From: Bacteroidia bacterium
GTDB lineage: Bacteria; Bacteroidota; Bacteroidia; 2-12-FULL-35-15
NCBI GenBank assembly: GCA_036386835.1
Contig: DASVUX010000011.1
Location: 192,291 to 256,290, forward strand
DNA length: 64,000 nt
Direction: 5' to 3'
The position numbers and the translations under genes were made by a program. The notes beneath the pieces are model-generated. The model made no database searches. It was not told where the DNA came from and saw only the letters and a program-made list of their open reading frames with translations. This document shows positions 1-64,000 of this stretch, piece by piece (positions within the stretch are counted from its first letter, which is position 1; every line of letters starts with the position of its first letter).

Positions 1-211
1 GGATCATCTCTTCTTTCATGAACATCTTCACTGCATCAGCAAGCGGCTGAAGGATCCCGAAAGGTCCCGCCCTGTCCGGCCCGATCCGGTCCTGGAGGAA
101 TGCAGCGATCTTCCGCTCTGCATATGTGCTGTAGGTAGCGACAAGCAAAGTAATTGCGAATACCGCAAGAACCATTATACCTTTATATATTAATAAATCA
201 GATAATCCCAT
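1..211 (-). CDS. nuoH: NADH-quinone oxidoreductase subunit H, N-terminal fragment; the gene runs off the window start
   Basis: Minus-strand translation from ATG at 211-209 gives MGLSDLLIYKGIMVLAVFAITLLVATYSTYAERKIAAFLQDRIGPDRAGPFGILQPLADAVKMFMKEE. This is the conserved NuoH N-terminus (ERK..A..Q.R.GPNR.GP.GLLQP.AD..K). It sits directly downstream of nuoG in operon order. Confidence 0.75.
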   Translation of the reverse strand, partial: MGLSDLLIYKGIMVLAVFAITLLVATYSTYAERKIAAFLQDRIGPDRAGPFGILQPLADAVKMFMKEEMI

Positions 212-220
212 AATCGATCT

Positions 221-1213
221 TTATTTTAAAGCTGATAATTGTCTTTGCTGTTTACTTACATCTAATTTCAACTGTGCAAGGTTCTCATAATGATTTGCAG
301 AGATCACCGACTGGCGCTCAATATGACGAGGCCCCTCGATTGTCCAGTCGTTGATATGTTTTTTCTCAAAGCGGCATTCATTACAGATCCACTCTTCCAC
401 TTCACCCCAGATATTTTTCCTTGCTGTAACACGCAATACATCCGTACCTTTTAACCATAATGCTACTTTACCAGTACACTTTGTACATGAACGGTGAGCA
501 TCCATCGGCTTGGTGAACCACACGCGGCTCTTGAAACGGAAAGTCCTGTCGGTCAATGCGCCAACCGGGCATACATCGATCACATTTCCTGAGAAATCAT
601 TTGTGATCACATTCTTGATATAAGTGCTGATCTCTGAAACATCTCCCCTGTTCATAACACCATGTACACGTGTATCGGTGATCTGATCAGCTGTTTTCAC
701 ACAACGGTAGCAAAGGATGCAACGGGTCATGTGTAATTTTATATAAGGTCCGATATCGATCTGCTGGAAAGTTCTGCGTTTGAAATCATAACGTGTTTTT
801 GCCATTCCGTGCCCGTAACCTAAATTCTGAAGGTCGCATTCTCCGGCCTGGTCACAAATAGGACAATCAAGAGGATGATTGATCAGGAGAAATTCAACAA
901 CTCCCTTGCGTGCTTCAAGAACATCAGGAGATGTTAAATTCTGAACTTCCATTCCGTCCATTACATTCGTCCTGCAGCTTGCAACCGGTTTAGGCATGGG
1001 GCGGGGATCCTTTTCAGAACCTTTAGTCACCTTCACGATGCAGGTGCGGCAATAACCACCGCTGGTCTTTAAATTGGAGTAATAACACATTGTAGGAGGT
1101 GCGATATTCTCTCCTGTATAATTTTTATCTTCCACAATTTTTCTCGCAGCCTGGAGGATGGTTGTCCCATCAGGTACTTCTATTGTGTGTCCGTCTATAG
1201 TTACTTTAGCCAT
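221..1213 (-). CDS. nuoG: NADH-quinone oxidoreductase subunit G, short Bacteroidota-type form of 330 aa
   Basis: N-terminal 2Fe-2S ferredoxin-like fold (MAKVTIDGHTIEVPDGTTILQAA), Cys clusters CYYS..C..C, CPICDQAGEC and CILCYRC. Position after nuoF in the operon. Confidence 0.85.
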   Translation of the reverse strand: MAKVTIDGHTIEVPDGTTILQAARKIVEDKNYTGENIAPPTMCYYSNLKTSGGYCRTCIVKVTKGSEKDPRPMPKPVASCRTNVMDGMEVQNLTSPDVLEARKGVVEFLLINHPLDCPICDQAGECDLQNLGYGHGMAKTRYDFKRRTFQQIDIGPYIKLHMTRCILCYRCVKTADQITDTRVHGVMNRGDVSEISTYIKNVITNDFSGNVIDVCPVGALTDRTFRFKSRVWFTKPMDAHRSCTKCTGKVALWLKGTDVLRVTARKNIWGEVEEWICNECRFEKKHINDWTIEGPRHIERQSVISANHYENLAQLKLDVSKQQRQLSALK

Positions 1214-1305
1214 TTTGTAATTCAGTTGGCAGTCTGCATAATTGATCAGTTGACAATACAGCTAGATCAATTTACAATACTGCATAAATTATTAATTTTC
1301 AAAAA

Positions 1306-2655
1306 TTACGCGTTCACCGGATTAAGATTGTGAACATTGTAATAATGCTTTACATCCTTTATTTTTTCCGGATAATTAATGTATTCTTCAAACTCTGCAC
1401 GGAAGTGTCGGATAGCGCTTGCCACAGGCCATGCTGCCGCATCGCCAAGCGGGCAAATCGTATTCCCTTCGATCTTGCGCTGGATATCCCAAAGCAGATC
1501 GATGTCACTCGGCTTACCATGACCTTCAATGATACGGTGCAATATTTTCTCCATCCAGCCGGTTCCTTCACGGCATGGTGAACATTGTCCGCAGCTTTCA
1601 TGATGGTAAAAACGCGCGAATGTATAAAGGTTTTTTACGATGCTTGTTGTTTCATCATAAACTATAAAACCTCCTGAACCAAGCATGCTTCCTGTTGCGA
1701 AACCACCTTCACTTAGTGATTCGTATGACATCAGGCGCGGCTCTCCTTTATCATTTTTTAATATTAATTCTGCAGGTAAAATAGGAACGGAAGAACCGCC
1801 GGCAACAACTGCCTTTAATTTTTTCCCGTTTAAAATTCCACCGCAGTACTCATCTGAATAAATGAATTCTTCAACCGGCAATCCTAATTCTATTTCATAA
1901 GTACCAGGTTTGTTAATATGTCCTGATGCAGAAATTAATTTTGTTCCTGTGCTTCTTCCAATACCGATCTTTGCGTACTCATCACCGCCCATCATAACGA
2001 TCGGGCAAACAGCTGCAATTGTTTCAACATTATTCACAACGGTTGGACGGCCCCATAAACCTGCAACAGCCGGGAATGGCGGCTTGATACGGGGATTACC
2101 GCGTTTGCCCTCCAATGATTCAAGCAGTGCTGTTTCTTCACCGCAGATATAAGCGCCAGCGCCAACCTGCACATAAAGGTCAAGCGAGTAATTGGTCCCT
2201 AAAATATTTTGTCCGAGATAACCTGCTGCGTAAGCTTCTTCAATTGCTTTTTCAAGAATGCGTGCAACGTAGAAGTATTCACCACGAATATAAATGTAAG
2301 ATGATTTTGCACCGAGGGCATAACTTGAAGTGATCATCCCTTCGATAAGCAAATGAGGAATCTTCTCCATCAGGTAACGATCCTTGAATGTTCCAGGCTC
2401 CGATTCATCTGCATTGCACACAAGATGACGGTCAACACCTTCCGGCTTTGCCAGGAAACTCCATTTCATCCCGGTTGGAAATCCTGCACCACCGCGTCCC
2501 CTCAAGCCTGATTTTTTCACCTCTTCGACTACATCGTTCGGGGTCATTGATTTTAATGCCTTTTCAACCGATGCATACCCGCCTTTTTCCCTGTACACCT
2601 GGAGTGTATGGATATTCGGAACTTCTGCGTGTTGTATTAATAATTTTTTGCCCAT
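1306..2655 (-). CDS. nuoF: NADH-quinone oxidoreductase subunit F (51 kDa, FMN/NADH-binding)
   Basis: GAGAYICGEETALLESLEG FMN-binding motif; RGGAGFPTG; C-terminal 4Fe-4S Cys motif ESCGQCSPCREG. 1-bp overlap with nuoE. Confidence 0.9.
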   Translation of the reverse strand: MGKKLLIQHAEVPNIHTLQVYREKGGYASVEKALKSMTPNDVVEEVKKSGLRGRGGAGFPTGMKWSFLAKPEGVDRHLVCNADESEPGTFKDRYLMEKIPHLLIEGMITSSYALGAKSSYIYIRGEYFYVARILEKAIEEAYAAGYLGQNILGTNYSLDLYVQVGAGAYICGEETALLESLEGKRGNPRIKPPFPAVAGLWGRPTVVNNVETIAAVCPIVMMGGDEYAKIGIGRSTGTKLISASGHINKPGTYEIELGLPVEEFIYSDEYCGGILNGKKLKAVVAGGSSVPILPAELILKNDKGEPRLMSYESLSEGGFATGSMLGSGGFIVYDETTSIVKNLYTFARFYHHESCGQCSPCREGTGWMEKILHRIIEGHGKPSDIDLLWDIQRKIEGNTICPLGDAAAWPVASAIRHFRAEFEEYINYPEKIKDVKHYYNVHNLNPVNA

Positions 2656-3194
2656 TATAATGTATTCTTATAATCAAGATCGGTATAACTTCGTTGTTTT
2701 CCTGCTGCGCGGTACTCTTCAATAAGGTTGTCCACTTTTTCAAGGGTCAGGTTTTCGTGGTAAGATGCCCCGCATTGCATCATTGGCGCTGAACCGCAGC
2801 TTCCAAGGCACTCAACTGTTTTCAGCGTAAACATTCCGTCAGCAGTAGTTTCGCCTTCCCTGATGTTCAAACGCTTCTCAATATGTTTTACAACATCTTC
2901 AGCACCACGCACCCAGCAGGATGATGTACGGCAAATTTCAAGCATGCATTTTCCAACAGGCTTCAGATTGAACATCGAATAGAAAGATGCTACTTCATAT
3001 ACTTCAATTGGTTTGATGTTTAAGATAGAAGCAACGTAATCCATTGACTCCGGGCTTAACCAGCCGCCAAATTCAGCCTGGGCAATATGAAGGATGGGGA
3101 TCAGGGCCGATTTGGATTTATCAGACGGGTAACGTCCTATGATCTTATTCACCGTTGCTAATGTTTCTTCGTTGAATTTAATTTCCTGTGACAT
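2655..3194 (-). CDS. nuoE: NADH-quinone oxidoreductase subunit E (24 kDa, 2Fe-2S)
   Basis: Thioredoxin-like 2Fe-2S subunit motifs CRTSSCWVRG and CLGSCGSAPMM; size 179 aa; operon position. Confidence 0.85.
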   Translation of the reverse strand: MSQEIKFNEETLATVNKIIGRYPSDKSKSALIPILHIAQAEFGGWLSPESMDYVASILNIKPIEVYEVASFYSMFNLKPVGKCMLEICRTSSCWVRGAEDVVKHIEKRLNIREGETTADGMFTLKTVECLGSCGSAPMMQCGASYHENLTLEKVDNLIEEYRAAGKQRSYTDLDYKNTL

Positions 3195-3247
3195 CTGTAT
3201 TCTGTGTTTCAGGTTGACTTGATTGCCAACACTAAATTGTCTTTTAT

Positions 3248-4459
3248 TTATGCGTCTAACTCACCGGCAATTACATTCATGCTGCTCATTGTAAGAATGG
3301 CATCTGAAAGATAAGCGCCCTTGATCATATCGGTATAAGCCTGGTAATAAATAAAACATGGCCTGCGGATGTGCATCCTGTAGGGAGTTCTTCCACCATC
3401 GCTGATGAGATAAAAACCAAGCTCTCCGTTTCCTCCTTCAACACAATGGTATACTTCACCAACAGGGACATCTGCTTCACCCATCACAATTTTAAAGTGA
3501 TAGATCAGTGCTTCCATGTTGTTGTATACTTCCTGTTTCGGGGGAAGGAAAAACTCAGGAACATCTGCATGAAAAATTCCTTCCGGTTCTTTTTTCACTT
3601 TTTCAATCGCCTGTTTGATAATGCTTAAGCTTTGCCACATTTCTTCTTCACGCACCATAAAGCGATCATATGTATCACCTTGTGTTCCGACAGGAACTGT
3701 AAATTCAAATTCTTCATACGAACAATACGGGTTCATTACCCGGACATCATAATCGACACCTGCAGCACGCAGGTTAGGCCCGGTGAAACCATAACCTAAA
3801 GCTTTTTCAGCAGTGATAGGACCGCAATTTATCGTACGATCCATAAAGATCCTGTTGCGCATCAACAGGTTCTCAAACTCTTTTAATTTACCCGGGAATT
3901 CATTTAAGAACTTATCTAGAAATGCCCATGCTTTAGGTGAAAAATCTCTTTCCAGTCCACCGATACGCCCAATATTGGTAGTTAAGCGGGCTCCGCATAA
4001 TTCTTCGAATATGTCGTAAATGCTTTCTCTTTGCTGGAAAATGTAAAGGAAACCGGTCATTGCACCGGTATCCACACCTATAACGCTGTTACAGATTATA
4101 TGATCTGCGATACGTGCAAGTTCCATAATAATAACACGGAGATACTGAACACGCTTAGGAATTTCGATCTTCAGTAATTTCTCAACGGTCATGTGCCAGC
4201 CCATATTATTGATCGGTGATGAACAATAATTCAGACGATCCGTCAATACGGTGATCTGGTAATATGGCCTGCGTTCTGCTATTTTCTCAAAAGCACGGTG
4301 GATATAACCAACGGTGGATTCCCCCTCGATAATAATCTCACCATCCATTTTCAGGACATTCTGGAAGATCCCGTGAGTGGCAGGATGTGTAGGACCAAGA
4401 TTCAGAGTTGTGTACTCGTTCTCTATCAGTTCCTGGTTAGTATTTTTTTCTTTAGCCAT
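3248..4459 (-). CDS. nuoD: NADH-quinone oxidoreductase subunit D (49 kDa)
   Basis: 403 aa. N-terminal LNLGPTHPATHG. Conserved NuoD blocks such as RIGGLERDF and the C-terminal IRRPCF..Y.A...MIKG.YLSD.I. Operon position. Confidence 0.9.
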   Translation of the reverse strand: MAKEKNTNQELIENEYTTLNLGPTHPATHGIFQNVLKMDGEIIIEGESTVGYIHRAFEKIAERRPYYQITVLTDRLNYCSSPINNMGWHMTVEKLLKIEIPKRVQYLRVIIMELARIADHIICNSVIGVDTGAMTGFLYIFQQRESIYDIFEELCGARLTTNIGRIGGLERDFSPKAWAFLDKFLNEFPGKLKEFENLLMRNRIFMDRTINCGPITAEKALGYGFTGPNLRAAGVDYDVRVMNPYCSYEEFEFTVPVGTQGDTYDRFMVREEEMWQSLSIIKQAIEKVKKEPEGIFHADVPEFFLPPKQEVYNNMEALIYHFKIVMGEADVPVGEVYHCVEGGNGELGFYLISDGGRTPYRMHIRRPCFIYYQAYTDMIKGAYLSDAILTMSSMNVIAGELDA

Positions 4460-4529
4460 TGTATTAAGTCAAAGTGTTTAAGTCAAAATAGAAAGAGTTT
4501 CCTTGTTTTGACTTTTCTCTCTTATTCCC

Positions 4530-5048
4530 TTATCGTCCGAACATTTTATCATCCTTATCCTCGCGTGTCCCATCTTCAAGAGGATATTCCTTCCGCATAG
4601 GGTGATACGTCATTTCATCCATATTTAATATTCGCTTGAGATTAGGATGCCCTTTAAATATGATTCCGTAGAAGTCGTATTCCTGGCGTTCCATCCAGTT
4701 GGCTGTAGGAAATAAGGTTGTTATTGTGGGAAGATTGGGATCGTTAACCGGGAAGAATGTTTTTAAACGGATACGGTGGTTTTTCGGAAGATTATGCAGC
4801 TGGTACATTACTCCAAGCTCCTGGCCTTTATTGTCAGGAAAATGAAGGCCGCACATCGTGGTAAGAAATGTGTATCCCAGTTCTTCGTCTTCCTTTAAAA
4901 ATTTGAGCACATCATAAATTGCGTCCCTCCTGATAATGAAGACCGGGAAATCGTAATGCTGTTCGGCCGCAACAACAGCATCCCCGAATTTTGCTGTTAA
5001 TCTGTCACCAACTGCTGCCAATAATGTGTTTTCCATATTGTTATTCAA
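4530..5048 (-). CDS. nuoC: NADH-quinone oxidoreductase subunit C (30 kDa)
   Basis: 172 aa with a typical NuoC core ([13 protein letters not shown]...MYQLHN). 8-bp overlap with nuoB. Confidence 0.85.
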
Positions 5049-5601
5049 TATTGTATTTTGCTAACAATGCTTTGTATTCCGGAGTATCCCGCCTTCTGAT
5101 CGACTCGGATTCCACCAGTTTCTGGATCTGTAGAATCCCGTCAAGTACCTGTTCAGGGCGTGGAGGGCAGCCGGGGATATACACATCCACAGGTATGATC
5201 CTGTCGATCCCCTGCAATACGCTGTATGTATCAAAAACACCTCCACTGGAAGCACATGCACCCATTGAAAGTACCCATTTAGGTTCAGCCATCTGCTCAT
5301 ACACCTGGCGCAAAACAGGACCCATCTTTTTGGAAATTGTTCCCATCACCATCAGCAAATCAGCCTGGCGCGGAGAAAAGCTTAAGCGCTCAGCGCCAAA
5401 ACGACCAAGATCATAAGTTGAAGCCATGGTTGCCATAAATTCAATCCCGCAGCAAGAAGTAGCAAAGGGTAATGGCCACAGGGAATTAGCCCGTGCCATC
5501 CCTACCACTTTATCTATCCGTGTAGCGAAGAACCCCGGCCCTTCAATGCCCGGAGGGGCATCCGCATCGAGGTTTACATTAGATTTTTCTTCTTTACTCA
5601 T
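5041..5601 (-). CDS. nuoB: NADH-quinone oxidoreductase subunit B (20 kDa, N2 4Fe-4S)
   Basis: [16 protein letters not shown] and the PGCPPRPE Cys ligand motifs of the N2 cluster. Confidence 0.9.
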
Positions 5602-5633
5602 TTTTATCCTTTCCCGCCATATGCGGTTATTTT

Positions 5634-6032
5634 TTAATTTAACGTTATTACCATTCCGGGAACCTTCCGTGCTTCTTTTCCGCTCTGAACCACCTGTACG
5701 GCCTCTATCAGCACTTTATTTCCCATCTTTTTCTTTTTATGCAGTTCCTGGATCGACTCCAGTGCCTGTTTACTGAATGCATTTCCTTTTGAAGGATATT
5801 CTATTTGTATTGTATCTTTTTTCTCGGCTTTCTGTATTGTAAGAATAAAAGAATTAATACTTACTCCTTTTTCATCCGCTATCAACTCCTTTTTGCAGGA
5901 CATAAATTCATCCCATGTCATGAAGCAATTGCCTGTTTTTCCGCACATTGAATACAATGGTTTTTCTTTTTGCGCACTGCCTGTAAAGGCAAATAACAAA
6001 AACAGGCAGATCAGCTGAAGCTTTACTCCCAC
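5634..6032 (-). CDS. hypothetical small secreted Cys-containing protein of 132 aa, inserted between nuoA and nuoB
   Basis: Signal-peptide-like N-terminus [21 protein letters not shown]. Several Cys (CGKTGNC, MSC). No recognisable family. Its start overlaps the nuoA stop by 10 bp, with a 32-bp gap before nuoB. Confidence 0.5.
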
Positions 6033-6394
6033 TTTAACGCCCCTTTTTTGATGATGTAATAAAATCCGACCAGCAGAAAGCCAACAAAAGTCAGCATTTC
6101 AATAAAACCAGTAAAGCCCAGGCTTTTGAAATTCACTGCCCAGGGATACATGAAAATAACCTCCACATCAAACAATACAAAAAGGATCGCCACCAGGAAA
6201 TATTTAATAGAAAAGGGTATCCTGGCATTTCCCTGAACTTCGATACCGCACTCAAACGTATCTTCTTTGATCTTTGATTTTCTTTTCGGGCCTAAGGCAT
6301 GGGTTGCAAACATAGTAGTTACAACAAATCCAAGCGCAACAATAAACATTAATGCAATAGGTAAAAAATCAATTGGAGTACTTGATGCCACCAT
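6023..6394 (-). CDS. nuoA: NADH-quinone oxidoreductase subunit A
   Basis: 123 aa, three predicted TM helices, conserved FECGIE motif; first gene of the operon. Confidence 0.85.
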   Translation of the reverse strand: MVASSTPIDFLPIALMFIVALGFVVTTMFATHALGPKRKSKIKEDTFECGIEVQGNARIPFSIKYFLVAILFVLFDVEVIFMYPWAVNFKSLGFTGFIEMLTFVGFLLVGFYYIIKKGALKWE

Positions 6395-6453
6395 AAATGT
6401 CCTGTTTTAGTTTAGAAGGTTCAATTTTAGGTATTTCTTTTGAAATATCCTTA

Positions 6454-6461
6454 ATTTTCAC
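6454..6461 (-). promoter_or_regulatory. candidate Bacteroidota sigma-A -7 box (TAAATTTG on the minus strand) upstream of nuoA
   Basis: The minus-strand motif TAAATTTG matches the TAnnTTTG -7 consensus of Bacteroidota promoters. It lies about 60 nt upstream of the nuoA start codon. No clear -33 TTG was found. Confidence 0.3.
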
Positions 6462-6569
6462 TACAAATTTACGATTTTTCCTGCGAAATGAAGCGCCTGA
6501 AAAGCTTATTTAGACTAATTACAAGCTGGCATTGTTCAACTTCAAAAATTCGCGTTTAAATGCTTTACC

Positions 6570-6602
6570 AAAAAAAATCGCCCGGTGATTTTCCACCGGG
6601 CG
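6570..6602 (-). terminator. rho-independent terminator after the 1868-aa adhesin gene
   Basis: Perfect 10-bp inverted repeat tcgcccggtg/caccgggcga at 6577-6586 and 6593-6602 with a 6-nt loop. It is followed on the minus strand by a 7-nt U-tract (plus-strand A-run at 6570-6576). Confidence 0.65.
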
Positions 6603-6625
6603 ACCTTATTTTCAACTGATTTACT

Positions 6626-9600
6626 TTAATAAACAACGATCTTTTTCACGGTTTCTTTTTTGCTGTTTGTCAGGCTGATGGTATAAATACCCTGGCCGTA
6701 TTCAACAACACTCATTTTCTTATTATAGCTACCCGAGAAGTCTTTCAGGTCGTCCTTAAAAATGAGCTGACCTAATGCATTGACGATCTCAACAGTATAA
6801 TTTCCCCTTTCGGCAGAATAGAACGAAATATTAAAGTTTCCGTCATTCGGGTTAGGGTAGATCAGTAATCCGTAAGGATTGGACATTTCAACAATTCCAA
6901 CACTTGTTATTACAACCGGGGCGGAGCCTGCAGATGCGCAGCCTCCTGTTGTAACTACAACTGTATACGTACCATTAGCAAGAACGGTATAGGTTTGGCC
7001 TGTAGCGCCTGCAATAGGATTACCATCTAAGTACCATTGATTTCCTGAAGCAGAGCTTGATGTAAGATCAAGTCCAAGCTGAGAAATTGTTGGTGTTGAT
7101 GGAGTAGAACCGGTATTGCCAACGTTAGCAGAAGTTGTAAATGTACAGCCATTTGCATCTGTCACCACTACAGGATATGTTCCTGCTGTGAAACCCGTAT
7201 AACTGGTGGTCGGAGTTGATCCGCTGCCATTTACTGAATAAGTGTAAGGCGCAGTTCCTCCTGTTGTGGCACCGATCATTATCGATCCGTCAGAAGCTCC
7301 GCAATTCGAATTCGTGCTGGTAACAACTGTTGCTGTCGGACCCGGTATATTTGTAACTGTTGCAGTTGTACTGAATGTACAAGAGTTCGCATCTGTGACA
7401 ACCACCGTATAAGTTCCTGCTGCTAGACCATTGTATGTAACGGTAGTTGTTGAAGCACCACCATTCACAGAGTACATATAAGCTGCTGTCCCTCCGGTTG
7501 TGTTTCCGATGTTAATCGCACCATTCGCGTTACCGCAAGTCGCATTCACAGTACTTACAGCCTGAGCTGTCGGGCCAGGGGTATTTGTAATTGTTGCCGA
7601 TGTGGTGAACATACATCCTGCAGCGTCCTTTACAATAACAGGGTACGAACCCGCTGCTAATCCCGTATAAGTTACGGTTGTTGTGAACCCGCTGCCGTTC
7701 ACAGAGTATGTATATGGACTTGTTCCGCCTGTAGCGGCTCCAATATTGATACTTCCGTTTGAAGCTCCGCACGTAGCATTAGTCGTGCTGGTCGATAATG
7801 CAGTCGGACCGGATGAATTAGAAACAGTTGCCGTTGTGCTGAACTGGCAACCGTTGGCATCCTGTACCACCACAGGATATGAACCTGCAGCTAAAGCCGT
7901 ATAAGATGTAGTTGTTGTAAAAGCACTTCCGTTAACTGAAAAAGCATACGGCCCTGTTCCGCCGGTGGTCGCACCTAATGTTATTGTTCCGGTGGACGCA
8001 CCACACGCGGTAGGCGTTGTTGTAGCTGCCTGAGCAGTTGGACCATTAACAACAGTTACAGCTGCTGTTCCTGCTATACTTGTACAACCGTTGGTAGTTA
8101 CAGTCACGCTGTAAGTTCCTGCCATGGCTGCTGTTGCAGAAGGACGGGTTGGATTCTGAACCGTTGATGTAAAGGCTGCAGGCCCTGTCCATGCATATGT
8201 TGCACCAGCTACTGTTGGTGTGGATAAAGTAATTGTAGAACCCACACAAACCGGGGTTGATGCTGTAACAGCAGGAGTTGCAGGAACTGCATTGATCACG
8301 ACTGTTGAAGTTCCCGCAGCACTTGTACAACCTCCCACTGTTACAGTCACACTGTAAGTTCCCGCCATTGCTGCTGTTGCAGAAGGACGTGTCGGGTTCT
8401 GAACTGCTGACGTAAATGAGGCCGGGCCTGTCCATGCATACGTTGCACCAGCCACCGTTGGTGTATTCAATGAAATTGTTTGACCTGCGCAATCAGGAGA
8501 GCTGGTTGTAACAGTTGGGGTTGCAGGAACTGCATTCACCACAACTGTAGCTGTGCCCGCTGCACTTGTACATCCGTTGGTTGTTACAGTCAAACTGTAA
8601 GTTCCTGCCATGGCTGCTGTTGCAGAAGGACGGGTTGGATTCTGAACTGCTGACGTAAATGAGGCCGGGCCCGTCCATGCATATGTTGCACCAGCTACTG
8701 TTGGTGTAGATAAAGCAATTGTAGAACCCACACAAACCGGGGTTGATGCTGTAACAGCAGGAGTTGCAGGGACTGCATTGATCACGACTGTTGAAGTTCC
8801 CGCAGCACTTGTACAACCTCCCACCGTTACAGTTACACTGTAGGTTCCCGCCATTGCTGCTGTTGCAGAAGGTCGTGTAGGGTTCTGAACTGCTGACGTA
8901 AATGAGGCCGGGCCTGTCCATGCATACGTTGCACCAGCCACCGTTGGTGTATTCAATGAAATTGTTTGCCCTGCGCAATCAGGAGAGCTGGTTGTAATTG
9001 TTGGCGTTGCAGGAATATTGTTTACAACTACCGCAACTGTACCGGCTAAGCTGGTACAGCCATTTGTTGTTACAGTAACGCTGTACGTTCCTGCCATTGC
9101 TGCTGTTGCAGAAGGACGGGTAGGATTCTGGACAGCTGAAGTAAAGGATGCAGGACCAGTCCATGCATATGTTGCACCCGCAACTGCAGGCGTTGACAAG
9201 GTAATTGTGGAGCCCACGCAAACCGGTGAATTAGATGTTGGAGCCGGAGTTGCCGGTAGTGCATTTACAACAACCGAAGCCGTTCCGGCAGCACTTGTAC
9301 ATCCGTTAACTGTAACAGTAACACTGTATGTGCCTGCCATTGCAGTTGTAGCAGAAGGACGGGTCGGGTTCTGAACCGCGGACGTAAATGAGGCCGGTCC
9401 TGTCCATGCATAAGTTGCACCAGTAACTGTTGGTGTATTCAGTGATATCGTTTGACCTGCACAATCAGGAGAGCTGGTTGTAACAGCCGGAGTGGATGGA
9501 ATTGCATTCACCGTCATTGTAATCGCGTTCGATGTAGCCGGGCTGCCGGTTACACCTGCAAGGTTTGAGGTCATTATTACTGTAACAACCTGCCCATTTG

Positions 9601-12232
9601 TTAAACCTGTTGTTGTGTAAGTTGGACTGTTCGTTCCAACGTTGGAGCCATTCACCTGCCACTGGTAGGAAGGTGATGTTCCTCCGTTTGTTGGAGTAGC
9701 GGTAAAAGTCACCGAAGTTCCTGCACAAATTGTGTTATCGGTATCGCTTGAAGCAATGTTCACGGAAGCAACAGCACCCGCAGTACTGTTAATGTTAATG
9801 TCATCCAGGTAAAGATTCTGACCGTAGCGGTTGGTAACTTCAAACTTAACAACAATGTTCTGTCCTACATACGAAGCCAGGTTTACTGTGTCTGTATCCC
9901 AGTCAGCTGCAACTGAAGGAGTGAAGGTAGCGTTTGTAGTCCCGCTTGTTGCCAGCTGTACGCCTTTTTTATAATACACTGCGGAGCCGTATGTTGCACC
10001 GCAATCCGTGGAAACATAGACTCTTAATTCATCATGATAATTATTAGGAGATGCGGCATCATTATAATATCTGTATGCTCTTTTGAATGTCATTCTTGGA
10101 GCAGTGGCACCAACAAGACTAATAGGACTTGAGAGAAGGTTATCCACCTGCATTGTGTCCGTATTATAGTTCCAGCACTCAATCGCAGCGCTGCCTGCGG
10201 CACTACCCGTGTTACCTGCGGCAGGTCTTCTTACAAGACCTTTGGCACCTGCTGTTCCCCATGCAGCTGAAGGTGCATCAGCATTCTGAACCGACCAGCC
10301 TGTGGGAGGAAAAGTTGCGCCTTCAAAATTCTGCACAACCGGTAATGCTCCTCCTGATATTGGAGTTATATAACTCGTCTTTATTTCACTGTCATTCCCG
10401 CTTGCGTTTGTAGCTAGAAGTGTGACTGTGTAAGGTCCAACGGTATTAAATTGCACCTGCGGGTGCTGGGAAGCTGCAGTTGTACCTCCAACATAAGTAA
10501 CAGAAGTCGGGCTGAATGTCCATGCCCACGAAGTCGGGGTGTTTGTGGAAATATCAGTAAACGTTACTGTTGAACCTACGCAGGGCGCTGTGTTGCTCGC
10601 TGTAAAATTTGCTACCGGAGCCGCCGGACCGCATGTAGGGAGCTGAAAGGAAAAGATCCGTGTTCTCGCTGCGCTGGCACCTGTGGTACCTCCCATGTAT
10701 TCTGAAGTACACCAGAAGGTTACTCCGTCAGGGTCAAGCACAAGTTGTGAATAGTCACCATCACGGTTAACACCGCCTGTTTGCGAACCTGTACCTGCAA
10801 TTGCGACAGACTCTGTTACAGGCATTGTACCTAACGGATCACAAGGCCTGCGTCCAGCATAATACAATCCAGGATAAATAGATGTCGCATCCGATTTCAG
10901 GTATGTAAATCCGATTGCACCGTTATTGTCCATCGCGATTCCACCCATCCATCTTGTAGCAGCATCAGGTGTGTATGTACCTTCCTGGTAAATTGACCAC
11001 GCTCCTGTTGATTGATTCTGGCGTAATTCGCACCATTTTAAGCTTCTTTGAGATGCACTTATCCTAACGGCCCATGTCAGACATACTGTATTGTAACCTG
11101 CCCATGATTTCCACTGGGCACGGTAAAGTACGATGCCACCGATGCCATCAAGTTTTTGAGTAGTGTTGGGCTGCGGGATATCATCCCAGCTTGGGCTGTA
11201 TGAACCGTCAAACGGAGCGGTAGGAAGCACCCCGGCTGAAGTAATAGTAGCTGTTGGAGTTGTGGGCGTCCAGTTAACAGCCATTTTATAAATGTTTACG
11301 GCATCCGTGAATCCGCCACCCCATCCGTTATCGGAATAAGAGAAGATAGGACAAGGTGTTCCTGCGGGAGGCAAAACCCCGTCAGAAGCATCTCCTGGCA
11401 TTGGTACAAAGAACCCGCCACCCTGCGGAGGCGAAAAGTTAGTATAAACCGCTCTTGCCGCCGGATTTCCGGCAAGCATTGCTGTTCTTTCAAAAACGAA
11501 TACCCTCTGAGTCTGGTTGGAAGTCATGTAATACCCATCCTGCCAAACGCCAAACTTTAAATAATCAGGAAACTCAGGTGAAGTGAAAGTGTATGTATAA
11601 TATGAGCCTAAAGGATTATTTGTCTGCGATATCGCAATGAACATATTATTGCCGGCAGTTCCGAACTGTGAAATAAACCAGCGGTCAGCCGCTTTATCAT
11701 ACATGATGATAGGGTCACCGTCATTAGAAGTTGCCGGGGACCACAAGCTGCCCACGTTCGCTGTGGAGAGAAGCGCTCCTGTGGATTTGTTATATACCCT
11801 GAAGGTGCAGGCATTAATTGCCTGGATATAATGAGTTGAGCTTACGGATCCGGAAGGGTCCATAGGGCGGAAACCTGCTGCATTTCCTCCCAGGAAGTTC
11901 ATTATCGGGGCTTTATTGGGAACCGTACCCATTTCTCTTTGTATTGTGGCTTCATCATTCCCGTATGCCGGGCCATCCTTCTCAACTGTAAACGGGAAAT
12001 TATGCGGCTTCCGCTTTTTCCTGTCGGGGGATTCCTTCCATGCTTTAGGATGCGGGGCATTGTCATCAACGGGATTTTCTGCTGCGAGCTCACTTAAAGG
12101 ACGGGTAATGTGAAAATCCGAGCATTGGATAGCAACGGAACCGCTGCTAACTACTTGGTTCATCGGAAGTTTTTGTGCCGACAAAGCACTGAACATACAA
12201 ACGCCCGAAAGAATAAGTGTGATTTTTTTCAT
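6626..12232 (-). CDS. giant secreted cell-surface protein (1868 aa) with type-A T9SS C-terminal sorting domain, PKD/Ig-like domains and tandem Thr/Ala-rich repeat modules
   Basis: Signal peptide MKKITLILSGVCMFSALSAQ. C-terminus ...YTISLTNSKKETVKKIVVY typical of Por_Secre_tail (TIGR04183). Six ~81-aa modules (..SPDCAGQTISLNTPTV.GATYAWTGPASFTSAVQNPTRPSATAAMAGTYSVTVT..GC) and four ~76-aa modules (GCxFSTTATVxNxxGPTA). Confidence 0.8.
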   Translation of the reverse strand: MKKITLILSGVCMFSALSAQKLPMNQVVSSGSVAIQCSDFHITRPLSELAAENPVDDNAPHPKAWKESPDRKKRKPHNFPFTVEKDGPAYGNDEATIQREMGTVPNKAPIMNFLGGNAAGFRPMDPSGSVSSTHYIQAINACTFRVYNKSTGALLSTANVGSLWSPATSNDGDPIIMYDKAADRWFISQFGTAGNNMFIAISQTNNPLGSYYTYTFTSPEFPDYLKFGVWQDGYYMTSNQTQRVFVFERTAMLAGNPAARAVYTNFSPPQGGGFFVPMPGDASDGVLPPAGTPCPIFSYSDNGWGGGFTDAVNIYKMAVNWTPTTPTATITSAGVLPTAPFDGSYSPSWDDIPQPNTTQKLDGIGGIVLYRAQWKSWAGYNTVCLTWAVRISASQRSLKWCELRQNQSTGAWSIYQEGTYTPDAATRWMGGIAMDNNGAIGFTYLKSDATSIYPGLYYAGRRPCDPLGTMPVTESVAIAGTGSQTGGVNRDGDYSQLVLDPDGVTFWCTSEYMGGTTGASAARTRIFSFQLPTCGPAAPVANFTASNTAPCVGSTVTFTDISTNTPTSWAWTFSPTSVTYVGGTTAASQHPQVQFNTVGPYTVTLLATNASGNDSEIKTSYITPISGGALPVVQNFEGATFPPTGWSVQNADAPSAAWGTAGAKGLVRRPAAGNTGSAAGSAAIECWNYNTDTMQVDNLLSSPISLVGATAPRMTFKRAYRYYNDAASPNNYHDELRVYVSTDCGATYGSAVYYKKGVQLATSGTTNATFTPSVAADWDTDTVNLASYVGQNIVVKFEVTNRYGQNLYLDDININSTAGAVASVNIASSDTDNTICAGTSVTFTATPTNGGTSPSYQWQVNGSNVGTNSPTYTTTGLTNGQVVTVIMTSNLAGVTGSPATSNAITMTVNAIPSTPAVTTSSPDCAGQTISLNTPTVTGATYAWTGPASFTSAVQNPTRPSATTAMAGTYSVTVTVNGCTSAAGTASVVVNALPATPAPTSNSPVCVGSTITLSTPAVAGATYAWTGPASFTSAVQNPTRPSATAAMAGTYSVTVTTNGCTSLAGTVAVVVNNIPATPTITTSSPDCAGQTISLNTPTVAGATYAWTGPASFTSAVQNPTRPSATAAMAGTYSVTVTVGGCTSAAGTSTVVINAVPATPAVTASTPVCVGSTIALSTPTVAGATYAWTGPASFTSAVQNPTRPSATAAMAGTYSLTVTTNGCTSAAGTATVVVNAVPATPTVTTSSPDCAGQTISLNTPTVAGATYAWTGPASFTSAVQNPTRPSATAAMAGTYSVTVTVGGCTSAAGTSTVVINAVPATPAVTASTPVCVGSTITLSTPTVAGATYAWTGPAAFTSTVQNPTRPSATAAMAGTYSVTVTTNGCTSIAGTAAVTVVNGPTAQAATTTPTACGASTGTITLGATTGGTGPYAFSVNGSAFTTTTSYTALAAGSYPVVVQDANGCQFSTTATVSNSSGPTALSTSTTNATCGASNGSINIGAATGGTSPYTYSVNGSGFTTTVTYTGLAAGSYPVIVKDAAGCMFTTSATITNTPGPTAQAVSTVNATCGNANGAINIGNTTGGTAAYMYSVNGGASTTTVTYNGLAAGTYTVVVTDANSCTFSTTATVTNIPGPTATVVTSTNSNCGASDGSIMIGATTGGTAPYTYSVNGSGSTPTTSYTGFTAGTYPVVVTDANGCTFTTSANVGNTGSTPSTPTISQLGLDLTSSSASGNQWYLDGNPIAGATGQTYTVLANGTYTVVVTTGGCASAGSAPVVITSVGIVEMSNPYGLLIYPNPNDGNFNISFYSAERGNYTVEIVNALGQLIFKDDLKDFSGSYNKKMSVVEYGQGIYTISLTNSKKETVKKIVVY
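7130..8040. repeat. intragenic tandem repeat family 2 (about 4 x ~228 bp) inside the 1868-aa gene; coordinates approximate
   Basis: Protein-level modules ..GPTAxAxxTxxATCGAxxGxIxIGxxTGGTxPYxYSVNG...YTxLAAGxYxVxVxDAxGCxFxTxAxVxN repeated four times. Confidence 0.55.
8040..9500. repeat. intragenic near-identical tandem repeats (6 x 243 bp, alternating A/B sub-modules) inside the 1868-aa gene; coordinates approximate
   Basis: Nucleotide blocks at 8046-8531 and 8532-9017 are almost identical over about 486 bp. The encoded modules 3 and 5 are identical at protein level. Confidence 0.7.
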
Positions 12233-12344
12233 GAGGTATTTACTATTTTAGTTTAGAGGATGCTAAAGGTAAAAAATTGAATATATAATTCCAAGAGAAA
12301 AGCATCACAAAAACACCTCAAATTAAGGTTTCGGAACCGTTCAC

Positions 12345-12376
12345 ATAAAAAAAGCCTGTCCGGACGAACAGGCTTT
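12345..12376 (-). terminator. rho-independent terminator after the 2338-aa gene
   Basis: Inverted repeat aagcctgt / acaggctt (12352-12359 and 12368-12375) with an 8-nt loop. A plus-strand A-run precedes it, giving a U-tract on the minus strand. It lies immediately after the stop at 12396. Confidence 0.55.
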
Positions 12377-12395
12377 TAACAAAGAACAAGAATGA

Positions 12396-15300
12396 CTAAT
12401 ATACAATCATCTTCTTAACCGTTTCCGATTTTGAATTTGTAATGCCAATAGTATAGATGCCCTGCCCGAATTCAGTCACAGTTAATTGACGGATATAGCT
12501 TCCTGTGAAATCATTCAGTGTTTCAGAATACACCTTTTGGCCCAGTGCGTTCATGATCTCGATCCGGTAGTCGGCCTTTTCGTTACTAAAGAACGACAAG
12601 GAAAACTCCCCATTGTTCGGATTCGGATAAACCATAAATTCATTGGCTGCGGCTCCTTCACTTATTCCTACAGTTGTAACAGATGTAACTGCAGAGGATA
12701 CTGATGAGCATCCATTAACTGTTACTATTACAGTGTAGTTGCCATTTGCGAGGAATGTATAATTCTGACCTGTTGCTCCAGCTATTGGCGATCCATTCAG
12801 ATACCACTGATTACCGGAAGCTGCACTTGATGAAAGCACAGAACCGGATTGAGTTATTGCCGGGGCCGGCGGAACAGGATTAACCATCATGCCAATACTG
12901 TTGCTTGCCGCTGCTGAAGGGGTCGCACATAATAATGAAGATGTGAGTGTGCACGTAACTACATCACCGTTATTTAAAGCCGAAGAAGAAAAAGCCGGGG
13001 AATTGCTTCCTGCTGCAACACTGTTTACCTGCCATTGATAGACCGGGGAGCCACCTTCATTATTAACCGAAGAGCTGAATGTAACAGGATCGCCAGCACA
13101 AATAATATTTGAAGGTGATACGGAAATCATAACCGAAGGTGTAACGTTGGTTCCGACACTCATAGTAATCCCTGCAGAAGTTGCAGCCGCGGGGCTTGCA
13201 CACACAGCACCAGAAGTCATCGTGCAGGAAACCACATCACCGTCAGCCAATGTTGAAGATGAATAAACCGCAGCATTAGACCCTGCATTCACACCATTCA
13301 CCTGCCATTGATAGGCTGGCGAATTTCCCCCGTTATTCCCGGAAGCCTGGAATGTAATTGGCTGTCCGTTGCACATAGGGTTCGATCCTGAAGCAATTGA
13401 CACTGTCAGCGAAGGGATTACTACAGGATTAACAGTCATTGTAATGGCATTCGATGCTATTGTTGCAGGCGATGCACATGTGGCATTGCTCGTCAGTACA
13501 CAACTAATTATATCGGCATCAGTCAAAGCGGAATTGCTATAAGAAATTCCTGTTCCGGCATTCGACCCATTCAGCAGCCATTGATAAGCAGGACTTGAGC
13601 CGCCATTGGTTGCAACCGCTGTAAATGATGCTGCCGACCCTGCACACATCGGGTTGCTGCCTGAAGTTTGGGTAATCGTAATTGCAGGAGTTACGCCCGG
13701 GTTTACGGTTACCGTTGTAGTTCCTGCGGGGCTGGTACACCCGGAAGCGGTGACAGTCACACTATAGGTCCCTGCCATAGCAGCTGTAGCAGGTGAACGG
13801 GAAGGGTTCTGCAATGTCGAACTGAAAGATCCCGGACCACTCCATGAATAAGATGCGCCCGCAACAGTTGATGCGGTGAAGTTAATTGACGTGCCTGCAC
13901 ATACAGGGGCATTACTTCCTGCTACAGGTGCGGAAGGAACAGGATTCACCGTCATGGTTATTCCTGTGGAAGTTACACTTGCAGGACTTGCGCACCCTGA
14001 GGAGGAAGTCATGGTACATGTAACAACCTGTCCGTTTGCAAGCTGTGATGAAGAATAAGTAGTACTGTTTGATCCTACATTTGAACCGTTCACCTGCCAT
14101 TGATATACGGGAGATGTTCCTCCATTTGCCGGAGTTGCAGTAAACACAACATTTGATCCCGCACATAACGGATTCGTTCCTCCTGTCTGCACCACAGAAA
14201 CGCCAGGTGTAACAGTTGAATTGACTGCAACTACTGTTGTACCTGCCAGGCTGGTACATCCGCTTACCGTAACTGTTACACTGTAGGTTCCTGCCATGGC
14301 TGCTGTAGCTGAAGGCCTGGTCGGGTTCTGAAGTGCGGATGTGAACGAAGGTCCGGTCCAGCTATAGCCAGCACCGACCACTGCGGGTGTGCTGAGATTG
14401 ATTGAAGTGCCTGTACACACAGGGGTGTTGCTTGACGCAGTAGGCGTTGAAGGGATAGGCGTAACACCAATGCTCACAGTAGAAATATTACTCTGGCATC
14501 CGTTTACAGTAACCGAGAGTGAATAAGTTCCCGCCATAGCTGAAGTAGCGTTGGTTAATGCCGGAGGATTCCTCACGGATGCGGAATAACTGTTCGGGCC
14601 TGTCCATGAATATACCGCTCCTGCAATACTATTGGATGTCAGCGTAATAGTACCGCCTGCGCAAACCGCAGCCGGGGTTGTGCTTCCATTTATATTCGCT
14701 ATTGGTGCAGTTGGGGTAGCATTCACAGTTACCGTAGCGGTGCCCGCTGGACTGGAACATCCGTTAGTCGCGACCGTGACACTGTATGTTCCGCTCATTG
14801 CTACAGTTGCCCCCGCTCTTGCCGGATTCTGTGCCGTACTTGTAAATGATCCCGGACCCGTCCATGAATATGCCGCTCCTGTTACAGCAGGTGTGCTAAG
14901 GTTGATAGTAGCGCCTGAACATAAAGGAGAATTGGTTGTAACTACCGGGGTTGCAGGGGTTTGGTTTACTGTCGCTACAGTAGTACCGGCAGCGCTAGTG
15001 CATCCTCCAACAGTTATTGTTAAGCTGTATGTTCCAGACATTGCAGCTGTAGCAGAGGTCAATGAAGGATTCTGCAAAGCGGATGTGAACGATAAAGGAC
15101 CGGACCAGCTATAAGTTGCACCGGTAATGGTGCCTGTGGTTAAATTTAATGCGGACCCTGAACAAACAGGTCCGTTATTGGCCGCAGCCGGTGCGGCTGG
15201 TGTTGGATTTACAATAACATTCGCTGTACCAGCTGCACTTGTACATCCTCCAGAAGTTACAGTTACACTATATGTGCCCGCCATGGCTGCTGTTGCAGCA

Positions 15301-18300
15301 GGACGTGTCGGGTTCTGTACTGCTGATGTAAAGGATGCAGGGCCGCTCCATGCATAAACTGCGCCCGCAACTGCCGGGGTAGATAAAGTAATTACAGATC
15401 CCTCGCACACAGGGCTGGATGCTGTGACAGCTGGCGTTGCAGGGACTGCATTCACAACTACGACAGCTGTACCGGCTGCACTTGCACAGCCCCCCACAGT
15501 TATTGTTAAGCTGTAAGTTCCCGCCATGGCTGCCGTTGCAGAAGGCCGTGTTGGATTTTGTACTGCTGATGTAAAGGAAGCAGGACCGGTCCAGCTATAC
15601 GTTGCCCCCGTTATTGCGGGCGTTGATAAAGATATGGCAGACCCCGCACAAACCGGTGAACTTGCTGTTACTGCAGGGGCAGCGGGTGTTGAATTTACTG
15701 TGACCGCAACCGTTCCAGCTACGCTGGTACACCCCCCGGCAGTGACCGTTAAGCTATAAGTCCCTGCCATAGCTGAAGTAGCAGATGCTAAAGAAGGATT
15801 CTGCAAAGCGGATGTAAATGATGCAGGGCCGCTCCAGGAATAGGTAGCCCCGGAAACCGCAGCTGTGGAAAGATTGATAGGCGTTCCGCTGCAGACAGGC
15901 GAATTAGATGCAGGTGCAGGTGTAGCGGGCAATGCATTCACTGTCATTGTGATTGCGTTTGAAGTTGCCGGACTGCCGGTAACACCCGGTAAATTTGATG
16001 TCATCTGGCATGTAACAACCTGGCCGCTGGTTAAAGTGCTTGTAGAGTATGTGGCACTGTTTGTTCCGACATTTGCTCCGTTTACTTTCCATTGGTAAGA
16101 AGGTGTTGTGCCGCCATTGACTGGTGTGGCAGTAAATACAGCAAGCGCCCCTGCACATATCGGGTTGGTACCTGTCGTCTGGGCAATGCTTACACTTGCT
16201 GTTGGTGAGCCTGCACCGGTAAGATTAATATTATCAAGATAAAGCATCTGCCCCCAGCCTGATCTGCTGGTAAATTTGAGAGTCACATTAGCTTGTCCTG
16301 CATACGAGCTTAAGTTCACTGTTTCTGTTCTCCATTGTGTATTCGTTGGAACGAACATGCTGGTTGCATTATCAGGTGCTGTTTGCAATCCTGTATAACC
16401 GCCTTTATTATAAACGGGTGTCCAGGTCACCCCGCAATTCGTGCTGATGTAAACAATAAGCGAATCTGTATACGTACCATTGTAACGTGCATAAGCCACA
16501 TCAAATGTCAGCTGTGCAGAAGTAACGCTTGCAAAAGAATATTTTGGGGTAATAATTTCGTCAATTGTTCCGACAATAGATGCTGCCGGGGAATAATTAT
16601 CCATTGCAACGCTGGAGGTGCTTGTGCCGAACCCGCCCACTGCAGTACTCTGGGCCCAGGTAACATCTGTATCCGCGTTGGTCTGGTACCATCCGGCCGG
16701 AAGATATGGTCCCTGGAATCCTTCAGCCAAAGGCAAAGCAGAGGTTCCGCTAACTACTATATACCCCGTTTTCGTTATGGGGTTACTACCGTTTGTATTG
16801 GTTGCCGTAAGTGTAACATTATACGTACCGGGAGTATTATAACAAATGTTGGTAGGGTTCTGAAGGGTTGATGAAGTGGTTACAGCACCGGTAAAGGTCC
16901 AGCTCCAGCCTGTTGGCGCACCACTTGAAAGATCGGTAAAATTAATGCAATCACCGGCACAGATATTTGTCCTGTTCGCTGAGAAATCTGCGACAGGAGG
17001 TGAAGTCCCCGGAGTAGCGAGATCTGACTGCCATACTCCACGGCCAAAAGTTGCTGCGCGCAACTTAGATGCGCCATAATGAATCTCCAGCTCTCTTACG
17101 CTTACGTTAGGAAGCCCTGTGTTGTAAGCGGTCCAGGCAGCTGAAGAGTTATCCCGGGTATAAACTCCAACATCCGTTCCGACATATAATACATCCGTTG
17201 GTGAACTGTTTTGGTAAACGATGCAGTTGGCTGGAATGTTCGGGAGGCCTGTTGAATAATTGGTCCATGTAACACCGGCATCAGGCGAATACCATACTTT
17301 ATTGGCAGCAGAATATCCTGAAAATGTTACCCAGACATGGGCAGGGTTGTTAGAAGCGACAGTTATATAAGTAATGGCAGCCGATGCAACAGGAAGTGTT
17401 CCTGTCCTGTCAACAAAACTTGTCCCGCTGTTAACAGATGCATAGAACTTGTTGATCTTTGCCATATACAGATAGTTACTGTCGGTTGGAGCATAAGCCA
17501 GTGCACAGATATTTCCTGTTCCACCTGTCACTGTCCCTAAAGCCGTCCATGCGGTCCCGCGGTTCCTGGAACGATAAGCCTGAGCCTTACCAACAATCAT
17601 TGTTGAAGCCTTTTGCGGGTTGAGAATGTATGGAGTTACCCAATCACCATCAGCATTAACACCTGTTCCACCGGATTGAACGATCGTTGTTGTTAAATTT
17701 CCACCTGTTGTAGTCCTGTTGATCTCACCATAATACAACTCTCCGTATTGAACATTTGCATTTGACCAGTCAATCGCTGCTTCCATTCCATCACCGCCTA
17801 AAGGCCTTGACCATGTAGTTGTACCGCTCCACCTGTTGGTGCCATTATCCTGCCAGCCTGTAAGAAGTAAATTAGCATTTGTTGCTGATAAACCTATCCT
17901 GTAGATCTGGGCAATCTGTAAGCCGTTGCTAAGATCGCTCCATGCGGTTCCCGAATTTGTGGTTTTGAACAGACCGCCATCACAGCCCGCGAAATAAGTT
18001 GTAGAGCTCCCGGGAATAAATTCCAAAGCATGGCAATCTGCATGCACATAAGGGGCACCGCTTCCTGTCCAATGTGCATTGATTGTCCAGTTAGTCCCTC
18101 CGTTTGTCGAGCGCCAGATATTCACCCCGCCCACAATGACTATGTCTGCATTTGTTGGCGAGGCAGCCAGGGCAAGATCATACCAGCCCTGGCCGCCTGC
18201 ATCGGAACCTGTGTTAGACCAACCAAGTATGTTTGGAGTTGTTGCACGCGTTGTAAAGTTCAACCCGCTGTCGGTTGAGCGGTATAACCCCTGGAACCCA

Positions 18301-19412
18301 TCATCAGACGCGAGAGACCCCAGGACATAAACGTATGCAGGGTTCGCTGCAGTAACAGCAATTGACAAACGGCCTACTACGGTATTTGCAGGAAGCCCTG
18401 AAGTAATATTTGTAAAAGTTGTACCGCCATTTGCCGAGCGGTAAAAACGTGTTGTACTTGCAGCGTACACAACGGTGGTATCGCCCGGTTTATATTCTAT
18501 GTCTTTTATATTTGCAGCTGCAGTTGCTATCTGAGTCCAGTTAGCTCCGGCATTTATAGTTCTGTAAACCCCATTGCTGGTAGCGGCAAAGATCGTGTTC
18601 GGATTAACAGGGTTCATTAATAAACGGCTGATCACTCTTCCGTTTGTTACAAGCCAGTTCAGTCCTGTAGGTGACCAGGTAGTTCCACCGTTAGTGGATT
18701 TAAGGACACCCACACTGTATGTATCAGATGCGTCACCATCACCTGTAGCGAGGTACATGACCTGGTTATTCGTAGGATGGATCGCCACATCGGTGCAGCC
18801 TATCACGGCAAGATTATCAGTATTGGTTGTCCAGCTCGTACCACCGGTAGTTGATTTCCAAAGGCCTCCGCCGGGGGAACCGACCCAGATCGTATTTGTT
18901 GTTGCAGGATCGAAGCGTACAAAATTTACCCTTCCGGCACCACCGCCACCAGTAGGTATTGATGTTGTCGGGCCGATAATGCTCCAGTTGGCAGCCAGCG
19001 TATTTGGTGTTGGACCTCCTGACATGCCACGGCTCTGGCCGGATGACTGGCTGGAATAAAAGTCTTCGTAATAGTCGTTCATCGCACTGATCATAACAGA
19101 ACGGTCTCCTGTAGGATACACCCGTGGACGCATAAAATCTTCCCAGCGCTTAAACGCTTTCCAGCCCGGAAGTTTTTGCTTCATAATTAAAGGTGCGTGT
19201 CCCGGAGCGCTCGCTGATTTGGTCTGAGTAACAGGACCCGGAACTTCAACGTACACAGCCCTGGAAGGATCTGACCAATACTGTTCAAATGATTGCTGAA
19301 CGGAATAAAAATTCACGGAAGGATCTTCCATCATGCTTTTCCAGCCCTGGGAATAAACTGCAGTACTAATAAGAATGGCTGAGCATAATAAAAAGGGTAT
19401 GCGTTTTTTCAT
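12396..19412 (-). CDS. giant secreted protein (2338 aa): N-terminal BNR/Asp-box beta-propeller region, PKD domain, jelly-roll-like domain, many Ig-like repeat modules, type-A T9SS C-terminal domain
   Basis: Signal peptide MKKRIPFLLCSAILISTAVYSQ. At least 10 BNR-like repeats (STNGGTTWS, SANGGTTFT, STDSGLNFT, STNGGTNWT, TTNSGTAWS, SRNRGTAWT, SPDAGVTWT...). PKD-like WSWTF motif. About 8 modules paralogous to those of the upstream gene (..SPVCxGSxIxLSTPAVxGATYSWxGPASFTSAxQNP..AMAGTYS.TVT.GGC). Several YQWQVNG-type Ig-like modules. C-terminus ..YTIGITNSKSETVKKMIVY. Confidence 0.8.
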   Translation of the reverse strand: MKKRIPFLLCSAILISTAVYSQGWKSMMEDPSVNFYSVQQSFEQYWSDPSRAVYVEVPGPVTQTKSASAPGHAPLIMKQKLPGWKAFKRWEDFMRPRVYPTGDRSVMISAMNDYYEDFYSSQSSGQSRGMSGGPTPNTLAANWSIIGPTTSIPTGGGGAGRVNFVRFDPATTNTIWVGSPGGGLWKSTTGGTSWTTNTDNLAVIGCTDVAIHPTNNQVMYLATGDGDASDTYSVGVLKSTNGGTTWSPTGLNWLVTNGRVISRLLMNPVNPNTIFAATSNGVYRTINAGANWTQIATAAANIKDIEYKPGDTTVVYAASTTRFYRSANGGTTFTNITSGLPANTVVGRLSIAVTAANPAYVYVLGSLASDDGFQGLYRSTDSGLNFTTRATTPNILGWSNTGSDAGGQGWYDLALAASPTNADIVIVGGVNIWRSTNGGTNWTINAHWTGSGAPYVHADCHALEFIPGSSTTYFAGCDGGLFKTTNSGTAWSDLSNGLQIAQIYRIGLSATNANLLLTGWQDNGTNRWSGTTTWSRPLGGDGMEAAIDWSNANVQYGELYYGEINRTTTGGNLTTTIVQSGGTGVNADGDWVTPYILNPQKASTMIVGKAQAYRSRNRGTAWTALGTVTGGTGNICALAYAPTDSNYLYMAKINKFYASVNSGTSFVDRTGTLPVASAAITYITVASNNPAHVWVTFSGYSAANKVWYSPDAGVTWTNYSTGLPNIPANCIVYQNSSPTDVLYVGTDVGVYTRDNSSAAWTAYNTGLPNVSVRELEIHYGASKLRAATFGRGVWQSDLATPGTSPPVADFSANRTNICAGDCINFTDLSSGAPTGWSWTFTGAVTTSSTLQNPTNICYNTPGTYNVTLTATNTNGSNPITKTGYIVVSGTSALPLAEGFQGPYLPAGWYQTNADTDVTWAQSTAVGGFGTSTSSVAMDNYSPAASIVGTIDEIITPKYSFASVTSAQLTFDVAYARYNGTYTDSLIVYISTNCGVTWTPVYNKGGYTGLQTAPDNATSMFVPTNTQWRTETVNLSSYAGQANVTLKFTSRSGWGQMLYLDNINLTGAGSPTASVSIAQTTGTNPICAGALAVFTATPVNGGTTPSYQWKVNGANVGTNSATYSTSTLTSGQVVTCQMTSNLPGVTGSPATSNAITMTVNALPATPAPASNSPVCSGTPINLSTAAVSGATYSWSGPASFTSALQNPSLASATSAMAGTYSLTVTAGGCTSVAGTVAVTVNSTPAAPAVTASSPVCAGSAISLSTPAITGATYSWTGPASFTSAVQNPTRPSATAAMAGTYSLTITVGGCASAAGTAVVVVNAVPATPAVTASSPVCEGSVITLSTPAVAGAVYAWSGPASFTSAVQNPTRPAATAAMAGTYSVTVTSGGCTSAAGTANVIVNPTPAAPAAANNGPVCSGSALNLTTGTITGATYSWSGPLSFTSALQNPSLTSATAAMSGTYSLTITVGGCTSAAGTTVATVNQTPATPVVTTNSPLCSGATINLSTPAVTGAAYSWTGPGSFTSTAQNPARAGATVAMSGTYSVTVATNGCSSPAGTATVTVNATPTAPIANINGSTTPAAVCAGGTITLTSNSIAGAVYSWTGPNSYSASVRNPPALTNATSAMAGTYSLSVTVNGCQSNISTVSIGVTPIPSTPTASSNTPVCTGTSINLSTPAVVGAGYSWTGPSFTSALQNPTRPSATAAMAGTYSVTVTVSGCTSLAGTTVVAVNSTVTPGVSVVQTGGTNPLCAGSNVVFTATPANGGTSPVYQWQVNGSNVGSNSTTYSSSQLANGQVVTCTMTSSSGCASPASVTSTGITMTVNPVPSAPVAGSNAPVCAGTSINFTASTVAGASYSWSGPGSFSSTLQNPSRSPATAAMAGTYSVTVTASGCTSPAGTTTVTVNPGVTPAITITQTSGSNPMCAGSAASFTAVATNGGSSPAYQWLLNGSNAGTGISYSNSALTDADIISCVLTSNATCASPATIASNAITMTVNPVVIPSLTVSIASGSNPMCNGQPITFQASGNNGGNSPAYQWQVNGVNAGSNAAVYSSSTLADGDVVSCTMTSGAVCASPAAATSAGITMSVGTNVTPSVMISVSPSNIICAGDPVTFSSSVNNEGGSPVYQWQVNSVAAGSNSPAFSSSALNNGDVVTCTLTSSLLCATPSAAASNSIGMMVNPVPPAPAITQSGSVLSSSAASGNQWYLNGSPIAGATGQNYTFLANGNYTVIVTVNGCSSVSSAVTSVTTVGISEGAAANEFMVYPNPNNGEFSLSFFSNEKADYRIEIMNALGQKVYSETLNDFTGSYIRQLTVTEFGQGIYTIGITNSKSETVKKMIVY
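14250..15950. repeat. intragenic diverged tandem repeats (about 7 x 243 bp) inside the 2338-aa gene, paralogous to the repeats at 8040-9500; coordinates approximate
   Basis: Protein modules NxxPAxPAxxxxSPVCxGSxIxLSTPAVxGATYSWxGPASFTSAxQNPxxxSATxAMAGTYSxTVTxGGCxSxAGTxxVxV. Confidence 0.55.
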
Positions 19413-19749
19413 AGCATTTTATTTTAACGGAATAACGAATCTAATTTTTAATTCGCGTATTATCAAGTTTTTATATCGCTTTTAGACGAATAATCTGTTT
19501 TAATAGACAATATTTTAAAACCGCACAGAATCCTTATAATAAAGGAAAGCTGATTAGTCCGAAAGTGGGTTGATTCTCTTTTTACTATTGAAAGCTATCT
19601 GTTTTGCCTTGTTTCTGCCATCTGGCATGTTTTTAGAAACTGATGATTTGGTTTAAACATTCTGATGTTGATTACTTTATTTCGATATTCTGAATGCCGA
19701 GTATTTGTTTTATAGCTTTATCAAAACATTTTTAAAACGTTCTGTATTT

Positions 19750-21081
19750 ATGGTGAAAGAGAAAAAAATTTTCGTTCTTGATACGTCTGTTATCATTTAT
19801 GATCACATGGCGGTTAAAAATTTCAAGGAACATGATGTTGTAATACCCATTACTGTTTTGGAAGAGCTCGACAATTTCAAAAAAGGGAATGACACAAAAA
19901 ACTTCGCTGCAAGAGAATTCACACGCTATATCGATAAGATCTCAATGGGGAACACTCTCCAGGACTGGATCAACATTAATGGCAAAGGCCATGGAATGAT
20001 CAAGATAGAGATGCATACTAGTTCGAAGATCGATGCTGAAAAGATCTTCGGGGAAAGGAAAGGCGATCACCGGATCCTGAATACAGCAATGTATGTTGCC
20101 GAACAATATCCTAAAAGGAAAGTAGTGATGGTGACCAAGGATATCAACCTTCGCATCAAGGCCAAATCTTTAAAGCTTACTGCTGAAGATTATGAAACAG
20201 GGAAGATCAAGGATGTAAATGAACAGCTTTATACCGGCAGGAGTGAGATCCAGAAGGTTGCTCCCGAAGTGATCAATGAGATCTACGAAAAAGGATTTTG
20301 CGAAACATCAAAACTTCTCAAGAAGCAGAAACCTTCTTCCAATCATTTCTATACGCTGAAGAACGGCTCTAAATCTGTTCTCGCGTCATACAGCCCAACA
20401 AAAGATGTCATTGAACGCGTTAAAAAAGTTACTGCCTTCGGGATCAACCCAAGAAATGCGGAACAGGCTTTTGCACTTGATGCCATTTTAAATCCCAACA
20501 TAAAACTTGTTTCTATACAAGGTGTTGCCGGAACAGGAAAAACCTTGTTATCCCTTGCTGGCGCGCTGGAGCAAAGGCGAAACTATCACCAGATCTATCT
20601 TGCGCGGCCGATCGTTCCGCTGAGCAACAAGGACATAGGTTATTTACCGGGAGATATTAAATCGAAGCTGAACCCATATATGGAACCGTTATGGGATAAC
20701 CTTAAATATATAAAAAACCAGTTCAGCGAAAAGGACCGGGAGTATAAGCAGATCAATGAAATGGTGGAACATGAGAAGCTTGTTGTATGCCCGCTTGCTT
20801 ATATCCGTGGAAGAAGCTTATCCGATGTATTCTTTATCGTTGACGAAGCTCAGAACCTGACCCCGCATGAAGTTAAAACTATTATTTCACGCGCAGGAGA
20901 AAACACTAAGATGATCTTCACAGGTGATATCTACCAGATAGATACTCCATATCTTGATACTCAGAGTAATGGATTGTCCTACCTGATTGACAAACTTAAA
21001 GATCAAAACCTGTACGCTCACATTACACTCGAAAAAGGTGAGCGCTCGGAACTGGCAAATCTTGCCAATGAATTCCTCTAG
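19750..21081 (+). CDS. PhoH-like ATPase with N-terminal PIN domain (YlaK-type)
   Basis: N-terminal PIN-like KKIFVLDTSVIIYD...VIPITVLEELD. Walker A GVAGTGKTLLSLAGA; Walker B FFIVDEAQNL. The longest ORF begins at 19705 (MFYSFIK...), but the in-frame ATG at 19750 (MVKEKKIFVLDTSV) matches typical PIN N-termini. Confidence 0.85.
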   Translation: MVKEKKIFVLDTSVIIYDHMAVKNFKEHDVVIPITVLEELDNFKKGNDTKNFAAREFTRYIDKISMGNTLQDWININGKGHGMIKIEMHTSSKIDAEKIFGERKGDHRILNTAMYVAEQYPKRKVVMVTKDINLRIKAKSLKLTAEDYETGKIKDVNEQLYTGRSEIQKVAPEVINEIYEKGFCETSKLLKKQKPSSNHFYTLKNGSKSVLASYSPTKDVIERVKKVTAFGINPRNAEQAFALDAILNPNIKLVSIQGVAGTGKTLLSLAGALEQRRNYHQIYLARPIVPLSNKDIGYLPGDIKSKLNPYMEPLWDNLKYIKNQFSEKDREYKQINEMVEHEKLVVCPLAYIRGRSLSDVFFIVDEAQNLTPHEVKTIISRAGENTKMIFTGDIYQIDTPYLDTQSNGLSYLIDKLKDQNLYAHITLEKGERSELANLANEFL

Positions 21082-21100
21082 GAACATAAAGAAAAATAAA

Positions 21101-21140
21101 ACGCTCCTGCTGGTCAACCGGCAGGAGCGTTTTTATTTTT
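21101..21140. terminator. bidirectional rho-independent terminator between the convergent PhoH-like gene and the propeller T9SS cargo gene
   Basis: Hairpin acgctcctgctgg-tcaa-ccggcaggagcgt (one mismatch) at 21101-21130. It is flanked by an A-run upstream and ttttattttt downstream, so it is usable on both strands. Confidence 0.65.
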
Positions 21141-21145
21141 AAAGG

Positions 21146-22234
21146 CTATTCCGAGATAATAATTCTTTTCGTTTCAAGATAAGAATCCGTTTCTACCTTC
21201 AGCAGGTATGTTCCGGGCGCAAGTCCGGACCTGCTGAAAAAAGTCGTCTGTTTTCCTGCCGCTTGATTTTCATTAACAATGGTTTTCACAAGAGCGCCTT
21301 TTACATCGAATAATTCTATCAGTACATTGCTGTTTTCACGTAATACATAATTAAGTTCCGCTGTTTTTACCAGCGGGTTCGGATTTACCGAGACATTTAG
21401 TTTTCCTGTAAGTAAAGCATCCTCAACCGTGGTACTGCTTCCGAAATAATGATACGTGGTATTGTTTGCAGCAACATTCGGAACCCCCAGTGTATCGGTA
21501 ACTGTATTATAAAAGATATCCGCCGGGTTACTTACCCCGGTCGGCACTACAACTGATGATGAAGAAAATGTATTGTTGAAGCGGGTGATTTTACTTCCAT
21601 TTGACCATGAAGACACATAATAATTTCCCGAGCCATCTTTAGCTATCCCATCACAATTTCCCAGGGAGGTTGCAGTAAGGATCGAAGTGGTAGAGTCGGC
21701 AAGGTTCACCTGCCTGATGGCTGCGGATGTGCCCCAGCTAACGAACACGCATCTGTTGTTAGGTTGATCAAAAATAATTCCGTTCGGTTTTGCTGTCAAT
21801 CCGCTGACAAAAGTAGTATATGTCTGAGCAGCAATATTAATCCTGTATATTTTATAACCATTAAAATCAGTAACGAAGAGATTTCCGTTATTGTCATGAG
21901 TAATGCCATTCAGGAAGGCAGCACCTGTAACTGTTAAATTCATCACCTGTGCTGCCGATGTGAGATCGTACCCTTTCACGTGGTTGCTTTGGTCACAAAC
22001 ATAAAGAACCGAACCAACTATTTCTATCCCGTATGGAGAACTTGGCAATGCTGTGAATACAGACAGGGCACCATTTGCGCTGTTCCTCGCCAGAATATTC
22101 CCTCCGCCTGTATTAGAGATGAGCCAGCGGTTATTAGCATAATCGAACTCTATACTCTCAGGACTATTATACGTTTGGGAATAAGCGCCAAGCGAAAGAA
22201 GTACGCCCGACAGGTAAAGGAAATTTTTTATCAT
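21146..22234 (-). CDS. secreted beta-propeller-like protein (NHL/SMP-30-like repeats, tentative) with type-A T9SS C-terminal domain
   Basis: The start is refined to the internal ATG giving MIKNFLYLSGVLLSLGAYSQ, a signal peptide. Repetitive blocks such as LYVCDQSNHVKGYDL, LFVTDFNGYKIYRI and YYVSSWSNGSKITRF. C-terminal ~80 aa ..LIELFDVKGALVKTIVNE...GTYLLKVETDSYLETKRIIISE resembles Por_Secre_tail. Confidence 0.65.
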   Translation of the reverse strand: MIKNFLYLSGVLLSLGAYSQTYNSPESIEFDYANNRWLISNTGGGNILARNSANGALSVFTALPSSPYGIEIVGSVLYVCDQSNHVKGYDLTSAAQVMNLTVTGAAFLNGITHDNNGNLFVTDFNGYKIYRINIAAQTYTTFVSGLTAKPNGIIFDQPNNRCVFVSWGTSAAIRQVNLADSTTSILTATSLGNCDGIAKDGSGNYYVSSWSNGSKITRFNNTFSSSSVVVPTGVSNPADIFYNTVTDTLGVPNVAANNTTYHYFGSSTTVEDALLTGKLNVSVNPNPLVKTAELNYVLRENSNVLIELFDVKGALVKTIVNENQAAGKQTTFFSRSGLAPGTYLLKVETDSYLETKRIIISE

Positions 22235-22265
22235 TTTGTTTGTTAAGTTGAAGGTATATAATCGA

Positions 22266-22475
22266 TTAGCTTTCTGATATTTCTTCCAGGTCCATCTTAC
22301 AAACCGGGCATTGCCCTGCTTTATCAAATTTTTCCTCTGTGCATTTCATCGGGCATTGATACTGGGTTTTTATATGTTCGTCTTCAACCTTTGCCGGTTC
22401 GGCACTTTGACTGCAACTAACAGCCAGAACAAGCGTAACAAAATACATTGTCAATATTAGGGTATGTTTTCTCAT
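22266..22475 (-). CDS. small lipoprotein with a four-Cys heavy-metal-binding domain (HMBD-like)
   Basis: Lipobox VLAVSC. Motif YQCPMKC....AGQCPVCKMDL matches the CPMxC...CPxCxM pattern of the N-terminal metal-binding domains of Bacteroidota CusB/CzcB-like and stand-alone HMBD proteins. Confidence 0.5.
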   Translation of the reverse strand: MRKHTLILTMYFVTLVLAVSCSQSAEPAKVEDEHIKTQYQCPMKCTEEKFDKAGQCPVCKMDLEEISES

Positions 22476-22586
22476 TGGCAGCAGAATTAAAGTTTATTAT
22501 TGACCAAATTACAGAAATTTATTAACAAGGGAAATTTTCGAAAACTTATAATTATATTTGTATTTCGCGTTTAACAATCATATCGA

Positions 22587-22877
22587 ATGAAAAGAATTTT
22601 ACTGCTGACTTTGCTTTTTACCGGAATATCTACCTTTTCTCATGCACAGTCTGCAGGGAAAGGCAGCAGTGAAAAATCTGGCGGGTTTTTCAGCCGGATT
22701 TTCAAGAAGGAGCAAAAACCTCATGGTCAGATGCGCCATTTTGATAAGCAGAAAAAAGATCCGAAAATGAAAAATAACGGTACGTCTTACCGGAGGAACC
22801 GTAAAAGCAAATACAATGTTGATGGAGATGGTTTTGGTACCGCAGGCCAGGGAAAGCAAAAGCGAAGAAGAAAATAA
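22587..22877 (+). CDS. hypothetical small secreted, highly basic protein (96 aa)
   Basis: Signal peptide MKRILLLTLLFTGISTFSHAQ. Lys/Arg/Gly-rich mature part ending GKQKRRRK. A hairpin terminator follows. Confidence 0.45.
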   Translation: MKRILLLTLLFTGISTFSHAQSAGKGSSEKSGGFFSRIFKKEQKPHGQMRHFDKQKKDPKMKNNGTSYRRNRKSKYNVDGDGFGTAGQGKQKRRRK

Positions 22878-22891
22878 TATTTAATCCAAAT

Positions 22892-22925
22892 AAAAGATCC
22901 GTTTAAAACGGATCTTTTTATTTTA
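22892..22925 (+). terminator. rho-independent terminator after the small basic protein gene
   Basis: Stem aaaagatccgt / acggatctttt (22892-22902 and 22908-22918) with loop ttaaa, followed by ttatttt. Confidence 0.5.
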
Positions 22926-22978
22926 CTTCTATCATCGTTGAATCCACATACTTCATAGCAAGCATATAATAGTATCGA

Positions 22979-23773
22979 CTACCGAACATTCCACAGATTT
23001 ACTGAGAAGCGGGACTCCAGTTCATTTTCAAGGGAATCGGGAAGCGCAGGAAAGAAATCGATCCCGGTTAAATGCTCAACAGAGTCAATGCTCACAGCGT
23101 AATTGAAAACAGAAACTTTATTTGCGCAATTGGGCATCACAAAAGCGATAGCCTTTAATTCAGGCGGCTTTGCATCCAGAACGACCTTGTAATAAAATTC
23201 AGGCACTGAAACTTTGTTCCCGCCTATTGATTTTAAGTTCCCGTTCAGTACGCCTGCAGTAACTACGAACACCTCTTCATTATCTTTTGCCCACTGCCTC
23301 ACATTCCCTTCAAGTTTTTTCCAGATGCCCCTGTTAAATGCCGGCAACTGAGGACTCATATTGCTCATCAGGAATGATTCGCTCATGGCAACATCATTCC
23401 AGGCCATATCACCGGCAGGACAAAGATGGCCGCGGTCATAGCCTGACTTTCTGTAATCCGCAGGGCTGGCTGAGCCTGTTAATACATCATTGTCAGCCCT
23501 GAAATCATCACCGCGTTCCTCGGAATTATTCAAACACATAGCGGCTGTGAGACGATAGGCAACCCACTGTGCCTGTTCATGATGTTCATTGTAACAAACA
23601 GAAAATGCTTTATGACTGATAACCAGTTCATCAACTGAATGCTTTGGCACAAAATTTTCCCTGAAAGTTTCCAGGCTGTCACCAAAAGGCCCACATCTGT
23701 AAGCCCTGCTTTTACTGAAGGGAAAAGTCCATGCAATGCAAACGACAAATAAAAGGGGGAATGATTTTCTCAA
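22979..23773 (-). CDS. secreted DNA/RNA non-specific endonuclease (Serratia NucA / EndoG family)
   Basis: Signal peptide MRKSFPLLFVVCIAWTFPFS. The family active-site motif DRGHLCPAGD (DRGH), with a downstream N-x-x-PQ...N region. Confidence 0.8.
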   Translation of the reverse strand: MRKSFPLLFVVCIAWTFPFSKSRAYRCGPFGDSLETFRENFVPKHSVDELVISHKAFSVCYNEHHEQAQWVAYRLTAAMCLNNSEERGDDFRADNDVLTGSASPADYRKSGYDRGHLCPAGDMAWNDVAMSESFLMSNMSPQLPAFNRGIWKKLEGNVRQWAKDNEEVFVVTAGVLNGNLKSIGGNKVSVPEFYYKVVLDAKPPELKAIAFVMPNCANKVSVFNYAVSIDSVEHLTGIDFFPALPDSLENELESRFSVNLWNVR

Positions 23774-23825
23774 AAACAGCTTACATTTACAAAGTTGAAA
23801 TAATGTGATTAAATATACAAAATAG

Positions 23826-24323
23826 ATGAAAACGCTTTACATAGTCCGTCATGCAAAATCTGATAAAGATAATACCACCCTCGAAGATATAGACAGGCCG
23901 CTGAATGCAAGAGGATATCCTGATGCGCATGCAATGGCCTTAAAGCTGAAGGCTGCCGGGGAAACACCGGAGCTGATGATCTCAAGTCCTGCCATCCGTG
24001 CACTGACAACCGCTCTGATCTTCGCAAGAAAATTCAACTATGATACAAAGAAGATAATCCTGGAAGACAGTCTGTATGAAACAGGTATGGAAGAATATAT
24101 GAATGTGATCCATAATACACCGGACTCCTATTCCACGGTAATGATCTTCGGGCATAATTCCACGATCTCTTCATTGGTGAACACATTAACCAAACCGTTT
24201 ACCGACAATGTACCCACATGCGGCATCATCGCAATTTCATTTCCCGGATCAAGCTGGAAGGATGTGGCGAAAGGGGCGGGTAAACTTGCATTATATGATT
24301 TTCCCAAAAACTTACAGCGTTAA
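23826..24323 (+). CDS. histidine phosphatase family protein (SixA-like phosphohistidine phosphatase)
   Basis: N-terminal LYIVRHAKSD (the RHG/RHA catalytic motif of the phosphoglycerate mutase-like fold). 165 aa is typical of SixA. A second conserved His lies in FGHNS. Confidence 0.75.
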   Translation: MKTLYIVRHAKSDKDNTTLEDIDRPLNARGYPDAHAMALKLKAAGETPELMISSPAIRALTTALIFARKFNYDTKKIILEDSLYETGMEEYMNVIHNTPDSYSTVMIFGHNSTISSLVNTLTKPFTDNVPTCGIIAISFPGSSWKDVAKGAGKLALYDFPKNLQR

Positions 24324-24399
24324 TTAAATGTTAAGGTTTAACACACCTGGTTTTTGCATCAGTTTTTTTATGATTTTTAATTAATCAATTTTAACCCAC

Positions 24400-24672
24400 A
24401 TGGACAAAAAAGCACTTCGTAAAGAATTAGAACTTGCATTGGTGAAATCAATCGAGGAAACCCTTAATAAACGCAATGCAATTGCAGGAAAGCAGATTAA
24501 AAAGAAGATAGAGGATGCTTCCAAAACTGTTGCTAAAAAATTCTTCAAGGTAATTAAAGAATTAAGCGCTGCGAATGCTTCAAAATCAGCTTCTGTAAAA
24601 AAGGCTCCTCTGAAGAAAGCTGCGCCTGCTAAGAAAACCAGTATAAAGCCTGCGGCTAAGAGGAAAAAATAA
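24400..24672 (+). CDS. small Lys/Ala-rich basic protein, histone H1-like
   Basis: 90 aa. The C-terminal tail KKAPLKKAAPAKKTSIKPAAKRKK is typical of bacterial histone H1-like/Hc1-type nucleoid proteins. It sits directly upstream of ppk1. Confidence 0.5.
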   Translation: MDKKALRKELELALVKSIEETLNKRNAIAGKQIKKKIEDASKTVAKKFFKVIKELSAANASKSASVKKAPLKKAAPAKKTSIKPAAKRKK

Positions 24673-24706
24673 ACCGTATCTTAGTTTTGTTTTTAGCAGC
24701 TGATTT

Positions 24707-26764
24707 ATGACCAAGAGGAATACGATTCTGATCAACCGTGAGTTAAGCTGGCTGGCATTTAATGAAAGAGTATTGCAGGAGGCGGAGGACGAGGCTGTGC
24801 CACTTATTGAACGCATTAAATTCCTGGGGATCTATTCAAATAACCGTGATGAATTTTTTCGCGTGCGTGTTGCCACCCTCAAACGTACTGCCAAACACCA
24901 CAAGAAAGCGGACGGGCTGATGGGTGAACACCCGAAACGCCTATTAGACAAGATCCAGAAGATTGTTATTGAACAGCAGAATAAGTTTGAAACAATTTAC
25001 CAGAAACTGATCCGTGAGCTGGAAACCCAAAACATCTTTATTATAAATGAAACGCAGCTAAATACTGAGCAGGAGCATTTCGTTAAAGAGTATTTCCGTG
25101 AAAAGGTGATGCCCTCGCTTTTCCCTATAATGCTTGGGAACAACAGCTTCCCGTACCTCAAAGATAAATCAGGCTACCTGATCATCAAACTGGGAAGGAA
25201 CAGCAAGACCAAAAAAAGTAAATATGCTCTTATTGAGGTCCCCACAGATGTACATTCGAGGTTTGTTGTTCTTCAGAAAGAAAATGAGAAAACCTATATC
25301 ATCCTCCTGGATGACGTGATCAGGGTTTGCCTAGAAGATATTTTCCCGAATTTCGAGCATGACTATATAGAGGCATACAATATAAAACTAACAAGAGATG
25401 CGGAAATGGATATTGATTACGACCTTTCCAAAAGCCTTATAGAGAAATTATCCAAGGGCCTTAAAGAGCGTAAAAAGGGCCAACCCGTGCGTTTGGTCTA
25501 TGATGCGCAGATCGCGCCTGACATCCTTAATTTCATAATGAAGAAGATCAAGCTGCGGAAAGAAGACAACCCGATTCCGGGCGGAAGATATCATAACTTC
25601 AAGGATTTTATTTCCTTTCCAACTATCGGCCCTCCGGAACTGATATATAAAAGGAACCCTGCATTGAAACATCCAGATCTTGCAGGCCAGCCCAACCTGT
25701 TTAAAGTACTTGCGAAGAAAGATGTACTCCTCACCTTTCCATACCAGTCTTACGAGCATGTGATCGATCTTTTACGCGAAGCATCCATTGATCCTAAGGT
25801 TCAGAGCATCCGCATCACACTATACCGTGTTGCGAAGAATTCCAATATTGTAAAGGCCCTGATCAACGCTATAAAGAACGGCAAGCAGGTAATAGCCGTT
25901 GTAGAGCTCCAGGCAAGGTTTGATGAGGAAGCGAATATTTATTGGTCTAATAAGCTGCAGGAAGAAGGTGCCAAAGTTTTATATGGCGTGCCCGGCTTGA
26001 AAGTTCATTCAAAAATGTTCCTTATTGCCCGGAAGGAAGGCCGAAAAATTAAACACTATGCACACGTTGGAACCGGTAACTTCAATGGTGATACTGCAAA
26101 AATATACACTGACCACAGCCTGCTTACCGCAAACAAACTAATAACAGACGAAGTAGAAAAAGTATTTGGCTTTTATGAAGACAATACCAAACCGGGGAAT
26201 TATAAGCATTTGCTGGTTTCCCCGTTCTTTATGCGTAAAAGGCTTATTCAGCTTGTAAATAAAGAGATCCGGAATGCCAAAGCCGGGAAACCGGCTTACA
26301 TTATCCTGAAACTGAATAACCTTGTTGACCCCGCAATGATCAAGAAGCTTTATGAAGCCAGTTCTCACGGTGTACAGGTAAAACTGATCGTGAGAGGAAT
26401 CTGTTCACTGATAGCGGGGGTTAAAGGACTCAGTGATAACATTGAAGCAATAAGCATCATTGACAAATACCTGGAGCATAGCCGGGTGTTCATATTTTGC
26501 AACAATGAGGATCCGAAATACTTTATATCTTCGGCTGACTGGATGACAAGGAATCTTGATCACCGCTCAGAGGTTGCACTGCCGATATATGATATAAAAA
26601 TTCAGCAGCAGGTAAGAAGCATTATCGATACACTGTGGAATGACAATACGAAGGCACGTATTTTGGGAAGCAAACAGGATAATGAATACCGTAAAAACAA
26701 ATCGGTTACGAGGGTACGGGCACAGGAAGATGTGTACCGGTTGTTGAACCAAAATAAAAAATAA
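24707..26764 (+). CDS. ppk: polyphosphate kinase 1
   Basis: 685 aa. N-terminal INRELSWLAFNERVLQEA; the conserved PPK1 region with the autophosphorylated His (LKVHSKM); a C-terminal pair of PLD-like domains. The ppx gene is adjacent. Confidence 0.9.
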   Translation: MTKRNTILINRELSWLAFNERVLQEAEDEAVPLIERIKFLGIYSNNRDEFFRVRVATLKRTAKHHKKADGLMGEHPKRLLDKIQKIVIEQQNKFETIYQKLIRELETQNIFIINETQLNTEQEHFVKEYFREKVMPSLFPIMLGNNSFPYLKDKSGYLIIKLGRNSKTKKSKYALIEVPTDVHSRFVVLQKENEKTYIILLDDVIRVCLEDIFPNFEHDYIEAYNIKLTRDAEMDIDYDLSKSLIEKLSKGLKERKKGQPVRLVYDAQIAPDILNFIMKKIKLRKEDNPIPGGRYHNFKDFISFPTIGPPELIYKRNPALKHPDLAGQPNLFKVLAKKDVLLTFPYQSYEHVIDLLREASIDPKVQSIRITLYRVAKNSNIVKALINAIKNGKQVIAVVELQARFDEEANIYWSNKLQEEGAKVLYGVPGLKVHSKMFLIARKEGRKIKHYAHVGTGNFNGDTAKIYTDHSLLTANKLITDEVEKVFGFYEDNTKPGNYKHLLVSPFFMRKRLIQLVNKEIRNAKAGKPAYIILKLNNLVDPAMIKKLYEASSHGVQVKLIVRGICSLIAGVKGLSDNIEAISIIDKYLEHSRVFIFCNNEDPKYFISSADWMTRNLDHRSEVALPIYDIKIQQQVRSIIDTLWNDNTKARILGSKQDNEYRKNKSVTRVRAQEDVYRLLNQNKK

Positions 26765-26768
26765 AACA

Positions 26769-27674
26769 TTGAAATTCGCAGCTATAGATATCGGGTCGAA
26801 CGCAGTAAGGTTATTGTTCTGCAATGTTCATATTCATAATGGAAAGACATCCATTAAAAAGGCGGAGCTTATTCGTGTCCCGATCAGGCTTGGTGAGGAT
26901 TCTTTCATTAATAAAAGGATCTCGGTAAAAAAAGCCGACAAGCTTGTGAAGGCAATGACTGCATTCAGGAACCTGATGGACGTTTATGATGCGGTGGATT
27001 ACCGGGCATGCGCCACTTCCGCAATGCGGGATGCCGATAACAGGTATGAAGTGGTGGAGCGGGTAAGAAAGGAAGCGGGTATAAAAATAGAGATCATTGA
27101 CGGAAAGACAGAAGCTGATATTATTTACTCCAGTCACATCACCCAGCATCTCGATAAGGACCAGAATTACCTTTATATTGATATTGGAGGAGGCAGCACC
27201 GAACTTACATTGTTTTCAAAAAACAAGGCGGTTGCCTCGCAGTCTTTTAACATTGGAACTATCAGGCTGCTTCATGACCAGGTGGATAAGGATTACTGGG
27301 GCTATTTCAAGAACTGGGTGAAAGAGATCTCGGCCGGTTACAGCCCTCTTACCGCGATTGGCTCCGGAGGAAATATCAACAAGCTTTATAAGATGACCTG
27401 CAAGAAGCCCGGGAAACCTTTATCTGTTACAAAGCTGAAATCGCTTTGCGAGCTTATTGAATCTTACACTTACGAAGAACGCATCCAGGAGCTTGGCATG
27501 AACCCTGACCGTGCAGATGTTATTATCCCTGCTTCCAGGATCCTTCTGACTGTCCTTAAAAAAGCGGAGATCGAAAAACTCATTGTTCCGCAAATCGGGC
27601 TCTCAGACGGCATGGTACACCAGCTGTATGAAAAGCACCTGGAAAAACTGATTGTCGAAAAAGATCTGAGCTAA
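26769..27674 (+). CDS. ppx: exopolyphosphatase / guanosine pentaphosphate phosphohydrolase (Ppx/GppA family)
   Basis: N-terminal AAIDIGSNAVRLL (ASKHA fold phosphate-1 motif) and YIDIGGGSTEL (phosphate-2). 301 aa; 4 bp downstream of ppk. Confidence 0.85.
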   Translation: MKFAAIDIGSNAVRLLFCNVHIHNGKTSIKKAELIRVPIRLGEDSFINKRISVKKADKLVKAMTAFRNLMDVYDAVDYRACATSAMRDADNRYEVVERVRKEAGIKIEIIDGKTEADIIYSSHITQHLDKDQNYLYIDIGGGSTELTLFSKNKAVASQSFNIGTIRLLHDQVDKDYWGYFKNWVKEISAGYSPLTAIGSGGNINKLYKMTCKKPGKPLSVTKLKSLCELIESYTYEERIQELGMNPDRADVIIPASRILLTVLKKAEIEKLIVPQIGLSDGMVHQLYEKHLEKLIVEKDLS

Positions 27675-28144
27675 GCCAGGTAATCCTTCCACTTTTCGGA
27701 TTCAGCAACCGTTTTCAGCAATTGATTTCTTTCCATTAGGAATTTCTGAAGATACCTTTTGAGAACAAGCCTGGAGAATAATTTGCCCAGCATCCCGAAT
27801 GGCGCCTCAAAGAAAAAATCATCTTTCATGATTGTCCTTCCACCATTCCATTCGAAGAAATGCTTGTGTTCTATCTTTTTAAAAGCACCTTTAAGCATAC
27901 GGTCTTCAAAAAAGAAGGGCGGATCCATGCCTGTTATGACTGATGTTAAATTCTGATACACACCAAAATGTTTGGCTCTCCAGGTGACCTGTTCATCCTT
28001 GCTGATGAGTCCGCTTGTTTTACCTGCAATTGCTTTCTCGTTTGTATGCGATGTGGTGATCACATGAAAATCAATGCTCCTTGCCAGGTCGAAGCAGCGT
28101 TCCACCGGGGCGTTGATAATTGTTGTCAGTTGTATGCGCGGCAT
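27671..28144 (-). CDS. SRPBCC (Bet v1-like / polyketide cyclase-dehydrase fold) family protein
   Basis: 157 aa with N-terminal IQLTTIINAPVERCFDLARSIDFH, resembling SRPBCC family proteins. Family assignment is by pattern only. Confidence 0.55.
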   Translation of the reverse strand: MPRIQLTTIINAPVERCFDLARSIDFHVITTSHTNEKAIAGKTSGLISKDEQVTWRAKHFGVYQNLTSVITGMDPPFFFEDRMLKGAFKKIEHKHFFEWNGGRTIMKDDFFFEAPFGMLGKLFSRLVLKRYLQKFLMERNQLLKTVAESEKWKDYLA

Positions 28145-28147
28145 TCT

Positions 28148-29065
28148 TTATTTTTTAACAAGGTCATTAATAGCTGATTCCGCTGTATTAAAACGAAATG
28201 TAAACCCTTCGGACAATAGTCTTGCAGGAACAACCCTCCTGCTTTTCAGCACGAGCTCCGTTTCCGTGCGCAGGACAAATGCGCCAATTTCAAGCATCCA
28301 TTCTGTTGCCGGAAGCCCTATTATCATACCCGTCCGTTCCCTCAGCAATTTCATAAAATCTTTGTTAAGAATGGGTTCAGGAGCGGCAAGATTATAAACG
28401 CCTGACCGGTGGTTCTGTATAAAATAAATGATTGCGTTGATAAAGTCCACCTCGTGGATCCAACTGATGTATTGGTTACCTGACCCCATTTTTCCACCGA
28501 GGCCTGCCCTCACAAGCTTTTCCAGAACTGGCATCACGCCACCTGAGCGGCCCAGGACCATCGAGATCCGCAGGGAGACTTTATGCGTTAACGGAGTATG
28601 CGCTTTATTAAATGCATCCTCCCATTGTTTACATACCTCAACAGAAAAACCACTGCCCATCTCTCCATCTGATTCGCTCATCTCTTTATCTTCCGCATTC
28701 CGGTATATTGTGGCTGATGCTGCATTGATCCACATCTTTGGCGGGGAAGCCGACTTCCGGATAATTTCTCCAAGAATTTTTGTAGCATTTACACGCGAGG
28801 AAATGATCCCGGCTTTATTCTTTTCGGTATAGCGGCAGTCAACGCTTTTCCCTGTAAGATTGATAACTACATCGGAAGAATCTATTTCTTTCGCCCAGCT
28901 GCCTGTAGTTTTACCGTCCCAGTTCAGATAACGGACATTACCGTCCTGCCGCTCCGGCCCCCTTGTAAGTACAATTACTTCCTGGACCGAATTACGAAAA
29001 TGCTTTATAATTGCATTTCCAAGAAACCCTGAACCACCGGCCAATAGTAGTTTATTTAATTTCAT
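28148..29065 (-). CDS. NAD-dependent epimerase/dehydratase family protein, YfcH/TIGR01777-like (SDR39U1)
   Basis: N-terminal Rossmann motif LLAGGSGFLGNAI; size 305 aa; a C-terminal DUF1731-like region. Confidence 0.7.
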   Translation of the reverse strand: MKLNKLLLAGGSGFLGNAIIKHFRNSVQEVIVLTRGPERQDGNVRYLNWDGKTTGSWAKEIDSSDVVINLTGKSVDCRYTEKNKAGIISSRVNATKILGEIIRKSASPPKMWINAASATIYRNAEDKEMSESDGEMGSGFSVEVCKQWEDAFNKAHTPLTHKVSLRISMVLGRSGGVMPVLEKLVRAGLGGKMGSGNQYISWIHEVDFINAIIYFIQNHRSGVYNLAAPEPILNKDFMKLLRERTGMIIGLPATEWMLEIGAFVLRTETELVLKSRRVVPARLLSEGFTFRFNTAESAINDLVKK

Positions 29066-29076
29066 AGCTCAGGTTT

Positions 29077-29511
29077 TTAAACCGGTTTAACAAAACTTTG
29101 TTGTGGGAATCCTTGTGCCTGGCGGGGTTTGGAACCGCTTCTTAATATCAGCAGCAGGAATAAATTAATAAACAGCACGAGCCCAAGTATAAGTATAAAG
29201 CCGCCAAGTTTGGAGCTCAGCACTTCCATGAGACTTTGCAAATTATTCAGCTCTTCGAGCATGTTTGTCCTGGTGACCTCGTTATATCTCCACTCTGCCC
29301 GGATCCTAAGGTTGATAATTGCAAAACCCAGGTTTACCAGGTAGAACCCCACCTGCAGTAATTTGTTTACAGAAAAGGCAAGCTCTGTCTGACCATGGAA
29401 AATATCCACAAGAAAAGCTTTTCCATTGTTATGAAGGGTCCTGGCAACCCAGATCGTCAGCGCTACTGCAACAGGCAGGTAGATGCTGTAAGCTAATACC
29501 GTGTAGTTCAT
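29077..29511 (-). CDS. hypothetical small integral membrane protein (paralog A)
   Basis: 144 aa with 3-4 predicted TM helices. It is paralogous to the next gene (NGKAFLVDIFHGQTELAFSVNKLLQVGFYLVNLGFAIINLRI versus RGRAFLVNTFKGDENTADSLNKVLLAGYYLVNAGYTIMALKV). Confidence 0.5.
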   Translation of the reverse strand: MNYTVLAYSIYLPVAVALTIWVARTLHNNGKAFLVDIFHGQTELAFSVNKLLQVGFYLVNLGFAIINLRIRAEWRYNEVTRTNMLEELNNLQSLMEVLSSKLGGFILILGLVLFINLFLLLILRSGSKPRQAQGFPQQSFVKPV

Positions 29512-29529
29512 GATAGTTATAATTTAAGT

Positions 29530-29889
29530 TTAATTAATATTTATTTGTTTGTTCCTTCTTCCAATAATGATCAGTGTTATTACATTGAAAAGATGCATTA
29601 CACCAAGGGTCAGAATGATTACACCAGCCTTTATACTTAAGACTTCAACCGTTTCCCTGAAGCTTCCGACCGTTTCCCATACTTTAAGGGCCATAATCGT
29701 ATACCCTGCATTTACCAGGTAATAACCCGCTAAAAGCACTTTATTAAGCGAATCCGCAGTGTTTTCGTCCCCTTTGAAAGTGTTGACCAGGAACGCCCTC
29801 CCTCTGCGGAAAAGCACAGCGCCAACATACAATACGATATAGAGCGTTAACAGGAGATAAGAGATGTATGTAAGTATATTGTAATTCAT
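29530..29889 (-). CDS. hypothetical small integral membrane protein (paralog B)
   Basis: 119 aa; same architecture as paralog A; tandem duplication. Confidence 0.5.
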   Translation of the reverse strand: MNYNILTYISYLLLTLYIVLYVGAVLFRRGRAFLVNTFKGDENTADSLNKVLLAGYYLVNAGYTIMALKVWETVGSFRETVEVLSIKAGVIILTLGVMHLFNVITLIIIGRRNKQININ

Positions 29890-29935
29890 GATTTCAAAAC
29901 TTTCAATAATTATTGAAACATTACGGCAAATTTTT

Positions 29936-30442
29936 TTACTTCATCAGCTTCATAAAAGATCCGATGAGCCAGTTCTCATCCGCTTTGATAAGTGTATCCA
30001 GTGTGGTGTCTGCCTTCTTCGCGAAGCGCTCAATTTGTTCCATTGTATCTACAAATGCTTTTACATTGCGGTCACGTTTATCACCATCCACTTTTTTCAC
30101 CTCATCAAGTACCTTGAATATCGGTTCAAGCTCGCGCTTCCTTCTTTCTTTCGCGATCTGCTTAAATACTTTATATATATCCTTTTCGGCTGAAAAATAT
30201 TCTTTGCGTTCACCCGATCTCAGTTCTTTCTGTACAAGCCCCCAGCCGATAAGGGTCCTCACATTCATATTTGCATTTCCCCTTGAAATGTTCAGGTCTT
30301 CCATGATCTCTTCTGCGGTAAGCGCATCGGGTGAAACCAGCAGTAAGGCATGCACCTGTGCCATGGTCCTGTTAATGCCCCAGCTGGAACCAAGGGTTCC
30401 CCAGGCATTTATAAACTTTTCCCTGCTTTCTGCTAATTTCAT
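29936..30442 (-). CDS. GbsR/MarR-type winged-helix transcriptional regulator
   Basis: 168 aa. FINAWGTLGSSWGINRTMAQVHALLLVSPDALTAEEIMEDLNISRGNANMNVRTLIGWGLV matches the wHTH region of the GbsR/OpcR-like family (MarR_2). Confidence 0.6.
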   Translation of the reverse strand: MKLAESREKFINAWGTLGSSWGINRTMAQVHALLLVSPDALTAEEIMEDLNISRGNANMNVRTLIGWGLVQKELRSGERKEYFSAEKDIYKVFKQIAKERRKRELEPIFKVLDEVKKVDGDKRDRNVKAFVDTMEQIERFAKKADTTLDTLIKADENWLIGSFMKLMK

Positions 30443-30526
30443 TTACAAAAGTATTACAGTACAAATGTAATATCTATTCGGAACTTTCAAAACTTTCTGA
30501 AAGTTTATTTTAATTTGCCAATAAAA

Positions 30527-30548
30527 AACCCCGGGGTCACCGGGGTTC
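30527..30548 (-). terminator. rho-independent terminator after the 1438-aa type-B cargo gene
   Basis: Palindromic hairpin aaccccgg-ggtcac-cggggtt. On the minus strand a uuuuuuauu tract follows it, 3 bp after the stop at 30552. Confidence 0.6.
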
Positions 30549-30551
30549 TTT

Positions 30552-33500
30552 TTAATTGCTCAGGAGCTGAATATAACCCTGCTTATCGTATTCGGTTTCG
30601 TTTCTTGTCTTCGCTTTTAAGATATAGAAATATGTACCATCCGAACTGCCTGAACCGTTCCAGCCCTGATCCTGGTCAGTGGACTCGAACACCTTGTGTC
30701 CCCAGCGGTTGAAGATGCTTATCGAATAGGAAACCAGTCCGTTTGATTTTACTTTAAATTCATCGTTGATACCATCCCCATTAGGAGTAAATACGTTTGG
30801 AATGATAACCTGGCAATCATTTGTAACTTCGTAAATCACTGTATCGCTGCTGAAATTACCACAAAGGTCCATTACCATGATCTCATACATGTTAACGCCT
30901 TCCTGCGTGGCCATAACCGTTGCATTAGCTTGGTTGGAACCGGAAATAGTATCTGTTATGATTCCTGATATTATTGACCAATTGAATACATTTCCACCGA
31001 AACCACCGGTAGTTGTTGAGTTCAATAATAATGGCTCGTCAACACAAACGGCCCCATCAGGTCCCGCTGTTACAACAAGCGGTGTGGCTGTAAGAACGTT
31101 CACAGTTACGCTGTCTGTCACAGGGTCGGCACACGCTGCAGTTCCTGTAACAGTGTAAGTTATCGTAGATGTGGCACCGGACACGGTAGTAGCACCGGTT
31201 GTATTGGATAATGCAGTGGCCGGGCTCCATGTATAATTTGTTGCGCCAGTAGCAGTAAGAACATTCGGTACTCCAGGGCATGCAGTAATGTCCTCTCCTG
31301 CGTCCACAGTCAATATCACTGAATTAGCAGCAGTTACCGTAACCACATCAGAAACAGGATCCGCACAGGCAGCTGTTCCTGTAACCGTATATGTAATTGT
31401 GGTCATAGGGCTGGACACCGGGTTAGCGATGGTTGTGCTTGAAAGCGCTGTAGCCGGGCTCCATGTATAGCTGGTCGCACCTGTGGCATTCAGTGTTGTT
31501 GAGGCGCCCGGGCAAACAGAAACATTACTGCCGGCATCCACATTTAGGATTACCGAATTGACCGCATTAACAGTTATGCTGTCGACCTGGGTAGGAGCAC
31601 AAGGCACATTGGCGGTAACTGTATAGGTGGTGGTTGTATTGGTTGTCGCTACAGGGTTGGCAATTGAAGGATTTGAAAGGGTTGCAGCAGGGCTCCAGAC
31701 ATATGTTGAGGCTCCTGAAGCGCTTAATGTTGTTGGCGTGCCGGGACACACGGTTACATCTGCACCTACAGTTAAAGTAAATGTTGCAGGTGGCAATGCG
31801 ATCACACTGATCGTAGATGTATCTGCACAACCGCTCATGTTGTCTGTAACTACTAAGGTATAAGTTGTATCACCCGGAACAAATGCCCCTGTGCTCTGGG
31901 AAGTCGGGCTTGCTATCAAAGGATTTGGTGACCACAGATACGTAAAGTTGGCGGTATCAGCAGTTCCTCCGCAATGATGGAACCGGATCTGCGGATGTGC
32001 CATGGCCGTCTGTGGGAACGGGTTAAGAGTTGAACATTGCTCATCAGAATCGCTTAACGAATAGATCGTAGAAACATACGTGGTGGCATCATTCGTTGTA
32101 ATACAGTTATTCGTGTAGTTTGAGCCCGGATTTAACTCGCTGAAGCAAACCTGTACAATCACATTTGATATTCCGTCCCACTCGAATGAACCGGTAAACG
32201 GATGTGCATTCCAGCCTGTTGTAACATTGTAGGTTGCCGCAGGGAACACGGTCATGATACCAGGTTCAAAATCTGTAGCGCTGCTTGGGAAGCTTGTTAA
32301 ATTGGTACAGGTCATTCCTATTGAAAAATTGTGATAGGTGGAGATCCCGTTTATGGAAACAACATTGAAATCGATCTGTTCGATCTTTCCGCCCGTGATC
32401 CCTGCAGCATTTAATTCAGCTGCTGTATAAAGGTATTGCTGGCGAACCGATGTATACCAGTTTCCATATGGTGCAGGGTACGTGGTTGTAGTGTTGGATC
32501 CATTACCTGCACCTACAGTACCCGCTACTGCTCCTGAACATCCTACCGGGCTTACACCGCAAACTGCAGGAACTGCAGCTCCGAAATTTGCATGCAGCTG
32601 GATGGAATCACCAAGGCAAGCCGCAGAAGTGTAGCTTAATGTAGGATCCGGAGGGTAAGACGGTATTATTGTGATTATTGTAGTATCGAGCTTCACGCAG
32701 CCAACACTATTCGTGATCGCTACGTAATAATTATAAGTGCCCGGGGTGGTGATAGTGGCCACAGGATTCGGGATAGTGGTGCTGCTCAGGTAAGTTGCAG
32801 GGCTCCATGAATATCCATAAGTTCCGGTCGGGTTCACAACCGTATTTAACTGGATTGGATTTGCAAGACAGGATGTAGCTGTGCTTTGTGTTGTAGTAAA
32901 TGTATAATCAGGAGTAACGAATACTGTTACGGTATCTATATTGATACAGGTCCCTGTAAGATCACTTGTGACGATATACGTAGTAGTATCTGTTGGTGTA
33001 GCAACAGGATTAGCACACGGATTACAGGAAAAATTTGTTCCTACAACAATCGGAGGTCCGCTCAGTACCGTCCAGTTAAAGGTTGTTCCTCCTGTAGCGC
33101 TCAGGTTAGCACTTTGATTTCCGCAAAGAACCGTATCGCTGTTTGCAATTGTTCTGATCGCAGGCTGCACCAAAGCAGTAACGGTATCTTTTTTCTGGCA
33201 ACCAAAAGGACTGGTAATATTCACATAATAAGTAAATGTCCCGGCTGTGTTAATTGTCGCTGTAGGATTTGCGATAGAGTCATCATCAAGATCCGTTGAT
33301 GGCGTCCAATAGAAATCATAAGTTCCGGCCGGTGAACCTGAAACATTGAACTGTACAGATTGATCAAGACAAAGTGATGCCGTGCTTTGAGTGGTTGTAA
33401 AACTGAAATCCGGAACAACTGTAACGGTTACTGTATCCTTATTAACACAGGTTCCGCTAAGGTCACTGGTTACTTCATAAACAGTGGTCACTGATGGTGT

Positions 33501-34841
33501 GGCAACAGGGTTGTCACATGGGTTACATGAGAAATTAGTTCCTATTACTATGGGATCACCGCTGATTACCGCCCAGTTGAAGATGCTTCCGCCTGTGGCT
33601 GCGAATGTCGCAGACTGCGGCCCGCAAATGATCTGGTCAATTCCGCCAAGTGTCCTTGGCTGCACCTGGATGTCGTAAACAAATGTTTGCTGACCCGGTA
33701 CCGGGCATGCACCGTCATTTACAGTAATGCTGAACGTAGTATTTGTATTTGCAGTTCCTCCCGGAGCTGTCCAGCTTATCGTGGCAACAAGAGGATTTGA
33801 ACCAGAAGTTGTGATCACTGAACCCGGAAGCACAGAGGCAAGATTGGATATGATAAACAAGCTATCTGCTGAGTTAACGTCTGTAAACGTTGCGTTGAAT
33901 GTAAAATTTGAGCCTTCACATAATTCTATTGAGAATGGCCCTGTTTGCACAGCCGTACCAGTCATTCCGGTAATTGCACCGGCACCGGCATCCGGAACAA
34001 TATTAGAGCAGTTCTGAACGATAAATTGTATATCACGCATTACTGTCCCGATAAGGTTTCCCGCGGCATCGAATTCCTCTACAAGCACAACAACCACAAA
34101 ATTTCCGAGAGTTGTTGGGGTGAACGTAAGCATTCCTGTAAGCGGATCGATCGTAATACCTGGTATTGGGGAGGAAGCAGAATAACCTGGATTGTAAGCA
34201 AGATTTGTGGACGTACCTGTACCAAAATCGTAATCCAGGGCATTCACTAATGAATAGTACAGGGAATCACCGTCTGTTTCCACCACACCGTAACTGTAAT
34301 TTACTGCCTGACCCTGGCATACATAAGGGATCGGCTGTGAGGTAAAGGATGGAGAATTATTACATGGTGCGGTAACACTGTTTATGGTTGCTTCTATATA
34401 ACTTCCGAAAGAGGAAGCATTTACAAGATTCAATACCGCATTATTACGGCAGCAAACATTCCATTGGGCAGTCCATGTATCACATGGAGGAGCAAGCGTT
34501 ACTGTACCGGTGAAATTGAAGACCCACATACCCGGTAAACTACCTCCGTTACAGGTACTGTTATTCAGCTGTGTAGGACAAAGCTGTGATATTTCCGTCC
34601 CGCCCGGGTTAAGAACATTTACTGTTGTGGTCATTGTCTGGCCGCATGTACTGGTAAAAGTTATTGTCTGCGTTGCACCCGGATCAAAGCCAAGACAATC
34701 AACAAACAGGTTTAAGTTGATCTGGTACTGGTTATTACCAAGACAAACATAACTAAGATCACCTCCTGCAATGTGGGAGGCTTTAGCCGGGTTAATTAAG
34801 AAAATGGAAAGGAAGAAAATGGACGCAATTATTTTTTTCAT
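30552..34841 (-). CDS. large secreted protein with type-B T9SS C-terminal domain (gliding-motility-associated CTD, TIGR04131-like) and many Ig-like/PKD-like repeat modules
   Basis: The start is refined to MKKIIASIFFLSIFLINPAKA. C-terminus VIIPNVFTPNGDGINDEFKV...IFNRWGHKVFEST...GWNGS...GTYFYILKAKT...YIQLLSN is the type-B CTD signature. Internal repeats TxxTxTYTVTGTAACADPVxDxVTVxAxNSVIL and others. Confidence 0.8.
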   Translation of the reverse strand: MKKIIASIFFLSIFLINPAKASHIAGGDLSYVCLGNNQYQINLNLFVDCLGFDPGATQTITFTSTCGQTMTTTVNVLNPGGTEISQLCPTQLNNSTCNGGSLPGMWVFNFTGTVTLAPPCDTWTAQWNVCCRNNAVLNLVNASSFGSYIEATINSVTAPCNNSPSFTSQPIPYVCQGQAVNYSYGVVETDGDSLYYSLVNALDYDFGTGTSTNLAYNPGYSASSPIPGITIDPLTGMLTFTPTTLGNFVVVVLVEEFDAAGNLIGTVMRDIQFIVQNCSNIVPDAGAGAITGMTGTAVQTGPFSIELCEGSNFTFNATFTDVNSADSLFIISNLASVLPGSVITTSGSNPLVATISWTAPGGTANTNTTFSITVNDGACPVPGQQTFVYDIQVQPRTLGGIDQIICGPQSATFAATGGSIFNWAVISGDPIVIGTNFSCNPCDNPVATPSVTTVYEVTSDLSGTCVNKDTVTVTVVPDFSFTTTQSTASLCLDQSVQFNVSGSPAGTYDFYWTPSTDLDDDSIANPTATINTAGTFTYYVNITSPFGCQKKDTVTALVQPAIRTIANSDTVLCGNQSANLSATGGTTFNWTVLSGPPIVVGTNFSCNPCANPVATPTDTTTYIVTSDLTGTCINIDTVTVFVTPDYTFTTTQSTATSCLANPIQLNTVVNPTGTYGYSWSPATYLSSTTIPNPVATITTPGTYNYYVAITNSVGCVKLDTTIITIIPSYPPDPTLSYTSAACLGDSIQLHANFGAAVPAVCGVSPVGCSGAVAGTVGAGNGSNTTTTYPAPYGNWYTSVRQQYLYTAAELNAAGITGGKIEQIDFNVVSINGISTYHNFSIGMTCTNLTSFPSSATDFEPGIMTVFPAATYNVTTGWNAHPFTGSFEWDGISNVIVQVCFSELNPGSNYTNNCITTNDATTYVSTIYSLSDSDEQCSTLNPFPQTAMAHPQIRFHHCGGTADTANFTYLWSPNPLIASPTSQSTGAFVPGDTTYTLVVTDNMSGCADTSTISVIALPPATFTLTVGADVTVCPGTPTTLSASGASTYVWSPAATLSNPSIANPVATTNTTTTYTVTANVPCAPTQVDSITVNAVNSVILNVDAGSNVSVCPGASTTLNATGATSYTWSPATALSSTTIANPVSSPMTTITYTVTGTAACADPVSDVVTVTAANSVILTVDAGEDITACPGVPNVLTATGATNYTWSPATALSNTTGATTVSGATSTITYTVTGTAACADPVTDSVTVNVLTATPLVVTAGPDGAVCVDEPLLLNSTTTGGFGGNVFNWSIISGIITDTISGSNQANATVMATQEGVNMYEIMVMDLCGNFSSDTVIYEVTNDCQVIIPNVFTPNGDGINDEFKVKSNGLVSYSISIFNRWGHKVFESTDQDQGWNGSGSSDGTYFYILKAKTRNETEYDKQGYIQLLSN

Positions 34842-34979
34842 TTGTATTGATTTTGTGTAATAACTCAAAGAAAATTAACAGTTATATAAAACCGATAATA
34901 TATATCGTTTGCTAAAATAGTCTTTTTATTTAAATTACAATGCAGCGGGGAAATTCCAGCTCTCCCCTGCTTTCCCCTA

Positions 34980-37900
34980 TTAACTTCCGAGAACCTGCAC
35001 ATGCCCTTTTTCTTCTGTTTCAGAGCCATCGGCCCCTTTGATCTTTAAGATGTAAAAATAGGTTCCGTCCTCTGCCTTACCGCTGTCGGAGGAGCCATCC
35101 CAGCCACTGGCCGCGTCTCCACTCCATTCATAAATCTTTTTTCCCCAGCGGTTGAATATAGCGCCATCCACCCCGGTGACACCAATCGACTGGATCCCGA
35201 AGAAATCATTCTTATTATCACTGTTTGGTGTAAAAACATTCGGGATGGAATAGGTCATCTCTTCAAACACCTCGATAGTGAATACTGCTGAATCGACACA
35301 AGGGAAGCCTCCGTTGGTAGCATACAACAGTACGGTGTAGGTTCCGTTTGCCGCGTAAATCGCAGATGGGTCGGTTAGTGTTGAAACGGCTCCGTTGCCA
35401 AAATCCCAGGTATAATTTATTGCTCCTGTAGATGTGTTCGTAAAGCTAACAGTTAAAGGTTTAGGCCCTGAAGGGGGAGTTGCCGTAAAGGACGCATTGA
35501 CATTAGATATTTGCCCGACATTTACCGTTTGTGACGTTGCGCATCCCAAAGCATCAGTAATTATCACATTATACATTCCCTGGCTTAACGAAGAAAATGT
35601 ATTTCCGCTTTGCGGTGCATTTCCGTTAAGGGAATACATAAAGGGACCTGTTCCCCCGCTTACCGCACCAATTGTTATCTCACCGTCATTATCAAAACAT
35701 GTTTCATCGCTGACTGACGCTGTGGCTACTGTAATCGTATTGCTAACAGTTACAACCACCGTATCACTGTCTGTACATCCTGCCAAATTTGATCCTGTGA
35801 CGATATAGGAGGTTGTCTGGGAAGGATTGGCTGACGGATTTGCAATATTGCTGATATTAAGTCCGGCTGACGGGCTCCAGAAATAGGAATTTGCTCCTGA
35901 GGCATTCAGCTGAGCGGACAGCCCGCTGCAGATGCTTACATCCTGCCCTGCATTAACAACCGGAACGGAATTAACGGTGATGGTCACCTGCGAAGTCGCG
36001 GTACAGAATCCTGCTCCTGTAACGGTTACGGTATAAGTTGTTGTTGTAGAAGGGAAAGCAAAAGGATTCTGAATTATTGTGCTGCTTAACCCTGCAGCAG
36101 GTGCCCAGGAATATGTCACACCTCCGCTGGGATTAAGTATTGTACTGTCGCCCATGCAAATACTGGTATTTGTTCCTGCATTGGCAGCCGGTATATTATG
36201 AACCACTACGGTAACCGTATCCTGTGAAGAGCAGCCATTGAGATCGGTACCTGTTACAGTGTACAAGGTGGTTACGCCCGGGGAAGCAACAGGATTTGGT
36301 ATGTTCGGGTTATTAAGCGAACCCGCGGGTGACCATGAATATGTGTTTGCACCGCTTACAGAAAGATTTGCATTTGAACCATTGCAGACTGAAAGTGAAG
36401 CACCGGAATTCACTGCAGGAAGCGAATTAACCCCAACAGTAACATAGGCTGTATCCGAGCAGCCGGAGCCTGCTGTACCAATCACCGTATAGGTTGTTGA
36501 AGAAGAAGGAAATGCAAGCGGATTTGCGATGGAGTCATCGCTTAATGTTGCAGCGGGTAACCAGTAATATGTAAGAGCTCCGCTAACGTTCAGCGCGGTA
36601 CTATCTCCCTGGCATATAACAGCATTACCGGCAGCAGTGATGGTTAAACCATTCAGACCAATATTAACAGTGTCTGTATTCACACAGCCATTGGTATCAA
36701 CCCCGGTAACTACGTATGTAGTTGGAGAGCCAGGACTTGCGACCGGATTAGAAAGAGTGGAATCGTTTAGTGTTGCACCGGGTGACCACATATAGCTGTC
36801 CGCACCGCTTGCGTTCAGGTTGATACCCGATCCGATGCATATGCTAAGGTCTGGTCCTGCATTCACTGACGGCAGTGAATCAACCCTTACAAATACACTG
36901 TCGATACCTGAACATCCGAGTGCATCCGTAACCATAACTGTGTACGTGACAGAGGAAAGCGGCCCCGCAACCGGATTAAAAACAGATGTATCACTCAGGC
37001 CTGCCGAAGGAACCCATGCATACTGCATCCCCCCTGAGGCTGAAAGCATGATGCTGTCTCCTAAACAAATACTAGTATCAGCACCGGCATCTGCAACCAC
37101 GGCAGGAATAATTGTAATGATTACGGAATCACTGGCGGAACAGCCGGTACTGCTATTGGAAACTGTAACATAATAGACCATATTACCTGTCGGGCTTGCC
37201 ACAGGGTTTGCTATGGACGGATTACTAAGATCTGTGGCCGGTGACCAGAGATAGCTATCTCCTCCGCTTGCCCCCAGCATTATACTGCTACCCTGGCAAA
37301 TAGCAGTATCCGGGCCTGCATCTGCTCCCGGGTTAAGAATAATAACGGAAACCGTATCACTGCTGCTGCACCCTACGGAGTTGGTGATGGTTAATGTATA
37401 AGTTGTTGTTACAACGGGTGTGGCCACAGGAGTAAGAATGGTAGAATCATCAAGGGTTGCAGCCGGGCTCCAGGAATAAGTCCCGACTGGTCCGTTTCCT
37501 CCAAGCATTATATTATCCCCGCTACAGATCCCGGATGGAAATCCTGCATCAACAACAGGTGCAAACTCAACCCCTACAGATACCGTATCAAAACCTACAC
37601 AGCCGGATGCGTCAGTGACCATAACGGTATAAACGGTTGTGGAGGACGGGCTGGCGATCGGATTTGCAATTGCAGGATTGTTAAGTCCTGTTGCAGGAGA
37701 CCAGGAATATATTGTGCCTCCGCTAGCACCAAGCATAGTGGATGAGCCCTGGCAGATCTTCGTGTACGGACCTGCGTCAACAGGAATATTAATGGAATTA
37801 ACCACCACGGTATCTGTGTTATTACCTCCGGTAGCAACCCCGCAGCCATTAGGCCCGTCCACTTTTGCATAATAATATTGAGGAGAGGCGACCGGGCTTA

Positions 37901-38753
37901 GTGTAACATTGGCCCCTGTGCCAACAAGCGCATTGGATGGGAATTCATACCAGTTAATGGTGTAAGTTGCTGAGCCGTTTGGCGTGTACCTCCAGCCCTC
38001 GTTGCTGGCTGTCCATTGCGTGTTGTTCCGGCCCGGAACCGTGAAGGCAACAGTACCTGCCGCATTATGAACTCCTTGGGTTGCAAGGCCGGGATTAGCT
38101 GTTGGCCATGAAAGACAGTTTGGTTTACTAACAATAAAATTCTCTATCGTATTCCAGGTCTCATATATGATTATCTGAAAGGTTCCACGGTTTCCCGTGC
38201 ATTGATACATTGGAATATTATTCCATGTAACCACCAATCTTCGGAAAGGAGCTGTTCCCAGTGTTTGATGGTTTATGTAGGGCCCTGTTCCGAACCCTGG
38301 ATGCCAGTCCTGCCATGGCCCCATGATGCAATTCTTAGGGACTGCCGCAACTGTAGAAGGGATAGTAGCTGCAGTGTATGTGGTTGCGCTTGCTCCCTGC
38401 GGGGTAAATGCAATCCAGCCATTAGACCCGATGTAGAAATTGGTGTAAGAAGTACCAAAAAAACAAAACGAAAACCCGATCGGGAAAGGACCAACCTGTG
38501 AATCGTCAGTTGCAGAAGACGTAATACCACCAGTTAAAGGTCCCGGAGCAAAGGGAATGCTTGAAACAGCGTAGGAGTTTGTAGGCAGGCTGCCGGGTGC
38601 AGTTGGTGCACCGGGTGGCGTTATGGTGGCAGTCAGGTTTACTGAGCCCCCGGAACAGATGTTTGAAACCTCCGGCTCTGCATCTATTGTTTGTGCTCTT
38701 AGAAACTGGGTATTAAAATATATTAAGGAGAGTATAAAAAATAAACGTTTCAT
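34980..38753 (-). CDS. large secreted protein with type-B T9SS C-terminal domain and ~12 tandem Ig-like modules (YSWSPAxGLxxxxIxNPxAxPxxTTxYTV)
   Basis: The start is refined to MKRLFFILSLIYFNTQFLRAQ. C-terminus IPNVFTPNSDNKNDFFGIQS...IFNRWGKKIYEWSG...GWDGS...GTYFYILKIKG..GHVQVLGS. A PKD-like module ..YTWDFGNG.. lies near the C-terminus. Confidence 0.8.
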   Translation of the reverse strand: MKRLFFILSLIYFNTQFLRAQTIDAEPEVSNICSGGSVNLTATITPPGAPTAPGSLPTNSYAVSSIPFAPGPLTGGITSSATDDSQVGPFPIGFSFCFFGTSYTNFYIGSNGWIAFTPQGASATTYTAATIPSTVAAVPKNCIMGPWQDWHPGFGTGPYINHQTLGTAPFRRLVVTWNNIPMYQCTGNRGTFQIIIYETWNTIENFIVSKPNCLSWPTANPGLATQGVHNAAGTVAFTVPGRNNTQWTASNEGWRYTPNGSATYTINWYEFPSNALVGTGANVTLSPVASPQYYYAKVDGPNGCGVATGGNNTDTVVVNSINIPVDAGPYTKICQGSSTMLGASGGTIYSWSPATGLNNPAIANPIASPSSTTVYTVMVTDASGCVGFDTVSVGVEFAPVVDAGFPSGICSGDNIMLGGNGPVGTYSWSPAATLDDSTILTPVATPVVTTTYTLTITNSVGCSSSDTVSVIILNPGADAGPDTAICQGSSIMLGASGGDSYLWSPATDLSNPSIANPVASPTGNMVYYVTVSNSSTGCSASDSVIITIIPAVVADAGADTSICLGDSIMLSASGGMQYAWVPSAGLSDTSVFNPVAGPLSSVTYTVMVTDALGCSGIDSVFVRVDSLPSVNAGPDLSICIGSGINLNASGADSYMWSPGATLNDSTLSNPVASPGSPTTYVVTGVDTNGCVNTDTVNIGLNGLTITAAGNAVICQGDSTALNVSGALTYYWLPAATLSDDSIANPLAFPSSSTTYTVIGTAGSGCSDTAYVTVGVNSLPAVNSGASLSVCNGSNANLSVSGANTYSWSPAGSLNNPNIPNPVASPGVTTLYTVTGTDLNGCSSQDTVTVVVHNIPAANAGTNTSICMGDSTILNPSGGVTYSWAPAAGLSSTIIQNPFAFPSTTTTYTVTVTGAGFCTATSQVTITVNSVPVVNAGQDVSICSGLSAQLNASGANSYFWSPSAGLNISNIANPSANPSQTTSYIVTGSNLAGCTDSDTVVVTVSNTITVATASVSDETCFDNDGEITIGAVSGGTGPFMYSLNGNAPQSGNTFSSLSQGMYNVIITDALGCATSQTVNVGQISNVNASFTATPPSGPKPLTVSFTNTSTGAINYTWDFGNGAVSTLTDPSAIYAANGTYTVLLYATNGGFPCVDSAVFTIEVFEEMTYSIPNVFTPNSDNKNDFFGIQSIGVTGVDGAIFNRWGKKIYEWSGDAASGWDGSSDSGKAEDGTYFYILKIKGADGSETEEKGHVQVLGS

Positions 38754-38888
38754 CAAATCTGATTTTTTAAAGTTTACGGGAGTAAAAGTACAAAAACCTT
38801 TGATAGCGGCTACGTTTTTTTCGTACATCAGAAGTCCAGCACTGTATTTAAAAATCTGACCTGCAATTCAATACAAAAAGAGCAAACC

Positions 38889-39881
38889 TTACCTGGTCAA
38901 TTTGATGGTTCCTTTTTGGTCGTATTTTTTGCCGTCAATACCTATTGCATTGATAATGAAGAAATAGATTCCTTCTTTAGCGGGTTTACCTTCCAGGTCC
39001 TTTCCGTCCCACTGGCCTTTTGTGCCCTGCCATTTATAAATCGTAGTTCCTGTCTTGTCAAAAATAACCACATCCATGTTAGAAATATCCTGGCTGTTTA
39101 CTTTGAACACATCCACAGAACCATCTCCGTTCGGAGAGAAAGTAGTGGGAACTGAAGAGATGGACGAGTTACCGAAGACTTCTATTTTCACACTATCGGT
39201 GGATATTTTCCCGTCAGGACCGGTGGATGTGAGAGAGATGGTATATATTCCCGGAATATCATAAACATGTACAGGGTTTGCACCTGTTTCTTTCTGGCCG
39301 TCACCGAAATCCCATTTGTTAACCTTACCGGTGCCGCTGTTTGAAACATTGACGATCAGCGGTACGGTGCCGCCAATGGGTGATGCGGAGATAGATGCAA
39401 TCGTGTGATCAGAATACTGGCTGATCACCTCTTTCATTTTTTCTTTTTTGATATGTGTCGGGCTTTTATCCGTCTTCTGTGCTTTCCCGCTCTCTGCCGG
39501 CAGAGTATTCTCTTTTACAGCCGGGGTATTGCTTTGTGCTGATGTGTTATCTGTTAAGAATTCTTTAATCTCCTGCGGGGCTAAAGGTTTAACGGTTTCA
39601 TGCTGTTCCCCGGCCACCGGTTGCTTTGTTTCTGCGCCTGGCTTTGGCTGGGATTTCCCGCCTAAATTCATGATCACTACGGTAGATATTACAGCCGCGG
39701 CAGATGAAACCACAGCCACAATCGTACTTGTGCCTATCTTATTCAATAATGCTTTTCCAAGTAATCCGATCCCAATACCTTTCAGGGCAGTCTGTATGTT
39801 GGACCATACACCAGGACTCACCTCAGCCTCAAAATCCTTAAACGAATCCTTGAAAAGATCCTCTATATCGTTTTTCTTCAT
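38889..39881 (-). CDS. membrane-anchored protein (anti-sigma-like topology) with PKD domain and type-B T9SS C-terminal domain
   Basis: No cleavable signal peptide: a ~45-aa charged N-terminus MKKNDIEDLFKDSFKDFEAEV..W..I, then one TM segment (IGTSTIVAVVSSAAAVISTVVIM), a Pro/Lys-rich linker, PKD motif KWDFGDGQKETGANPVHVYDIPGIYTISL, and type-B CTD PTTFSPNGDGSVDVFKV...IFDKTGTTIYKWQG...GIYFFIINA. The start codon lies 3 bp after the ECF sigma stop. Confidence 0.65.
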   Translation of the reverse strand: MKKNDIEDLFKDSFKDFEAEVSPGVWSNIQTALKGIGIGLLGKALLNKIGTSTIVAVVSSAAAVISTVVIMNLGGKSQPKPGAETKQPVAGEQHETVKPLAPQEIKEFLTDNTSAQSNTPAVKENTLPAESGKAQKTDKSPTHIKKEKMKEVISQYSDHTIASISASPIGGTVPLIVNVSNSGTGKVNKWDFGDGQKETGANPVHVYDIPGIYTISLTSTGPDGKISTDSVKIEVFGNSSISSVPTTFSPNGDGSVDVFKVNSQDISNMDVVIFDKTGTTIYKWQGTKGQWDGKDLEGKPAKEGIYFFIINAIGIDGKKYDQKGTIKLTR

Positions 39882-39884
39882 AAT

Positions 39885-40415
39885 TTATTCCCTGTCTACC
39901 GGGATAATTTTTTGCAAATGAGCTTTCGCCCGTGAATATTGAGATTTGGAGGTGCCTTCGGAAATTCCAAGCATATCACCTATTTCTTTGTGGGAGTAGC
40001 CCTCAATAGCATAAAGGTTAAATACGGTGCGAAAACCTGTGGGTAGTGTCTGAATGATTTTCAAGAGATCCTTCGCAGCAAAGCTTTCGCTCATGTAATT
40101 GCTTGAAGGAAGCATGAATTCAACACTCTCCAGTTCTATGTTTTGTTTCAGTTTCTTGTTTTTTCTAATGTTGGTAAGGGCCGTATTCACCATTATCTTT
40201 CTTACCCATCCTTCCAGTGAACCTGCGCCCCTGAATGTTTCGATGTTCTGAAAGACGCTGATAAACCCATTCTGCACTACATCTTCAGCCTCTTCGTGAT
40301 TGTCGCAATAACGCAGACAAACACCCATCATTTTCTTTGAAAAACGCTCGTACAGATGCCTTTGAGCTATGGCATCTTTTTTAATGCAACCTTGTACTAT
40401 TTGCTCATCGGTCAT
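39885..40415 (-). CDS. ECF-type RNA polymerase sigma-70 factor
   Basis: 176 aa. Region 2 (DAIAQRHLYERFSKKMMGVCLRYCDNHEEAEDVVQNGFISVFQ) and region 4 HTH (YAIEGYSHKEIGDMLGISEGTSKSQYSRAKAHLQKII). Confidence 0.85.
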   Translation of the reverse strand: MTDEQIVQGCIKKDAIAQRHLYERFSKKMMGVCLRYCDNHEEAEDVVQNGFISVFQNIETFRGAGSLEGWVRKIMVNTALTNIRKNKKLKQNIELESVEFMLPSSNYMSESFAAKDLLKIIQTLPTGFRTVFNLYAIEGYSHKEIGDMLGISEGTSKSQYSRAKAHLQKIIPVDRE

Positions 40416-40431
40416 AACGTTTTTCTACCAG

Positions 40432-40461
40432 TTAAGACACAAAGTTGCAACATTTGGTTGC
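40432..40461 (-). promoter_or_regulatory. candidate ECF-type autoregulatory promoter upstream of the sigma gene
   Basis: Minus strand reads GCAACC-(18 nt)-TCTTAA, which resembles AAC-containing -35 and TCTnA -10 elements of ECF promoters, about 15 nt upstream of the ATG. It overlaps the inverted repeat tgcaac-atttg-gttgca (40446-40462). Confidence 0.25.
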
Positions 40462-40532
40462 ACAGGAAGTGAAATTTTTACTTTTTATTAACAAATGTAT
40501 TTTTAACCAATAAACAATAGCACTTTTGAAAA

Positions 40533-42932
40533 ATGGGAAAGAAATTTAAAAGCAAAACACAGGGTAAAAAAAAGAGTTATTTTTTTGAAGAGGTACTCAA
40601 TGTGCTTTCCAAATCGCCTTCTAAAAGCTTAAATTACAAGCAAATAGCATCCGAACTTAACGTTACCGACCACTCTCAGCGATTACTCATCAACTCCATA
40701 CTTGAGGAGCTTGAAGCAAACGATGCCGTATCGCAGGTGGAACGGGGCAAATTTAAACTTAAAAGCACTGAACGTTATATTTCCGGCAAGGTTGATATGA
40801 CGGCTTCTGGAACCGCTTATATCATATCGGAGGAATCAGAAGATGACGTGCTTGTAAACCAGAAAAAGACCCTTAATGCCCTGCATGGCGACATGGTGCG
40901 GGTATTATTATACCCTAAAAGAAAGGGGAAGCAGGAAGGGGAGATCGTTGAGGTACTTGAACGCGCCAAAACAGAATTCGTGGGAACAATACAGCTTTCA
41001 CCCCGGTTTGCATTCCTTGTCCCAAGCAACAACAAAATGCACGTGGATATTTATATTCCGCTGGAAAAACTCAACGGGGCAAAAGATGGCCAGAAAGCTA
41101 TTGCAAAAATCGTTGAATGGCCTAAGAATGGTGTAAACCCAATAGGCGAAATTAAAGAAGTGCTCGGGGATGTTGGCGATAACAACACCGAAATGCATGC
41201 AATCCTGGCGGAATACGGCCTGCCTTATCATTTCCCGAAGGATGTGGAACGTGCTGCTGACCTTATCCCTGTAGAGATTACTGAGGAGGAAGTCGCTAAA
41301 AGACGCGATTTCCGTAAGATCACCACATTCACGATCGATCCGGTGGATGCCAAGGATTTCGATGATGCTTTATCCATCCAGAAACTAAAAAACGGCAACT
41401 GGGAGATCGGGGTACACATCGCAGATGTGAGCCATTACGTGAAGCCGGGCTCTATGATTGATATTGAAGCGGTTAGCCGTGCTACCTCTGTATACCTTGT
41501 TGACCGCGTGGTTCCCATGCTTCCGGAAATCTTATCCAATAATGTCTGCTCTTTACGTCCTAACGAAGAAAAACTTTGCTTTTCAGCTGTTTTTGAAATG
41601 ACCGATGAAGCGGAAGTGGTGCAGGAATGGATTGGCCGGACTGTAATCAATTCCGATAAACGTTTCACATACGAGCAGGCCCAGGAAGTAATTGAAACAG
41701 GCGAAGGGGACTTTTCGGAAGAGATACTTACGCTTGACCGGCTTGCCAAGATCCTTCGTGCAAACCGTTTCAAAAAAGGAAGTATTGCATTTGAAAAAAT
41801 GGAAGTGAAATTTCACCTTGATGAAGCAGGGAATCCAACCGGAGTTTATTTTAAAATCGCAAAGGACTCAAATCAGCTGATTGAAGATTTCATGCTGCTG
41901 GCTAACCGTAAGGTCGCTGAATTTGTTGGCAAGGCGAAAGAAAAACAGGAAGGCAGGAAAGAAGCTGAACCGAAACGCGCTTTTGTGTACCGTGTCCATG
42001 ACAAACCCAATCCCGACAAGCTGGCAAGCTTTGCTGAATTTGTCGGCAAGTTTGGTTATAAGCTGAACATTAAAAATGAAAAAAGTGTTGCTGATTCACT
42101 GAACAACCTTTTAAAGGAAGTTAATGAAAAAAAGGAATCAGGCGTGATTGAATTGCTTGCGATCCGGACGATGGCAAAAGCGATCTATACCACAAAGAAT
42201 ATCGGTCACTACGGCTTAGGCTTTGAATATTATACTCATTTCACTTCTCCGATCAGGCGTTACCCCGATGTAATGGTCCACCGGTTATTGCAGCACTACC
42301 TGGATGGCGGGAAAAGCGCTGATGCCGAAAAACTGGAGGAGGATTGCATTCACTCTTCCGACATGGAGAAACTGGCGGCAGATGCGGAACGCTCTTCTAT
42401 CAAATACAAGCAGGTGCAATATCTCAAGGATAAGATCGGGCAGGAATATGACGGAAAGATTTCCGGTGTTACAGAATGGGGGATTTTTGTGGAAATAATT
42501 GAGAACCATTGTGAAGGAATGATCCGTTTACGCGACCTTACTGATGATAATTATTTCTTTGATGAGGACAATTATTGTCTTCGCGGAAAAAAGAACGGAA
42601 AAGTATTAACCCTGGGAGATGAAGTAAGAATAGAAGTGAAGCGTGCCGATCTTGTAAAGAAGCAGCTGGATTTTGCACTTGTTGAAATGAAGGATCAAAG
42701 GCCCGGTGAAAGAAAACAAGAAAGAAGCAACTCGACTTCAAGGAAATCTGAGCCGGGAAAAAAATCTTACGGGAATAAACGTTCTGGAAATGCCCGGCAG
42801 GGAAATGAAGAACCTAAGCATGAGCGGCCGTTAAACGAACGTCCCCAGGCAGAGAATCCGAATAAAAGACCTGAACCCAAAAAAGGTACTGAAGGAAAAG
42901 CATTCAGTGATGAGTGGGGATTTGAGATCTGA
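40533..42932 (+). CDS. rnr: ribonuclease R
   Basis: 799 aa. Cold-shock/OB N-terminal domains; RNB catalytic domain (FTIDPVDAKDFDDALS, HIADVSHYV); S1 domain; a Lys/Arg/Glu-rich C-terminal tail. Confidence 0.9.
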   Translation: MGKKFKSKTQGKKKSYFFEEVLNVLSKSPSKSLNYKQIASELNVTDHSQRLLINSILEELEANDAVSQVERGKFKLKSTERYISGKVDMTASGTAYIISEESEDDVLVNQKKTLNALHGDMVRVLLYPKRKGKQEGEIVEVLERAKTEFVGTIQLSPRFAFLVPSNNKMHVDIYIPLEKLNGAKDGQKAIAKIVEWPKNGVNPIGEIKEVLGDVGDNNTEMHAILAEYGLPYHFPKDVERAADLIPVEITEEEVAKRRDFRKITTFTIDPVDAKDFDDALSIQKLKNGNWEIGVHIADVSHYVKPGSMIDIEAVSRATSVYLVDRVVPMLPEILSNNVCSLRPNEEKLCFSAVFEMTDEAEVVQEWIGRTVINSDKRFTYEQAQEVIETGEGDFSEEILTLDRLAKILRANRFKKGSIAFEKMEVKFHLDEAGNPTGVYFKIAKDSNQLIEDFMLLANRKVAEFVGKAKEKQEGRKEAEPKRAFVYRVHDKPNPDKLASFAEFVGKFGYKLNIKNEKSVADSLNNLLKEVNEKKESGVIELLAIRTMAKAIYTTKNIGHYGLGFEYYTHFTSPIRRYPDVMVHRLLQHYLDGGKSADAEKLEEDCIHSSDMEKLAADAERSSIKYKQVQYLKDKIGQEYDGKISGVTEWGIFVEIIENHCEGMIRLRDLTDDNYFFDEDNYCLRGKKNGKVLTLGDEVRIEVKRADLVKKQLDFALVEMKDQRPGERKQERSNSTSRKSEPGKKSYGNKRSGNARQGNEEPKHERPLNERPQAENPNKRPEPKKGTEGKAFSDEWGFEI

Positions 42933-42935
42933 TTC

Positions 42936-43340
42936 TCAGTCGATAAGCGCCTCTAACAGCCTTGCTGTGTCGTCTCCTGACTTGCTGTTCTTGAGGTTCA
43001 GCGGCTTTAATATATAGCCTGTTACGCCCAGGTTTTGTGCAGCCATCTTATCATATTCTTCCCCGGAAGTAGTAATGATGAATATTTTTATGTTTTTAAG
43101 GCTGTAATAACTTTTAACTATTCCTAAAAATTCAAGGCCGTTCATTTTCGGCATGTTTATATCCAGCAGGATCACATCCGGCTGGATCTTGTTCTCTTCC
43201 GATGTAAGCATTTCAATAGCATCCACGCCATTATGTGCAACATGGAGCGTGTGGTTAATGTGGTTTTTTTTGAGTGACCTTCTGATGCTCTCCACATCCA
43301 GGTAATCATCCTCCACTAAAAGAATAACACTGTTTTTCAT
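42936..43340 (-). CDS. stand-alone response-regulator receiver domain protein (CheY-like)
   Basis: 134 aa. VILLVEDD with phospho-acceptor Asp in ILLDINMP and a conserved Lys (YILKP). No output domain. 4-bp overlap (ATGA) with the upstream kinase gene. Confidence 0.8.
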   Translation of the reverse strand: MKNSVILLVEDDYLDVESIRRSLKKNHINHTLHVAHNGVDAIEMLTSEENKIQPDVILLDINMPKMNGLEFLGIVKSYYSLKNIKIFIITTSGEEYDKMAAQNLGVTGYILKPLNLKNSKSGDDTARLLEALID

Positions 43341-44809
43341 ATCTGGTTCTTAATATCGGCCTTTGGCCAGGTAAAAATAAATGATGTGCCTTTTCCTAAC
43401 TCGGACTCCACCCTGATCGTCCCTTTATTGTCCTCTATCACTTTCTTAACGATGGCAAGGCCAACGCCCGTACTTTCAAAGGCATCACGTTCCTGCAGTG
43501 TCTGAAAGATGATAAAGATTTTATCAAAATACTTGGAATCAATCCCGGGCCCATTATCAGTAACATAAAAACAATAATGGTCTGTGAATTCTTCTGAACG
43601 GATAATGATCTTCCCGTCTTTACGATGGTTATATTTTACGGCATTGCTGATCAGGTTGGAAAAAACCTGTTCCAGGTGGAGCTTCTCTGCAAACAATGTC
43701 GGCATCGGTCCGATCACCACATTATAATTACGTGGAACGAGCAGGTCTATTAATTCCCTGACAAGAATTTCGAGTTCGATCTTTTCGGTCCCACGCTTTA
43801 TTTTTCCTACCCGGGCATACTCCAGCAGACCGTTAATCATGTTCTCAAGCCTGTTTGTTCTTCCTTTGATCAATGAAAGGTTGTGCCTGATTTCGGGTGT
43901 GGTGTCCTGCTCGTGATCTTCTTCCACCCAGGAAACTATATTTGCAATCCCACGCAGGGGTGCCTTGAGGTCATGCGAAACCACATACGCGAACTGGTCA
44001 AGTTCCCTGTTCTTTTTTGTAAGCTCGTTAAAATTCTTCTCCAGTGTGAGAGACATGGTATTCAATGATATTGCAAGGTTATTAAGCTCATCTTTCTTAT
44101 TATCTTCAATAGTGCGGAATTCCCCTTTTGAAATCGCCTTGGCAAGATTTACCATTTTGGAGATCCTCTTGGTAATAACCCTGATGAGATAAAAGCTGGA
44201 TATAATTGCAAGAAATACAGAAGCGACTGTAAGTGAAAGGGTAATGATTTTTGTACTTTCCAATGATTGCTGGAGTGCTTTTCTTCTTTCCTGCCTGATC
44301 TGGTATTCAAGATTATCAAAGCCACGGAAAATATTCTGGATGCGGTCATTAAGCTTTTTGCCAACTTCTGTCCTTAGCTTTGTTTCAAATAACTGCTGGT
44401 ATAATTTACTTGCATCCGGGAAGGTATCGAGGCGCGTAGTTATAAGCTGTTTTGAATATTGGATCCACTGGTGGTGCAGCTTATTAATCGTATCCAGGTC
44501 ATTCTTTTGCGCAGTGGTAGAAACCAGTCCGCGCTCCTCTTCCAGCCGCGGTGGAACACTTTTGAGTCCATGGTAATATGGCTGCAGAAAGCTTTTTTGC
44601 CCTGTAAGTAAGAATCCCCTGAAACCGCTCTGCATCTCAATCATTTCTTTCTGAAGCAGATTTGAGTTCCGGATGATCGTTTCTGAATTACTGATATAGG
44701 TCGTATTCCTGATGACTTCGTTTGATAACTTCTGGTTAACAAAAAAGTCAATTACAAAAATAAAGATCAATATAAAAAAGCCCGTGAAGAGCTGAAACTT
44801 TATCGACAT
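43337..44809 (-). CDS. sensor histidine kinase with periplasmic helical sensor (CHASE3-like, tentative), HAMP, HisKA and HATPase domains
   Basis: TM1 at the N-terminus, a ~170-aa periplasmic region, TM2 (ITLSLTVASVFLAIISSFYLI), HAMP, H-box VSHDLKAPLRG, and N/G1/G2 boxes (NAVKYN, DNGPGID, GTGVGLAIV). Confidence 0.8.
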   Translation of the reverse strand: MSIKFQLFTGFFILIFIFVIDFFVNQKLSNEVIRNTTYISNSETIIRNSNLLQKEMIEMQSGFRGFLLTGQKSFLQPYYHGLKSVPPRLEEERGLVSTTAQKNDLDTINKLHHQWIQYSKQLITTRLDTFPDASKLYQQLFETKLRTEVGKKLNDRIQNIFRGFDNLEYQIRQERRKALQQSLESTKIITLSLTVASVFLAIISSFYLIRVITKRISKMVNLAKAISKGEFRTIEDNKKDELNNLAISLNTMSLTLEKNFNELTKKNRELDQFAYVVSHDLKAPLRGIANIVSWVEEDHEQDTTPEIRHNLSLIKGRTNRLENMINGLLEYARVGKIKRGTEKIELEILVRELIDLLVPRNYNVVIGPMPTLFAEKLHLEQVFSNLISNAVKYNHRKDGKIIIRSEEFTDHYCFYVTDNGPGIDSKYFDKIFIIFQTLQERDAFESTGVGLAIVKKVIEDNKGTIRVESELGKGTSFIFTWPKADIKNQI

Positions 44810-44921
44810 TGCTGAGTATTTACAATAGAATTCCCATTGAAGAATTCGGGTAATGCGATATTAAGTATAAAAAAATAAAATCGGAATTGAGAAGATGAGA
44901 ATTCTTACTGTAACGCAAAAA

Positions 44922-44941
44922 TTGTAGAATCCATTCTACAA
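44922..44941. promoter_or_regulatory. perfect 9-2-9 palindrome TTGTAGAAT-CC-ATTCTACAA in the promoter region of the HK/RR operon
   Basis: Read directly. It lies 113 bp upstream of the kinase start codon (44809) and just downstream of the LytTR-regulator terminator. The 2-nt spacer is too short for a stable hairpin, which favours a protein-binding operator. Confidence 0.35.
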
Positions 44942-44975
44942 CTCTGTTAATATTATTCAGGAACCGGCTTAAATT

Positions 44976-45008
44976 AAAAAAGCCATCGCTTTTTGCAATG
45001 GCTTTTTA
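44976..45008 (-). terminator. rho-independent terminator after the LytTR response regulator gene (usable bidirectionally)
   Basis: Hairpin aagccatcgc-ttttt-gcaatggctt flanked by an A-run and a T-run. 19 bp downstream of the stop at 45027. Confidence 0.55.
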
Positions 45009-45026
45009 TGAGTGGTTCCCTGGTTT

Positions 45027-45779
45027 TTAAACCATGTTCAATCTTTTTGACAGATCATCTTTATAAGAGCCCCCGATCGGGATCAGCTTTTTGTCTTCTT
45101 CAAGAATCAGGTTTGGCTGTTCGATCGCAACGATCTTATCGATGCGCACAATGAATGAACGGTGAACCCTGATGAAATCACTTGCAGGTAATTTCTTCTC
45201 TATATCCTTCATTGTAGAATGTATGGTGTAGCGCGCGCTTGCAGTATTGATCACGACATAATCCTTAAGCGCTTCCACAAAATAAATATCGCTTGTTTTC
45301 ACTTTTACAAGCCTTGAATTCGACTTAACAAAAATTATATCCTTCGATTCTTTATTTTCAACTATCGAATAAAGAAAATCGCGTTCCTTTTTAACATCCG
45401 TTTCTTTCTCATGCTTGTAGATCGCCATTTCAATAGATGTATGCAGATCGATCTCTTTAAAAGGCTTGATGATATATCCGTAGGGTTCTGAAACTTTTGC
45501 CTTGCTTAATGTGCTTTCATCAGCATATGCAGTAAGGTAAATCACAGGGATGTTGAATTTTTCACGGATCTGGCCTGCTGCTTCAATGCCGCTCATATCG
45601 CCTTTAAGCATGATGTCCATCAGGACAAGGTCCGGTTTAACTTCTTCCGCTGTACGGATAGCGTCTTCACCGGTAGAACACATTCCAACCACAGTATAAC
45701 CGAGTTTTTTCAAGCTGTGCTGAATGTCTTTTGCTACTATGCTTTCGTCTTCAACTATTAGAATATTTGTTTTTGACAT
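45027..45779 (-). CDS. LytTR-family two-component response regulator (LytR/AlgR type)
   Basis: Receiver domain NILIVEDE...DLVLMDIMLKGDMSG...IKPF, and a C-terminal LytTR DNA-binding domain (FVKSNSRLVKVKTSDIYFVEALKDYVVINT...FIRVHRSFIV). Confidence 0.85.
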   Translation of the reverse strand: MSKTNILIVEDESIVAKDIQHSLKKLGYTVVGMCSTGEDAIRTAEEVKPDLVLMDIMLKGDMSGIEAAGQIREKFNIPVIYLTAYADESTLSKAKVSEPYGYIIKPFKEIDLHTSIEMAIYKHEKETDVKKERDFLYSIVENKESKDIIFVKSNSRLVKVKTSDIYFVEALKDYVVINTASARYTIHSTMKDIEKKLPASDFIRVHRSFIVRIDKIVAIEQPNLILEEDKKLIPIGGSYKDDLSKRLNMV

Positions 45780-45782
45780 CTT

Positions 45783-48700
45783 CTATATGCGGTTTTTTAC
45801 TTGATTCTGTTTAAATATGATCGTGTACTTTGTGCCGTTGGATGAATCCATCTCAATACTGCCGTTCAACTGGTCGGTCAAAGTTACAACTAATTGTAAT
45901 CCGAGCGACTGTGTATTCCTGTAATCTATTTCCTTCGGAAGGCCTATGCCGTTATCAGCGACTTCCAGCACAAGGTTCTCCTTATCCAGGACCATTTTTA
46001 CCGAGATCTCCCCTTCGCCTTTTTTATCGACAAATGCATATTTTAATGCGTTGGAAACGATCTCGTTAATGATCAATCCACATGGAATAGCCAGGTCTAA
46101 ATTAAGAAAAACATTTTGAATGTCAAGACTTAATTTTATTTCCTTGTCAAAATTAGAATACGATTGTATCAGGTTATGAGAAAGATTAACCACATATTCG
46201 GAAAAGTTAATGCTGGAAAAATCTTTTGTCTGGTATAAACTTTCATGGATAAATGCCATTGACTTTATCCGATTCTGGCTTTCCTTCAGTATATTAAGTG
46301 TTCCCTGGTCCTTCACGTATGATGACTGCAGGTTCAGGATGCTTGATATTACCTGGAGATTATTCTTCACGCGGTGATGTACTTCTTTGAGCAACACCTC
46401 TTTTTCCTGGAGCGACTGTTTAATCTTTTCCTCGGCAAGCTTTTTCTCCGTTATATCATTTCCTATCCCGGATATTTCCCTCACATTGCCGTTCTCGTCA
46501 AAGATCGGGTTAAGATAGATCTCGCGCCAAACAACGTCTCCGTTACGGTCTACCAGCTTTGTTTCAAAATGCTGGCGTTCGCCCCGTAATGCAGCTTTGT
46601 CTTTCTGAACCCAGAAATTATTATAATCGTTTGATGTGAGCATTTCGTCAGCAGCCATGTTTAAACCGATAAAAACTTCGGTGTTATAATGCTTCTTAAA
46701 AAAATGTGCGAAGTTCTTATTATAGGAGGTGAGGCACAAATTGGTATCAAGGGTCCAGATCACATGTGAACTGCTTTCGAAAACTGCATTCAGTTTTGCT
46801 GACTGCCCTCGTAATTGTTCCTCCGCCTGCTTGAGCTCCGAGATATCACGCGAAACACCCATTGCCCCAACAATTTCCCCGACTTCATTCCGGAGTACCG
46901 AAGCGGATAAAAATGCAGTGAAGCGCTCACCGTTTTTCCGGATATTACTTACTTCTCCTGAATAAACCCCTGTTTTAAACAGCTTCTCATCAGTTATCTG
47001 GACTCGTTGCTTTGGGTCTTCATAAAGCATGCTTACGTGCTTTCCGATCACTTCCTCGGGACTGTAGCCAAACGTGCGCTGCGCTGCAGCATTGAATTCA
47101 GTAATAAACCCATCCTTATCAGAGGCGCAGATCATATCAAGTGAGCTTTCTATCAGCAGCCGTGTGTATTTCTGGGATTCCTGCAGCTGTAGCTGGATGA
47201 CCTTCCGTTTGGTGATCTCCTGTTCAAGCAATTCGTTTGTTTCCTCAGCGATCTGCGCGCGCATCTGTTCCTTTACGAGCTGCTTCTGTGTGGATATGTC
47301 ATGTACTACTGTTAAAACTGCATCTTTACCATTAAATTTAATGAGGATCGGCTTGGTCTCCACTTCTCTTATTTCACCTGATAGGGTTTTAATTTTTATT
47401 TCGGTGAACTCCTGGGGTTCGCCTGCAATGACTTTACTAATCCGGCTCAGGATAGTTGGCTTGTATTCCGGGAGAAGGAAATCGAAGAGAGAATAGTTCA
47501 GGGCCTCTTCAGGATCCCTTATTCCTACAAGCCTTGTAGCGCTTGGATTTGCAAATACAACTTTACCGTTAATGTGTATAAAGACGCCATCTGGTGAATA
47601 ATCGACAAGGCTCTTGTAGTTCTCCCTGCTGCGTTTCAGTTCCACCTCGAATTTCTGACGGTCCGTGGCATCTATAATAAACCCTTCCAGGAACAAAAGA
47701 TCGCCATCTTCTGAAAAAACCCCCTCCCCTTTTTCCCATACCCATTTCACTTCATCATTAGCTGTCTTTATCTTATACGAAAGCACGTAAGGTTTTTTGC
47801 GCTCAAGCGCTGATGCAACCTTTGCTCTTACCTTCTGCCTGTCTTCCGGCATAATCAGGTCATTGTATGCGACCTTTTTATTGTGGATCATATCAACCGG
47901 CCTGTAACCTGTTAATTCCGCACAGCCCTTGCTTACAAACAACATTGTCCAGGAACCGTCAAAGTTACACCGGTAGGCCATACCCGGCAGGTTATTCATT
48001 AATGTAGAAAGTGTCCGTTCGCTTTCACGAAGGCTGGTCTCATATTGTTTGCGTTCTGTAATATTATAAATAACAGTTGCTTTGATCGTCTTTCCGAAAT
48101 AGGGGATGTTCTGTGCTTTTGTTTCCACGGTCATTATAGCTCCATCCTTCCTTACGGTTTGCACTTCAAATGGCTCGGACTTAGGAAGTCGTGAGAATTT
48201 TTTGGCCATGCTTCTCTGTTCGGGAATGACGAAATCATCAACAACATCTTTCCCAAGTATTTCATTCACATGATTATAGCCGTACATTTTCAGGAACTGA
48301 TCATTCGCATCAATGATGCGGCCGTGTTCAGAAAAAACGATCCCTTCAAAGGTTGCATTCGAAAGTATCTTAAATCTTTCTTCGCTTTCCTTCTGCTGGG
48401 TGATGTCCCTGGAAATCCCTTCAATTGCAATAATTTTTCCTTCACTGTTCCTTACTGGCGTGTTTACAGTTTCTGTCCAGACAGCTGTACCATCCTTGCG
48501 GATCCAGCGAAGTTTAATGTTAGGTTCACGTACATTATTGATCGGCCGGTTCTCAAAAATAAGCTTCTCCGAATCCCCGAGAATGTGCCGGTCCTCGGGA
48601 TGAATGATCTTAAAGCCAAGGTTGGGGTCCTTATAAAAATCTTCCGGAGTATAACCGGTAAGATTATAAATAGAAGGGCTCACATATCCATATCGTGGTG

Positions 48701-50045
48701 CGGGGCGGAGTTCAAAACGATAAACTACATCAAGCGCATTCTCTGCAAGCATCCTGAATTTTTCTTCACTTTCCTTCAGCTGGCGCTCTGCATTTATCTG
48801 AGCGCTGACATCTCTCACCAGCCCGAAATTCCCAATGTGATTACCTGATGCGTCTATCTGGGGCGTGATCCTTTCTTCGATCCAGATGTATTCTTTTTTT
48901 GAACGGTGATAAAACCTGTAAACAAACTCCTGCGGCTTCCTTGTTCTCCTTAGGTCCTTCGCAACTTTTCTTATTTTATCTATATCATCCGGGTGGCATA
49001 ATGCTACAAGTGTATCCCCTGATTTCTCATATTCTTTAGGTGTTACATCAAGGATTTGTTTTATCTGCCTGCTGAGATACTTTACTCTTCTTTTCCCTTC
49101 CGGCAAAAACTCAATGTAATAAACCAGTTCCAAAATATTATTCAGGACCTGTGAAAGATCCTCGCGGCTTTGTTTTAAAATATCCTCATTCTTCTTCCGC
49201 TCTGTAACATCCCTTGTGATTCCTTCTATTGCGACCATCCTGCCTTTACTGTCGTGCACAGGTATGTTCACGCTTTCGATCCAAACCACTTTCTTATCTT
49301 TCCGGATACTTCTGAAAAGCACCGGGGGCAATACAGCTCCGCGCTTTGCCTTTGCGATCTTTGCATTGTTGGCATCAGCAATTACCCGGTCCTCCGGGTG
49401 AATTATCCTGGTGCCCAGCATCGGGTCCTTATAATATTCGCCCTGAGAATATCCCGTGATCTTTTTAACTGAGGGACTGATAAATTCACATGCAAAGTCC
49501 GGGTACACCCGGTAGCGGTAAATAATATCTGCTGCATTCTGTGCAAGCATCCTGAATTTTTCCTCGTTCTGTGAAAGCTTCTCCTTCGCCTCTACTTCTT
49601 TGGTTATATTGGTTGCTTCAACAATTACTGCAGCGATTTTTTTATTTTCATACAGCGGTGTTGCTTTACAGGAAAAAACAGCGGCCTTTCCGGAAACAGA
49701 GTACGCTCTGGTCATGTATTCCCTGGACTTCCCGGTTTTAAAAACGGAGGTGATGGCGTTGCGCACAAGAGCGCGCGATTCCGGGAACACAAGATCAAAA
49801 GCCTTTTTACCAAGCACATCACTTTTTTTCCGGCCCTTCCCGGTTTTATTGACATCAAGAATGTTTAGCTTATGATCAACAACAGCAACAGTATTACCGG
49901 AGTGCTTAAAAACGCTTAGCCAGGGAACTCCTGCAACCTTTTTTTTGGAAACGGTGGCCTTATCCCTGTTTTTTGAATCAAGCCTTCGCTGAAGCTTTTT
50001 GAGTTCGGCAATAAGCTCTGATTTGGTTTTAGAGGAGAGAGGCAT
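45783..50045 (-). CDS. cytoplasmic multi-PAS/PAC sensor histidine kinase with HisKA_2-type phospho-acceptor and HATPase domains (1420 aa)
   Basis: No TM segments. At least seven PAS/PAC-like modules (repeated ..GxxxWxxxVNTPVxxxxGKIIAIEGISRDITExK.. blocks). H-box EVHHRVKNNLQVISSILNLQ is characteristic of HisKA_2. The C-terminal ATP-binding G-boxes include DNGIGLP. The start is 3 bp after the MORN gene stop, and the stop is 3 bp before the LytTR regulator start. Confidence 0.85.
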   Translation of the reverse strand: MPLSSKTKSELIAELKKLQRRLDSKNRDKATVSKKKVAGVPWLSVFKHSGNTVAVVDHKLNILDVNKTGKGRKKSDVLGKKAFDLVFPESRALVRNAITSVFKTGKSREYMTRAYSVSGKAAVFSCKATPLYENKKIAAVIVEATNITKEVEAKEKLSQNEEKFRMLAQNAADIIYRYRVYPDFACEFISPSVKKITGYSQGEYYKDPMLGTRIIHPEDRVIADANNAKIAKAKRGAVLPPVLFRSIRKDKKVVWIESVNIPVHDSKGRMVAIEGITRDVTERKKNEDILKQSREDLSQVLNNILELVYYIEFLPEGKRRVKYLSRQIKQILDVTPKEYEKSGDTLVALCHPDDIDKIRKVAKDLRRTRKPQEFVYRFYHRSKKEYIWIEERITPQIDASGNHIGNFGLVRDVSAQINAERQLKESEEKFRMLAENALDVVYRFELRPAPRYGYVSPSIYNLTGYTPEDFYKDPNLGFKIIHPEDRHILGDSEKLIFENRPINNVREPNIKLRWIRKDGTAVWTETVNTPVRNSEGKIIAIEGISRDITQQKESEERFKILSNATFEGIVFSEHGRIIDANDQFLKMYGYNHVNEILGKDVVDDFVIPEQRSMAKKFSRLPKSEPFEVQTVRKDGAIMTVETKAQNIPYFGKTIKATVIYNITERKQYETSLRESERTLSTLMNNLPGMAYRCNFDGSWTMLFVSKGCAELTGYRPVDMIHNKKVAYNDLIMPEDRQKVRAKVASALERKKPYVLSYKIKTANDEVKWVWEKGEGVFSEDGDLLFLEGFIIDATDRQKFEVELKRSRENYKSLVDYSPDGVFIHINGKVVFANPSATRLVGIRDPEEALNYSLFDFLLPEYKPTILSRISKVIAGEPQEFTEIKIKTLSGEIREVETKPILIKFNGKDAVLTVVHDISTQKQLVKEQMRAQIAEETNELLEQEITKRKVIQLQLQESQKYTRLLIESSLDMICASDKDGFITEFNAAAQRTFGYSPEEVIGKHVSMLYEDPKQRVQITDEKLFKTGVYSGEVSNIRKNGERFTAFLSASVLRNEVGEIVGAMGVSRDISELKQAEEQLRGQSAKLNAVFESSSHVIWTLDTNLCLTSYNKNFAHFFKKHYNTEVFIGLNMAADEMLTSNDYNNFWVQKDKAALRGERQHFETKLVDRNGDVVWREIYLNPIFDENGNVREISGIGNDITEKKLAEEKIKQSLQEKEVLLKEVHHRVKNNLQVISSILNLQSSYVKDQGTLNILKESQNRIKSMAFIHESLYQTKDFSSINFSEYVVNLSHNLIQSYSNFDKEIKLSLDIQNVFLNLDLAIPCGLIINEIVSNALKYAFVDKKGEGEISVKMVLDKENLVLEVADNGIGLPKEIDYRNTQSLGLQLVVTLTDQLNGSIEMDSSNGTKYTIIFKQNQVKNRI

Positions 50046-50048
50046 ATT

Positions 50049-51602
50049 TTATTTGATGCTTGGCTCTGAGGTAGGCGTTTCGGGTGTTACTTTAACCCCG
50101 TCAAAACGGATTTCAATATCATTCTTAAAAAGTATTGTCAGGAAAAGGAAACCCGACTCATCATAAAACTTCCAATCCCCTTCTTTTAATCCGCCAACAT
50201 ACTTTCCTGTCTGCCTTTCTTTCCCGTTCGGATAGTAGAATGTCTGTAACCCGTCAGGAATGCCGTCAATGAACTTTCCTGAAAAGCGTAATTTCCCGGT
50301 TGAGGTGTAATAATGTTTCCACTCTCCATCGCGTCTGTCGGCCTTATAGCTGCCTTCTTCCCTGTAGTCAGGAGCTTCCAGCACCCAGGGCCCTTCTTTT
50401 AAACCATCAATGTATTCGCCCTTCGTGATTATTTTTGCACTGTCAGGACCAGCATCGCTGTATTCGGTCATCATGCCATCCTGGAGATCATTCCGGTAAT
50501 TCTCTTCCCTTAAGAGATTGCCGCTTTCATAGTACCACTTCCAGATTCCCTGGGCCTTGCCCTTTTTATCATATTTCCCTTTCTGCTCCACTTTACCGTT
50601 TGCATGATAGAAGACCCATTCGCCAATCCTTTTTCCGTTGAGATATTCGCCTTTTGATTTAACCTGACCGTTCGGGTGATACTCCACCCATGGCCCCTGC
50701 TGCCGGCCCGCTGTATCAAGGATTCCTTCACCGGTTAATACTCCTTCGGAATACATTTTAGCCCCAATCACTTTTCCTTCGGGAGAGAACTCCCGCTGTA
50801 TGCCTTCTGCCACACCATCCTTATACGTTGCAGTGAATTTAACCGATCCATTATCGTGATAGGTTGTTTTAACATCCAGCTTCGCCAGTTCGGGAGCATT
50901 CGTCTGAAGAACCCCGTTAATGTATTTGGTGGTATTTACAAGACTCCCTTTGGGTGAGTATTCTTTGAGATAACCGTTCATCTTGTCATCGGAGTAAGTC
51001 ACTTCCGTTTTGATCACACCTGTAGGATAGAAGGTTTTCCACATCCCCTGTTTCAGCCCGTTTGCATCCTTCCGGTTGATCTTTTCCTCTTTCTGCACAA
51101 AGCCCATTTTGTATTGGGTGATCGTTATAATGGTGCTGTCGGGCGCATACTCATATCCGGCCCCTTCCTCTTTACCCGCTACAAACGGAATCGTTTGCTT
51201 TACCTTTCCATCCTTATAATAATTCACCGTATTACCCTGCTTTACATCATTCTCGTAATTTTCTGCAGTGACTACAACCCCTTCTTTTGTATCATAGATT
51301 TTCTTAGGGCCATTCTTCTTTCCTTCCGTGTAATTGAATTCAAAAGCAAGTTTGCCCTGCTCATTGTAGAAACGCCAGGTACTATCGAGCATGAAATTCT
51401 TCCGGTTGCCTTCCGATTTAAGCTTCCCGGTTTGAGAATACGTTTTCCAATAGCCGTCCGGCTTACCGTCTTTCATCGGGCCTTCGCTGGAAACTACCCC
51501 ATTATCATAATAGAATTTATTATAGCCGTTGGGATTGGTTGGTACCTGTGCGTATAAACACACAGGTAAAAACAATAAGAGCAGTCTGAATATGCTTTTC
51601 AT
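50049..51602 (-). CDS. secreted MORN-repeat protein (YwqK-like repeat family)
   Basis: Signal peptide MKSIFRLLLLFLPVCLYAQ. More than 15 degenerate ~23-aa repeats of the form G.W..YY.NG.L...G.Y..G...G.W. Confidence 0.7.
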   Translation of the reverse strand: MKSIFRLLLLFLPVCLYAQVPTNPNGYNKFYYDNGVVSSEGPMKDGKPDGYWKTYSQTGKLKSEGNRKNFMLDSTWRFYNEQGKLAFEFNYTEGKKNGPKKIYDTKEGVVVTAENYENDVKQGNTVNYYKDGKVKQTIPFVAGKEEGAGYEYAPDSTIITITQYKMGFVQKEEKINRKDANGLKQGMWKTFYPTGVIKTEVTYSDDKMNGYLKEYSPKGSLVNTTKYINGVLQTNAPELAKLDVKTTYHDNGSVKFTATYKDGVAEGIQREFSPEGKVIGAKMYSEGVLTGEGILDTAGRQQGPWVEYHPNGQVKSKGEYLNGKRIGEWVFYHANGKVEQKGKYDKKGKAQGIWKWYYESGNLLREENYRNDLQDGMMTEYSDAGPDSAKIITKGEYIDGLKEGPWVLEAPDYREEGSYKADRRDGEWKHYYTSTGKLRFSGKFIDGIPDGLQTFYYPNGKERQTGKYVGGLKEGDWKFYDESGFLFLTILFKNDIEIRFDGVKVTPETPTSEPSIK

Positions 51603-51758
51603 AATTTATCTTCTATACAAATTTAATCAAAAATGCAGCGGTTTCAAAACAGAAGAAGCTCCTCATCTGATTTTTCCTGCTTTTTTAACGTCTTTTGCAA
51701 TGTCATTAATTTCAGGTCTTTCAGAATAATGTTATACTTTTATAAAAAACAACGTACC

Positions 51759-52865
51759 ATGTTACGATTAAAATTTTTAGTGCCGGGGTTATTATGTTCG
51801 GGGCTATGTGCAGCCCAGATCACCATTACCGCTGCTGACATTGCGAATGCCGGGGATACATTACGTGTTAGCACCCTGTCCACAACCCAGGGAATTAACC
51901 ATACTTTAACCGGGCCGGGATATACATGGGATTTTTCAAGCCTTCAACCTGATATGCAGCGATTTGAAAAATTTGACGCACCATCCGCCTTTCCCTCTCC
52001 GTACAACCTTCTTTTTAATCCCGCGAATACTTCTTATGGTAAAGTGAATTATCAGAACATAGGTTCTGTTTTTCCGGGATTCAGCATTGATGCGGATTAC
52101 GATTTTTTCAAGGAAACAGCTGTCATGCTGCGCCAGAACGGTATTGGCTATGTGCTGAACGGCATACCGGTGCCAATGAATTACTCCATGCCTGATACCA
52201 TTTATGAATTTCCTGTTGAGTTCGGGGATACAACGAGCGGAGATTATAAATTTTCAACCCCTTCGTTTGCAGCCATTCCGTTCTATTATGGTGAAGTAGG
52301 CCACCGTGAAAGTGTTGTGGATGGATGGGGAGATCTCATTACTCCTTTCGGCACATTCCCTTCTTTGAGGGTCCGTGCTGTGATCACCGCTACAGATTCT
52401 CTTTACATCGATACTCTTGGTTTCGGTGTTTCGATCCCACGGCCTCCAAGGTTTGAATACAAATGGCTTGCAGCAGGATCAAAGGTGCCGCTGTTACAGG
52501 TGGATGCAACAGATGCGGGAGGGTCTGAAATTGTAACAGGTGTGTTTTACCGTGACAGCGTGCGGAATGTGCCACAGGTAGGCATCCAGGAAATTTACAC
52601 GATGAGCGGTTTTTCTGTTTCCCCGAACCCCTGCTCTGAGACAGCTGTTATAAATTATAGTTTAAACGGTTACGCTAAAGTAAAGATCAGCATCTCTAAT
52701 ACCCTCGGCCAGGTTGTTTCCGTTATCTCGGATGAAAAGCTGCAAGCAGGGAAACAAGCTCTGACAATAGATGTTAAGTCGCTGGGACTTGAAAGTGGGA
52801 TTTATTTTGTGACGCTGGAAAGCGGGAATAAAAGGGACGTAAAGAGGCTGGTGGTTGGGAAGTAA
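51759..52865 (+). CDS. secreted protein with type-A T9SS C-terminal sorting domain; N-terminal domain of unknown function
   Basis: The start is refined to MLRLKFLVPGLLCSGLCAAQ (ATG at 51759). The longer ORF from 51633 has no signal peptide. The C-terminal ~85 aa SGFSVSPNPCSETAVINYSLNGYAKVKISISNTLGQVVSVISDEKLQAGKQALTIDVKSLGLESGIYFVTLESGNKRDVKRLVVGK fits Por_Secre_tail. Confidence 0.65.
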   Translation: MLRLKFLVPGLLCSGLCAAQITITAADIANAGDTLRVSTLSTTQGINHTLTGPGYTWDFSSLQPDMQRFEKFDAPSAFPSPYNLLFNPANTSYGKVNYQNIGSVFPGFSIDADYDFFKETAVMLRQNGIGYVLNGIPVPMNYSMPDTIYEFPVEFGDTTSGDYKFSTPSFAAIPFYYGEVGHRESVVDGWGDLITPFGTFPSLRVRAVITATDSLYIDTLGFGVSIPRPPRFEYKWLAAGSKVPLLQVDATDAGGSEIVTGVFYRDSVRNVPQVGIQEIYTMSGFSVSPNPCSETAVINYSLNGYAKVKISISNTLGQVVSVISDEKLQAGKQALTIDVKSLGLESGIYFVTLESGNKRDVKRLVVGK

Positions 52866-53190
52866 CGTGTCATTTCGAACGGAACAACGTGAAAGAGAAA
52901 TCTCATTATAAAAGATTTCTCCTTATAGTCGAAATGACAAATAAGCAACGGGTTAACCTCTGCTCATATTATCACCTTGGAGAGATTCCGTCTCGCAGCA
53001 CGGAATGACGATCATACTGCATCCTGTCTGTCATTTCGAACGGAACAACGTGAAGAGAGAAATCTCATTATAAAAGATTTCTCCTTATAGTCGAAATGAC
53101 AAATAAGCAACCGGTTTACTCTGCTCATATTATCACCTTGGAGAGATTCTGCCTGCAATACAGAATGTGCGGTCTGCGCAAACAGCTTAT
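52866..53190. repeat. tandem duplication of a ~161-bp structured intergenic element (two copies, each with nested hairpins)
   Basis: Copy 1 is about 52869-53029 and copy 2 about 53030-53190; the first ~135 nt are near-identical. Each copy holds an outer 10-bp stem gtcatttcga...tcgaaatgac that encloses an inner 9-bp hairpin gagaaatct-cattataaa-agatttctc. Each also has a 3-prime hairpin whose sequence differs between copies but keeps pairing (attccgt..acggaat versus attctg..cagaat). Confidence 0.6.
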
Positions 53191-55172
53191 TTACTGCCTT
53201 CTGAAAATGTGGAGATCGCAATGATCTGGATCTTTCTTTCAAGTGCGGCTGCAGGGCTGTAAACAGAATTCTTGGTATCATAATAATCATCACTCACATT
53301 CGGCCTGGCTTTTAATTCCCCGATCTGCTCATCGATAAAAGTTATACTGCCCTCATTAGAATTTTGATTATCCAAATACTTTACGAACACTCCATTCTGG
53401 TATTCCATGAAATAATTGCGAAGGCTCGAAATCCTTCTTTTTGCAAGATTAACGTTGTAATCGGTTGATGCCAGCGGGCTGCAGAACCCCTTCATTGTTA
53501 TGGTCACTTTTTCCTTATCCTTTAATACTTTCAGCATCAGCTGCGCGAATTTATCAAGGTCCTGCATACCTGCATCCACGCTGTCGTCAAAGAGATTATC
53601 AATATCGCTGTATGCCCTTTCAATATTCTCCGCGGCAGCACCTTTAGAATATTCCTTTTTATACTGCTCCCGCATAGCGGAATAATCTTCATACGTCTTC
53701 TTATAGTTCTTTGTTGTTGTTGTAGCAAGCGTTTTCTTGTCAGGCTCATCATTGTGAAAATACAATGTAAGTGGCACAAGCAGCTTCATCTGCGTTACAA
53801 AGATCTTTGTACTGTCAACAACCACAGGCGGTTCATCTATCCGCGGGATCTTAAATGTGTAAATGTCATTGCAGCAGCTTTCTTTTTCCTCAAAATAGGA
53901 CCCGATTCGGTTAGACGATAAAAATGCTGCTGTTTTCTGAGAATTTATACTGAAATAAATATCGTTATAACTGGTATTGATGGGTGAACCAAGGTTCTTT
54001 ACATCAGAAAATTCTTTGTCCTTAAATTCGCTTCTGAAAATATCAAAAGCCCCCAGTCCTTTATGCCATGTGGAGGAGAAAAATAGCTCCTGGCAGGGTT
54101 TGCAATAAAACGGTGTGATCTCATCTTCAATAGAGTTTATCTTCTTCCCTGCATTTACCGCCTTATCAAAAGTCCCGTCCTTATTTATTCTGCTGTACCA
54201 TATATCCATCTGGCCTTCACCACCGGGCCGGTTGGAAGAAAAAAACAAGACTTCCTGTTCACCTAGAAAGCCAACCGCAGGCTGCGTGTTATTTGTTCCC
54301 TTTTTATTGATCTCTTCGGGAAGCAGCTGCAATGGGGACCAGTGGCCATCTTTAAAATCTGAAGAATAGATCTCACAATTAAACGACTGTCCGTCTTTCT
54401 GAACGCAGCGGGTTATATAAACTTTTGTAAAATCATTATTGAATGCAGTATTCGCGTTGTGGATCCCGTTCTTGTTAAACAGTGAATCCAGCTCCTCTGC
54501 TTTCTGCCATCTGATGCTGTCCTTCTTTGAAGTATAGATCTTATTATAACTTACATTATTCTTCTTGTCGTGGTCTTTTTTATCCCGTAATGAAGAGAAA
54601 TATAAAACACTGTCCACCTGGATGGGCGCATATTCAGATACTTTGCTGTTCACTGCACTGTCAAGATGGATCACATTTACCGACTTGTCAGCCCCGGCCA
54701 TCAGCAGCTGTGCATAGTCACAGGCAGCAACTTCCTGGATCGCCTTTTTAACGTAATAGCTGTCCTTTTTCTTTTTATTTTTCTTAGCATATTTATCGAA
54801 CATCTTTTTGGCATCCTTGTATTTCCCTTTATTCTTCCTGATCATTGCAAGCCAGAAGGAGCATTCAGGATACAGCTTGCCCTGGGAATCTTTTTTAAAA
54901 ACTTTTGAATACCAGTGGTCGGCAATATCGTAATCATAGTTCAACCGGCTGGCTTCAGCATATTTATACTGGATCGCCATATCGCTGGAGTCCTGGTTAA
55001 TTGCCTGGTTATAATAAATCGCTGCCGAGAAAAAATCATTGTCCGCAAAAGCTTTATCGCCATCTTCAATTAGCTGTTTCAGCTTCTGGGCTTGAAGGGG
55101 AGATGATAGATAGGAGATATTAGATATTAGAACGGCAATAAGAACAAAGAGAACTCTTGAGTATTGCCTCAT
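53187..55172 (-). CDS. OmpA-family protein with N-terminal TPR-like repeats and a TolB/WD40-like beta-propeller (PorE-like architecture)
   Basis: The start is refined to MRQYSRVLFVLIAVLISNISYLSSPLQAQ (ATG at 55172), which avoids the overlap with porP. A TPR-like N-terminus, TolB-like repeats (FSSNRPGGEGQMDIWYS), and a C-terminal OmpA_C motif TDYNVNLAKRRISSLRNYF. Confidence 0.7.
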   Translation of the reverse strand: MRQYSRVLFVLIAVLISNISYLSSPLQAQKLKQLIEDGDKAFADNDFFSAAIYYNQAINQDSSDMAIQYKYAEASRLNYDYDIADHWYSKVFKKDSQGKLYPECSFWLAMIRKNKGKYKDAKKMFDKYAKKNKKKKDSYYVKKAIQEVAACDYAQLLMAGADKSVNVIHLDSAVNSKVSEYAPIQVDSVLYFSSLRDKKDHDKKNNVSYNKIYTSKKDSIRWQKAEELDSLFNKNGIHNANTAFNNDFTKVYITRCVQKDGQSFNCEIYSSDFKDGHWSPLQLLPEEINKKGTNNTQPAVGFLGEQEVLFFSSNRPGGEGQMDIWYSRINKDGTFDKAVNAGKKINSIEDEITPFYCKPCQELFFSSTWHKGLGAFDIFRSEFKDKEFSDVKNLGSPINTSYNDIYFSINSQKTAAFLSSNRIGSYFEEKESCCNDIYTFKIPRIDEPPVVVDSTKIFVTQMKLLVPLTLYFHNDEPDKKTLATTTTKNYKKTYEDYSAMREQYKKEYSKGAAAENIERAYSDIDNLFDDSVDAGMQDLDKFAQLMLKVLKDKEKVTITMKGFCSPLASTDYNVNLAKRRISSLRNYFMEYQNGVFVKYLDNQNSNEGSITFIDEQIGELKARPNVSDDYYDTKNSVYSPAAALERKIQIIAISTFSEGSK

Positions 55173-55336
55173 AAATCCATCGCACATACGTGGACTCTGT
55201 TCAGCATAACCATTATTTACTGCAGCAGGTAATGAAGAGATTGCTTCGTTAGTGCCTCGCTCCTTCGGTCGCCATAGGCTTGCTGCAGACGATGCGCAAT
55301 GACGTTCCGTATCAATGATCCTGGTCTCCGGCATAC

Positions 55337-56353
55337 TTACATATAAATTGGACAAACGCGTTTTTTGGCAACGAAAGGAACGATCTTCTTAAAAATATAA
55401 ATGACGGAGATCTCGAATCCACCTCTGCGGTTTGTTGCTTCGATAAGCTTTGAAGTATTCACATCATAGCTGATCCCGACATTAAAATTCCGGTAATCAA
55501 CGTTGGCTGCTAAAATGAAAGCATCCTTAACACGGTAGAAAGCACCAAGAGACACGGCTGTTTCCAATCCATTCACTCCTTTCAGGTGATATTTACCAAA
55601 CAACCCCAAAAGTGTTTCCTGGAATTTGCCCTGGCGTTGGTACATAAAGCTCGGCAAGATATCAAGTTTCGCAGCCACCGGGATCTGTCCGAGGCCGCTT
55701 ACTGTTGTCTTTATATCCAGGCGGATATCATCATCGTTAAAGAAGGATTGCTTCGGCCTGTTAAGATGGAATGCGGACACACCGAAATTAACTTTGGTGC
55801 GGTTGGTTTTGCGCCAGTAATAAACGAAACCAGCTCCCATGTCAAAATATGTAATGCGTGTCCTGGAGAAGTTCTCACCGCTTGCGAGCGATGCGTTGTA
55901 CTGATCACCGTCATACTGGTTGTCGAATGTAAGGGCATTCACATTAAAACTTTTTGTGGTGATCCCCGGTTGGATAGCAACAGAGAGGAAGTGAGCTGAA
56001 TCTTTCGTAAGCTTTTTGATATATGATCCTGAAAGCAGGACCTGGGTTGTTCCGAAACGTGAATCACCTGATTTGTCATTGTTTATCTGCAGACCAACAC
56101 CGGGAACATCATTTTCAAGCCTGGTTTTTAAACGGGTATCGCCTGCAAGCGAAAAGGTTTTGTAAGGCACCGGGATTGCAGACCACTGGCTCCGGTAATT
56201 CCCGGCAAAGCGCCAGTCGCCATCAAACAAACCGGTTTGGGCAGGATTTAAATTCTGGGGAGAAGCGTTGAACTGGGAATAATGAATGTCCTGTGCATAG
56301 GAAGACCCTATACACAAAAACAGGAAAAATAATATGAGATTATTTTTATTCAT
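55337..56353 (-). CDS. PorP/SprF-family type IX secretion system outer-membrane protein
   Basis: Signal peptide, then the family-typical N-terminus QDIHYSQFNASPQNLNPAQTG. A ~300-aa predicted beta-barrel ending in an aromatic residue. It lies directly after a type-B CTD cargo gene (start codon abuts that gene's stop). Confidence 0.8.
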   Translation of the reverse strand: MNKNNLILFFLFLCIGSSYAQDIHYSQFNASPQNLNPAQTGLFDGDWRFAGNYRSQWSAIPVPYKTFSLAGDTRLKTRLENDVPGVGLQINNDKSGDSRFGTTQVLLSGSYIKKLTKDSAHFLSVAIQPGITTKSFNVNALTFDNQYDGDQYNASLASGENFSRTRITYFDMGAGFVYYWRKTNRTKVNFGVSAFHLNRPKQSFFNDDDIRLDIKTTVSGLGQIPVAAKLDILPSFMYQRQGKFQETLLGLFGKYHLKGVNGLETAVSLGAFYRVKDAFILAANVDYRNFNVGISYDVNTSKLIEATNRRGGFEISVIYIFKKIVPFVAKKRVCPIYM

Positions 56354-59300
56354 CTATCGTATCAATGTTGTATTTCCTTTTTTCCTAAGCTCATCCCCGT
56401 TATAGCATTTTCCTCTTAAATACCATGCAAACACTGCAGGGTCAGCCTTCATGCCGTTATAAAAACCATCCCATCCTTTTGTAATATCATTTGTTTCAAA
56501 CACCATTTGCCCCCAGCGGTTATAAACAGCAAAATACACTTCCGTTATATCATTGCTTCTTACATAAAGAATATCATTCTCACCATCCATGTTCGGAGTG
56601 AATGTATTCGGAACAAAAACATTATCGGCCTTGCACTGCATTGATACCACATAAATAGTTACGGATGCAGTCCTTGGGCAGCCTGTAGAATCAAGGATTG
56701 AAACGGTATATGTGGTTGTTTCAGTTGGAGAAACTTCCGGGTGAAAGCCATGTATATTGCTGACGCCCGTGACCGGAAACCATGTGACGGTAAGGTTCGT
56801 ATCCGTTATTGCATGGATTACAGTGGCGGTGCCTTCAGGAATTGTATCCGAATTTGCAGTTGCCGACAGCGGGTATATATTCGGATCGATCACATACACG
56901 GTTGTGGACTGTGTTTGCAGGCAAGTGTCACCCAGTGAATTTATCGTGCTGATAGTTGCGGTATAGGTTGTTGTAACAGCAGGATTTGCAACCGGGTTTG
57001 CGATTACAGAAGATGAAAGTGATGCAGAAGGAGACCAGCTGTAAGCAAATCCTCCTGTTGCCAGGAGCTGGGTCCCGTTCTTTTCTATACATATTGTGTC
57101 ATCCGGGCTGATGGTTGTGGTAGCACCGTTATAACTTACCTGGACGGTTGTGGTATCACTGCAGCCATTGATGGTACTTGTTACAAGCTCCACATCATAG
57201 CTTCCTGCTGCGGCAAAAAGATGTGTCGGGTTCTGAAGGGTGGATGTTCCCCCGTCATCAAAATCCCACTCCCACGATACAGGCGCTACGGCAGAAGAAT
57301 CGTAGAATGAAAACAGATCGGTGCAGGGCAATGCCGCAAAATCAAAGTCGGCATTTATCCCGGGAAATACGGTGATTGATAATGAAACGGTATCCCATGT
57401 CGAACAGCTTGCGGTATCTTTAGAATATAACTGAACGACATAATTCCCGGAAGGAGTGAATGTCTGTGAAGGATTAAAAACAGTCGAGGTTGTGTTTCCA
57501 TTTCCAAAATTCCAAAGATAAACGGACGAAGATGGATTTTCGTTTGTGAATTGTATTGTTAGAGGATCGCAGCCGCTGGTGACAGGGGATGAGAATTGTG
57601 TTGTATCTGCCTTTAAATACACGGTTGTGGTTAGTACCAGCGGACAGGTATCATTAGATGAATTAACCGTTTGGATGGTTACGGTATAAGTAGTTGCCGT
57701 ATCCGGACTTGCAACCGGGTTAGCGATATTCGGATTATTCAATGATCCCGCGGGACTCCAGCTATAAGCAAAACCACCGCCTGCATTCAGCTGTATCGAG
57801 GTTCCGGTACAGATCGTGTCAGCCGGGGTAACGGAAACCGGTGGCGGCCCGACAAGATTCACCGGGATGCTTATGGTGTCGGCACATCCATTAACTGTTT
57901 GTGTGATCAGCTGAACATTATACACCCCTGCTGAATCGTACAGATGTGAAGGATTTTGAATGGAAGCTGAATCACTATCGCCAAAATTCCATTCCCAGGA
58001 AACCGGTGCAGAAAATGAAGAATCATTAAAGTTTACCTGGTTGGTACATTGCAATGAGGCGTAATTAAAGCTGGCTGTGATTCCCGGGTAAACGGTTACA
58101 TACTGAAATGCGGTATCATATATATTGCAGCTGCCGGGCTTGTTCACGATCAGTTGTACCATGTAGGTACCTGCATCCGGAAATGTATGAACAGGGTTAA
58201 GAACACTTGATGTTGTATCACCTCCGCCAAAATCCCAGAGAAATGTCCCGCCTGTACCGCTTTGATTCTGGAACTCCACAGTGAGGGGGGCACATCCATC
58301 GATATGATCAACAGTGAAATTTGCCTGTGCCAAAGGAACCTGGAAGTCAAGCCTGAAAACCCCGTTATTACAATTGTTGTTTTGGGTGTTATGGTTTGGA
58401 TTTCCGGGCGTTCCCGGCCATGCGCCCGGTGTTACGGGAAAATCATCATAACCTCCGCAGCCTGCGCATACAGACTGATAAACAATTCCCTTTTTATCAA
58501 AACGGCTGGTGCCCCCATCCACATGCTCCCTGCTTTGTCCCCCACCGAAATATGAACCATATAATAAACTGGAAGCATTGGTAGAAAGAACCAGTAAATA
58601 AAAATTGAATCCATCAGTAGACGGTTGAATGGCATTGGGTGTAATCGGCATTCCGCCTGTTAAACTTCCTGTTAAAATATTTCCACCCCAGCCGGAAACG
58701 TAAATATTTTCGCAATAATCCACAAGAAATGCTGAAGGGGAAATAGTCGGGAATGGGGTTCCGTTGCCAAAAACCGTTGAAAATATAACTGTATTCAGTG
58801 AGTCATTTATTTTGGTGATGAACTGTCCGCTGCCGGGGTTGTTGTAGGTTCCCGGGGTCACCGGCATCGACCCCCTTGTTTGTCCCACCACATATACATC
58901 ACCATCCTTGTCAAGCTGTACAAAATATGTCTGGTCATATTGGGCTGTCCCCCAATAAGTAGAAGCGATCATTGCACTGCCGTCCCCTTTGATCCTTGTG
59001 ATGAACCCATCTGCCTGTCCCCCTGAATACGAGGGCCTGAGCACACCTGGAGTTGTGGAAAAATCAAGGCTCCGTGTTCCTCCCGCAACACATACATTGG
59101 AAGAGTCGTCTATGGCAATGGCATAACCGGCATCATTGTCTGATCCGCCAAGGAATGTGCTCCAGAGCAACTGGGACAGATCAGGATTCAGTTTCATGAC
59201 TACTGCGTCCTGCTTGCCGCCAAGTGTGTTATCAATGCTGTTCACCATTGGAAAATCGCTTGACCTGGTTGAGCTGTTAATATATACATTGCCATATTGA

Positions 59301-60685
59301 TCCACGTTGATCTCCCCGCGGTATTGATCCCCGTAATTGTATTGCAGGGAATCATATTGTGATTCATACACCGGCATGCTTTGGCCGGCAACAGGATCAA
59401 AGAAATTGTTTATGAACACACTGTCATTATTGTAATTTGTCCCGTCATTCAGGCTTCCCCCGATATATGTTGAACCAAGTAATGACGTTCCGGCTGAGTT
59501 GAACTTAGCGAGGTAGATATCTGTTCCTCCATAGAAGTATGTCCCGTTGTTATAGAAGTACATGGCTATCCCTCCGTTGAAGGTCGCATCATACGCGTTA
59601 GCACTAACGGGAAAATCCGTTGAGCCCGTTGCACCGTAAAGGAACAATTCATCCTGTGCATTTACTACAAGACTTGTAACCACCTCTGTTCCGGTAAAAC
59701 CTCCGAGATAAGTTGAATACTGAAGAAATGCACCGGAGGAATCATACTTTGTAATTACAACATCCGTTCTTCCGTAAATATATGTGCTGGAACCGTTCCA
59801 GCTTGGATCAAATGCACCTACTGTAGTTGGATATCCCACTCCATAAGCAATTCCCCCGGAGTAAAGGTTCCCATCCGAATCATAAGTGGCAGTCATACCA
59901 AAATTATCCGCAATAGAACCCGAAGATGCTGCAAAAACTAAAACAGGATCAATAATTAACTCTTTGGTTTTATCATATCCGCGGGGAAATTTAAAATGAA
60001 CGATGTTATCCTTCAGAACGAATTTACAAGGCACCTCAACTTCTTTCCCGTCTATTACCTGGTATGCATAAGGCTCCTGCTCCACCATCTCGTTAAGGCT
60101 TGTCTTTAACACAAGGGATCCGTTTTTCAGGCTGATGTTATCAAGGCCTTCGTATAATAAGCGGATCTCGTTGGGATCACCGTTCGGGGCGACAATAAAA
60201 TTATATTTAATGTTATTTTCTTTTCCCAGGACCTGCAGCCCGATTCCTTTATAGAGTTCTTGATAATTTACTTCCTTAAAATTCCTTACTGCGGATGACC
60301 ATTTTGATTTGTCATTGCCCATAAAGAAATTACAATAATCCGGTGTCGGGGCAGTGGATGAATGCGTGACTGCGGATGAAGAGTTAAGGAACGTCATCCG
60401 GAAAGCATGCGTGGCAATGTTTATTGAATTGCCTTTTCCTCCGACATGATTTTTTCTCAGGGTTTCCTTATCATAGAAATTATAGGTAAAGCAGTTTTTT
60501 TCCAGGAAGAGTGCACCGCCATCCAGATGTGCACGATATAACACATTCCTTTCCCACTGGTTTTTATTTTCTGTAAACTTTATTCCTGCCTGGGATTTTT
60601 TAGGCGTACGGATATCGCCTGCAAAAAGAATTGCCGGACTAAGGAAGAAAAACAGCAGAAGATATTTTTTTATGCTTGCTATCAA
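56354..60685 (-). CDS. large secreted SBBP-repeat beta-propeller / PKD-domain protein with type-B T9SS C-terminal domain (1443 aa)
   Basis: Signal peptide MIASIKKYLLLFFFLSPAILFAG. SBBP-like repeats (LGGSDNDAGYAIAIDDSSNVCVAGGTRSLDFSTTPG and similar). Several PKD modules (FLWDFGGGDTTSS, WEWNFGDSDSAS, YLWNFGNGNTTST, WEWDFDDGGTST). Type-B CTD VFVPNTFTPNMDGENDILYV...YNRWGQMVFETND..GWDGF. Confidence 0.8.
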   Translation of the reverse strand: MIASIKKYLLLFFFLSPAILFAGDIRTPKKSQAGIKFTENKNQWERNVLYRAHLDGGALFLEKNCFTYNFYDKETLRKNHVGGKGNSINIATHAFRMTFLNSSSAVTHSSTAPTPDYCNFFMGNDKSKWSSAVRNFKEVNYQELYKGIGLQVLGKENNIKYNFIVAPNGDPNEIRLLYEGLDNISLKNGSLVLKTSLNEMVEQEPYAYQVIDGKEVEVPCKFVLKDNIVHFKFPRGYDKTKELIIDPVLVFAASSGSIADNFGMTATYDSDGNLYSGGIAYGVGYPTTVGAFDPSWNGSSTYIYGRTDVVITKYDSSGAFLQYSTYLGGFTGTEVVTSLVVNAQDELFLYGATGSTDFPVSANAYDATFNGGIAMYFYNNGTYFYGGTDIYLAKFNSAGTSLLGSTYIGGSLNDGTNYNNDSVFINNFFDPVAGQSMPVYESQYDSLQYNYGDQYRGEINVDQYGNVYINSSTRSSDFPMVNSIDNTLGGKQDAVVMKLNPDLSQLLWSTFLGGSDNDAGYAIAIDDSSNVCVAGGTRSLDFSTTPGVLRPSYSGGQADGFITRIKGDGSAMIASTYWGTAQYDQTYFVQLDKDGDVYVVGQTRGSMPVTPGTYNNPGSGQFITKINDSLNTVIFSTVFGNGTPFPTISPSAFLVDYCENIYVSGWGGNILTGSLTGGMPITPNAIQPSTDGFNFYLLVLSTNASSLLYGSYFGGGQSREHVDGGTSRFDKKGIVYQSVCAGCGGYDDFPVTPGAWPGTPGNPNHNTQNNNCNNGVFRLDFQVPLAQANFTVDHIDGCAPLTVEFQNQSGTGGTFLWDFGGGDTTSSVLNPVHTFPDAGTYMVQLIVNKPGSCNIYDTAFQYVTVYPGITASFNYASLQCTNQVNFNDSSFSAPVSWEWNFGDSDSASIQNPSHLYDSAGVYNVQLITQTVNGCADTISIPVNLVGPPPVSVTPADTICTGTSIQLNAGGGFAYSWSPAGSLNNPNIANPVASPDTATTYTVTIQTVNSSNDTCPLVLTTTVYLKADTTQFSSPVTSGCDPLTIQFTNENPSSSVYLWNFGNGNTTSTVFNPSQTFTPSGNYVVQLYSKDTASCSTWDTVSLSITVFPGINADFDFAALPCTDLFSFYDSSAVAPVSWEWDFDDGGTSTLQNPTHLFAAAGSYDVELVTSTINGCSDTTTVQVSYNGATTTISPDDTICIEKNGTQLLATGGFAYSWSPSASLSSSVIANPVANPAVTTTYTATISTINSLGDTCLQTQSTTVYVIDPNIYPLSATANSDTIPEGTATVIHAITDTNLTVTWFPVTGVSNIHGFHPEVSPTETTTYTVSILDSTGCPRTASVTIYVVSMQCKADNVFVPNTFTPNMDGENDILYVRSNDITEVYFAVYNRWGQMVFETNDITKGWDGFYNGMKADPAVFAWYLRGKCYNGDELRKKGNTTLIR

Positions 60686-60907
60686 GTGTTCCGTTGATGA
60701 ATCTATTCAAAAATAAGCAAAATGTCATTCATTTGCTTTGCTGTCTGCCACCAATAAGTAATATTCGCTTCCCAAGCCTGTTTTTAAGACCATTATTTTA
60801 CTGTTCGGGTTGCATCTGTGCTGAAATTTCCCTCATTAAGAATTCCCTGCATTTAACGGCAGCAACTAAACTAATTAATTAAAGTAAAACTAATGGTGCG
60901 CAGTAAT

Positions 60908-63900
60908 TTATTGTATCAGCGTTACATGCCCGATCTTTGATTTTATCTCATCTCCGGAACATTTTGTTTTGTACTTGACTTTCCATACATATACATCAGG
61001 TTTGGTAAGGCTGCCTTTATAAAAACCGTCCCAGCCTTCGTTCTGCTTTTCAGTTTCATAAATCAATTCTCCCCAGCGGTTAAAGATCATCAGATCAAAA
61101 TAGGTGATGTCCGCGCCTTTGCCTGTGAATATGTCATTTAGACCATTTTCATTCGGGGTAAATGAATTCGGGAACCATAATACACCATTACCTAAACCGC
61201 CTTCGATGTTAATCGTGTCGCTCACATAACAACCCGAGGAATTCGCAACAACCCAATATACACCGGCTTCAAGCACCTCAATAGAAGGTGTGATCTCACC
61301 GGTTGACCACAAATAGCTGCTTGCCTGCACACCTGATTCAAGAGTATATCTCTCAACGTTACAAAGCGTTGTGCTGCTTGTCCACGCCACAGGAGGTATG
61401 GCATTTATCAAAGTTGTATCCGATACACTGCAATGCATATTGGATGCAACAACTATGTGTGGTCCTCCTGCTGAGGTTGTGATTGTCTGTGTCTGATCGC
61501 CTGTAGACCAGGAATAAGCTAAAGCTGTGTTGCCGGCATCCAGTGTAACGGATGTTTGCGGACACAGATCGATTGATGAAGGAAGGTTTACCACGGGATA
61601 AGGAACGTAGCTGATATTGACAGTGTCCTTATTCTGGCAGAATCCGACAACAGCTGTTACCCAATACTGGCCCGCTGTTGAAACATTAATGACAGGTGAT
61701 GATGCACCCGTTGACCATAAATAGGTGGCACCGGGGGTGGTCGCATCGAGCGTGATCGCCTGTCCGGCACATAAGGTAGTATCAGGAACCAGCGGAATAA
61801 AATAAACTTCAAAAAGCACAGTGCTCGCAGTGCTGCTGCAGTGCTGATTCGAGGCAGTAACTATGTAGTTCCCTGTTGAGGAAGCATAAATATCCTCCAG
61901 AGTATCTCCTGTTGACCAGATATACTCTTCAGCTGATCCTCCCGGCTGAAGGAGTGCGGAATCTCCGGGGCAAATGGTAATGGCTGGAATGAGGCTTATT
62001 ACAGGATAATCAATGTATCCAATGCTGATCGTATCATTCCGTGTACAGCCGGCAAAGGACAGGCTTACCCAGTATTCCCCGGCCGCTGAGACACTAATTG
62101 AATTGGTAACCGCTCCTGTTGACCACAGGTAAGAAGCTCCCGGATAACTGATATCCAATGTGATCGTTTGCCCCGCACACAGGTTTGTATCAGGCCCCAA
62201 TACAGGAAAAACAAGTTCATAGGTGTTTGTGGCGGCTGTTGTGCTGCATTGAAAATTAGACGCTGTTACGGAATACGTGCCGCTCTCTGAAACAATAATA
62301 TTCTGCGTGGTGTCTGCAGTTGACCATAGGTAAGCTGTTGCCGGAATTCCCCCATTCAGCACCAGCGAGTCATCCGGGCAGATGATTGTTGAGGCGGGCA
62401 GGGTGATCACGGGATAAGGAATATAATTTACGATAATTGTATCTGAACGTGTGCAGGGGCCGAGTGTCACCTGCACCCAGTATTGCCCTGCTGTTGTAAC
62501 TGTGATAGAGGGAGTAACCGCGCCTGTTGACCACAGATAACTTAACCCGGGTTCAAAAACATTCAGCTGTAGGGTTTGCCCGTCACAAAGGGAAGTGTCA
62601 TTTCCCAGGAACGGCTCCAGTATGATCTCCGCGATCTGCAGCGTGTCAGCGGTTGAACAATGATTGTTGCTTACTTCCACCCAGAATTCCCCGGGGCTTG
62701 TAGCAGTGATTGTTTGTGTAGAATCCCCCGAAGACCAGTAATAACCGATGCCCGGCTGGCTGCCGGCATCCAGGAGAAGATTGACGGATTCACAAAGTAT
62801 GGTGTCGTTGCCCAGGCTGACTAGCGGGTATGGCGCAACTACAACTGTAAGATCGGAGGTGTCAGCGAAAAGGCATCCCGTGGAATCAATCGCTATGAGC
62901 CTCACATCATAAGTGCCGGGCAGAGGATACTGATGGGTTGGAGAGGATTGTGTACTGATGGGGCTGCCGTCTCCGAAATCCCACAAATAATTCAATGCAT
63001 TTGCACTCGCATTATTAAAATGCACAGAGTCGCCTGCACAAATAGTGTCGTTCGGAAAAATGTTTGCATCCGCGCTTACCCCGGCTGTCTGGAAATCGAA
63101 TTTAAATACCCCCATGTTGCAGTTGAACGACTTATTAATTCCGGATGAAGGCACTCCCGGAGTTAAAGGAGTATAAGTTGGCGATCCATAAGGCCATGAG
63201 CCGGGTGTAACCGGAAAGTCGTCATTCCCCCCACAACCGGCACAAACGGCCTGGTAAACAATTCCTTTCTTGTCGAAGCGGCTTGTGCCCCCGTCAACAT
63301 GCTCCTGTGTTTGTCCGCCACCAAAATAGGTACCATACAATAATGAAGTTGCGTCTGGCGCCAGGACAAAAAGATAAAAATTAAAACCATCGGTAGCCGG
63401 CTGAAACGCGCCCGGAGTCAGTGGCATATTGGTGGTTGGGGTGCCAAGAAGAATATTGCCTCCCCAGCCGCAGACGTAAATATTTCCGCACACATCCACC
63501 AGAAAGGCTGCCGGGGAAATATTTACCTGTCCGTTTCCATTACCGAAAATTGTGGTGAAAAGCGTTGATGTGAGGGTGCTGTTCATTTTCCAGATGAACT
63601 GTTTACTGTTCGGATTTGAATAGACACCAGCTGAAACCGGCATGCTGCCAAGGGATTGCCCGATAATGTAAACGTTAAAAAAATTATCGAGCTGGATGAG
63701 GAAACTCTGGTCGTATGCATTCGTCCCTATCAGCGTGGAATTGAGAATAGCCGCTCCATCATTGCTGATCTTGGTGACATAGCCATCCGATTGACCACCA
63801 TTATAGAGCGTCCCGATAGCACCTGGTGTTGTCGGGAAATTAACTGAGTTCGTACCACCTGTAGTATAAACGTTGGATTGCGGATCAAGTACAAGGGCAT

Positions 63901-64000
63901 AACAACCATCATCCAGTGAGCCTCCAAGATAAGTGCTCCAGGTCATAGCGCTGAGATCTGGCGGCATTTTGAAAACAACTCCGTCCATGCCACCTCCCGG
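60908..64000 (-). CDS. large secreted SBBP-repeat protein with type-B T9SS C-terminal domain, paralog of the 1443-aa gene; N-terminus lies beyond the window end
   Basis: Type-B CTD LWFPNSFTPNENGLNDIFTG...IFNRWGELIYETE..GWDGF. The N-terminal part is about 80 percent identical by eye to the neighbouring gene (DGFNFYLFVLAPDATSLLYGTYFGGGQTQEHVDGGTSRFDKKGIVYQAVCAGCGG). ~85-aa modules LWSTGxxTxxIxV..AGxYWV...C.R.DTI.I repeat five times. The ORF is still open at position 64000. Confidence 0.75.
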   Translation of the reverse strand, partial: PGGGMDGVVFKMPPDLSAMTWSTYLGGSLDDGCYALVLDPQSNVYTTGGTNSVNFPTTPGAIGTLYNGGQSDGYVTKISNDGAAILNSTLIGTNAYDQSFLIQLDNFFNVYIIGQSLGSMPVSAGVYSNPNSKQFIWKMNSTLTSTLFTTIFGNGNGQVNISPAAFLVDVCGNIYVCGWGGNILLGTPTTNMPLTPGAFQPATDGFNFYLFVLAPDATSLLYGTYFGGGQTQEHVDGGTSRFDKKGIVYQAVCAGCGGNDDFPVTPGSWPYGSPTYTPLTPGVPSSGINKSFNCNMGVFKFDFQTAGVSADANIFPNDTICAGDSVHFNNASANALNYLWDFGDGSPISTQSSPTHQYPLPGTYDVRLIAIDSTGCLFADTSDLTVVVAPYPLVSLGNDTILCESVNLLLDAGSQPGIGYYWSSGDSTQTITATSPGEFWVEVSNNHCSTADTLQIAEIILEPFLGNDTSLCDGQTLQLNVFEPGLSYLWSTGAVTPSITVTTAGQYWVQVTLGPCTRSDTIIVNYIPYPVITLPASTIICPDDSLVLNGGIPATAYLWSTADTTQNIIVSESGTYSVTASNFQCSTTAATNTYELVFPVLGPDTNLCAGQTITLDISYPGASYLWSTGAVTNSISVSAAGEYWVSLSFAGCTRNDTISIGYIDYPVISLIPAITICPGDSALLQPGGSAEEYIWSTGDTLEDIYASSTGNYIVTASNQHCSSTASTVLFEVYFIPLVPDTTLCAGQAITLDATTPGATYLWSTGASSPVINVSTAGQYWVTAVVGFCQNKDTVNISYVPYPVVNLPSSIDLCPQTSVTLDAGNTALAYSWSTGDQTQTITTSAGGPHIVVASNMHCSVSDTTLINAIPPVAWTSSTTLCNVERYTLESGVQASSYLWSTGEITPSIEVLEAGVYWVVANSSGCYVSDTINIEGGLGNGVLWFPNSFTPNENGLNDIFTGKGADITYFDLMIFNRWGELIYETEKQNEGWDGFYKGSLTKPDVYVWKVKYKTKCSGDEIKSKIGHVTLIQ

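Follow-up and report, generated by a model that had tools for sequence, protein, structure and literature searches.

Two adjacent genes of an uncultured Bacteroidota bacterium code for putative T9SS type-A surface proteins with predicted beta-propeller heads and old, diverged Ig-like repeats

Organization of the gene pair and its surroundings

Two long co-directional open reading frames follow each other on the minus strand of the window, the whole 64-kb stretch of DNA that was analysed. Gene 2 (12396..19412) codes for a T9SS type-A cargo protein of 2338 aa and gene 1 (6626..12232), defined by its ORF and translation and by Pfam and NCBIfam matches, for one of 1868 aa. Both ORFs, which a preliminary description had listed, are real. 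The gene 1 product is identical to NCBI protein HEX8515063.1 ("T9SS type A sorting domain-containing protein", from a Bacteroidia MAG) and the gene 2 product to HEX8515064.1. The order of domains is head, PKD, choice-of-anchor J, YQW, six Ig_7, four SprB, NQW and CTD in gene 1, and head, PKD, choice-of-anchor J, YQW, seven Ig_7, YQW, Ig_7, three YQW, NQW and CTD in gene 2. All features described below are encoded by the minus strand.

A terminator-like hairpin is found 19 nt past the stop codon of each gene. Its stem, which is followed by a T run, has 12 bp behind gene 2 (12350..12377) and 15 bp behind gene 1 (6574..6607). The hairpin behind gene 2 points to separate transcription of the two genes. 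The region 3' of gene 2 carries the terminator and then gene 1, while the gene 1 terminator is followed by nuoA-G. At least seven further CTD-bearing cargo genes are encoded within the window, together with a PorP/SprF gene (55337-56353) and an OmpA-like gene. Type-B cargo genes lie at 30552-39881 and 56354-63988. No gene coding for the T9SS core (SprA, PorV, PorU, PorK-N) was found within the 64 kb.

Sorting domains and export

The sorting domain of gene 1 (6629-6862, aa 1791-1867) scores 55 bits with PF18962 and 41.6 bits with TIGR04183; that of gene 2 (12399-12632, aa 2261-2337) scores 47.5 and 39.7 bits, respectively. The curated cut-offs are 27 bits for PF18962 and 23 bits for TIGR04183. 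The earlier assignment of both proteins to type-A T9SS cargo is thus upheld by a Por_Secre_tail/TIGR04183 domain above the curated cut-offs at the extreme C-terminus. At the other end, a Sec signal peptide can be read by eye from the translation of gene 1 (aa 1-19, MKKITLILSGVCMFSALSA/QK) and of gene 2 (MKKRIPFLLCSAILISTAVYS/QG). The AF2 models of both proteins feature an N-terminal helix of low confidence.

Secretion and anchoring of both proteins are expected from these signals. The signal peptide would direct export by Sec, the T9SS would recognise the type-A CTD with the PorV shuttle, and the product would then be anchored to the surface or released. Proteins with type-A CTDs use the PorV shuttle, with static anchoring or release as the outcome (PMC12618676). 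The organization is that of the Flavobacterium johnsoniae TIGR04183/PF18962 cargo proteins RemA and AmyB, which likewise have a signal peptide, carry their functional domain N-terminally and end in a type-A CTD. RemA and AmyB carry other head domains, and the stalks of genes 1 and 2 are much longer. The Bacteroidota-type O-glycosylation motif D(S/T)(AILVMT) is present just twice per protein, too seldom to argue for a stalk heavily glycosylated at this motif.

The N-terminal heads

Structure prediction of the N-terminal domains, proposed in the preliminary description, models both heads as beta-propellers, seven-bladed in gene 1 and double seven-bladed in gene 2. The predicted gene 1 head (10643..12145, aa ~30-530) is preceded by the signal peptide. 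Its family comprises ~3,200 clusters at 50% identity (3,209 representatives of 355-4,799 aa), with the head N-terminal in nearly all of them. Across orders its members are 55-67% identical, and over 100 positions, with Asp, Arg, Trp and Glu prominent among them, are invariant. The family has no Pfam or NCBIfam model. With phmmer, the gene 1 head had no match among PDB sequences, and a profile of gene 1-type proteins matched PDB entries in stalk and CTD columns only. By its model this head is a propeller with seven blades, and it belongs to an uncharacterised Bacteroidota family that is very large and highly conserved. That so large a T9SS head family is still without a Pfam or NCBIfam model may be of use to annotators. 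The gene 2 head family is also large, and in both families the members' stalks are usually much shorter (typical length 610-885 aa / 850-1400 aa in two family searches).

The gene 2 signal peptide and a helical N-terminal extension (19008-19412) precede a head (17013..19007, aa ~136-800) that is modelled with a pLDDT of 86 as a GH74-like pair of seven-bladed beta-propellers. The best 25 Foldseek matches of this model in the PDB are all GH74 proteins (E 1e-27 to 3e-31, TM 0.6-0.7, 15-19% identity), and the head profile matches GH74 sequences of the PDB with E 1e-27. The head also scores 70 bits with the Pfam Sortilin-Vps10 model and 103 bits with an NCBIfam glycosylhydrolase model whose cut-off is 175. 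A BNR/Asp-box propeller region with at least 10 repeats had been described here. The count holds in the sense that 11 relaxed Asp-box-like motifs are found, but just one of the 11 is canonical and the fold is the GH74-like propeller pair.

The same two-domain seven-bladed fold is found in the GH74 xyloglucanases of C. thermocellum (Xgh74A, 2cn2), Cellvibrio japonicus (5fkq) and Niastella koreensis (6p2l). The gene 2 head differs from them by its low identity, its T9SS stalk, the helical N-terminal extension of its family and the loss of the first catalytic Asp. In the profile alignment, Asp70 ("ARADIGG") of 2cn2, which is Ala in the D70A mutant 2cn3, lies opposite Pro180 ("GSPGGGLW"). At least 90% of 36 members of the gene 2 head family have this Pro. 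The region of the second catalytic Asp (Asp480 of Xgh74A) was left unaligned by HMMER and a 198-aa fragment gave no GH74 match. D478-G479-G480, in the first blade of the second propeller and at the pseudo-symmetric position, is invariant in the family. With the first catalytic Asp lost, this head more probably binds glycans or acts as a non-canonical enzyme than works as a xyloglucanase; it may keep a residual or altered enzymatic activity, since the second catalytic Asp is unaligned. The adhesin or glycan-binding role suggested earlier for the two proteins may hold.

A shared chassis behind unrelated heads

In each gene the head is followed by a PKD domain and a choice-of-anchor J domain, in agreement with the PKD/jelly-roll content reported earlier. 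The gene 1 PKD (10364..10624, aa 537-623) scores 29.5 bits with PF18911 and 24.4 bits with PF00801, and that of gene 2 (16755-17003) 60 bits with PF00801. The choice-of-anchor J domain, a MAM-like jelly roll, is found at 9743..10345 in gene 1 (aa ~630-830; NF038128, 52.7 bits, and a weak InhA-like MAM match) and at 16173-16745 in gene 2 (58.3 bits), for a NF038128 cut-off of 30. The YQWQVNG Ig-like module, likewise correctly placed in both genes by the preliminary description, occurs once in gene 1 (9506..9742, aa 831-909, motif at aa 856; weak PKD_3, Ig_7 and Ig_3 matches). The gene 2 protein has five YQWxxN modules, one of which lies at 13944-14216 and three at 12858-13700. An NQW Ig module precedes the sorting domain (6863-7087 in gene 1, BiPBP_C-like with a weak BiPBP_C match; 12633-12857 in gene 2).

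The chassis is collinear in the two proteins. Gene 1 and gene 2 share 43% aa identity in PKD, 35% in choice-of-anchor J, 78% in the first YQW module, 66% in NQW and 58% in the CTD. The heads are unrelated, so the genes, which had been taken as tandem paralogs, are paralogous only from the PKD domain onwards.

Gene 1 carries in addition four 78-aa SprB repeats (7088..8047, aa ~1396-1715; PF13573, 73 bits over four stretches) that are 58-65% identical to each other at the nucleotide level. This repeat is shared with SprB and the giant gliding adhesins of Cytophaga and Flavobacterium. SprB itself has ~6,500 aa, a type-B CTD (CHU_C) and a cognate SprF, whereas genes 1 and 2 have type-A CTDs and propeller heads.

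The 81-aa modules

The most numerous element of the stalks is an 81-aa (243-bp) module with the motif YxWxGP...AMAGTYS. Gene 1 has six tandem copies (8048..9505). The eight copies of gene 2 (13701..15935; PF19081, 54 bits) are seven in tandem (m1-m7, 14217-15935) and, after a YQW module, one more (m8, 13701-13943). A conserved Cys pair is found at positions 15 and 69 of each module. The match to Ig_7 (PF19081) reaches 54.3 bits over three stretches in gene 2 and 27.0 bits in gene 1, just under the threshold of 27.3. Ig_7 is the Pfam "Ig-like domain CHU_C associated", typical of giant gliding adhesins.

The module array of gene 1 matches GhpA (PDB 9flp_A) with 1737 bits over 12 significant stretches, and a profile search matches it with E 1e-65. 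GhpA of Aureispira sp. CCB-QB1 is a T9SS substrate of 5,898 aa that forms a heptamer; it has an adhesin-like hook head and a stem of 52 Ig-like repeats, disulfides join adjacent domains, and its gene is followed by those of PorP-like GhpB and PorE-like GhpC (bioRxiv 10.1101/2024.01.29.577165). The GhpA Ig-like module of ~81-83 aa (Y.WTGP..F....NP......AG.Y.V.V...GC.S) is of the same type as the modules of genes 1 and 2. By these matches, the 81-aa modules are assigned to Pfam Ig_7 and to the module type of the stem repeats of the solved GhpA, a link to a known structure that is useful for annotators. The proteins are also alike in having the functional end N-terminal and distal and the sorting signal C-terminal. 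Unlike GhpA, genes 1 and 2 combine 6-8 of these modules with Ig domains of other types, have beta-propellers as heads and end in a type-A CTD, and no PorP/PorE gene adjoins them.

Divergence of the repeats

The gene 1 array is built of three 486-bp A/B superunits (9020-9505, 8534-9019, 8048-8533). TRF finds at 8064-9512 a period of 243 with 5.9 copies (74% matches) and a period of 486 with 3.0 copies (85% matches). Of the core codon pattern TGGACNGGNCC there are 10 occurrences, where chance would give 0.37. The 486-bp blocks at 8046-8531 and 8532-9017 had been called almost identical; they share 443 of 486 positions (91.2%) and differ at 43, the longest stretch without a mismatch being 89 bp, and the third block is 78-80% identical to the other two. 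Among single modules, the nucleotide identity is 95% for m3/m5, 88% for m4/m6 and 67-83% for the remaining pairs. The closest superunit pair has a dS of 0.23 and the other pairs have 0.8-1.0, with a dN/dS of 0.1-0.2. Exact repeats at 486-bp spacing in gene 1 have 89, 54, 53 and 53 bp. The gene 2 modules are 46-78% identical in aa sequence and their longest exact self-match has 23 bp.

Between the genes, the modules of gene 1 and gene 2 m3 have 75-84% aa identity. The claim that near-identical ~243-bp modules are common to both genes stands for the module type, six plus eight copies of the same 81-aa unit, but not for the DNA, in which the best module pair is 78% identical and the longest common exact string has 20 bp. 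The dN/dS values indicate that the protein similarity of the arrays is kept by purifying selection, the silent sites having drifted apart. In Ig-like stalk modules, peptide motifs can be nearly the same without the DNA being prone to recombination.

Orthologous gene pairs

Orthologues were compared at the family or genus level, the range given by the available genome contigs. Among these contigs no same-species genome was found (best 71% identity), and among metagenome contigs scanned with gene 1 no same-species locus (best 69%). Orthologous gene pairs have 8 + 6 modules in locus L005 and 7 + 3 in locus L002. The number of modules is 1-6 in gene 1-type and 7-8 in gene 2-type orthologues, which shows that it changes over evolutionary time. 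The eight modules of gene 2 keep positional orthology with those of the L005 orthologue (m3, m6, m7), whose head is 76% identical. In a neighbour-joining tree the gene 1 modules group with gene 2 m3 and its orthologue. Recent exchange between the adjacent genes of L002 and L005, whose modules reach 84-93% aa identity, was considered and dropped, as the best L002 pairs have a dS of ~1.0 and 78-81% nucleotide identity. This likeness of modules between genes would reflect constraint, or at most an old event.

Interpretation

The reading that we favour, with a probability of about three in four, is that of two separately transcribed T9SS cargo genes whose products combine a propeller head, a PKD/choice-of-anchor J/Ig stalk and a type-A CTD, the stalk being a spacer with old, diverged repeats. 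The N-terminal beta-propeller would be the working end of each protein. Behind it comes the shared chassis of PKD, choice-of-anchor J jelly roll, ~12-14 Ig-like modules and sorting domain. The Ig_7 modules, of the type that builds the rigid GhpA stem, most likely serve as a spacer and keep the head at a distance of tens of nanometres from the outer membrane. The arrays would stem from old tandem duplications, a two-module 486-bp unit having been amplified to three copies in gene 1. Purifying selection would keep the module proteins alike while silent sites diverge, and the number of modules would shift between species rather than act as a rapid on-off or length switch. Genes 1 and 2 would then code for ordinary secreted surface proteins of an already known kind, and not form a rapidly switching array.

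Other readings give the heads and stalks a more specific role. An active, surface-displayed GH74 xyloglucanase or endoglucanase encoded by gene 2, with gene 1 as an accessory enzyme for the same substrate, is unlikely. GH74 is the best structural and profile match of the gene 2 head, D478-G479-G480 is invariant in its family, one gene 2 homologue is automatically annotated as "Xyloglucanase Xgh74A", and three related genomes have the two head types side by side. Against this stand the near-invariant Pro in place of Asp70, the 15-19% identity to GH74 enzymes and the sub-threshold NCBIfam glycosylhydrolase score, and the flanks of the gene pair carry no PUL, SusC/D or other CAZyme genes. Among 146 loci that carry a gene 1-type head, just 3-6 have one of the gene 2 type nearby, and a general linkage of the two head families was rejected on this count. 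Still less probable are grappling hooks of the GhpA kind, side-by-side multimers forming rigid fibres that catch prey or particles. The homology of the 81-aa modules to the GhpA stem is clear, their Cys 15 and 69 recall the disulfides reported between GhpA domains, and GhpA is likewise a T9SS substrate. The 6-8 modules compare with 52 in GhpA, however, the heads are propellers and not an adhesin-like hook, the CTD is of type A, neither gene adjoins a PorP (GhpB) or PorE (GhpC) gene, and the same Ig module recurs in phage proteins and in many T9SS proteins of unrelated kinds. In a further reading, the gene 1 head would represent an unrecognised family of T9SS-secreted seven-bladed-propeller enzymes or lectins, paired in this lineage with a catalytically altered GH74-like head, both on rigid GhpA-type stalks, as a long-reach device to capture a polymer or other cells and not a generic adhesin. 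It is doubtful.

The spacer reading has also to be weighed against two accounts of the repeats themselves. The preliminary description had proposed a phase-variable length locus with exchange between the paralogs, in which slipped-strand mispairing or unequal recombination would often alter module number and stalk length and move modules between genes. The exact repeats at 486-bp spacing in gene 1, the different module numbers of orthologues and the clustering of gene 1 modules with gene 2 m3, which fits an old inter-gene transfer, are in line with it. So is the sole variant seen, a 24-bp in-frame deletion (7516-7539) in a gene 1 SprB repeat of one sample (P0122 / L167), which is bounded by 5 bp of microhomology and indicates that small slippage occurs or is polymorphic. 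Frequent recombination would homogenise the repeats, yet the best pair is 91.2% identical and the others have a dS of 0.8-1.0; gene 2 has exact self-matches of at most 23 bp and an array layout conserved with its orthologue. All public assemblies spanning the gene 1 array have six modules, with no module-number variant among them, a weak test as they are clonal (0 differences in 14-27 kb). Nor are the two genes likely to exchange sequence at present, as their identity does not exceed 78% and their exact matches do not exceed 20 bp. A contingency role is accordingly quite unlikely, and with silent sites near saturation the locus should not be listed as a candidate for phase variation. Gene 1 may now and then gain or lose one superunit, since an exact repeat of 89 bp, here spaced at 486 bp, has the length that RecA-dependent unequal recombination needs. 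That the repeats are an assembly artefact, with a collapsed or falsely duplicated block, is extremely improbable. Short-read unitig assemblies do break within the array, but the blocks differ at 43 of 486 positions, ~27 of them synonymous, with the reading frame kept and a dN/dS of 0.2. Two JGI contigs (266 kb, 130 kb) and a 645-kb NCBI MAG contig carry the same six-module sequence, and orthologues from other MAGs have comparable arrays.

The warning that this region troubles short-read assembly is borne out. Two Logan short-read contigs both stop at position 8939 of the window, 30 nt into the 89-bp exact repeat (8880-8968), and the breaking of de Bruijn contigs at this repeat is a real assembly hazard.

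Gene organization and export of the two proteins

The two tandem genes probably code ordinary T9SS type-A cargo proteins, a reading given a probability of about 0.75. Their ORFs lie where the preliminary description had placed them, at 6626-12232 (gene 1, 1868 aa) and 12396-19412 (gene 2, 2338 aa), both on the minus strand. The gene order on this strand is gene 2, gene 1 and nuoA-G (6394 to 221); the PhoH/PIN gene at 19705-21081 is divergent. The strong terminator-like hairpin found 3' of each gene (12377-12350 for gene 2, 6607-6574 for gene 1) suggests that they are separate transcription units. Note that an ORF of 132 aa (5634-6032, minus strand) lies between nuoA and nuoB within the nuo operon; the last 10 nt of nuoA lie within it, the JGI annotation likewise predicts it as a gene, and Pfam gave no match.

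Both proteins have a signal-peptide-like amino terminus and a carboxyl-terminal type-A sorting domain (CTD) scoring above the curated cut-offs (PF18962 55 bits and TIGR04183 41.6 bits in gene 1; 47.5 and 39.7 bits in gene 2). They are collinear from the PKD domain to the carboxyl terminus, with amino acid identities of 43% in the PKD domain, 35% in choice-of-anchor J, 78% in the first YQW module, 66% in the NQW module and 58% in the CTD. The choice-of-anchor-J jelly roll scores 52.7 bits (gene 1) and 58.3 bits (gene 2) against NF038128 (cut-off 30). Gene 1 features four additional 78-aa SprB repeats (PF13573, 73 bits), and gene 2 has five YQW modules to the single one of gene 1. Type-A CTDs use the PorV shuttle, the outcome being static anchoring or release (PMC12618676). 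Both proteins would take this route by means of their CTD and be anchored statically or released, while their Ig-like modules would act as a stalk or spacer holding the propeller head off the outer membrane; we infer secretion, anchoring, spacer role and head function alike for both proteins.

The 81-aa module array

Delineation by motif and HMM identifies six 81-aa modules in register in gene 1 (8048-9505) and eight in gene 2, where a tandem run of seven (14217-15935) is accompanied by a single module at 13701-13943. The module-core codon pattern TGGACNGGNCC has 10 occurrences, all within these two genes, where chance would give 0.37. Tandem Repeats Finder reports a single array at 8064-9512 with periods of 243 (5.9 copies, 74% matches) and 486 (3.0 copies, 85% matches). 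The gene 1 modules are of two alternating subtypes, and the real repeat unit is therefore 486 bp, present three times.

The repeats are real; their earlier description as near-identical fits the protein sequence but not the nucleotide sequence. The closest blocks, 8046-8531 and 8532-9017, are identical at 443 of 486 positions (91.2%, longest exact run 89 bp), the third block has 78-80% identity to them, and gene 1 module pairs range from 67% to 95%. Between the genes, module nucleotide identity is at most 78% and the longest common exact string is 20 bp; the longest exact self-match within gene 2 is 23 bp. Nei-Gojobori estimates are dS 0.23 and dN 0.047 for the closest pair of 486-bp units in gene 1, dS 0.81-1.04 and dN ~0.08 for the remaining pairs, and dS 0.82 and dN 0.11 for the best gene 1/gene 2 pair. 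These identity levels and rates show that the almost invariant peptide ATYAWTGPASFTSAVQNPTRPSATAAMAGTYS is kept by purifying selection acting on old duplicates; its origin by recent duplication or homogenisation was rejected (dS 0.23-1.04 versus dN 0.047-0.11).

Head domains and relation to known systems

The two heads are unrelated. The gene 1 head (10643-12145) is a seven-bladed propeller domain; at E<=1e-30 it has ~3,200 representatives of 50%-identity clusters, in which it is nearly always the amino-terminal part of a T9SS protein 355-4,799 aa long. No sequence match was obtained in Pfam, NCBIfam or PDB, so that the domain constitutes a large unannotated family; recognition of this very large family lacking a Pfam or NCBIfam model is a useful by-product of the analysis. 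The gene 2 head (aa ~136-800) was predicted with a pLDDT of 86. At least 10 BNR repeats had been claimed for it: 11 relaxed Asp-box-like motifs, a single one canonical, are present over 14 blades. The GH74-like propellers are preceded by a helical extension (19008-19350, aa ~23-135), conserved in the family with invariant K88, E91, R97, P100 and G102, absent from GH74 enzymes and without a match in Pfam.

The best 25 Foldseek matches of the gene 2 head model in PDB are all GH74 xyloglucanases (E down to 3e-31, TM 0.6-0.7, identity 15-19%), and its family profile matches GH74 chains (E 1e-27). Two other readings draw on known systems. An active GH74 enzyme is unlikely. The catalytic Asp70 of Clostridium thermocellum Xgh74A, within the ARADIGG motif of 2cn2 and replaced by Ala in the D70A mutant 2cn3, lies opposite Pro180 of GSPGGGLW, a residue that at least 90% of the family retain, and no alignment was obtained over the second catalytic Asp; the head was therefore not assigned to the GH74 enzymes. 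A multimeric hook resembling the Aureispira grappling hook protein GhpA is more doubtful still. The 81-aa module corresponds to Pfam Ig_7 ("Ig-like domain CHU_C associated"; 54.3 bits in gene 2 and 27.0 bits, slightly below threshold, in gene 1), carries two conserved Cys at positions 15 and 69, and among PDB sequences GhpA (9flp) is matched by the gene 1 array at 1737 bits, which usefully ties the module to a solved structure. GhpA is a T9SS substrate of 5,898 aa whose stem of 52 Ig-like repeats forms a rigid heptameric tube, adjacent domains being joined by disulfides; its gene is followed by PorP-like and PorE-like genes (bioRxiv 10.1101/2024.01.29.577165). The stem module is the sole feature in common: unlike GhpA, the two proteins have 6-8 module copies, propeller heads and a type-A CTD, and their genes have no adjoining PorP or PorE gene.

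Variation of the arrays

Proteins identical to these two are encoded in two JGI metagenomes (3300034031 and 3300034032), two Logan assemblies and one Bacteroidia MAG at NCBI (HEX8515063.1, HEX8515064.1). The contigs compared match the window at 100% identity across 14-27 kb, the single exception being a 24-bp deletion in gene 1 of 3300034032 (7516-7539; aa 1564-1571, ATCGNANG). It falls within the third SprB repeat, removes the conserved Cys of that repeat, is flanked by 5 bp of microhomology and may reflect either polymorphism in the population or a variant of the assembly. The array had been said to make short-read assembly unreliable, and the independent Logan contigs from SRR10954988 and SRR10954971 bear this out: both end at 8939, 30 nt inside the 89-bp exact repeat 8880-8968, a k-mer graph break due to the array. 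That the repeats are themselves an assembly artefact is scarcely credible.

A contingency locus, in which copy number would vary to give phase-variable adhesin length, is improbable, slightly more so than the enzyme. No module-number variant was found among the assemblies compared, a weak test as the samples represent one clone, and the GTDB representative set includes no genome of the same species. Two related Bacteroidota MAGs also have the two head types side by side and in the same direction. Locus L005 (6179-17913) has the order of the window, 8 + 6 modules (gene 2-type + gene 1-type) and head identities of 76% and 75%, respectively; L002 (10001-20981) has the reversed order, 7 + 3 modules and identities of 70% and 82%. 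Further gene 1 orthologues have 1-2 modules, and module number thus shifts on an evolutionary time scale. The gene 2 array is old and stable, since it shows positional orthology with L005 at modules m3 (88%), m6 (77%) and m7 (82%). Gene 1 modules have no positional correspondence to those of orthologues and group together with the m3 type, so that this array was built or turned over inside its own lineage. The head pairing is specific to this lineage: among 146 loci that have a gene 1-type head, just 3-6 have a gene 2-type head as well. The preliminary description of the locus stands in part as observation, and its interpretation is supported in part.

Other T9SS cargo genes in the window

The window abounds in T9SS cargo genes, coding type-A proteins at 21146-22327 and 51633-52865 and type-B proteins at 30552-34868, 34980-38828, 38889-39881, 56354-60685 and 60908-63988. 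The type-B (CHU_C) gene at 56354-60685 (minus strand; DUF7948 and four PKD domains) is directly followed by a PorP/SprF gene (55337-56353, minus) and then an OmpA-like gene (53187-55355, minus), an order matching the cargo-shuttle-anchor arrangement of GhpA/GhpB/GhpC and of Flavobacterium johnsoniae type-B operons. The three consecutive type-B genes on the minus strand within 30552-40415 code proteins of 1438, 1282 and 330 aa that contain Ig_7, SprB and PKD domains. An ECF-type sigma-70 gene (39885-40415) lies directly upstream, and the four genes may form a sigma-factor-controlled adhesin operon. At 45783-51602 (minus strand), the Pfam scan identifies a HisKA_2-type histidine kinase of 1420 aa with at least six PAS domains, preceded by a MORN-repeat protein and followed by a LytTR response regulator.

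What the first reader, a model, noticed from the sequence alone, without database searches (positions are those of the whole stretch)
30552..40461. ECF sigma factor, a membrane-anchored PKD/type-B-CTD protein and two giant type-B T9SS adhesins in one co-directional block
The sequence shows an ECF sigma gene (40415-39885). Three bp later comes a protein (39881-38889) with anti-sigma-like topology: a short cytoplasmic N-terminus and a single TM helix. Its extracytoplasmic part is a PKD domain plus a type-B T9SS C-terminal sorting domain. Two type-B cargo genes of 1282 and 1438 aa follow on the same strand, with only 60-110 bp gaps and a terminator only after the last one. A T9SS CTD on a protein that appears inner-membrane anchored, with no cleavable signal peptide, is an odd combination. 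It suggests a sigma/anti-sigma pair whose anti-sigma ectodomain is itself a T9SS substrate or a decoy. Expression of the two adhesins could thereby be coupled to T9SS activity or cell-envelope state. This is inference from gene order and domain grammar, not from a known named system.
Basis: partly seen in the sequence, partly recalled or inferred. Interest (0 to 1): 0.7.

Follow-up and report, generated by a model that had tools for sequence, protein, structure and literature searches.

The report
Anti-sigma factor with T9SS secretion tail
A stress-type (ECF) sigma factor gene is paired with a membrane-anchored inhibitor whose outer end is a sorting signal for the Bacteroidota type IX secretion system. 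This looks like an undescribed variant of the envelope-spanning 'Dma' anti-sigma factors, and the two giant adhesin genes next door are linked to it in evolution but carry promoters of their own.

Summary
The described features are real. 39885-40415(-) encodes an ECF sigma factor. Three bp downstream, 38889-39881(-) encodes a 330-aa protein, X. X has a conserved acidic N-terminus (residues 1-35), one TM segment (53-71), a variable ~88-aa linker, a PKD domain and a type-B T9SS C-terminal domain (CTD).

X is not ordinary cargo. Its N-terminus and TM are its best-conserved parts. The N-terminal module recurs in thousands of Bacteroidota proteins that follow an ECF sigma gene and mostly end in an outer-membrane beta-barrel. 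That is the published Dma architecture, in which Dma1 residues 1-40 bind the sigma factor Das1.

The rnr<-|sigma->X core is conserved in all 43 related loci. A footprinted ECF promoter, TGCAACC-N16-TTGCRTCT, sits upstream of sigma in all 42 related loci with enough upstream sequence, and in the window. Three further lineages carry sigma plus an N-module/CHU_C protein.

The adhesin part of the reading is only partly supported. Type-B cargo sits directly after X in 21 of 39 loci, against 1 of 328 background ORFs, and recurs in two other lineages. However, no ECF promoter precedes the adhesins. They have sigma-A-type -7 boxes, and terminators or a structured element separate them from X in many loci.

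Verdict: a new variant of a known kind.

The parts
40435..40462 (-). Autoregulatory ECF-type promoter. The -35 element is TGCAAC (40457-40462) and the -10 element is GTGTCT (40435-40440).
   Evidence: TGCAACC-N16-TTG[CT][AG]TCT is present at the same place (motif window ending 12-16 nt, 26 in two loci, before the ATG) upstream of sigma in all 42 related loci with enough upstream sequence. Its spacer varies in distant loci. In the window, 11 matches with up to 1 mismatch were found against 4.3 expected. The only perfect match lying upstream of a gene start is this one. It is the only high PWM score in the window and in each locus. The same kind of motif lies upstream of sigma in lineages A, B and C and in barrel-type loci L048 and L049.
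39885..40415 (-). ECF sigma factor, 176 aa
   Evidence: Sigma70_r2 and r4_2, and TIGR02937 at 97.7 bits. It is 69-97% identical in the 43 X-family loci. It is 50-60% identical to sigmas of the other CTD-type lineages and 40-48% to barrel-type (Dma-like) Flavobacteriaceae sigmas. Its nearest solved relatives are SigE, SigH, SigW and RpoE.
39777..39881 (-). X residues 1-35: conserved acidic N-terminal module, the inferred sigma-binding region
   Evidence: 77% mean identity across family alignment A1, with invariant D8 F10 K11 F14 F17 E18 P23 W26 N28. AF2 predicts helices at 5-14 and 23-35 with low confidence. A profile of this module finds 6439 cluster representatives at E<=1e-3. Of 93 long hits, 52 match OMP_b-brl and 45 match OMP_b-brl_2. 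No Pfam, NCBIfam or PDB match exists.
39666..39776 (-). X residues 36-72: amphipathic stretch plus a single transmembrane segment (53-71)
   Evidence: The Kyte-Doolittle 19-residue maximum is 2.32 at residues 53-71. Identity in the family is 69-72%, so the segment is too conserved for a disposable signal peptide.
39402..39665 (-). X residues 73-160: variable K/E/T/P-rich linker, the inferred periplasmic tether
   Evidence: 23% identity, with length kept at 73-99 aa in 82 of 86 members (median 81.5). AF2 pLDDT is below 50 through residue 140.
39168..39401 (-). X residues 161-238: PKD domain
   Evidence: PKD_4 46.7 bits and PKD 34.7 bits. AF2 models a beta-sandwich with pLDDT 83-92. Identity in the family is 70%.
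38889..39167 (-). X residues 239-330 plus stop codon: type-B T9SS C-terminal sorting domain
   Evidence: CHU_C 62.7 bits and TIGR04131 41.8 bits, both above cut-off. The motif residues F248 P250 N251 D253 D257 W291 D292 G293 G304 Y306 are invariant. pLDDT is 85-95. The whole PKD+CTD cassette aligns collinearly with the last 168 residues of adhesin 1 (37% identity, E 1e-29).
38783..38790 (-). Sigma-A-type -7 box (TACTTTTA) 29 nt upstream of the adhesin-1 ATG
   Evidence: The box (G)TA[CT]TTTTG/A is conserved upstream of adhesin-1-type genes in L001-L003, L005, L012, L015, L017-L019 and L026, whatever the gap length. The TAnnTTTG consensus for Bacteroidota sigma-A is taken from PMC9723704.
34980..38753 (-). 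Adhesin 1: type-B T9SS cargo, 1257 aa from the signal-peptide Met
   Evidence: Ig_7 96.6 bits, SprB repeat, PKD, CHU_C 69.2 bits, TIGR04131 45.7 bits. It has a canonical signal peptide. Orthologues are 46-70% identical but present in only some loci.
34942..34970 (-). Hairpin after adhesin 1, a weak terminator candidate
   Evidence: In the window the centroid energy is -14.1 kcal/mol and z is -0.6. At the orthologous position, L001 has z -5.1 and L003 has z -7.8 with a U-run. The stem sequence differs between L003 and L001/L002 while pairing is kept.
34912..34919 (-). -7-like box TATTTTAG, 70 nt upstream of the adhesin-2 ATG
   Evidence: The sequence 'TA(T/A)TTTAGCAAA' is conserved in L001-L003 after the hairpin.
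30552..34841 (-). Adhesin 2: type-B T9SS cargo, 1429 aa from the signal-peptide Met
   Evidence: CHU_C 76.9 bits and TIGR04131 44.2 bits. It has a canonical signal peptide. Orthologues are variable in presence and sit before adhesin 1 in L006, L007, L011 and L031.
30527..30547 (.). Strong bidirectional intrinsic terminator after adhesin 2
   Evidence: An 8-bp G+C-rich stem with a T-run was found by the scan. On the minus strand the fold gives 12 pairs including A-U, -18.2 kcal/mol, z -3.1.

Best explanation
The core of the finding is a self-contained, autoregulated ECF sigma/anti-sigma module: promoter 40435-40462, sigma 39885-40415 and X 38889-39881.

- Its conserved N-terminal ~35-40 residues hold the sigma factor at the cytoplasmic face of the inner membrane.
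- One TM helix anchors it.
- A ~88-residue disordered tether crosses the periplasm.
- Dma proteins end in a BAM-inserted 8-stranded barrel. X ends instead in a folded PKD + type-B CTD cassette, the same terminal cassette as the neighbouring SprB/Ig_7-type adhesin.

The state of that outer attachment, meaning T9SS competence or load, or envelope integrity, then sets the stability of X. When the attachment is lost or strained, X is cut by regulated proteolysis. Sigma is freed and transcribes from TGCAACC-N16-TTGCRTCT promoters. The only such promoter visible here is its own.

The adhesin genes are evolutionarily linked passengers behind the module. They have their own sigma-A-type promoters and may also receive read-through transcription.

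Shown: domain content, conservation pattern, gene pairing, promoter footprint, N-module homology to barrel-type proteins, and cargo enrichment. Inferred: sigma binding, topology, T9SS engagement, proteolytic release, and the nature of the signal.
For: (1) Pairing. rnr<-|sigma->X occurs in 43 of 43 loci, with a 3-bp spacer or overlap.

(2) X's N-terminus and TM are its best-conserved parts (77% and 72%, against 23% for the linker). True cargo in the same block has short canonical signal peptides.

(3) The N-module is homologous to that of proteins of 465-525 aa with TM, long linker and C-terminal OMP_b-brl_2 barrel. These are encoded right after 40-48%-identical ECF sigmas (L044-L049, L057, L059-L061). 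An exhaustive profile search gives 6439 representatives, 1187 of them at E<=1e-10, and barrels dominate the long hits.

(4) That architecture is the published Dma family. Dma1(1-40) pulls down Das1, and full-length Dma1 spans both membranes (PMC10927553). The family definition is in 10.1101/2025.09.27.678952.

(5) A two-block ECF promoter is conserved upstream of sigma in all CTD-type lineages and in barrel-type loci L048 and L049.

(6) The CTD is under purifying selection. All CHU_C motif residues are invariant, and it scores above the Pfam and TIGR04131 cut-offs. AF2 gives two confident beta-sandwiches behind a disordered region.

(7) The organism uses a T9SS. A PorP/SprF gene lies at 55337-56353, and the window holds nine CTD-bearing genes including X: four type A and five type B.

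(8) Three further lineages have sigma plus N-module-TM-linker-CHU_C without PKD. About 25 clusters of 289-343 aa were found. Their sigmas are 47-60% identical to one another and to the window's (93% within lineage A), against 34-48% to the barrel-type sigmas.

(9) X's PKD+CTD is collinear with the C-terminal 168 residues of adhesin 1 (E 1e-29).
Against: - No direct comparison with BT_4721 (Dma1) or Reo was possible. The link to Dma rests on shared architecture, shared context and the paper's statement that Dma1 occurs in 27 of 29 Bacteroidota.
- Assignment of the sigma to group ECF21 could not be tested. Only the TIGR02937 superfamily model passes its cut-off.
- AF2 did not model the TM or N-terminus with confidence (pLDDT below 50 for residues 1-140).
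- SignalP and DeepTMHMM were not available.
- The tether of ~88 residues is much shorter than the roughly 200-residue linkers of the barrel-type proteins seen here. It may be too short to pass both the periplasm and the outer membrane.
- No PorP/SprF partner gene lies next to X.
- A tethered polypeptide passing a T9SS translocon has no precedent.
- Nothing here shows secretion, proteolysis or the regulon. No target promoter other than sigma's own was found in 64 kb plus about 0.8 Mb of related flanks.
Confidence: 0.6

Rival explanations
1. Sigma, X and the two adhesins form one transcription unit. Sigma activity, gated by X and the T9SS, is the main control of adhesin expression.
For: - All four genes lie on the same strand, and no significant hairpin separates X from adhesin 1 in the window.
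- Type-B cargo lies directly after X in 21 of 39 loci, against 1 of 328 background ORFs.
- In lineage B the cargo follows the anti-sigma gene after 27-75 bp with no visible hairpin or -7 box by eye (not folded). Lineage C also ends in a CHU_C cargo gene.
- In compact X-family loci the gap is only 48-57 bp.
Against: - No ECF promoter motif lies upstream of either adhesin, in the window or in any locus.
- A sigma-A-type -7 box is conserved upstream of adhesin-1-type genes, and a hairpin plus a -7-like box lies between the adhesins.
- Adhesins are absent from 18 loci, in which sigma-X abuts marR or ppx/ppk. Lineage A also lacks them.
- Adhesin order is swapped in four loci.
- In nine loci a ~200-nt structured element with a strong terminator separates X from the adhesin.
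Confidence: 0.25
2. X is the anti-sigma factor, but its PKD+CHU_C end is never secreted. It stays in the periplasm as a co-opted beta-sandwich sensor or decoy that binds a T9SS component, a PorP-like protein or cargo.
For: - The tether is short (median 81.5 aa).
- No adjacent PorP/SprF gene is present.
- An inner-membrane anchor is hard to reconcile with passage through a translocon.
- CHU_C is a plain Ig-like sandwich; the fold search returns only generic tandem beta-sandwiches.
- In P. gingivalis, PorA is a small Ig-like + CTD protein with a signalling role that reaches the surface without the T9SS translocon (PMC7712824).
Against: - All sequence motifs of secreted type-B CTDs are invariant across more than 100 homologues, and scores exceed the curated cut-offs.
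- The cassette is collinear with that of a real cargo protein.
- In the homologous barrel-type proteins the C-terminal domain does reach the outer membrane (PMC10927553).
Confidence: 0.25
3. X is an ordinary small T9SS cargo protein with a long N-terminal leader, and its position next to a sigma gene has no functional meaning.
For: It carries only PKD + CHU_C by Pfam and is annotated 'gliding motility-associated C-terminal domain-containing protein' by the sources. The window is crowded with T9SS cargo genes.
Against: - About 50 residues precede the hydrophobic segment, the first 36 with net charge -2.
- Residues 1-72 are the most conserved part.
- The N-module is shared with thousands of non-CTD proteins that also follow ECF sigma genes.
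- The sigma-X pairing is invariant in 43 of 43 loci and in three other lineages.
Confidence: 0.05

Closest known systems
[quoted passage not shown] 2024, PMC10927553; 10.1101/2025.09.27.678952)
   Same: The gene lies immediately downstream of an ECF sigma gene in Bacteroidota. The protein has a short N-terminal sigma-binding region of about 40 aa, one TM helix, a long disordered tether, and a C-terminal domain destined for the outer membrane. X's N-module is homologous to that of OMP_b-brl_2-ended proteins with this architecture.
   Different: The C-terminal 8-stranded barrel, which is the family's defining fourth element, is replaced by PKD + type-B T9SS CTD, or by CHU_C alone in lineages A-C. 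Outer-membrane targeting would therefore depend on the T9SS rather than on BAM. The tether is shorter, about 88 aa. CTD-type sigmas are more similar to one another than to the barrel-type sigmas compared. No direct alignment to BT_4721 was possible.
PorA -> PorXY -> SigP of Porphyromonas gingivalis (PMC7712824)
   Same: A small Ig-like domain + T9SS CTD protein acts as a reporter of T9SS or cell-surface state and feeds an ECF sigma factor.
   Different: PorA is a free cargo protein with a 27-residue signal peptide, and it acts through a two-component system. SigP has no anti-sigma factor of this kind. In X the Ig-like + CTD reporter is fused directly to the anti-sigma factor.
FlgM / sigma-28 (flagellar type III export); from general knowledge
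   Same: The logic is shared: an anti-sigma factor that is itself a substrate of the secretion machine whose status it reports.
   Different: FlgM is soluble and is exported whole. X is anchored in the inner membrane, so only its far end could be engaged. The two proteins are not homologous.
FecA-FecR-FecI cell-surface signalling and RseA/sigma-E; from general knowledge and the discussion in PMC10927553
   Same: Signalling from the outer membrane to an ECF sigma factor through a single-pass anti-sigma factor, with release by regulated proteolysis.
   Different: X has no FecR, RseA, zf-HC2 or RskA domain. In X the receptor and the anti-sigma factor would be one polypeptide.
SprB/SprF-type type-B T9SS cargo of Flavobacterium johnsoniae (Kulkarni et al. 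2019, as cited in PMC9723704)
   Same: It has a TIGR04131/CHU_C C-terminal domain preceded by an Ig-like domain. Adhesin 1 has SprB and Ig_7 repeats.
   Different: X lacks a cleavable signal peptide and an adjacent PorP/SprF gene. A canonical cargo + PorP/SprF pair does exist elsewhere in the window, at 55337-60685.

Membership tests
[quoted passage not shown] | N-terminal anti-sigma (sigma-binding) region of about 40 residues | tested here: inconclusive
   X residues 1-35 are homologous to the N-termini of barrel-ended proteins that follow ECF sigma genes. The profile search gave 1187 hits at E<=1e-10, and identity is 60-72% over residues 3-34 in L044-L049. No sequence of BT_4721 or Reo was available, and binding was not tested.
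[quoted passage not shown] | Single transmembrane helix after the N-terminal region | tested here: met
   The hydropathy maximum is 2.32 at residues 53-71, and this is the only hydrophobic segment. It is 72% conserved. AF2 did not model it with confidence.
[quoted passage not shown] | Long intrinsically disordered tether | tested here: met
   Residues 73-160 are K/E/T/P-rich, 23% identical across the family, conserved in length, and pLDDT is below 50 through residue 140. The tether is shorter than the linkers of the barrel-type relatives seen here.
[quoted passage not shown] | C-terminal outer-membrane beta-barrel (OMP_b-brl_2) | tested here: not met
   Pfam finds PKD_4 + CHU_C and no barrel. 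AF2 gives two beta-sandwiches.
[quoted passage not shown] | Encoded next to a cognate ECF21-group sigma factor | tested here: inconclusive
   Adjacency is met in 43 of 43 loci. The ECF21 assignment could not be made because no ECF-group models were available, and only TIGR02937 passes its cut-off. The sigma is 40-48% identical to sigmas of barrel-type loci, and the promoter motif is similar.
T9SS type-B cargo (TIGR04131 / CHU_C) | C-terminal type-B sorting domain above the curated cut-off | tested here: met
   TIGR04131 41.8 bits (cut-off 35) and CHU_C 62.7 bits (cut-off 27), at the extreme C-terminus.
T9SS type-B cargo (TIGR04131 / CHU_C) | Cleavable N-terminal Sec signal peptide | tested here: not met
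   About 50 conserved residues precede the hydrophobic segment, the first 36 with net charge -2, and that segment is itself conserved. The adhesins have 20-21-residue canonical signal peptides. This is a rule- and conservation-based test; SignalP was not available.
T9SS type-B cargo (TIGR04131 / CHU_C) | Adjacent PorP/SprF-like partner gene (frequent, not obligatory) | tested here: not met
   None lies next to X, adhesin 1 or adhesin 2. The only PorP/SprF gene in the window (55337-56353, 142.5 bits) abuts another cargo gene.
T9SS type-B cargo (TIGR04131 / CHU_C) | Export across the outer membrane by the T9SS | not testable with these tools
   This needs fractionation or surface labelling in wild-type and T9SS-mutant cells.
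ECF (group 4) sigma-70 factors | Sigma-2 and sigma-4 regions only, about 170-200 aa | tested here: met
   r2 covers residues 21-88 and r4_2 covers 116-167. The protein is 176 aa, with TIGR02937 at 97.7 bits.
ECF (group 4) sigma-70 factors | Autoregulatory promoter with an AAC-containing -35 and a short conserved -10 | tested here: met
   TGCAAC-N17-YRTCT is conserved in all 42 related loci examined at a fixed distance from the ATG. Use by this sigma factor is inferred.
Class I anti-sigma factors (ASD; zf-HC2, RskA) and FecR-like anti-sigma factors | Recognisable anti-sigma domain or FecR domain | tested here: not met
   There are no Pfam or NCBIfam hits in residues 1-75 even at permissive E-values, and no PDB relative.

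The most novel reading that the evidence does not exclude
X and its CHU_C-only relatives form a distinct, ancient subfamily of envelope-spanning anti-sigma factors that are substrates of the T9SS. The secretion or gliding machinery engages, or pulls on, the type-B CTD of an inner-membrane-tethered anti-sigma factor. Sigma release would then directly report T9SS activity, cargo load or surface traction. This is FlgM-like logic, or a mechanosensor, for type IX secretion and gliding. The neighbouring type-B adhesin, whose terminal cassette X copies, would be the cargo being monitored.
Probability: 0.25. Interest if true: 0.85.

Novelty: new variant of a known kind. Interest (0 to 1): 0.62.

Why it matters
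How Bacteroidota sense the state of their type IX secretion and gliding apparatus is largely unknown outside PorXY-SigP in P. gingivalis. How Dma-type anti-sigma factors reach and read the outer membrane is an open question raised by their discoverers.

A Dma-like anti-sigma factor that ends in a T9SS sorting domain gives a concrete, testable link between the two. It predicts that one polypeptide connects the T9SS to RNA polymerase. It offers a natural comparison for what the outer domain of Dma proteins does, with BAM-inserted and T9SS-delivered versions side by side. It also defines a promoter motif, TGCAACC-N16-TTGCRTCT, with which the regulon can be read from genomes.

The variant is common in uncultured freshwater and soil Bacteroidia. 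More than 285 clusters at 90% identity were found for the PKD form and about 25 for the CHU_C-only forms. All of them are currently annotated simply as gliding-motility C-terminal-domain proteins.

Tried and rejected
- Word-indexed protein search with the N-terminal profile: it returned only short contig-end fragments. These were useful solely as input for the exhaustive search.
- Pfam and NCBIfam on the N-module, and NCBIfam on five related sigmas: no specific family. The sigma_PG0214 model scores 80-92 bits, below its cut-off of 130.
- PDB sequence search with the N-module: only noise.
- Foldseek of the AF2 model against the PDB: only generic tandem Ig/FnIII sandwiches, with PorU among them.
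- AF2 of X: uninformative for residues 1-140. A sigma+X complex prediction was not attempted, because only window or returned sequences may be submitted and no paired alignment could be built.
- Metagenome scan with the N-module: only 12 loci, though these included the new CTD-type locus L058.
- Rfam on the window, L030 and L006: no family.
- The EcfO/Reo paper (PMC3536166) and the Dma supplement are not held, so no BT_4721 or Reo sequence and no ECF21 promoter could be obtained.
- Casas-Pastor et al. gave no usable description of ECF21.
- The generic sigma-70 promoter and terminator scan was at chance level. It was replaced by phylogenetic footprinting.
- The hypothesis that the adhesins carry a weaker copy of the ECF promoter was rejected. 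No site of 14 bits or more (maximum 33) lies upstream of any adhesin. The few sub-16-bit hits in that coordinate range all fall inside coding sequence.

Full report
1. What is in the window.

The block on the minus strand holds four ORFs. The first, 39885-40415, is a 176-aa ECF sigma factor with Sigma70_r2, r4_2 and TIGR02937 at 97.7 bits. Its stop codon is followed by three bases and then the ATG of 38889-39881.

That 330-aa protein, called X here, has PKD_4 over residues 173-235. It ends in a CHU_C/TIGR04131 type-B T9SS sorting domain over residues 244-328, above both curated cut-offs.

X has one hydrophobic segment. The Kyte-Doolittle 19-residue maximum is 2.32 at residues 53-71. About 50 residues precede it, and the first 36 carry a net charge of -2. 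A K/E/T/P-rich stretch follows it.

The next two genes are type-B cargo. Adhesin 1 has Ig_7, SprB, PKD and CHU_C. Adhesin 2 has CHU_C. Their real starts are very probably the Met codons that open canonical signal peptides, at 38753 and 34841. The intergenic gaps are then 135 and 138 bp.

A strong terminator follows adhesin 2. RNase R is transcribed divergently from 40533.

2. X is not ordinary cargo.

X has more than 285 full-length homologues of 320-340 aa, all from uncultured Bacteroidia. In an alignment of 19 diverse members the regional identities to the window protein are as follows.
- N-terminus, residues 1-35: 77%.
- Amphipathic stretch: 69%.
- TM segment: 72%.
- Linker: 23%.
- PKD: 70%.
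- CTD: 54%.

A disposable signal peptide would not be the best-conserved part of a protein. Linker length is held at 73-99 residues in 82 of 86 members. AF2 gives two confident beta-sandwiches (pLDDT 83-95) behind a low-confidence region covering residues 1-140.

3. The conserved unit is sigma + X.

In one metagenomic locus and 42 genome loci, the arrangement rnr<-|sigma->X is invariant. Sigma is 69-97% identical and X is 37-73% identical.

Upstream of sigma, all 42 related loci with enough upstream sequence, and the window itself, carry TGCAACC-N16-TTG[CT][AG]TCT, with the motif window ending 12-16 nt (26 in two loci) before the ATG. In distant loci the spacer sequence diverges while both blocks stay fixed, which is the signature of a two-block ECF promoter. 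The window copy is at 40435-40462.

4. What the N-terminal module is.

The genome scan also returned Flavobacteriaceae loci that match only X residues 3-34. There the module opens proteins of 465-525 aa with a TM, a long low-complexity linker and a C-terminal outer-membrane barrel that ends in ...SFKF (OMP_b-brl_2). These proteins are encoded right after an ECF sigma 40-48% identical to the window's.

An exhaustive profile search with the module found 6439 cluster representatives at E<=1e-3, of which 1187 were at E<=1e-10. Of 93 long top hits, 52 match OMP_b-brl and 45 match OMP_b-brl_2.

[quoted passage not shown] Its elements are an N-terminal sigma-binding region, a TM helix, a long disordered tether and a C-terminal barrel, next to an ECF21 sigma. 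Dma1(1-40) pulls down Das1, and full-length Dma1 spans both membranes (PMC10927553; definition in 10.1101/2025.09.27.678952).

X meets the first three elements and fails the fourth. The barrel is replaced by PKD + type-B CTD.

I could not obtain the BT_4721 or Reo sequences. I also could not classify the sigma to an ECF group. Membership is therefore argued from homology to proteins of Dma architecture, not from Dma1 itself.

5. The CTD form is a family, not a one-off.

Three further lineages encode sigma plus a protein of N-module, TM, linker and CHU_C without PKD.
- Lineage A: L046, L065, L066.
- Lineage B: L058, L063, L064, L067, L068.
- Lineage C, in Flavobacteriales: L062, L069.

About 25 clusters of 289-343 aa were found. 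All have the TGCAAC[CT]-N16-...CATCT motif upstream of sigma. Barrel-type loci L048 and L049 have a closely related motif.

Sigmas of the four CTD-type lineages are 47-60% identical to one another (93% within lineage A) and 34-48% identical to the barrel-type sigmas compared. This suggests a distinct subfamily rather than repeated recent domain swaps.

Literature searches combining anti-sigma, T9SS, type-B CTD and Dma1 found no description of such proteins.

6. The adhesins.

Against a single sigma-driven operon:
- The ECF motif occurs only upstream of sigma. This holds in the window and in a PWM scan of the window plus all loci, where no site of 14 bits or more lies upstream of an adhesin.
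- Adhesin-1-type genes carry a conserved (G)TA[CT]TTTTG/A box about 30-45 nt before the ATG. It matches the Bacteroidota sigma-A -7 consensus TAnnTTTG (PMC9723704).
- A hairpin follows adhesin 1. It is strong in L001 and L003 and weak in the window. A -7-like box follows the hairpin.
- Adhesins are missing from 18 of 39 informative loci, in which X abuts marR or ppx/ppk. They are present as one or two genes, in either order, in the rest.
- In nine loci a conserved ~200-nt structured element ending in a strong terminator lies between X and the adhesin.

For a real link:
- Type-B cargo occupies the position directly after X in 21 of 39 loci. Only 1 of 328 other flank ORFs carries a type-B CTD.
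- Lineages B and C also have a CHU_C cargo gene downstream on the same strand. In lineage B the gaps are 27-75 bp with no hairpin visible by eye; these gaps were not folded.
- X's PKD+CTD cassette aligns collinearly with the last 168 residues of adhesin 1 (37% identity, E 1e-29). It is closer to adhesin 1 than to other cargo in the window.
- No significant hairpin separates X from adhesin 1 in the window.

The adhesins are best described as linked, facultative passengers with promoters of their own. They are possibly also reached by read-through transcription.

7. Mechanism.

The best-supported reading is a Dma-like trans-envelope anti-sigma factor whose outer anchoring depends on the T9SS instead of BAM. 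The N-module holds sigma. The TM anchors the protein. The tether crosses the periplasm. The folded PKD+CTD, a copy of a cargo protein's terminal cassette, is engaged by the T9SS. The organism clearly has a T9SS, since a PorP/SprF gene lies at 55337-56353 and the window holds nine CTD-bearing genes including X.

Loss of that engagement, or strain on it, would expose X to regulated proteolysis and free sigma, which at least autoactivates.

The gene pairing, the domain grammar, the conservation pattern, the promoter and the family relationships are shown. Sigma binding, topology, secretion, proteolysis and the signal are inferred.

The main rival keeps the anti-sigma role but leaves the CTD in the periplasm as a sensor or decoy. 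The short tether, the lack of an adjacent PorP/SprF gene and the anchoring problem favour it. The strict conservation of cargo-type CTD motifs argues against it.

8. Verdict.

It turns out to be a new variant of a known kind, the Dma family. The claim that sigma and X control the two adhesins as one block is not supported by the promoter evidence, although genomic linkage to type-B cargo is real. Interest is moderate to high, because it offers a testable physical link between type IX secretion and an ECF sigma factor.

Noticed in passing
L006:10988-11277, L007:10964-11241, L011:10958-11234, L027:10964-11244, L030:10967-11228, L031:5358-5600, L032:10964-11273, L035:10967-11230, L040:10994-11224: A conserved ~200-nt non-coding element lies directly after the X stop codon (GGGGCATCGGGAAG...GGTCCAACGTCAG...AATCCTGTTTTTAGCTCTACCACCACTACA...CCGGTGTCTCC). 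It ends in a GGTATC/GATACC hairpin with a T-run. RNAalifold predicts 71 pairs, 15 of them with compensatory changes. It has no Rfam family and is absent from the window. It may be a structured 3'UTR or a small RNA that ends the sigma-X transcript.
   Followed up: partly
window 55337-60685 (-): This is a canonical type-B cargo + partner pair. A 1443-aa protein with DUF7948, PKD and CHU_C (56354-60685) abuts a PorP/SprF gene (55337-56353, 142.5 bits). A 722-aa ORF without Pfam hits (53187-55355) overlaps the PorP/SprF gene by 19 nt. By contrast, X, adhesin 1 and adhesin 2 have no PorP/SprF neighbour.
   Followed up: partly
window 6626-22327, 51633-52865 and 60908-63988: The window is unusually dense in T9SS cargo. 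Type-A (Por_Secre_tail) proteins of 1868, 2338, 393 and 410 aa are present, plus a further CHU_C protein at the window edge. Counting X, nine genes in 64 kb carry a T9SS CTD.
   Followed up: partly
window 40483-40499 (-): A second conserved block (ACATTTGTTAATAAAA; (A/G)TTTGTT(A/G)ATAAA in most loci) lies about 20-35 nt upstream of the ECF -35 element. In the window it contains a TAnnTTTG match (TACATTTG). It may be a sigma-A promoter giving basal sigma-X expression, or an element of the divergent rnr promoter.
   Followed up: no
L005:10986-11393: A 135-aa ORF immediately after X resembles the CTD half of X (49% identity over 94 aa, and it matches the CTD HMM). It looks like a partial tandem duplicate of the X C-terminus.
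   Followed up: no
L062:6050-9021 and L069:6103-10839: In the Flavobacteriales CTD-type lineage, two or three PTL_trimer / Peptidase_S74 proteins (tail-fibre-like, with an intramolecular chaperone) lie between the anti-sigma gene and an Ig_7+CHU_C cargo gene, all on one strand.
   Followed up: no
window 42936-50045 (-) and L001:1-7019: A block of signalling genes is syntenic with rnr-sigma-X in L001. It comprises a CHASE3-HAMP histidine kinase with a stand-alone receiver, a LytTR response regulator, and a 1420-aa multi-PAS HisKA_2 kinase. Lineage A has an OmpR-type two-component pair directly upstream of its sigma.
   Followed up: no
window 29936-30442 (-): A MarR/CudC-like regulator (168 aa) lies just past the adhesin-2 terminator. 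It is 84-89% conserved and is the gene that directly follows X in adhesin-less locus L033. The adhesins therefore sit as an insertion between X and a conserved backbone.
   Followed up: partly

Follow-up and report, generated by a model that had tools for sequence, protein, structure and literature searches.

A conserved Bacteroidota operon encoding a predicted exported MORN-repeat protein, a soluble multi-PAS HisKA_2 kinase and a LytTR response regulator

Three consecutive minus-strand genes, together with a putative promoter and an intrinsic terminator, were located in the window, that is, the whole 64-kb stretch of DNA that was analysed. The features are as follows.

51618..51648 (-): putative Bacteroidetes sigma-A type promoter; TTTG, 19 nt, TAAATTTG (-33/-7)
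50049..51602 (-): predicted exported MORN_2-repeat protein, 517 aa (ORF and Pfam MORN_2)
45783..50045 (-): soluble sensor histidine kinase, 1420 aa; coiled-coil-like N-terminal stretch, nine PAS, HisKA_2 DHp, HATPase_c
46422..47180 (-): PAS8 and PAS9, conserved sensor core by the DHp domain (kinase residues 956-1208)
45027..45779 (-): response regulator, 250 aa, REC and LytTR (Pfam; receiver residues E10 D11, D55, T83, K105)
44978..45007 (-): intrinsic terminator; 13-bp hairpin AAAAAGCCAUUGC / GCGAUGGCUUUUU into a U-tract

The ORF ends leave 3 bp between the MORN and kinase genes and 3 bp between the kinase and regulator genes, exactly as the original prediction had given, and the same three products and spacing were called by JGI and Logan (two independent gene callers, identical contigs). 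The putative promoter ends 15 nt ahead of the MORN ATG; it is one of three exact matches to TTTG-N17-21-TAnnTTTG in the whole window, within the operon region no other sequence matches the Bacteroidetes promoter consensus in full, and nearly all close relatives (loci L001-L024) have a TAnnTTTG box equally far from the ATG. There is no room for a terminator between the three genes, and the hairpin with its U-run lies 20 nt past the regulator stop codon and folds as RNA at -18 kcal/mol (z = -4.67; none of 200 shuffles folded as well). Promoter, lack of intergenic terminator space and terminal hairpin all agree with the co-transcription that had been proposed.

Direct or inverted repeats of at least 8 nt were not found in the region upstream of the operon (51580-51760), LytTR-type direct repeats included, so that autoregulation by the regulator is unsupported; in the aligned upstream regions of the relatives the promoter block alone stood out. 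A -7-like box at 45886, within the kinase gene, could act as a separate promoter for the regulator. As to the neighbours in the window, a CHASE3 kinase lies beside the operon and an ECF sigma gene (39885-40415) lies 5 kb away with three genes between.

Analysis of the first product indicated that it belongs to the MORN_2 repeat family (PF07661; 147.6 bits against a cut-off of 29.6, 2.3e-45), multiple MORN-variant repeats being reported in five stretches. Its N-terminus, MKSIFRLLLLFLPVCLYA followed by Q, has the basic n-region, hydrophobic core and A-Q junction of a signal peptide, as had been predicted; it would cover residues 1-18, with cleavage predicted between LYA and Q. Q19 is at least 90% conserved among 46 orthologues, and the signal peptide with its A-Q junction is kept across the relatives; judged from this N-terminus, the protein is probably exported. 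The AF2 model (pLDDT 89.3) consists entirely of beta-hairpins, about 41 beta-strands in about 20 hairpins, arranged in two arrays with a break at about residues 235-242. Foldseek matched it to MORN1, junctophilin and Rhs/teneurin repeat sheets, and a PDB sequence search with the protein gave no match.

At least 577 loci related to the MORN gene were found in GTDB species genomes. Since homologues are annotated in source records as "antitoxin component YwqK" or "toxin-antitoxin system YwqK family antitoxin", the gene could be read as an antitoxin or immunity gene and the locus as part of a toxin-antitoxin or defence module. YwqK antitoxins of this class are cytoplasmic and stand beside a cognate YwqJ-like toxin, whereas the protein studied here consists of 517 aa of repeats behind a conserved signal peptide, its gene has the kinase gene and nadA or T9SS genes as neighbours with no toxin-like gene at the locus, and PADLOC returned no match for either the MORN protein or the kinase. 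The MORN gene is, moreover, conserved, syntenic and single-copy-like across the phylum. The antitoxin reading is almost certainly wrong, and we regard it as effectively refuted.

The kinase carries matches to PAS families, HisKA_2 (PF07568; 99.5 bits against a cut-off of 22.3, residues 1221-1296) and HATPase_c (46.8 bits, residues 1324-1413), with the characteristic H-box HHRVKNNLQ at residues 1223-1231. The HisKA_2 part of the earlier "HisKA_2/HWE-type" assignment held, but the HWE part did not: HWE_HK (PF07536) scored 26.1 bits over 52 of 83 profile positions, and the kinase is not of the HWE family because its catalytic domain has no tryptophan at all (residues 1221-1420), the HWE hallmark being Trp-x-Glu in the ATP-binding domain. 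An iterative HMM search revealed nine PAS modules (residues 37-157, 159-290, 292-423, 425-558, 553-672, 674-803, 805-927, 956-1078 and 1080-1208) and TIGR00229 likewise gave nine stretches, so that the kinase was rightly called multi-PAS but the count of "at least seven" was too low.

No transmembrane candidate was found in residues 1-1200 of the kinase (maximum Kyte-Doolittle 19-residue mean 0.92). HHRVKNN was present in all 51 orthologous kinases and a transmembrane segment in none of them, the hydrophobic peaks being PAS or N-box helices, in keeping with the predicted solubility. PAS number among the orthologues ranged from 1 to 11; PAS8, PAS9 and the catalytic core were retained, with at least 40% identity for PAS8 in 34 of the 51 (median 65%) and for PAS9 in 38, and PAS1-7 were poorly conserved or missing. 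Two short orthologues were also confirmed as HisKA_2 by Pfam. For the catalytic core, the EL346 LOV-HisKA_2 entries 4r39 and 4r3a were the only sequence relatives with a solved structure.

The third gene encodes a LytTR-family regulator, with Response_reg (84.5 bits) followed by a C-terminal LytTR domain (PF04397; 80.7 bits, residues 156-247). The acidic pocket E10/D11, the phospho-acceptor D55, T83 and K105 are all present, so that with the H-box histidine and HATPase_c of the kinase the domains are those of a two-component system. The best 120 database clusters for the regulator were 84-100% identical to it and nearly all 250 aa long. The top NCBIfam match of REC was the PhyR-family receiver (3.7e-31), and the nearest solved receivers include PdtaR (1s8n), Sma0114 (2n9u) and PhyR (4g97, 4qic and 3n0r). 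The BtsR and LytR NCBIfam models span the full length of the regulator with sub-threshold scores. FATGUY receivers are defined by the loss of one Y-T coupling residue together with a PFxFATGUY motif (PMC5964349); the motif region here reads PVIYLTAYA and both T83 and Y102 are kept, so this receiver is not a strict FATGUY member, though similar to the Sma0114 and PhyR receivers.

The order MORN, HisKA_2 kinase, REC-LytTR was conserved in 40 of the 54 informative species-level Bacteroidota loci, those with enough flank, down to 48% MORN identity, which supports conservation of the triad among relatives. The same-strand triad, with gaps of about -35 to +20 bp (mostly 0-20 bp), occurs in about 45 species-level genomes, an arrangement far beyond chance; all members found are from metagenome-assembled genomes. 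Median identities to the window over 51 loci were 83% for REC, 80% for LytTR, 67% for the kinase core and 56% for MORN, which makes the regulator the slowest-evolving part of the triad; it is also one of the slowest-evolving genes of its neighbourhood. Since it recurs in dozens of mostly uncultured Bacteroidota, the triad is, as judged from these sequences, a real operon and an uncharacterised signalling unit made of familiar parts, nothing new in kind.

We then considered whether the MORN gene is tied to the two-component system. In relatives with a MORN identity of 59% or less, nadA is found upstream of MORN with a gap of -4 to about 60 bp, and it is directly upstream in 36 of the 54 informative loci (48 of 77 overall). 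The nadA-MORN pair was kept at 11 loci with neither kinase nor regulator within 10 kb, Lentimicrobium-like genomes have MORN without the two-component system, and one distant locus (L087), which lacks MORN, has hemA followed by a HisKA_2 kinase and a regulator, rnr being convergent. The tight coupling had been taken to imply a specific link between MORN and kinase; this claim is weakened, MORN being equally coupled to nadA and each part occurring without the other, and co-expression of MORN may for that reason have no functional meaning. On such an account the genes originally ran nadA-MORN-kinase-regulator and faced a convergent rnr downstream; whichever promoter stands upstream serves the kinase and regulator genes, and MORN, sharing the operon for historical reasons only, is neither part nor target of the pathway. 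The synteny of rnr and the ECF sigma gene in 22 loci fits with it, pointing to a general deep conservation of gene order here. However, the lineage of the window lost the nadA link and had unrelated T9SS genes inserted upstream, yet the triad stayed intact behind a dedicated promoter in 15 loci, and its junctions remain at or below about 20 bp in lineages of 48-85% MORN identity. We consider this purely historical explanation a tenable minority reading.

In other systems, genes upstream of kinases are known to encode accessory sensor proteins. This, together with the fact that the MORN and kinase genes lie tightly side by side across the relatives, would favour MORN as a periplasmic co-sensor passing an envelope signal on to the kinase, as accessory lipoproteins or periplasmic binding proteins do elsewhere. 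However, since the kinase and all 51 orthologues are predicted to be soluble, direct periplasmic sensing through MORN is unlikely; the operon encodes no membrane-spanning partner and MORN is found in genomes with no adjacent kinase. Such a role for MORN appears very unlikely.

The reading that we prefer, with a probability of roughly 0.6 for the whole, is one operon, vertically inherited in Bacteroidota, from which a cytoplasmic two-component system with an integrating PAS array is expressed together with an exported MORN scaffold. The kinase would integrate intracellular cues through its PAS array, with PAS8 and PAS9 as the core and N-terminal PAS modules gained and lost between species, and would autophosphorylate on a histidine of the HHRVKNN H-box. 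The phosphoryl group would pass to Asp55 of the regulator, in a receiver of the type that partners HWE/HisKA_2 kinases, a transfer suggested by adjacency conserved in about 50 genomes. The phosphorylated regulator would bind DNA through LytTR and alter transcription; we infer this DNA binding, as well as the kind of signal and the regulon. Sec and signal peptidase I would export MORN, and in the periplasm or at the outer membrane it would form an elongated beta-hairpin scaffold. Its link with the system would consist in being expressed from the same promoter, with autoregulation by the regulator as a possible addition, and would not extend to feeding signals directly into the kinase.

HWE/HisKA_2 kinases are known almost wholly from alphaproteobacterial general-stress circuits, with partners usually devoid of DNA-binding domains, and LytTR regulators from the membrane-kinase systems Agr, Com and LytST. 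In the present locus, which comes from another phylum, a HisKA_2 kinase appears to be wired to a LytTR transcription factor in a conserved and coherent manner. Speculatively, and we hold this to be rather doubtful, the HisKA_2 kinase and PhyR-like-REC/LytTR pair may be an undescribed two-component class acting as a global regulator, nearly invariant, across a large branch of Bacteroidia that is mostly uncultured, with the PAS array (1-11) retuning the input and a regulon that includes the MORN scaffold and so some envelope property; MORN would then be the first among bacterial MORN_2 proteins to be placed in a regulatory context. Sensor arrays of 1-11 PAS among the orthologues offer a natural series in which to study how such arrays are built up and read, and nadA, MORN, kinase and regulator give a genomic and regulatory context to a phylum-wide, predicted exported MORN protein that is mislabelled as an antitoxin in databases. 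Practical value is limited, given the metagenomic origin of all members and a locus that points to neither signal nor regulon.

Among known proteins, apicomplexan and trypanosome MORN1, the junctophilins and the bacterial MORN_2 "YwqK" proteins share with the window protein the repeated beta-hairpin units and the elongated single-layer sheet. It differs from them in its predicted export, marked by a signal peptide and by the conservation of Gln at +1, in its much greater length, with about 20 hairpins in two arrays, and in having neither a toxin partner nor a solved sequence homologue.

The classical LytTR systems (AgrC-AgrA, ComD-ComE and LytS-LytT/YehU-YehT(BtsS-BtsR)) have in common with the window regulator the REC and LytTR domains in about 250 aa. 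Their partner kinases span the membrane several times and belong to the HPK10 (HATPase_c_5) or His_kinase/PF06580 type, whereas the window kinase is soluble and of the HisKA_2 type. A LytS/YehU- or AgrC-type system was rejected, as neither His_kinase (PF06580) nor HATPase_c_5 was among the Pfam matches of the kinase and no transmembrane segments were present.

Alphaproteobacterial HWE/HisKA_2 PAS or LOV kinases such as EL346, LovK and PhyK are, like the window kinase, soluble, with PAS sensors, a HisKA_2 DHp and an HHRVKNN-type H-box; they have one to three PAS modules against nine in the window kinase, which belongs to the phylum Bacteroidota. The window locus also differs from the alphaproteobacterial general-stress systems in that it has no NepR, and its ECF sigma gene is not adjacent. 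A PhyR-NepR-EcfG system was rejected, since the regulator matches the PhyR model at positions 137-257 (receiver) alone, its output is LytTR and there is no adjacent nepR or ecfG. Unlike PhyR and the single-domain partners, the window regulator has a LytTR DNA-binding output with no sigma-like domain and is not a stand-alone receiver. Partners of HWE/HisKA2 kinases are often without DNA-binding outputs (PMC10359499), and the original description of the pairing with LytTR as less usual is fair against that literature; less so against the receiver type and the more distant REC-LytTR relatives (51-56% identity), three of whose five informative members adjoin HisKA_2 kinases, which together argue for a coherent, recurring class and not an oddity. 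The partner receivers of HWE/HisKA_2 kinases, PhyR, Sma0114 and PdtaR, are those most similar to the REC domain of the window regulator, which is closer to PhyR-type receivers than to the receivers of AgrA or BtsR.

Analysis of the minus strand of the window revealed three ORFs, at exactly the positions that the original prediction had assigned to them:

50049-51602, minus strand, MORN_2 protein of 517 aa
45783-50045, minus strand, kinase of 1420 aa
45027-45779, minus strand, REC-LytTR response regulator of 250 aa

The intergenic gaps (50046-50048 and 45780-45782) are 3 bp each. Where other contigs encode an identical regulator, the JGI and Logan gene callers, working independently of each other, likewise gave products of 517, 1420 and 250 aa with this spacing. 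Pfam searches bore out the domain identities claimed for the three proteins: MORN_2 in the first, several PAS families, HisKA_2 (99.5 bits, residues 1221-1296) and HATPase_c in the kinase, and Response_reg and LytTR in the regulator.

Single genomes representing GTDB species were scanned with an alignment of MORN orthologues. MORN relatives are encoded at no fewer than 577 loci, of which the best 80, all from Bacteroidota MAGs, were taken with 10-kb flanks. Analyses by tblastn and ORF calling indicated that 50 loci carry the MORN gene, a HisKA_2 kinase gene and a REC-LytTR gene in one orientation, with MORN identity down to 48%; the MORN-kinase gaps were mostly 0-20 bp or overlaps and the kinase-regulator gaps were -1 to about 20 bp. 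The possibility, raised with the original prediction, that relatives would lack this triad is contradicted by its presence in 40 of the 54 loci with enough flank. The triad operon is real and widely conserved. Across 51 loci the regulator domains stood closest to the window (median identities: REC 83%, LytTR 80%), ahead of the kinase core (67%) and MORN (56%), and the best 120 regulator clusters in a database of 5.8 billion proteins were 84-100% identical and nearly all 250 aa long. A third protein search for a cultured host, using the divergent regulator of the relative L064 as query, returned only MAG names.

The promoter-like sequence TTTG-19 nt-TAAATTTG (51648-51618, minus strand) ends 15 nt 5' of the MORN ATG. 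The Bacteroidetes sigma-A consensus consists of a -33 TTTG and a -7 TAnnTTTG, with which the putative MORN promoter agrees; the pattern has three exact matches in the 64-kb window, the second of which, at 30442, likewise lies immediately 5' of a gene start. Of 25 close relatives, almost all have the TAnnTTTG box at an equal distance from the MORN ATG, despite different upstream genes. A search for LytTR boxes found neither direct nor inverted repeats in the 180 nt 5' of the MORN gene, and alignment of the upstream regions of the 25 relatives showed the promoter-like block only. The divergent Por_Secre_tail ORF (51633-52865, plus strand) probably starts 32-42 codons downstream of its first ATG, since the gene callers gave products of 368-378 aa and a start at the first ATG would overlap the MORN promoter; with the later start, an intergenic stretch of about 126-156 bp remains for that promoter. 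At the other end, the regulator stop codon is followed after 20 nt by a 13-bp hairpin with a U-tract behind it (-18 kcal/mol, z = -4.7), while the 3-bp gaps are too small for any comparable hairpin. Another -7-like TAnnTTTG box was observed at 45886 (minus strand), inside the kinase gene towards its 3' end and 107 nt 5' of the regulator ATG; judged by sequence, it is a possible candidate for a secondary internal promoter of the regulator. The coding strand of the 6.8-kb region contains five such boxes, against 0.34 per kb per strand window-wide. Rfam searches of the window and three loci found one tRNA and nothing else.

Directly upstream of the operon, the window carries on the minus strand (53187-63988) a pair of large CHU_C cargo genes (T9SS type B) with PKD/DUF7948 domains, followed by PorP/SprF and a 722-aa OmpA-like gene. 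These are a separate, typical T9SS cargo module; the OmpA-like and PorP/SprF genes were rejected as operon members, as they belong with the two CHU_C genes and are absent from the more distant triad loci. Downstream, a second two-component pair (42936-44809, minus strand) separates the LytTR regulator from RNase R; its CHASE3-HAMP-HisKA kinase and REC-only protein (42936-43340) overlap by 4 nt, and it was seen only in the window, in the identical contigs L081-L084 and in the close relative L001. In 22 loci, L004 and L030 among them, synteny with the operon extends to RNase R, which is convergent to the regulator, and to an ECF sigma gene (38889-42932 in the window); the window also has a small PKD-CHU_C protein after this sigma gene.

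The predicted H-box HHRVKNNLQ was located at kinase residues 1223-1231, and HWE_HK was a much weaker Pfam match (26.1 bits) overlapping HisKA_2. At least seven PAS modules had been proposed, an undercount: an iterative HMM trained on the repeats of the kinase itself resolved nine, in agreement with nine TIGR00229 stretches. The highest Kyte-Doolittle mean of any 19-residue window in residues 1-1200 was 0.92, which indicates that the kinase is soluble. All orthologous kinases of the 51 loci contain HHRVKNN and are devoid of a membrane segment; the N-terminal hydrophobic peaks that could suggest a membrane anchor in some of them correspond to the first PAS strand. The orthologues vary from 348 to 1677 aa and from 1 to 11 PAS modules. 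Numbering from the N-terminus, PAS1-7 are variable, while PAS8 (median identity 65%) is conserved in 34 and PAS9 in 38 of the 51, both adjoining the DHp. Over 130 residues PAS2 and PAS4 share 46% identity, against about 25% for other PAS pairs, which marks a fairly recent duplication within the sensor array; the PAS2-PAS4 span covers residues 159-558 (48372-49571, minus strand). The LOV motif is GRNCRFLQ, and in PAS8 the sequence GKHVSMLY stands in its place, so that a photoreceptor reading of this module was discarded. Entries of the LOV-HisKA_2 kinase EL346 are the only solved sequence relatives of the kinase core.

The N-terminus of the MORN protein, MKSIFRLLLLFLPVCLYA|QVP, has a signal-peptide-like layout: a basic n-region, then a hydrophobic core, then an Ala-Gln junction. 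Bacteroidetes signal peptidase I substrates typically have an A|Q junction (the 'Q-rule'), and at least 90% of 46 MORN orthologues retain Gln19. An AlphaFold2 model from the 46-sequence alignment (pLDDT 89.3) showed an N-terminal helix, the putative signal peptide, and about 41 beta-strands in two hairpin arrays split at about residues 235-242. Foldseek matched it to MORN1 and junctophilin and, at low TM-scores, to Rhs/teneurin repeat sheets; no sequence relative was found in the PDB, and Pfam detected no T9SS C-terminal domain. The database label 'YwqK antitoxin' is almost certainly wrong for this orthologous group, and a defence or toxin-antitoxin reading was ruled out, because no toxin gene lies beside MORN and PADLOC gave no match.

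At MORN identities of 59% or less, the quinolinate synthase gene nadA (Pfam NadA, 7e-122) lies directly upstream of MORN, often with a 4-nt overlap or within less than 60 bp. The deep gene order reads rpiB(-) / nadA, MORN, kinase, regulator / rnr(-), with the ECF sigma gene beyond. Of the 54 loci, 25 have nadA with the triad and 15, the window's lineage with a promoter of its own, have the triad but not nadA; 11, in Lentimicrobium/Bacteroidales-like genomes, have nadA and MORN without the other two genes, and 3 have MORN alone. In one further arrangement (L087), hemA, kinase and regulator face a convergent rnr and MORN is absent. Tight coupling alone is therefore no proof that MORN and the kinase are physical or sensory partners, and MORN probably does not act as a periplasmic co-sensor, given that the kinase is cytosolic in every orthologue. 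The functional link proposed in the original prediction is thus weakened, MORN being equally tight to nadA in the more distant relatives, and the main rival explanation is that MORN is a mere syntenic passenger. We regard this as the less likely reading. Where the nadA link has been lost and T9SS genes have been inserted upstream, MORN, kinase and regulator have been kept as a block behind a dedicated promoter, which speaks for more than accident.

In a Draconibacterium-labelled MAG (L071, 9956-13279), MORN is followed by a pseudouridine synthase (S4 and PseudoU_synth_2) and a REC-PAS protein, which replace the kinase and LytTR regulator at that position. In most of 40 species examined (L028-L080), 420-550 bp separate rpiB from nadA, and this intergenic stretch has neither a conserved small ORF nor an Rfam match. 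Its last ~170 nt before nadA (for example L053 8770-8939, L029 8785-8954) contain boxes conserved phylum-wide, namely TGTTNATAA-like repeats or palindromes, for instance TTAATAGACTGTTATTA, followed by ACAGTAYTAACAG and ATAATAATA. These boxes occur with or without the kinase and regulator, are absent from the window, and probably constitute an undescribed nadA/NAD regulatory region.

Sequence comparison favors, with a probability of roughly 60%, a cytoplasmic PAS-integrating HisKA_2-to-LytTR two-component system that would be co-expressed with an exported MORN scaffold.

The best receiver model for the regulator was the PhyR-family receiver (3.7e-31; others about 1e-20), and among the solved structures nearest to the regulator's receiver are several PhyR proteins, PdtaR and Sma0114, which partners an HWE kinase. 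Receiver type and HisKA_2 core would therefore form a matched pair, with LytTR as the output on that receiver type. Compared with FATGUY receivers (PMC5964349), the regulator keeps T83 and Y102 and is not a strict member. A HMMER search of 1.84 billion representatives recovered full-length REC-LytTR relatives of 37-56% identity, and the gene context was readable for five: P0242 has a HisKA_2 kinase 5 bp upstream, P0246 a HisKA_2-type core 8 bp upstream and P0255 two HisKA_2 kinases close by, while P0244 and P0248 are orphans. The first three indicate that the HisKA_2-LytTR pairing is a recurring class. In the P0255 context (L093), the 51%-identical regulator is flanked by HisKA_2 kinases, its contig also carries RuBisCO large subunit and chemotaxis genes, and the organism may lie outside Bacteroidota. 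The 1.5 Mb of fetched loci contained no HisKA_2 kinase or LytTR regulator outside the triad.

Searches of the available literature for HisKA_2 with LytTR, and for MORN with LytTR or LytTR with PAS in Bacteroidetes, returned nothing relevant. HWE/HisKA2 kinases tend to signal to partners often without DNA-binding outputs (PMC10359499), so that the earlier description of the pairing as less usual is fair against described systems, although the pairing recurs in distant relatives. The operon joins familiar domains in an uncharacterised yet recurrent wiring, in mostly uncultured Bacteroidia.
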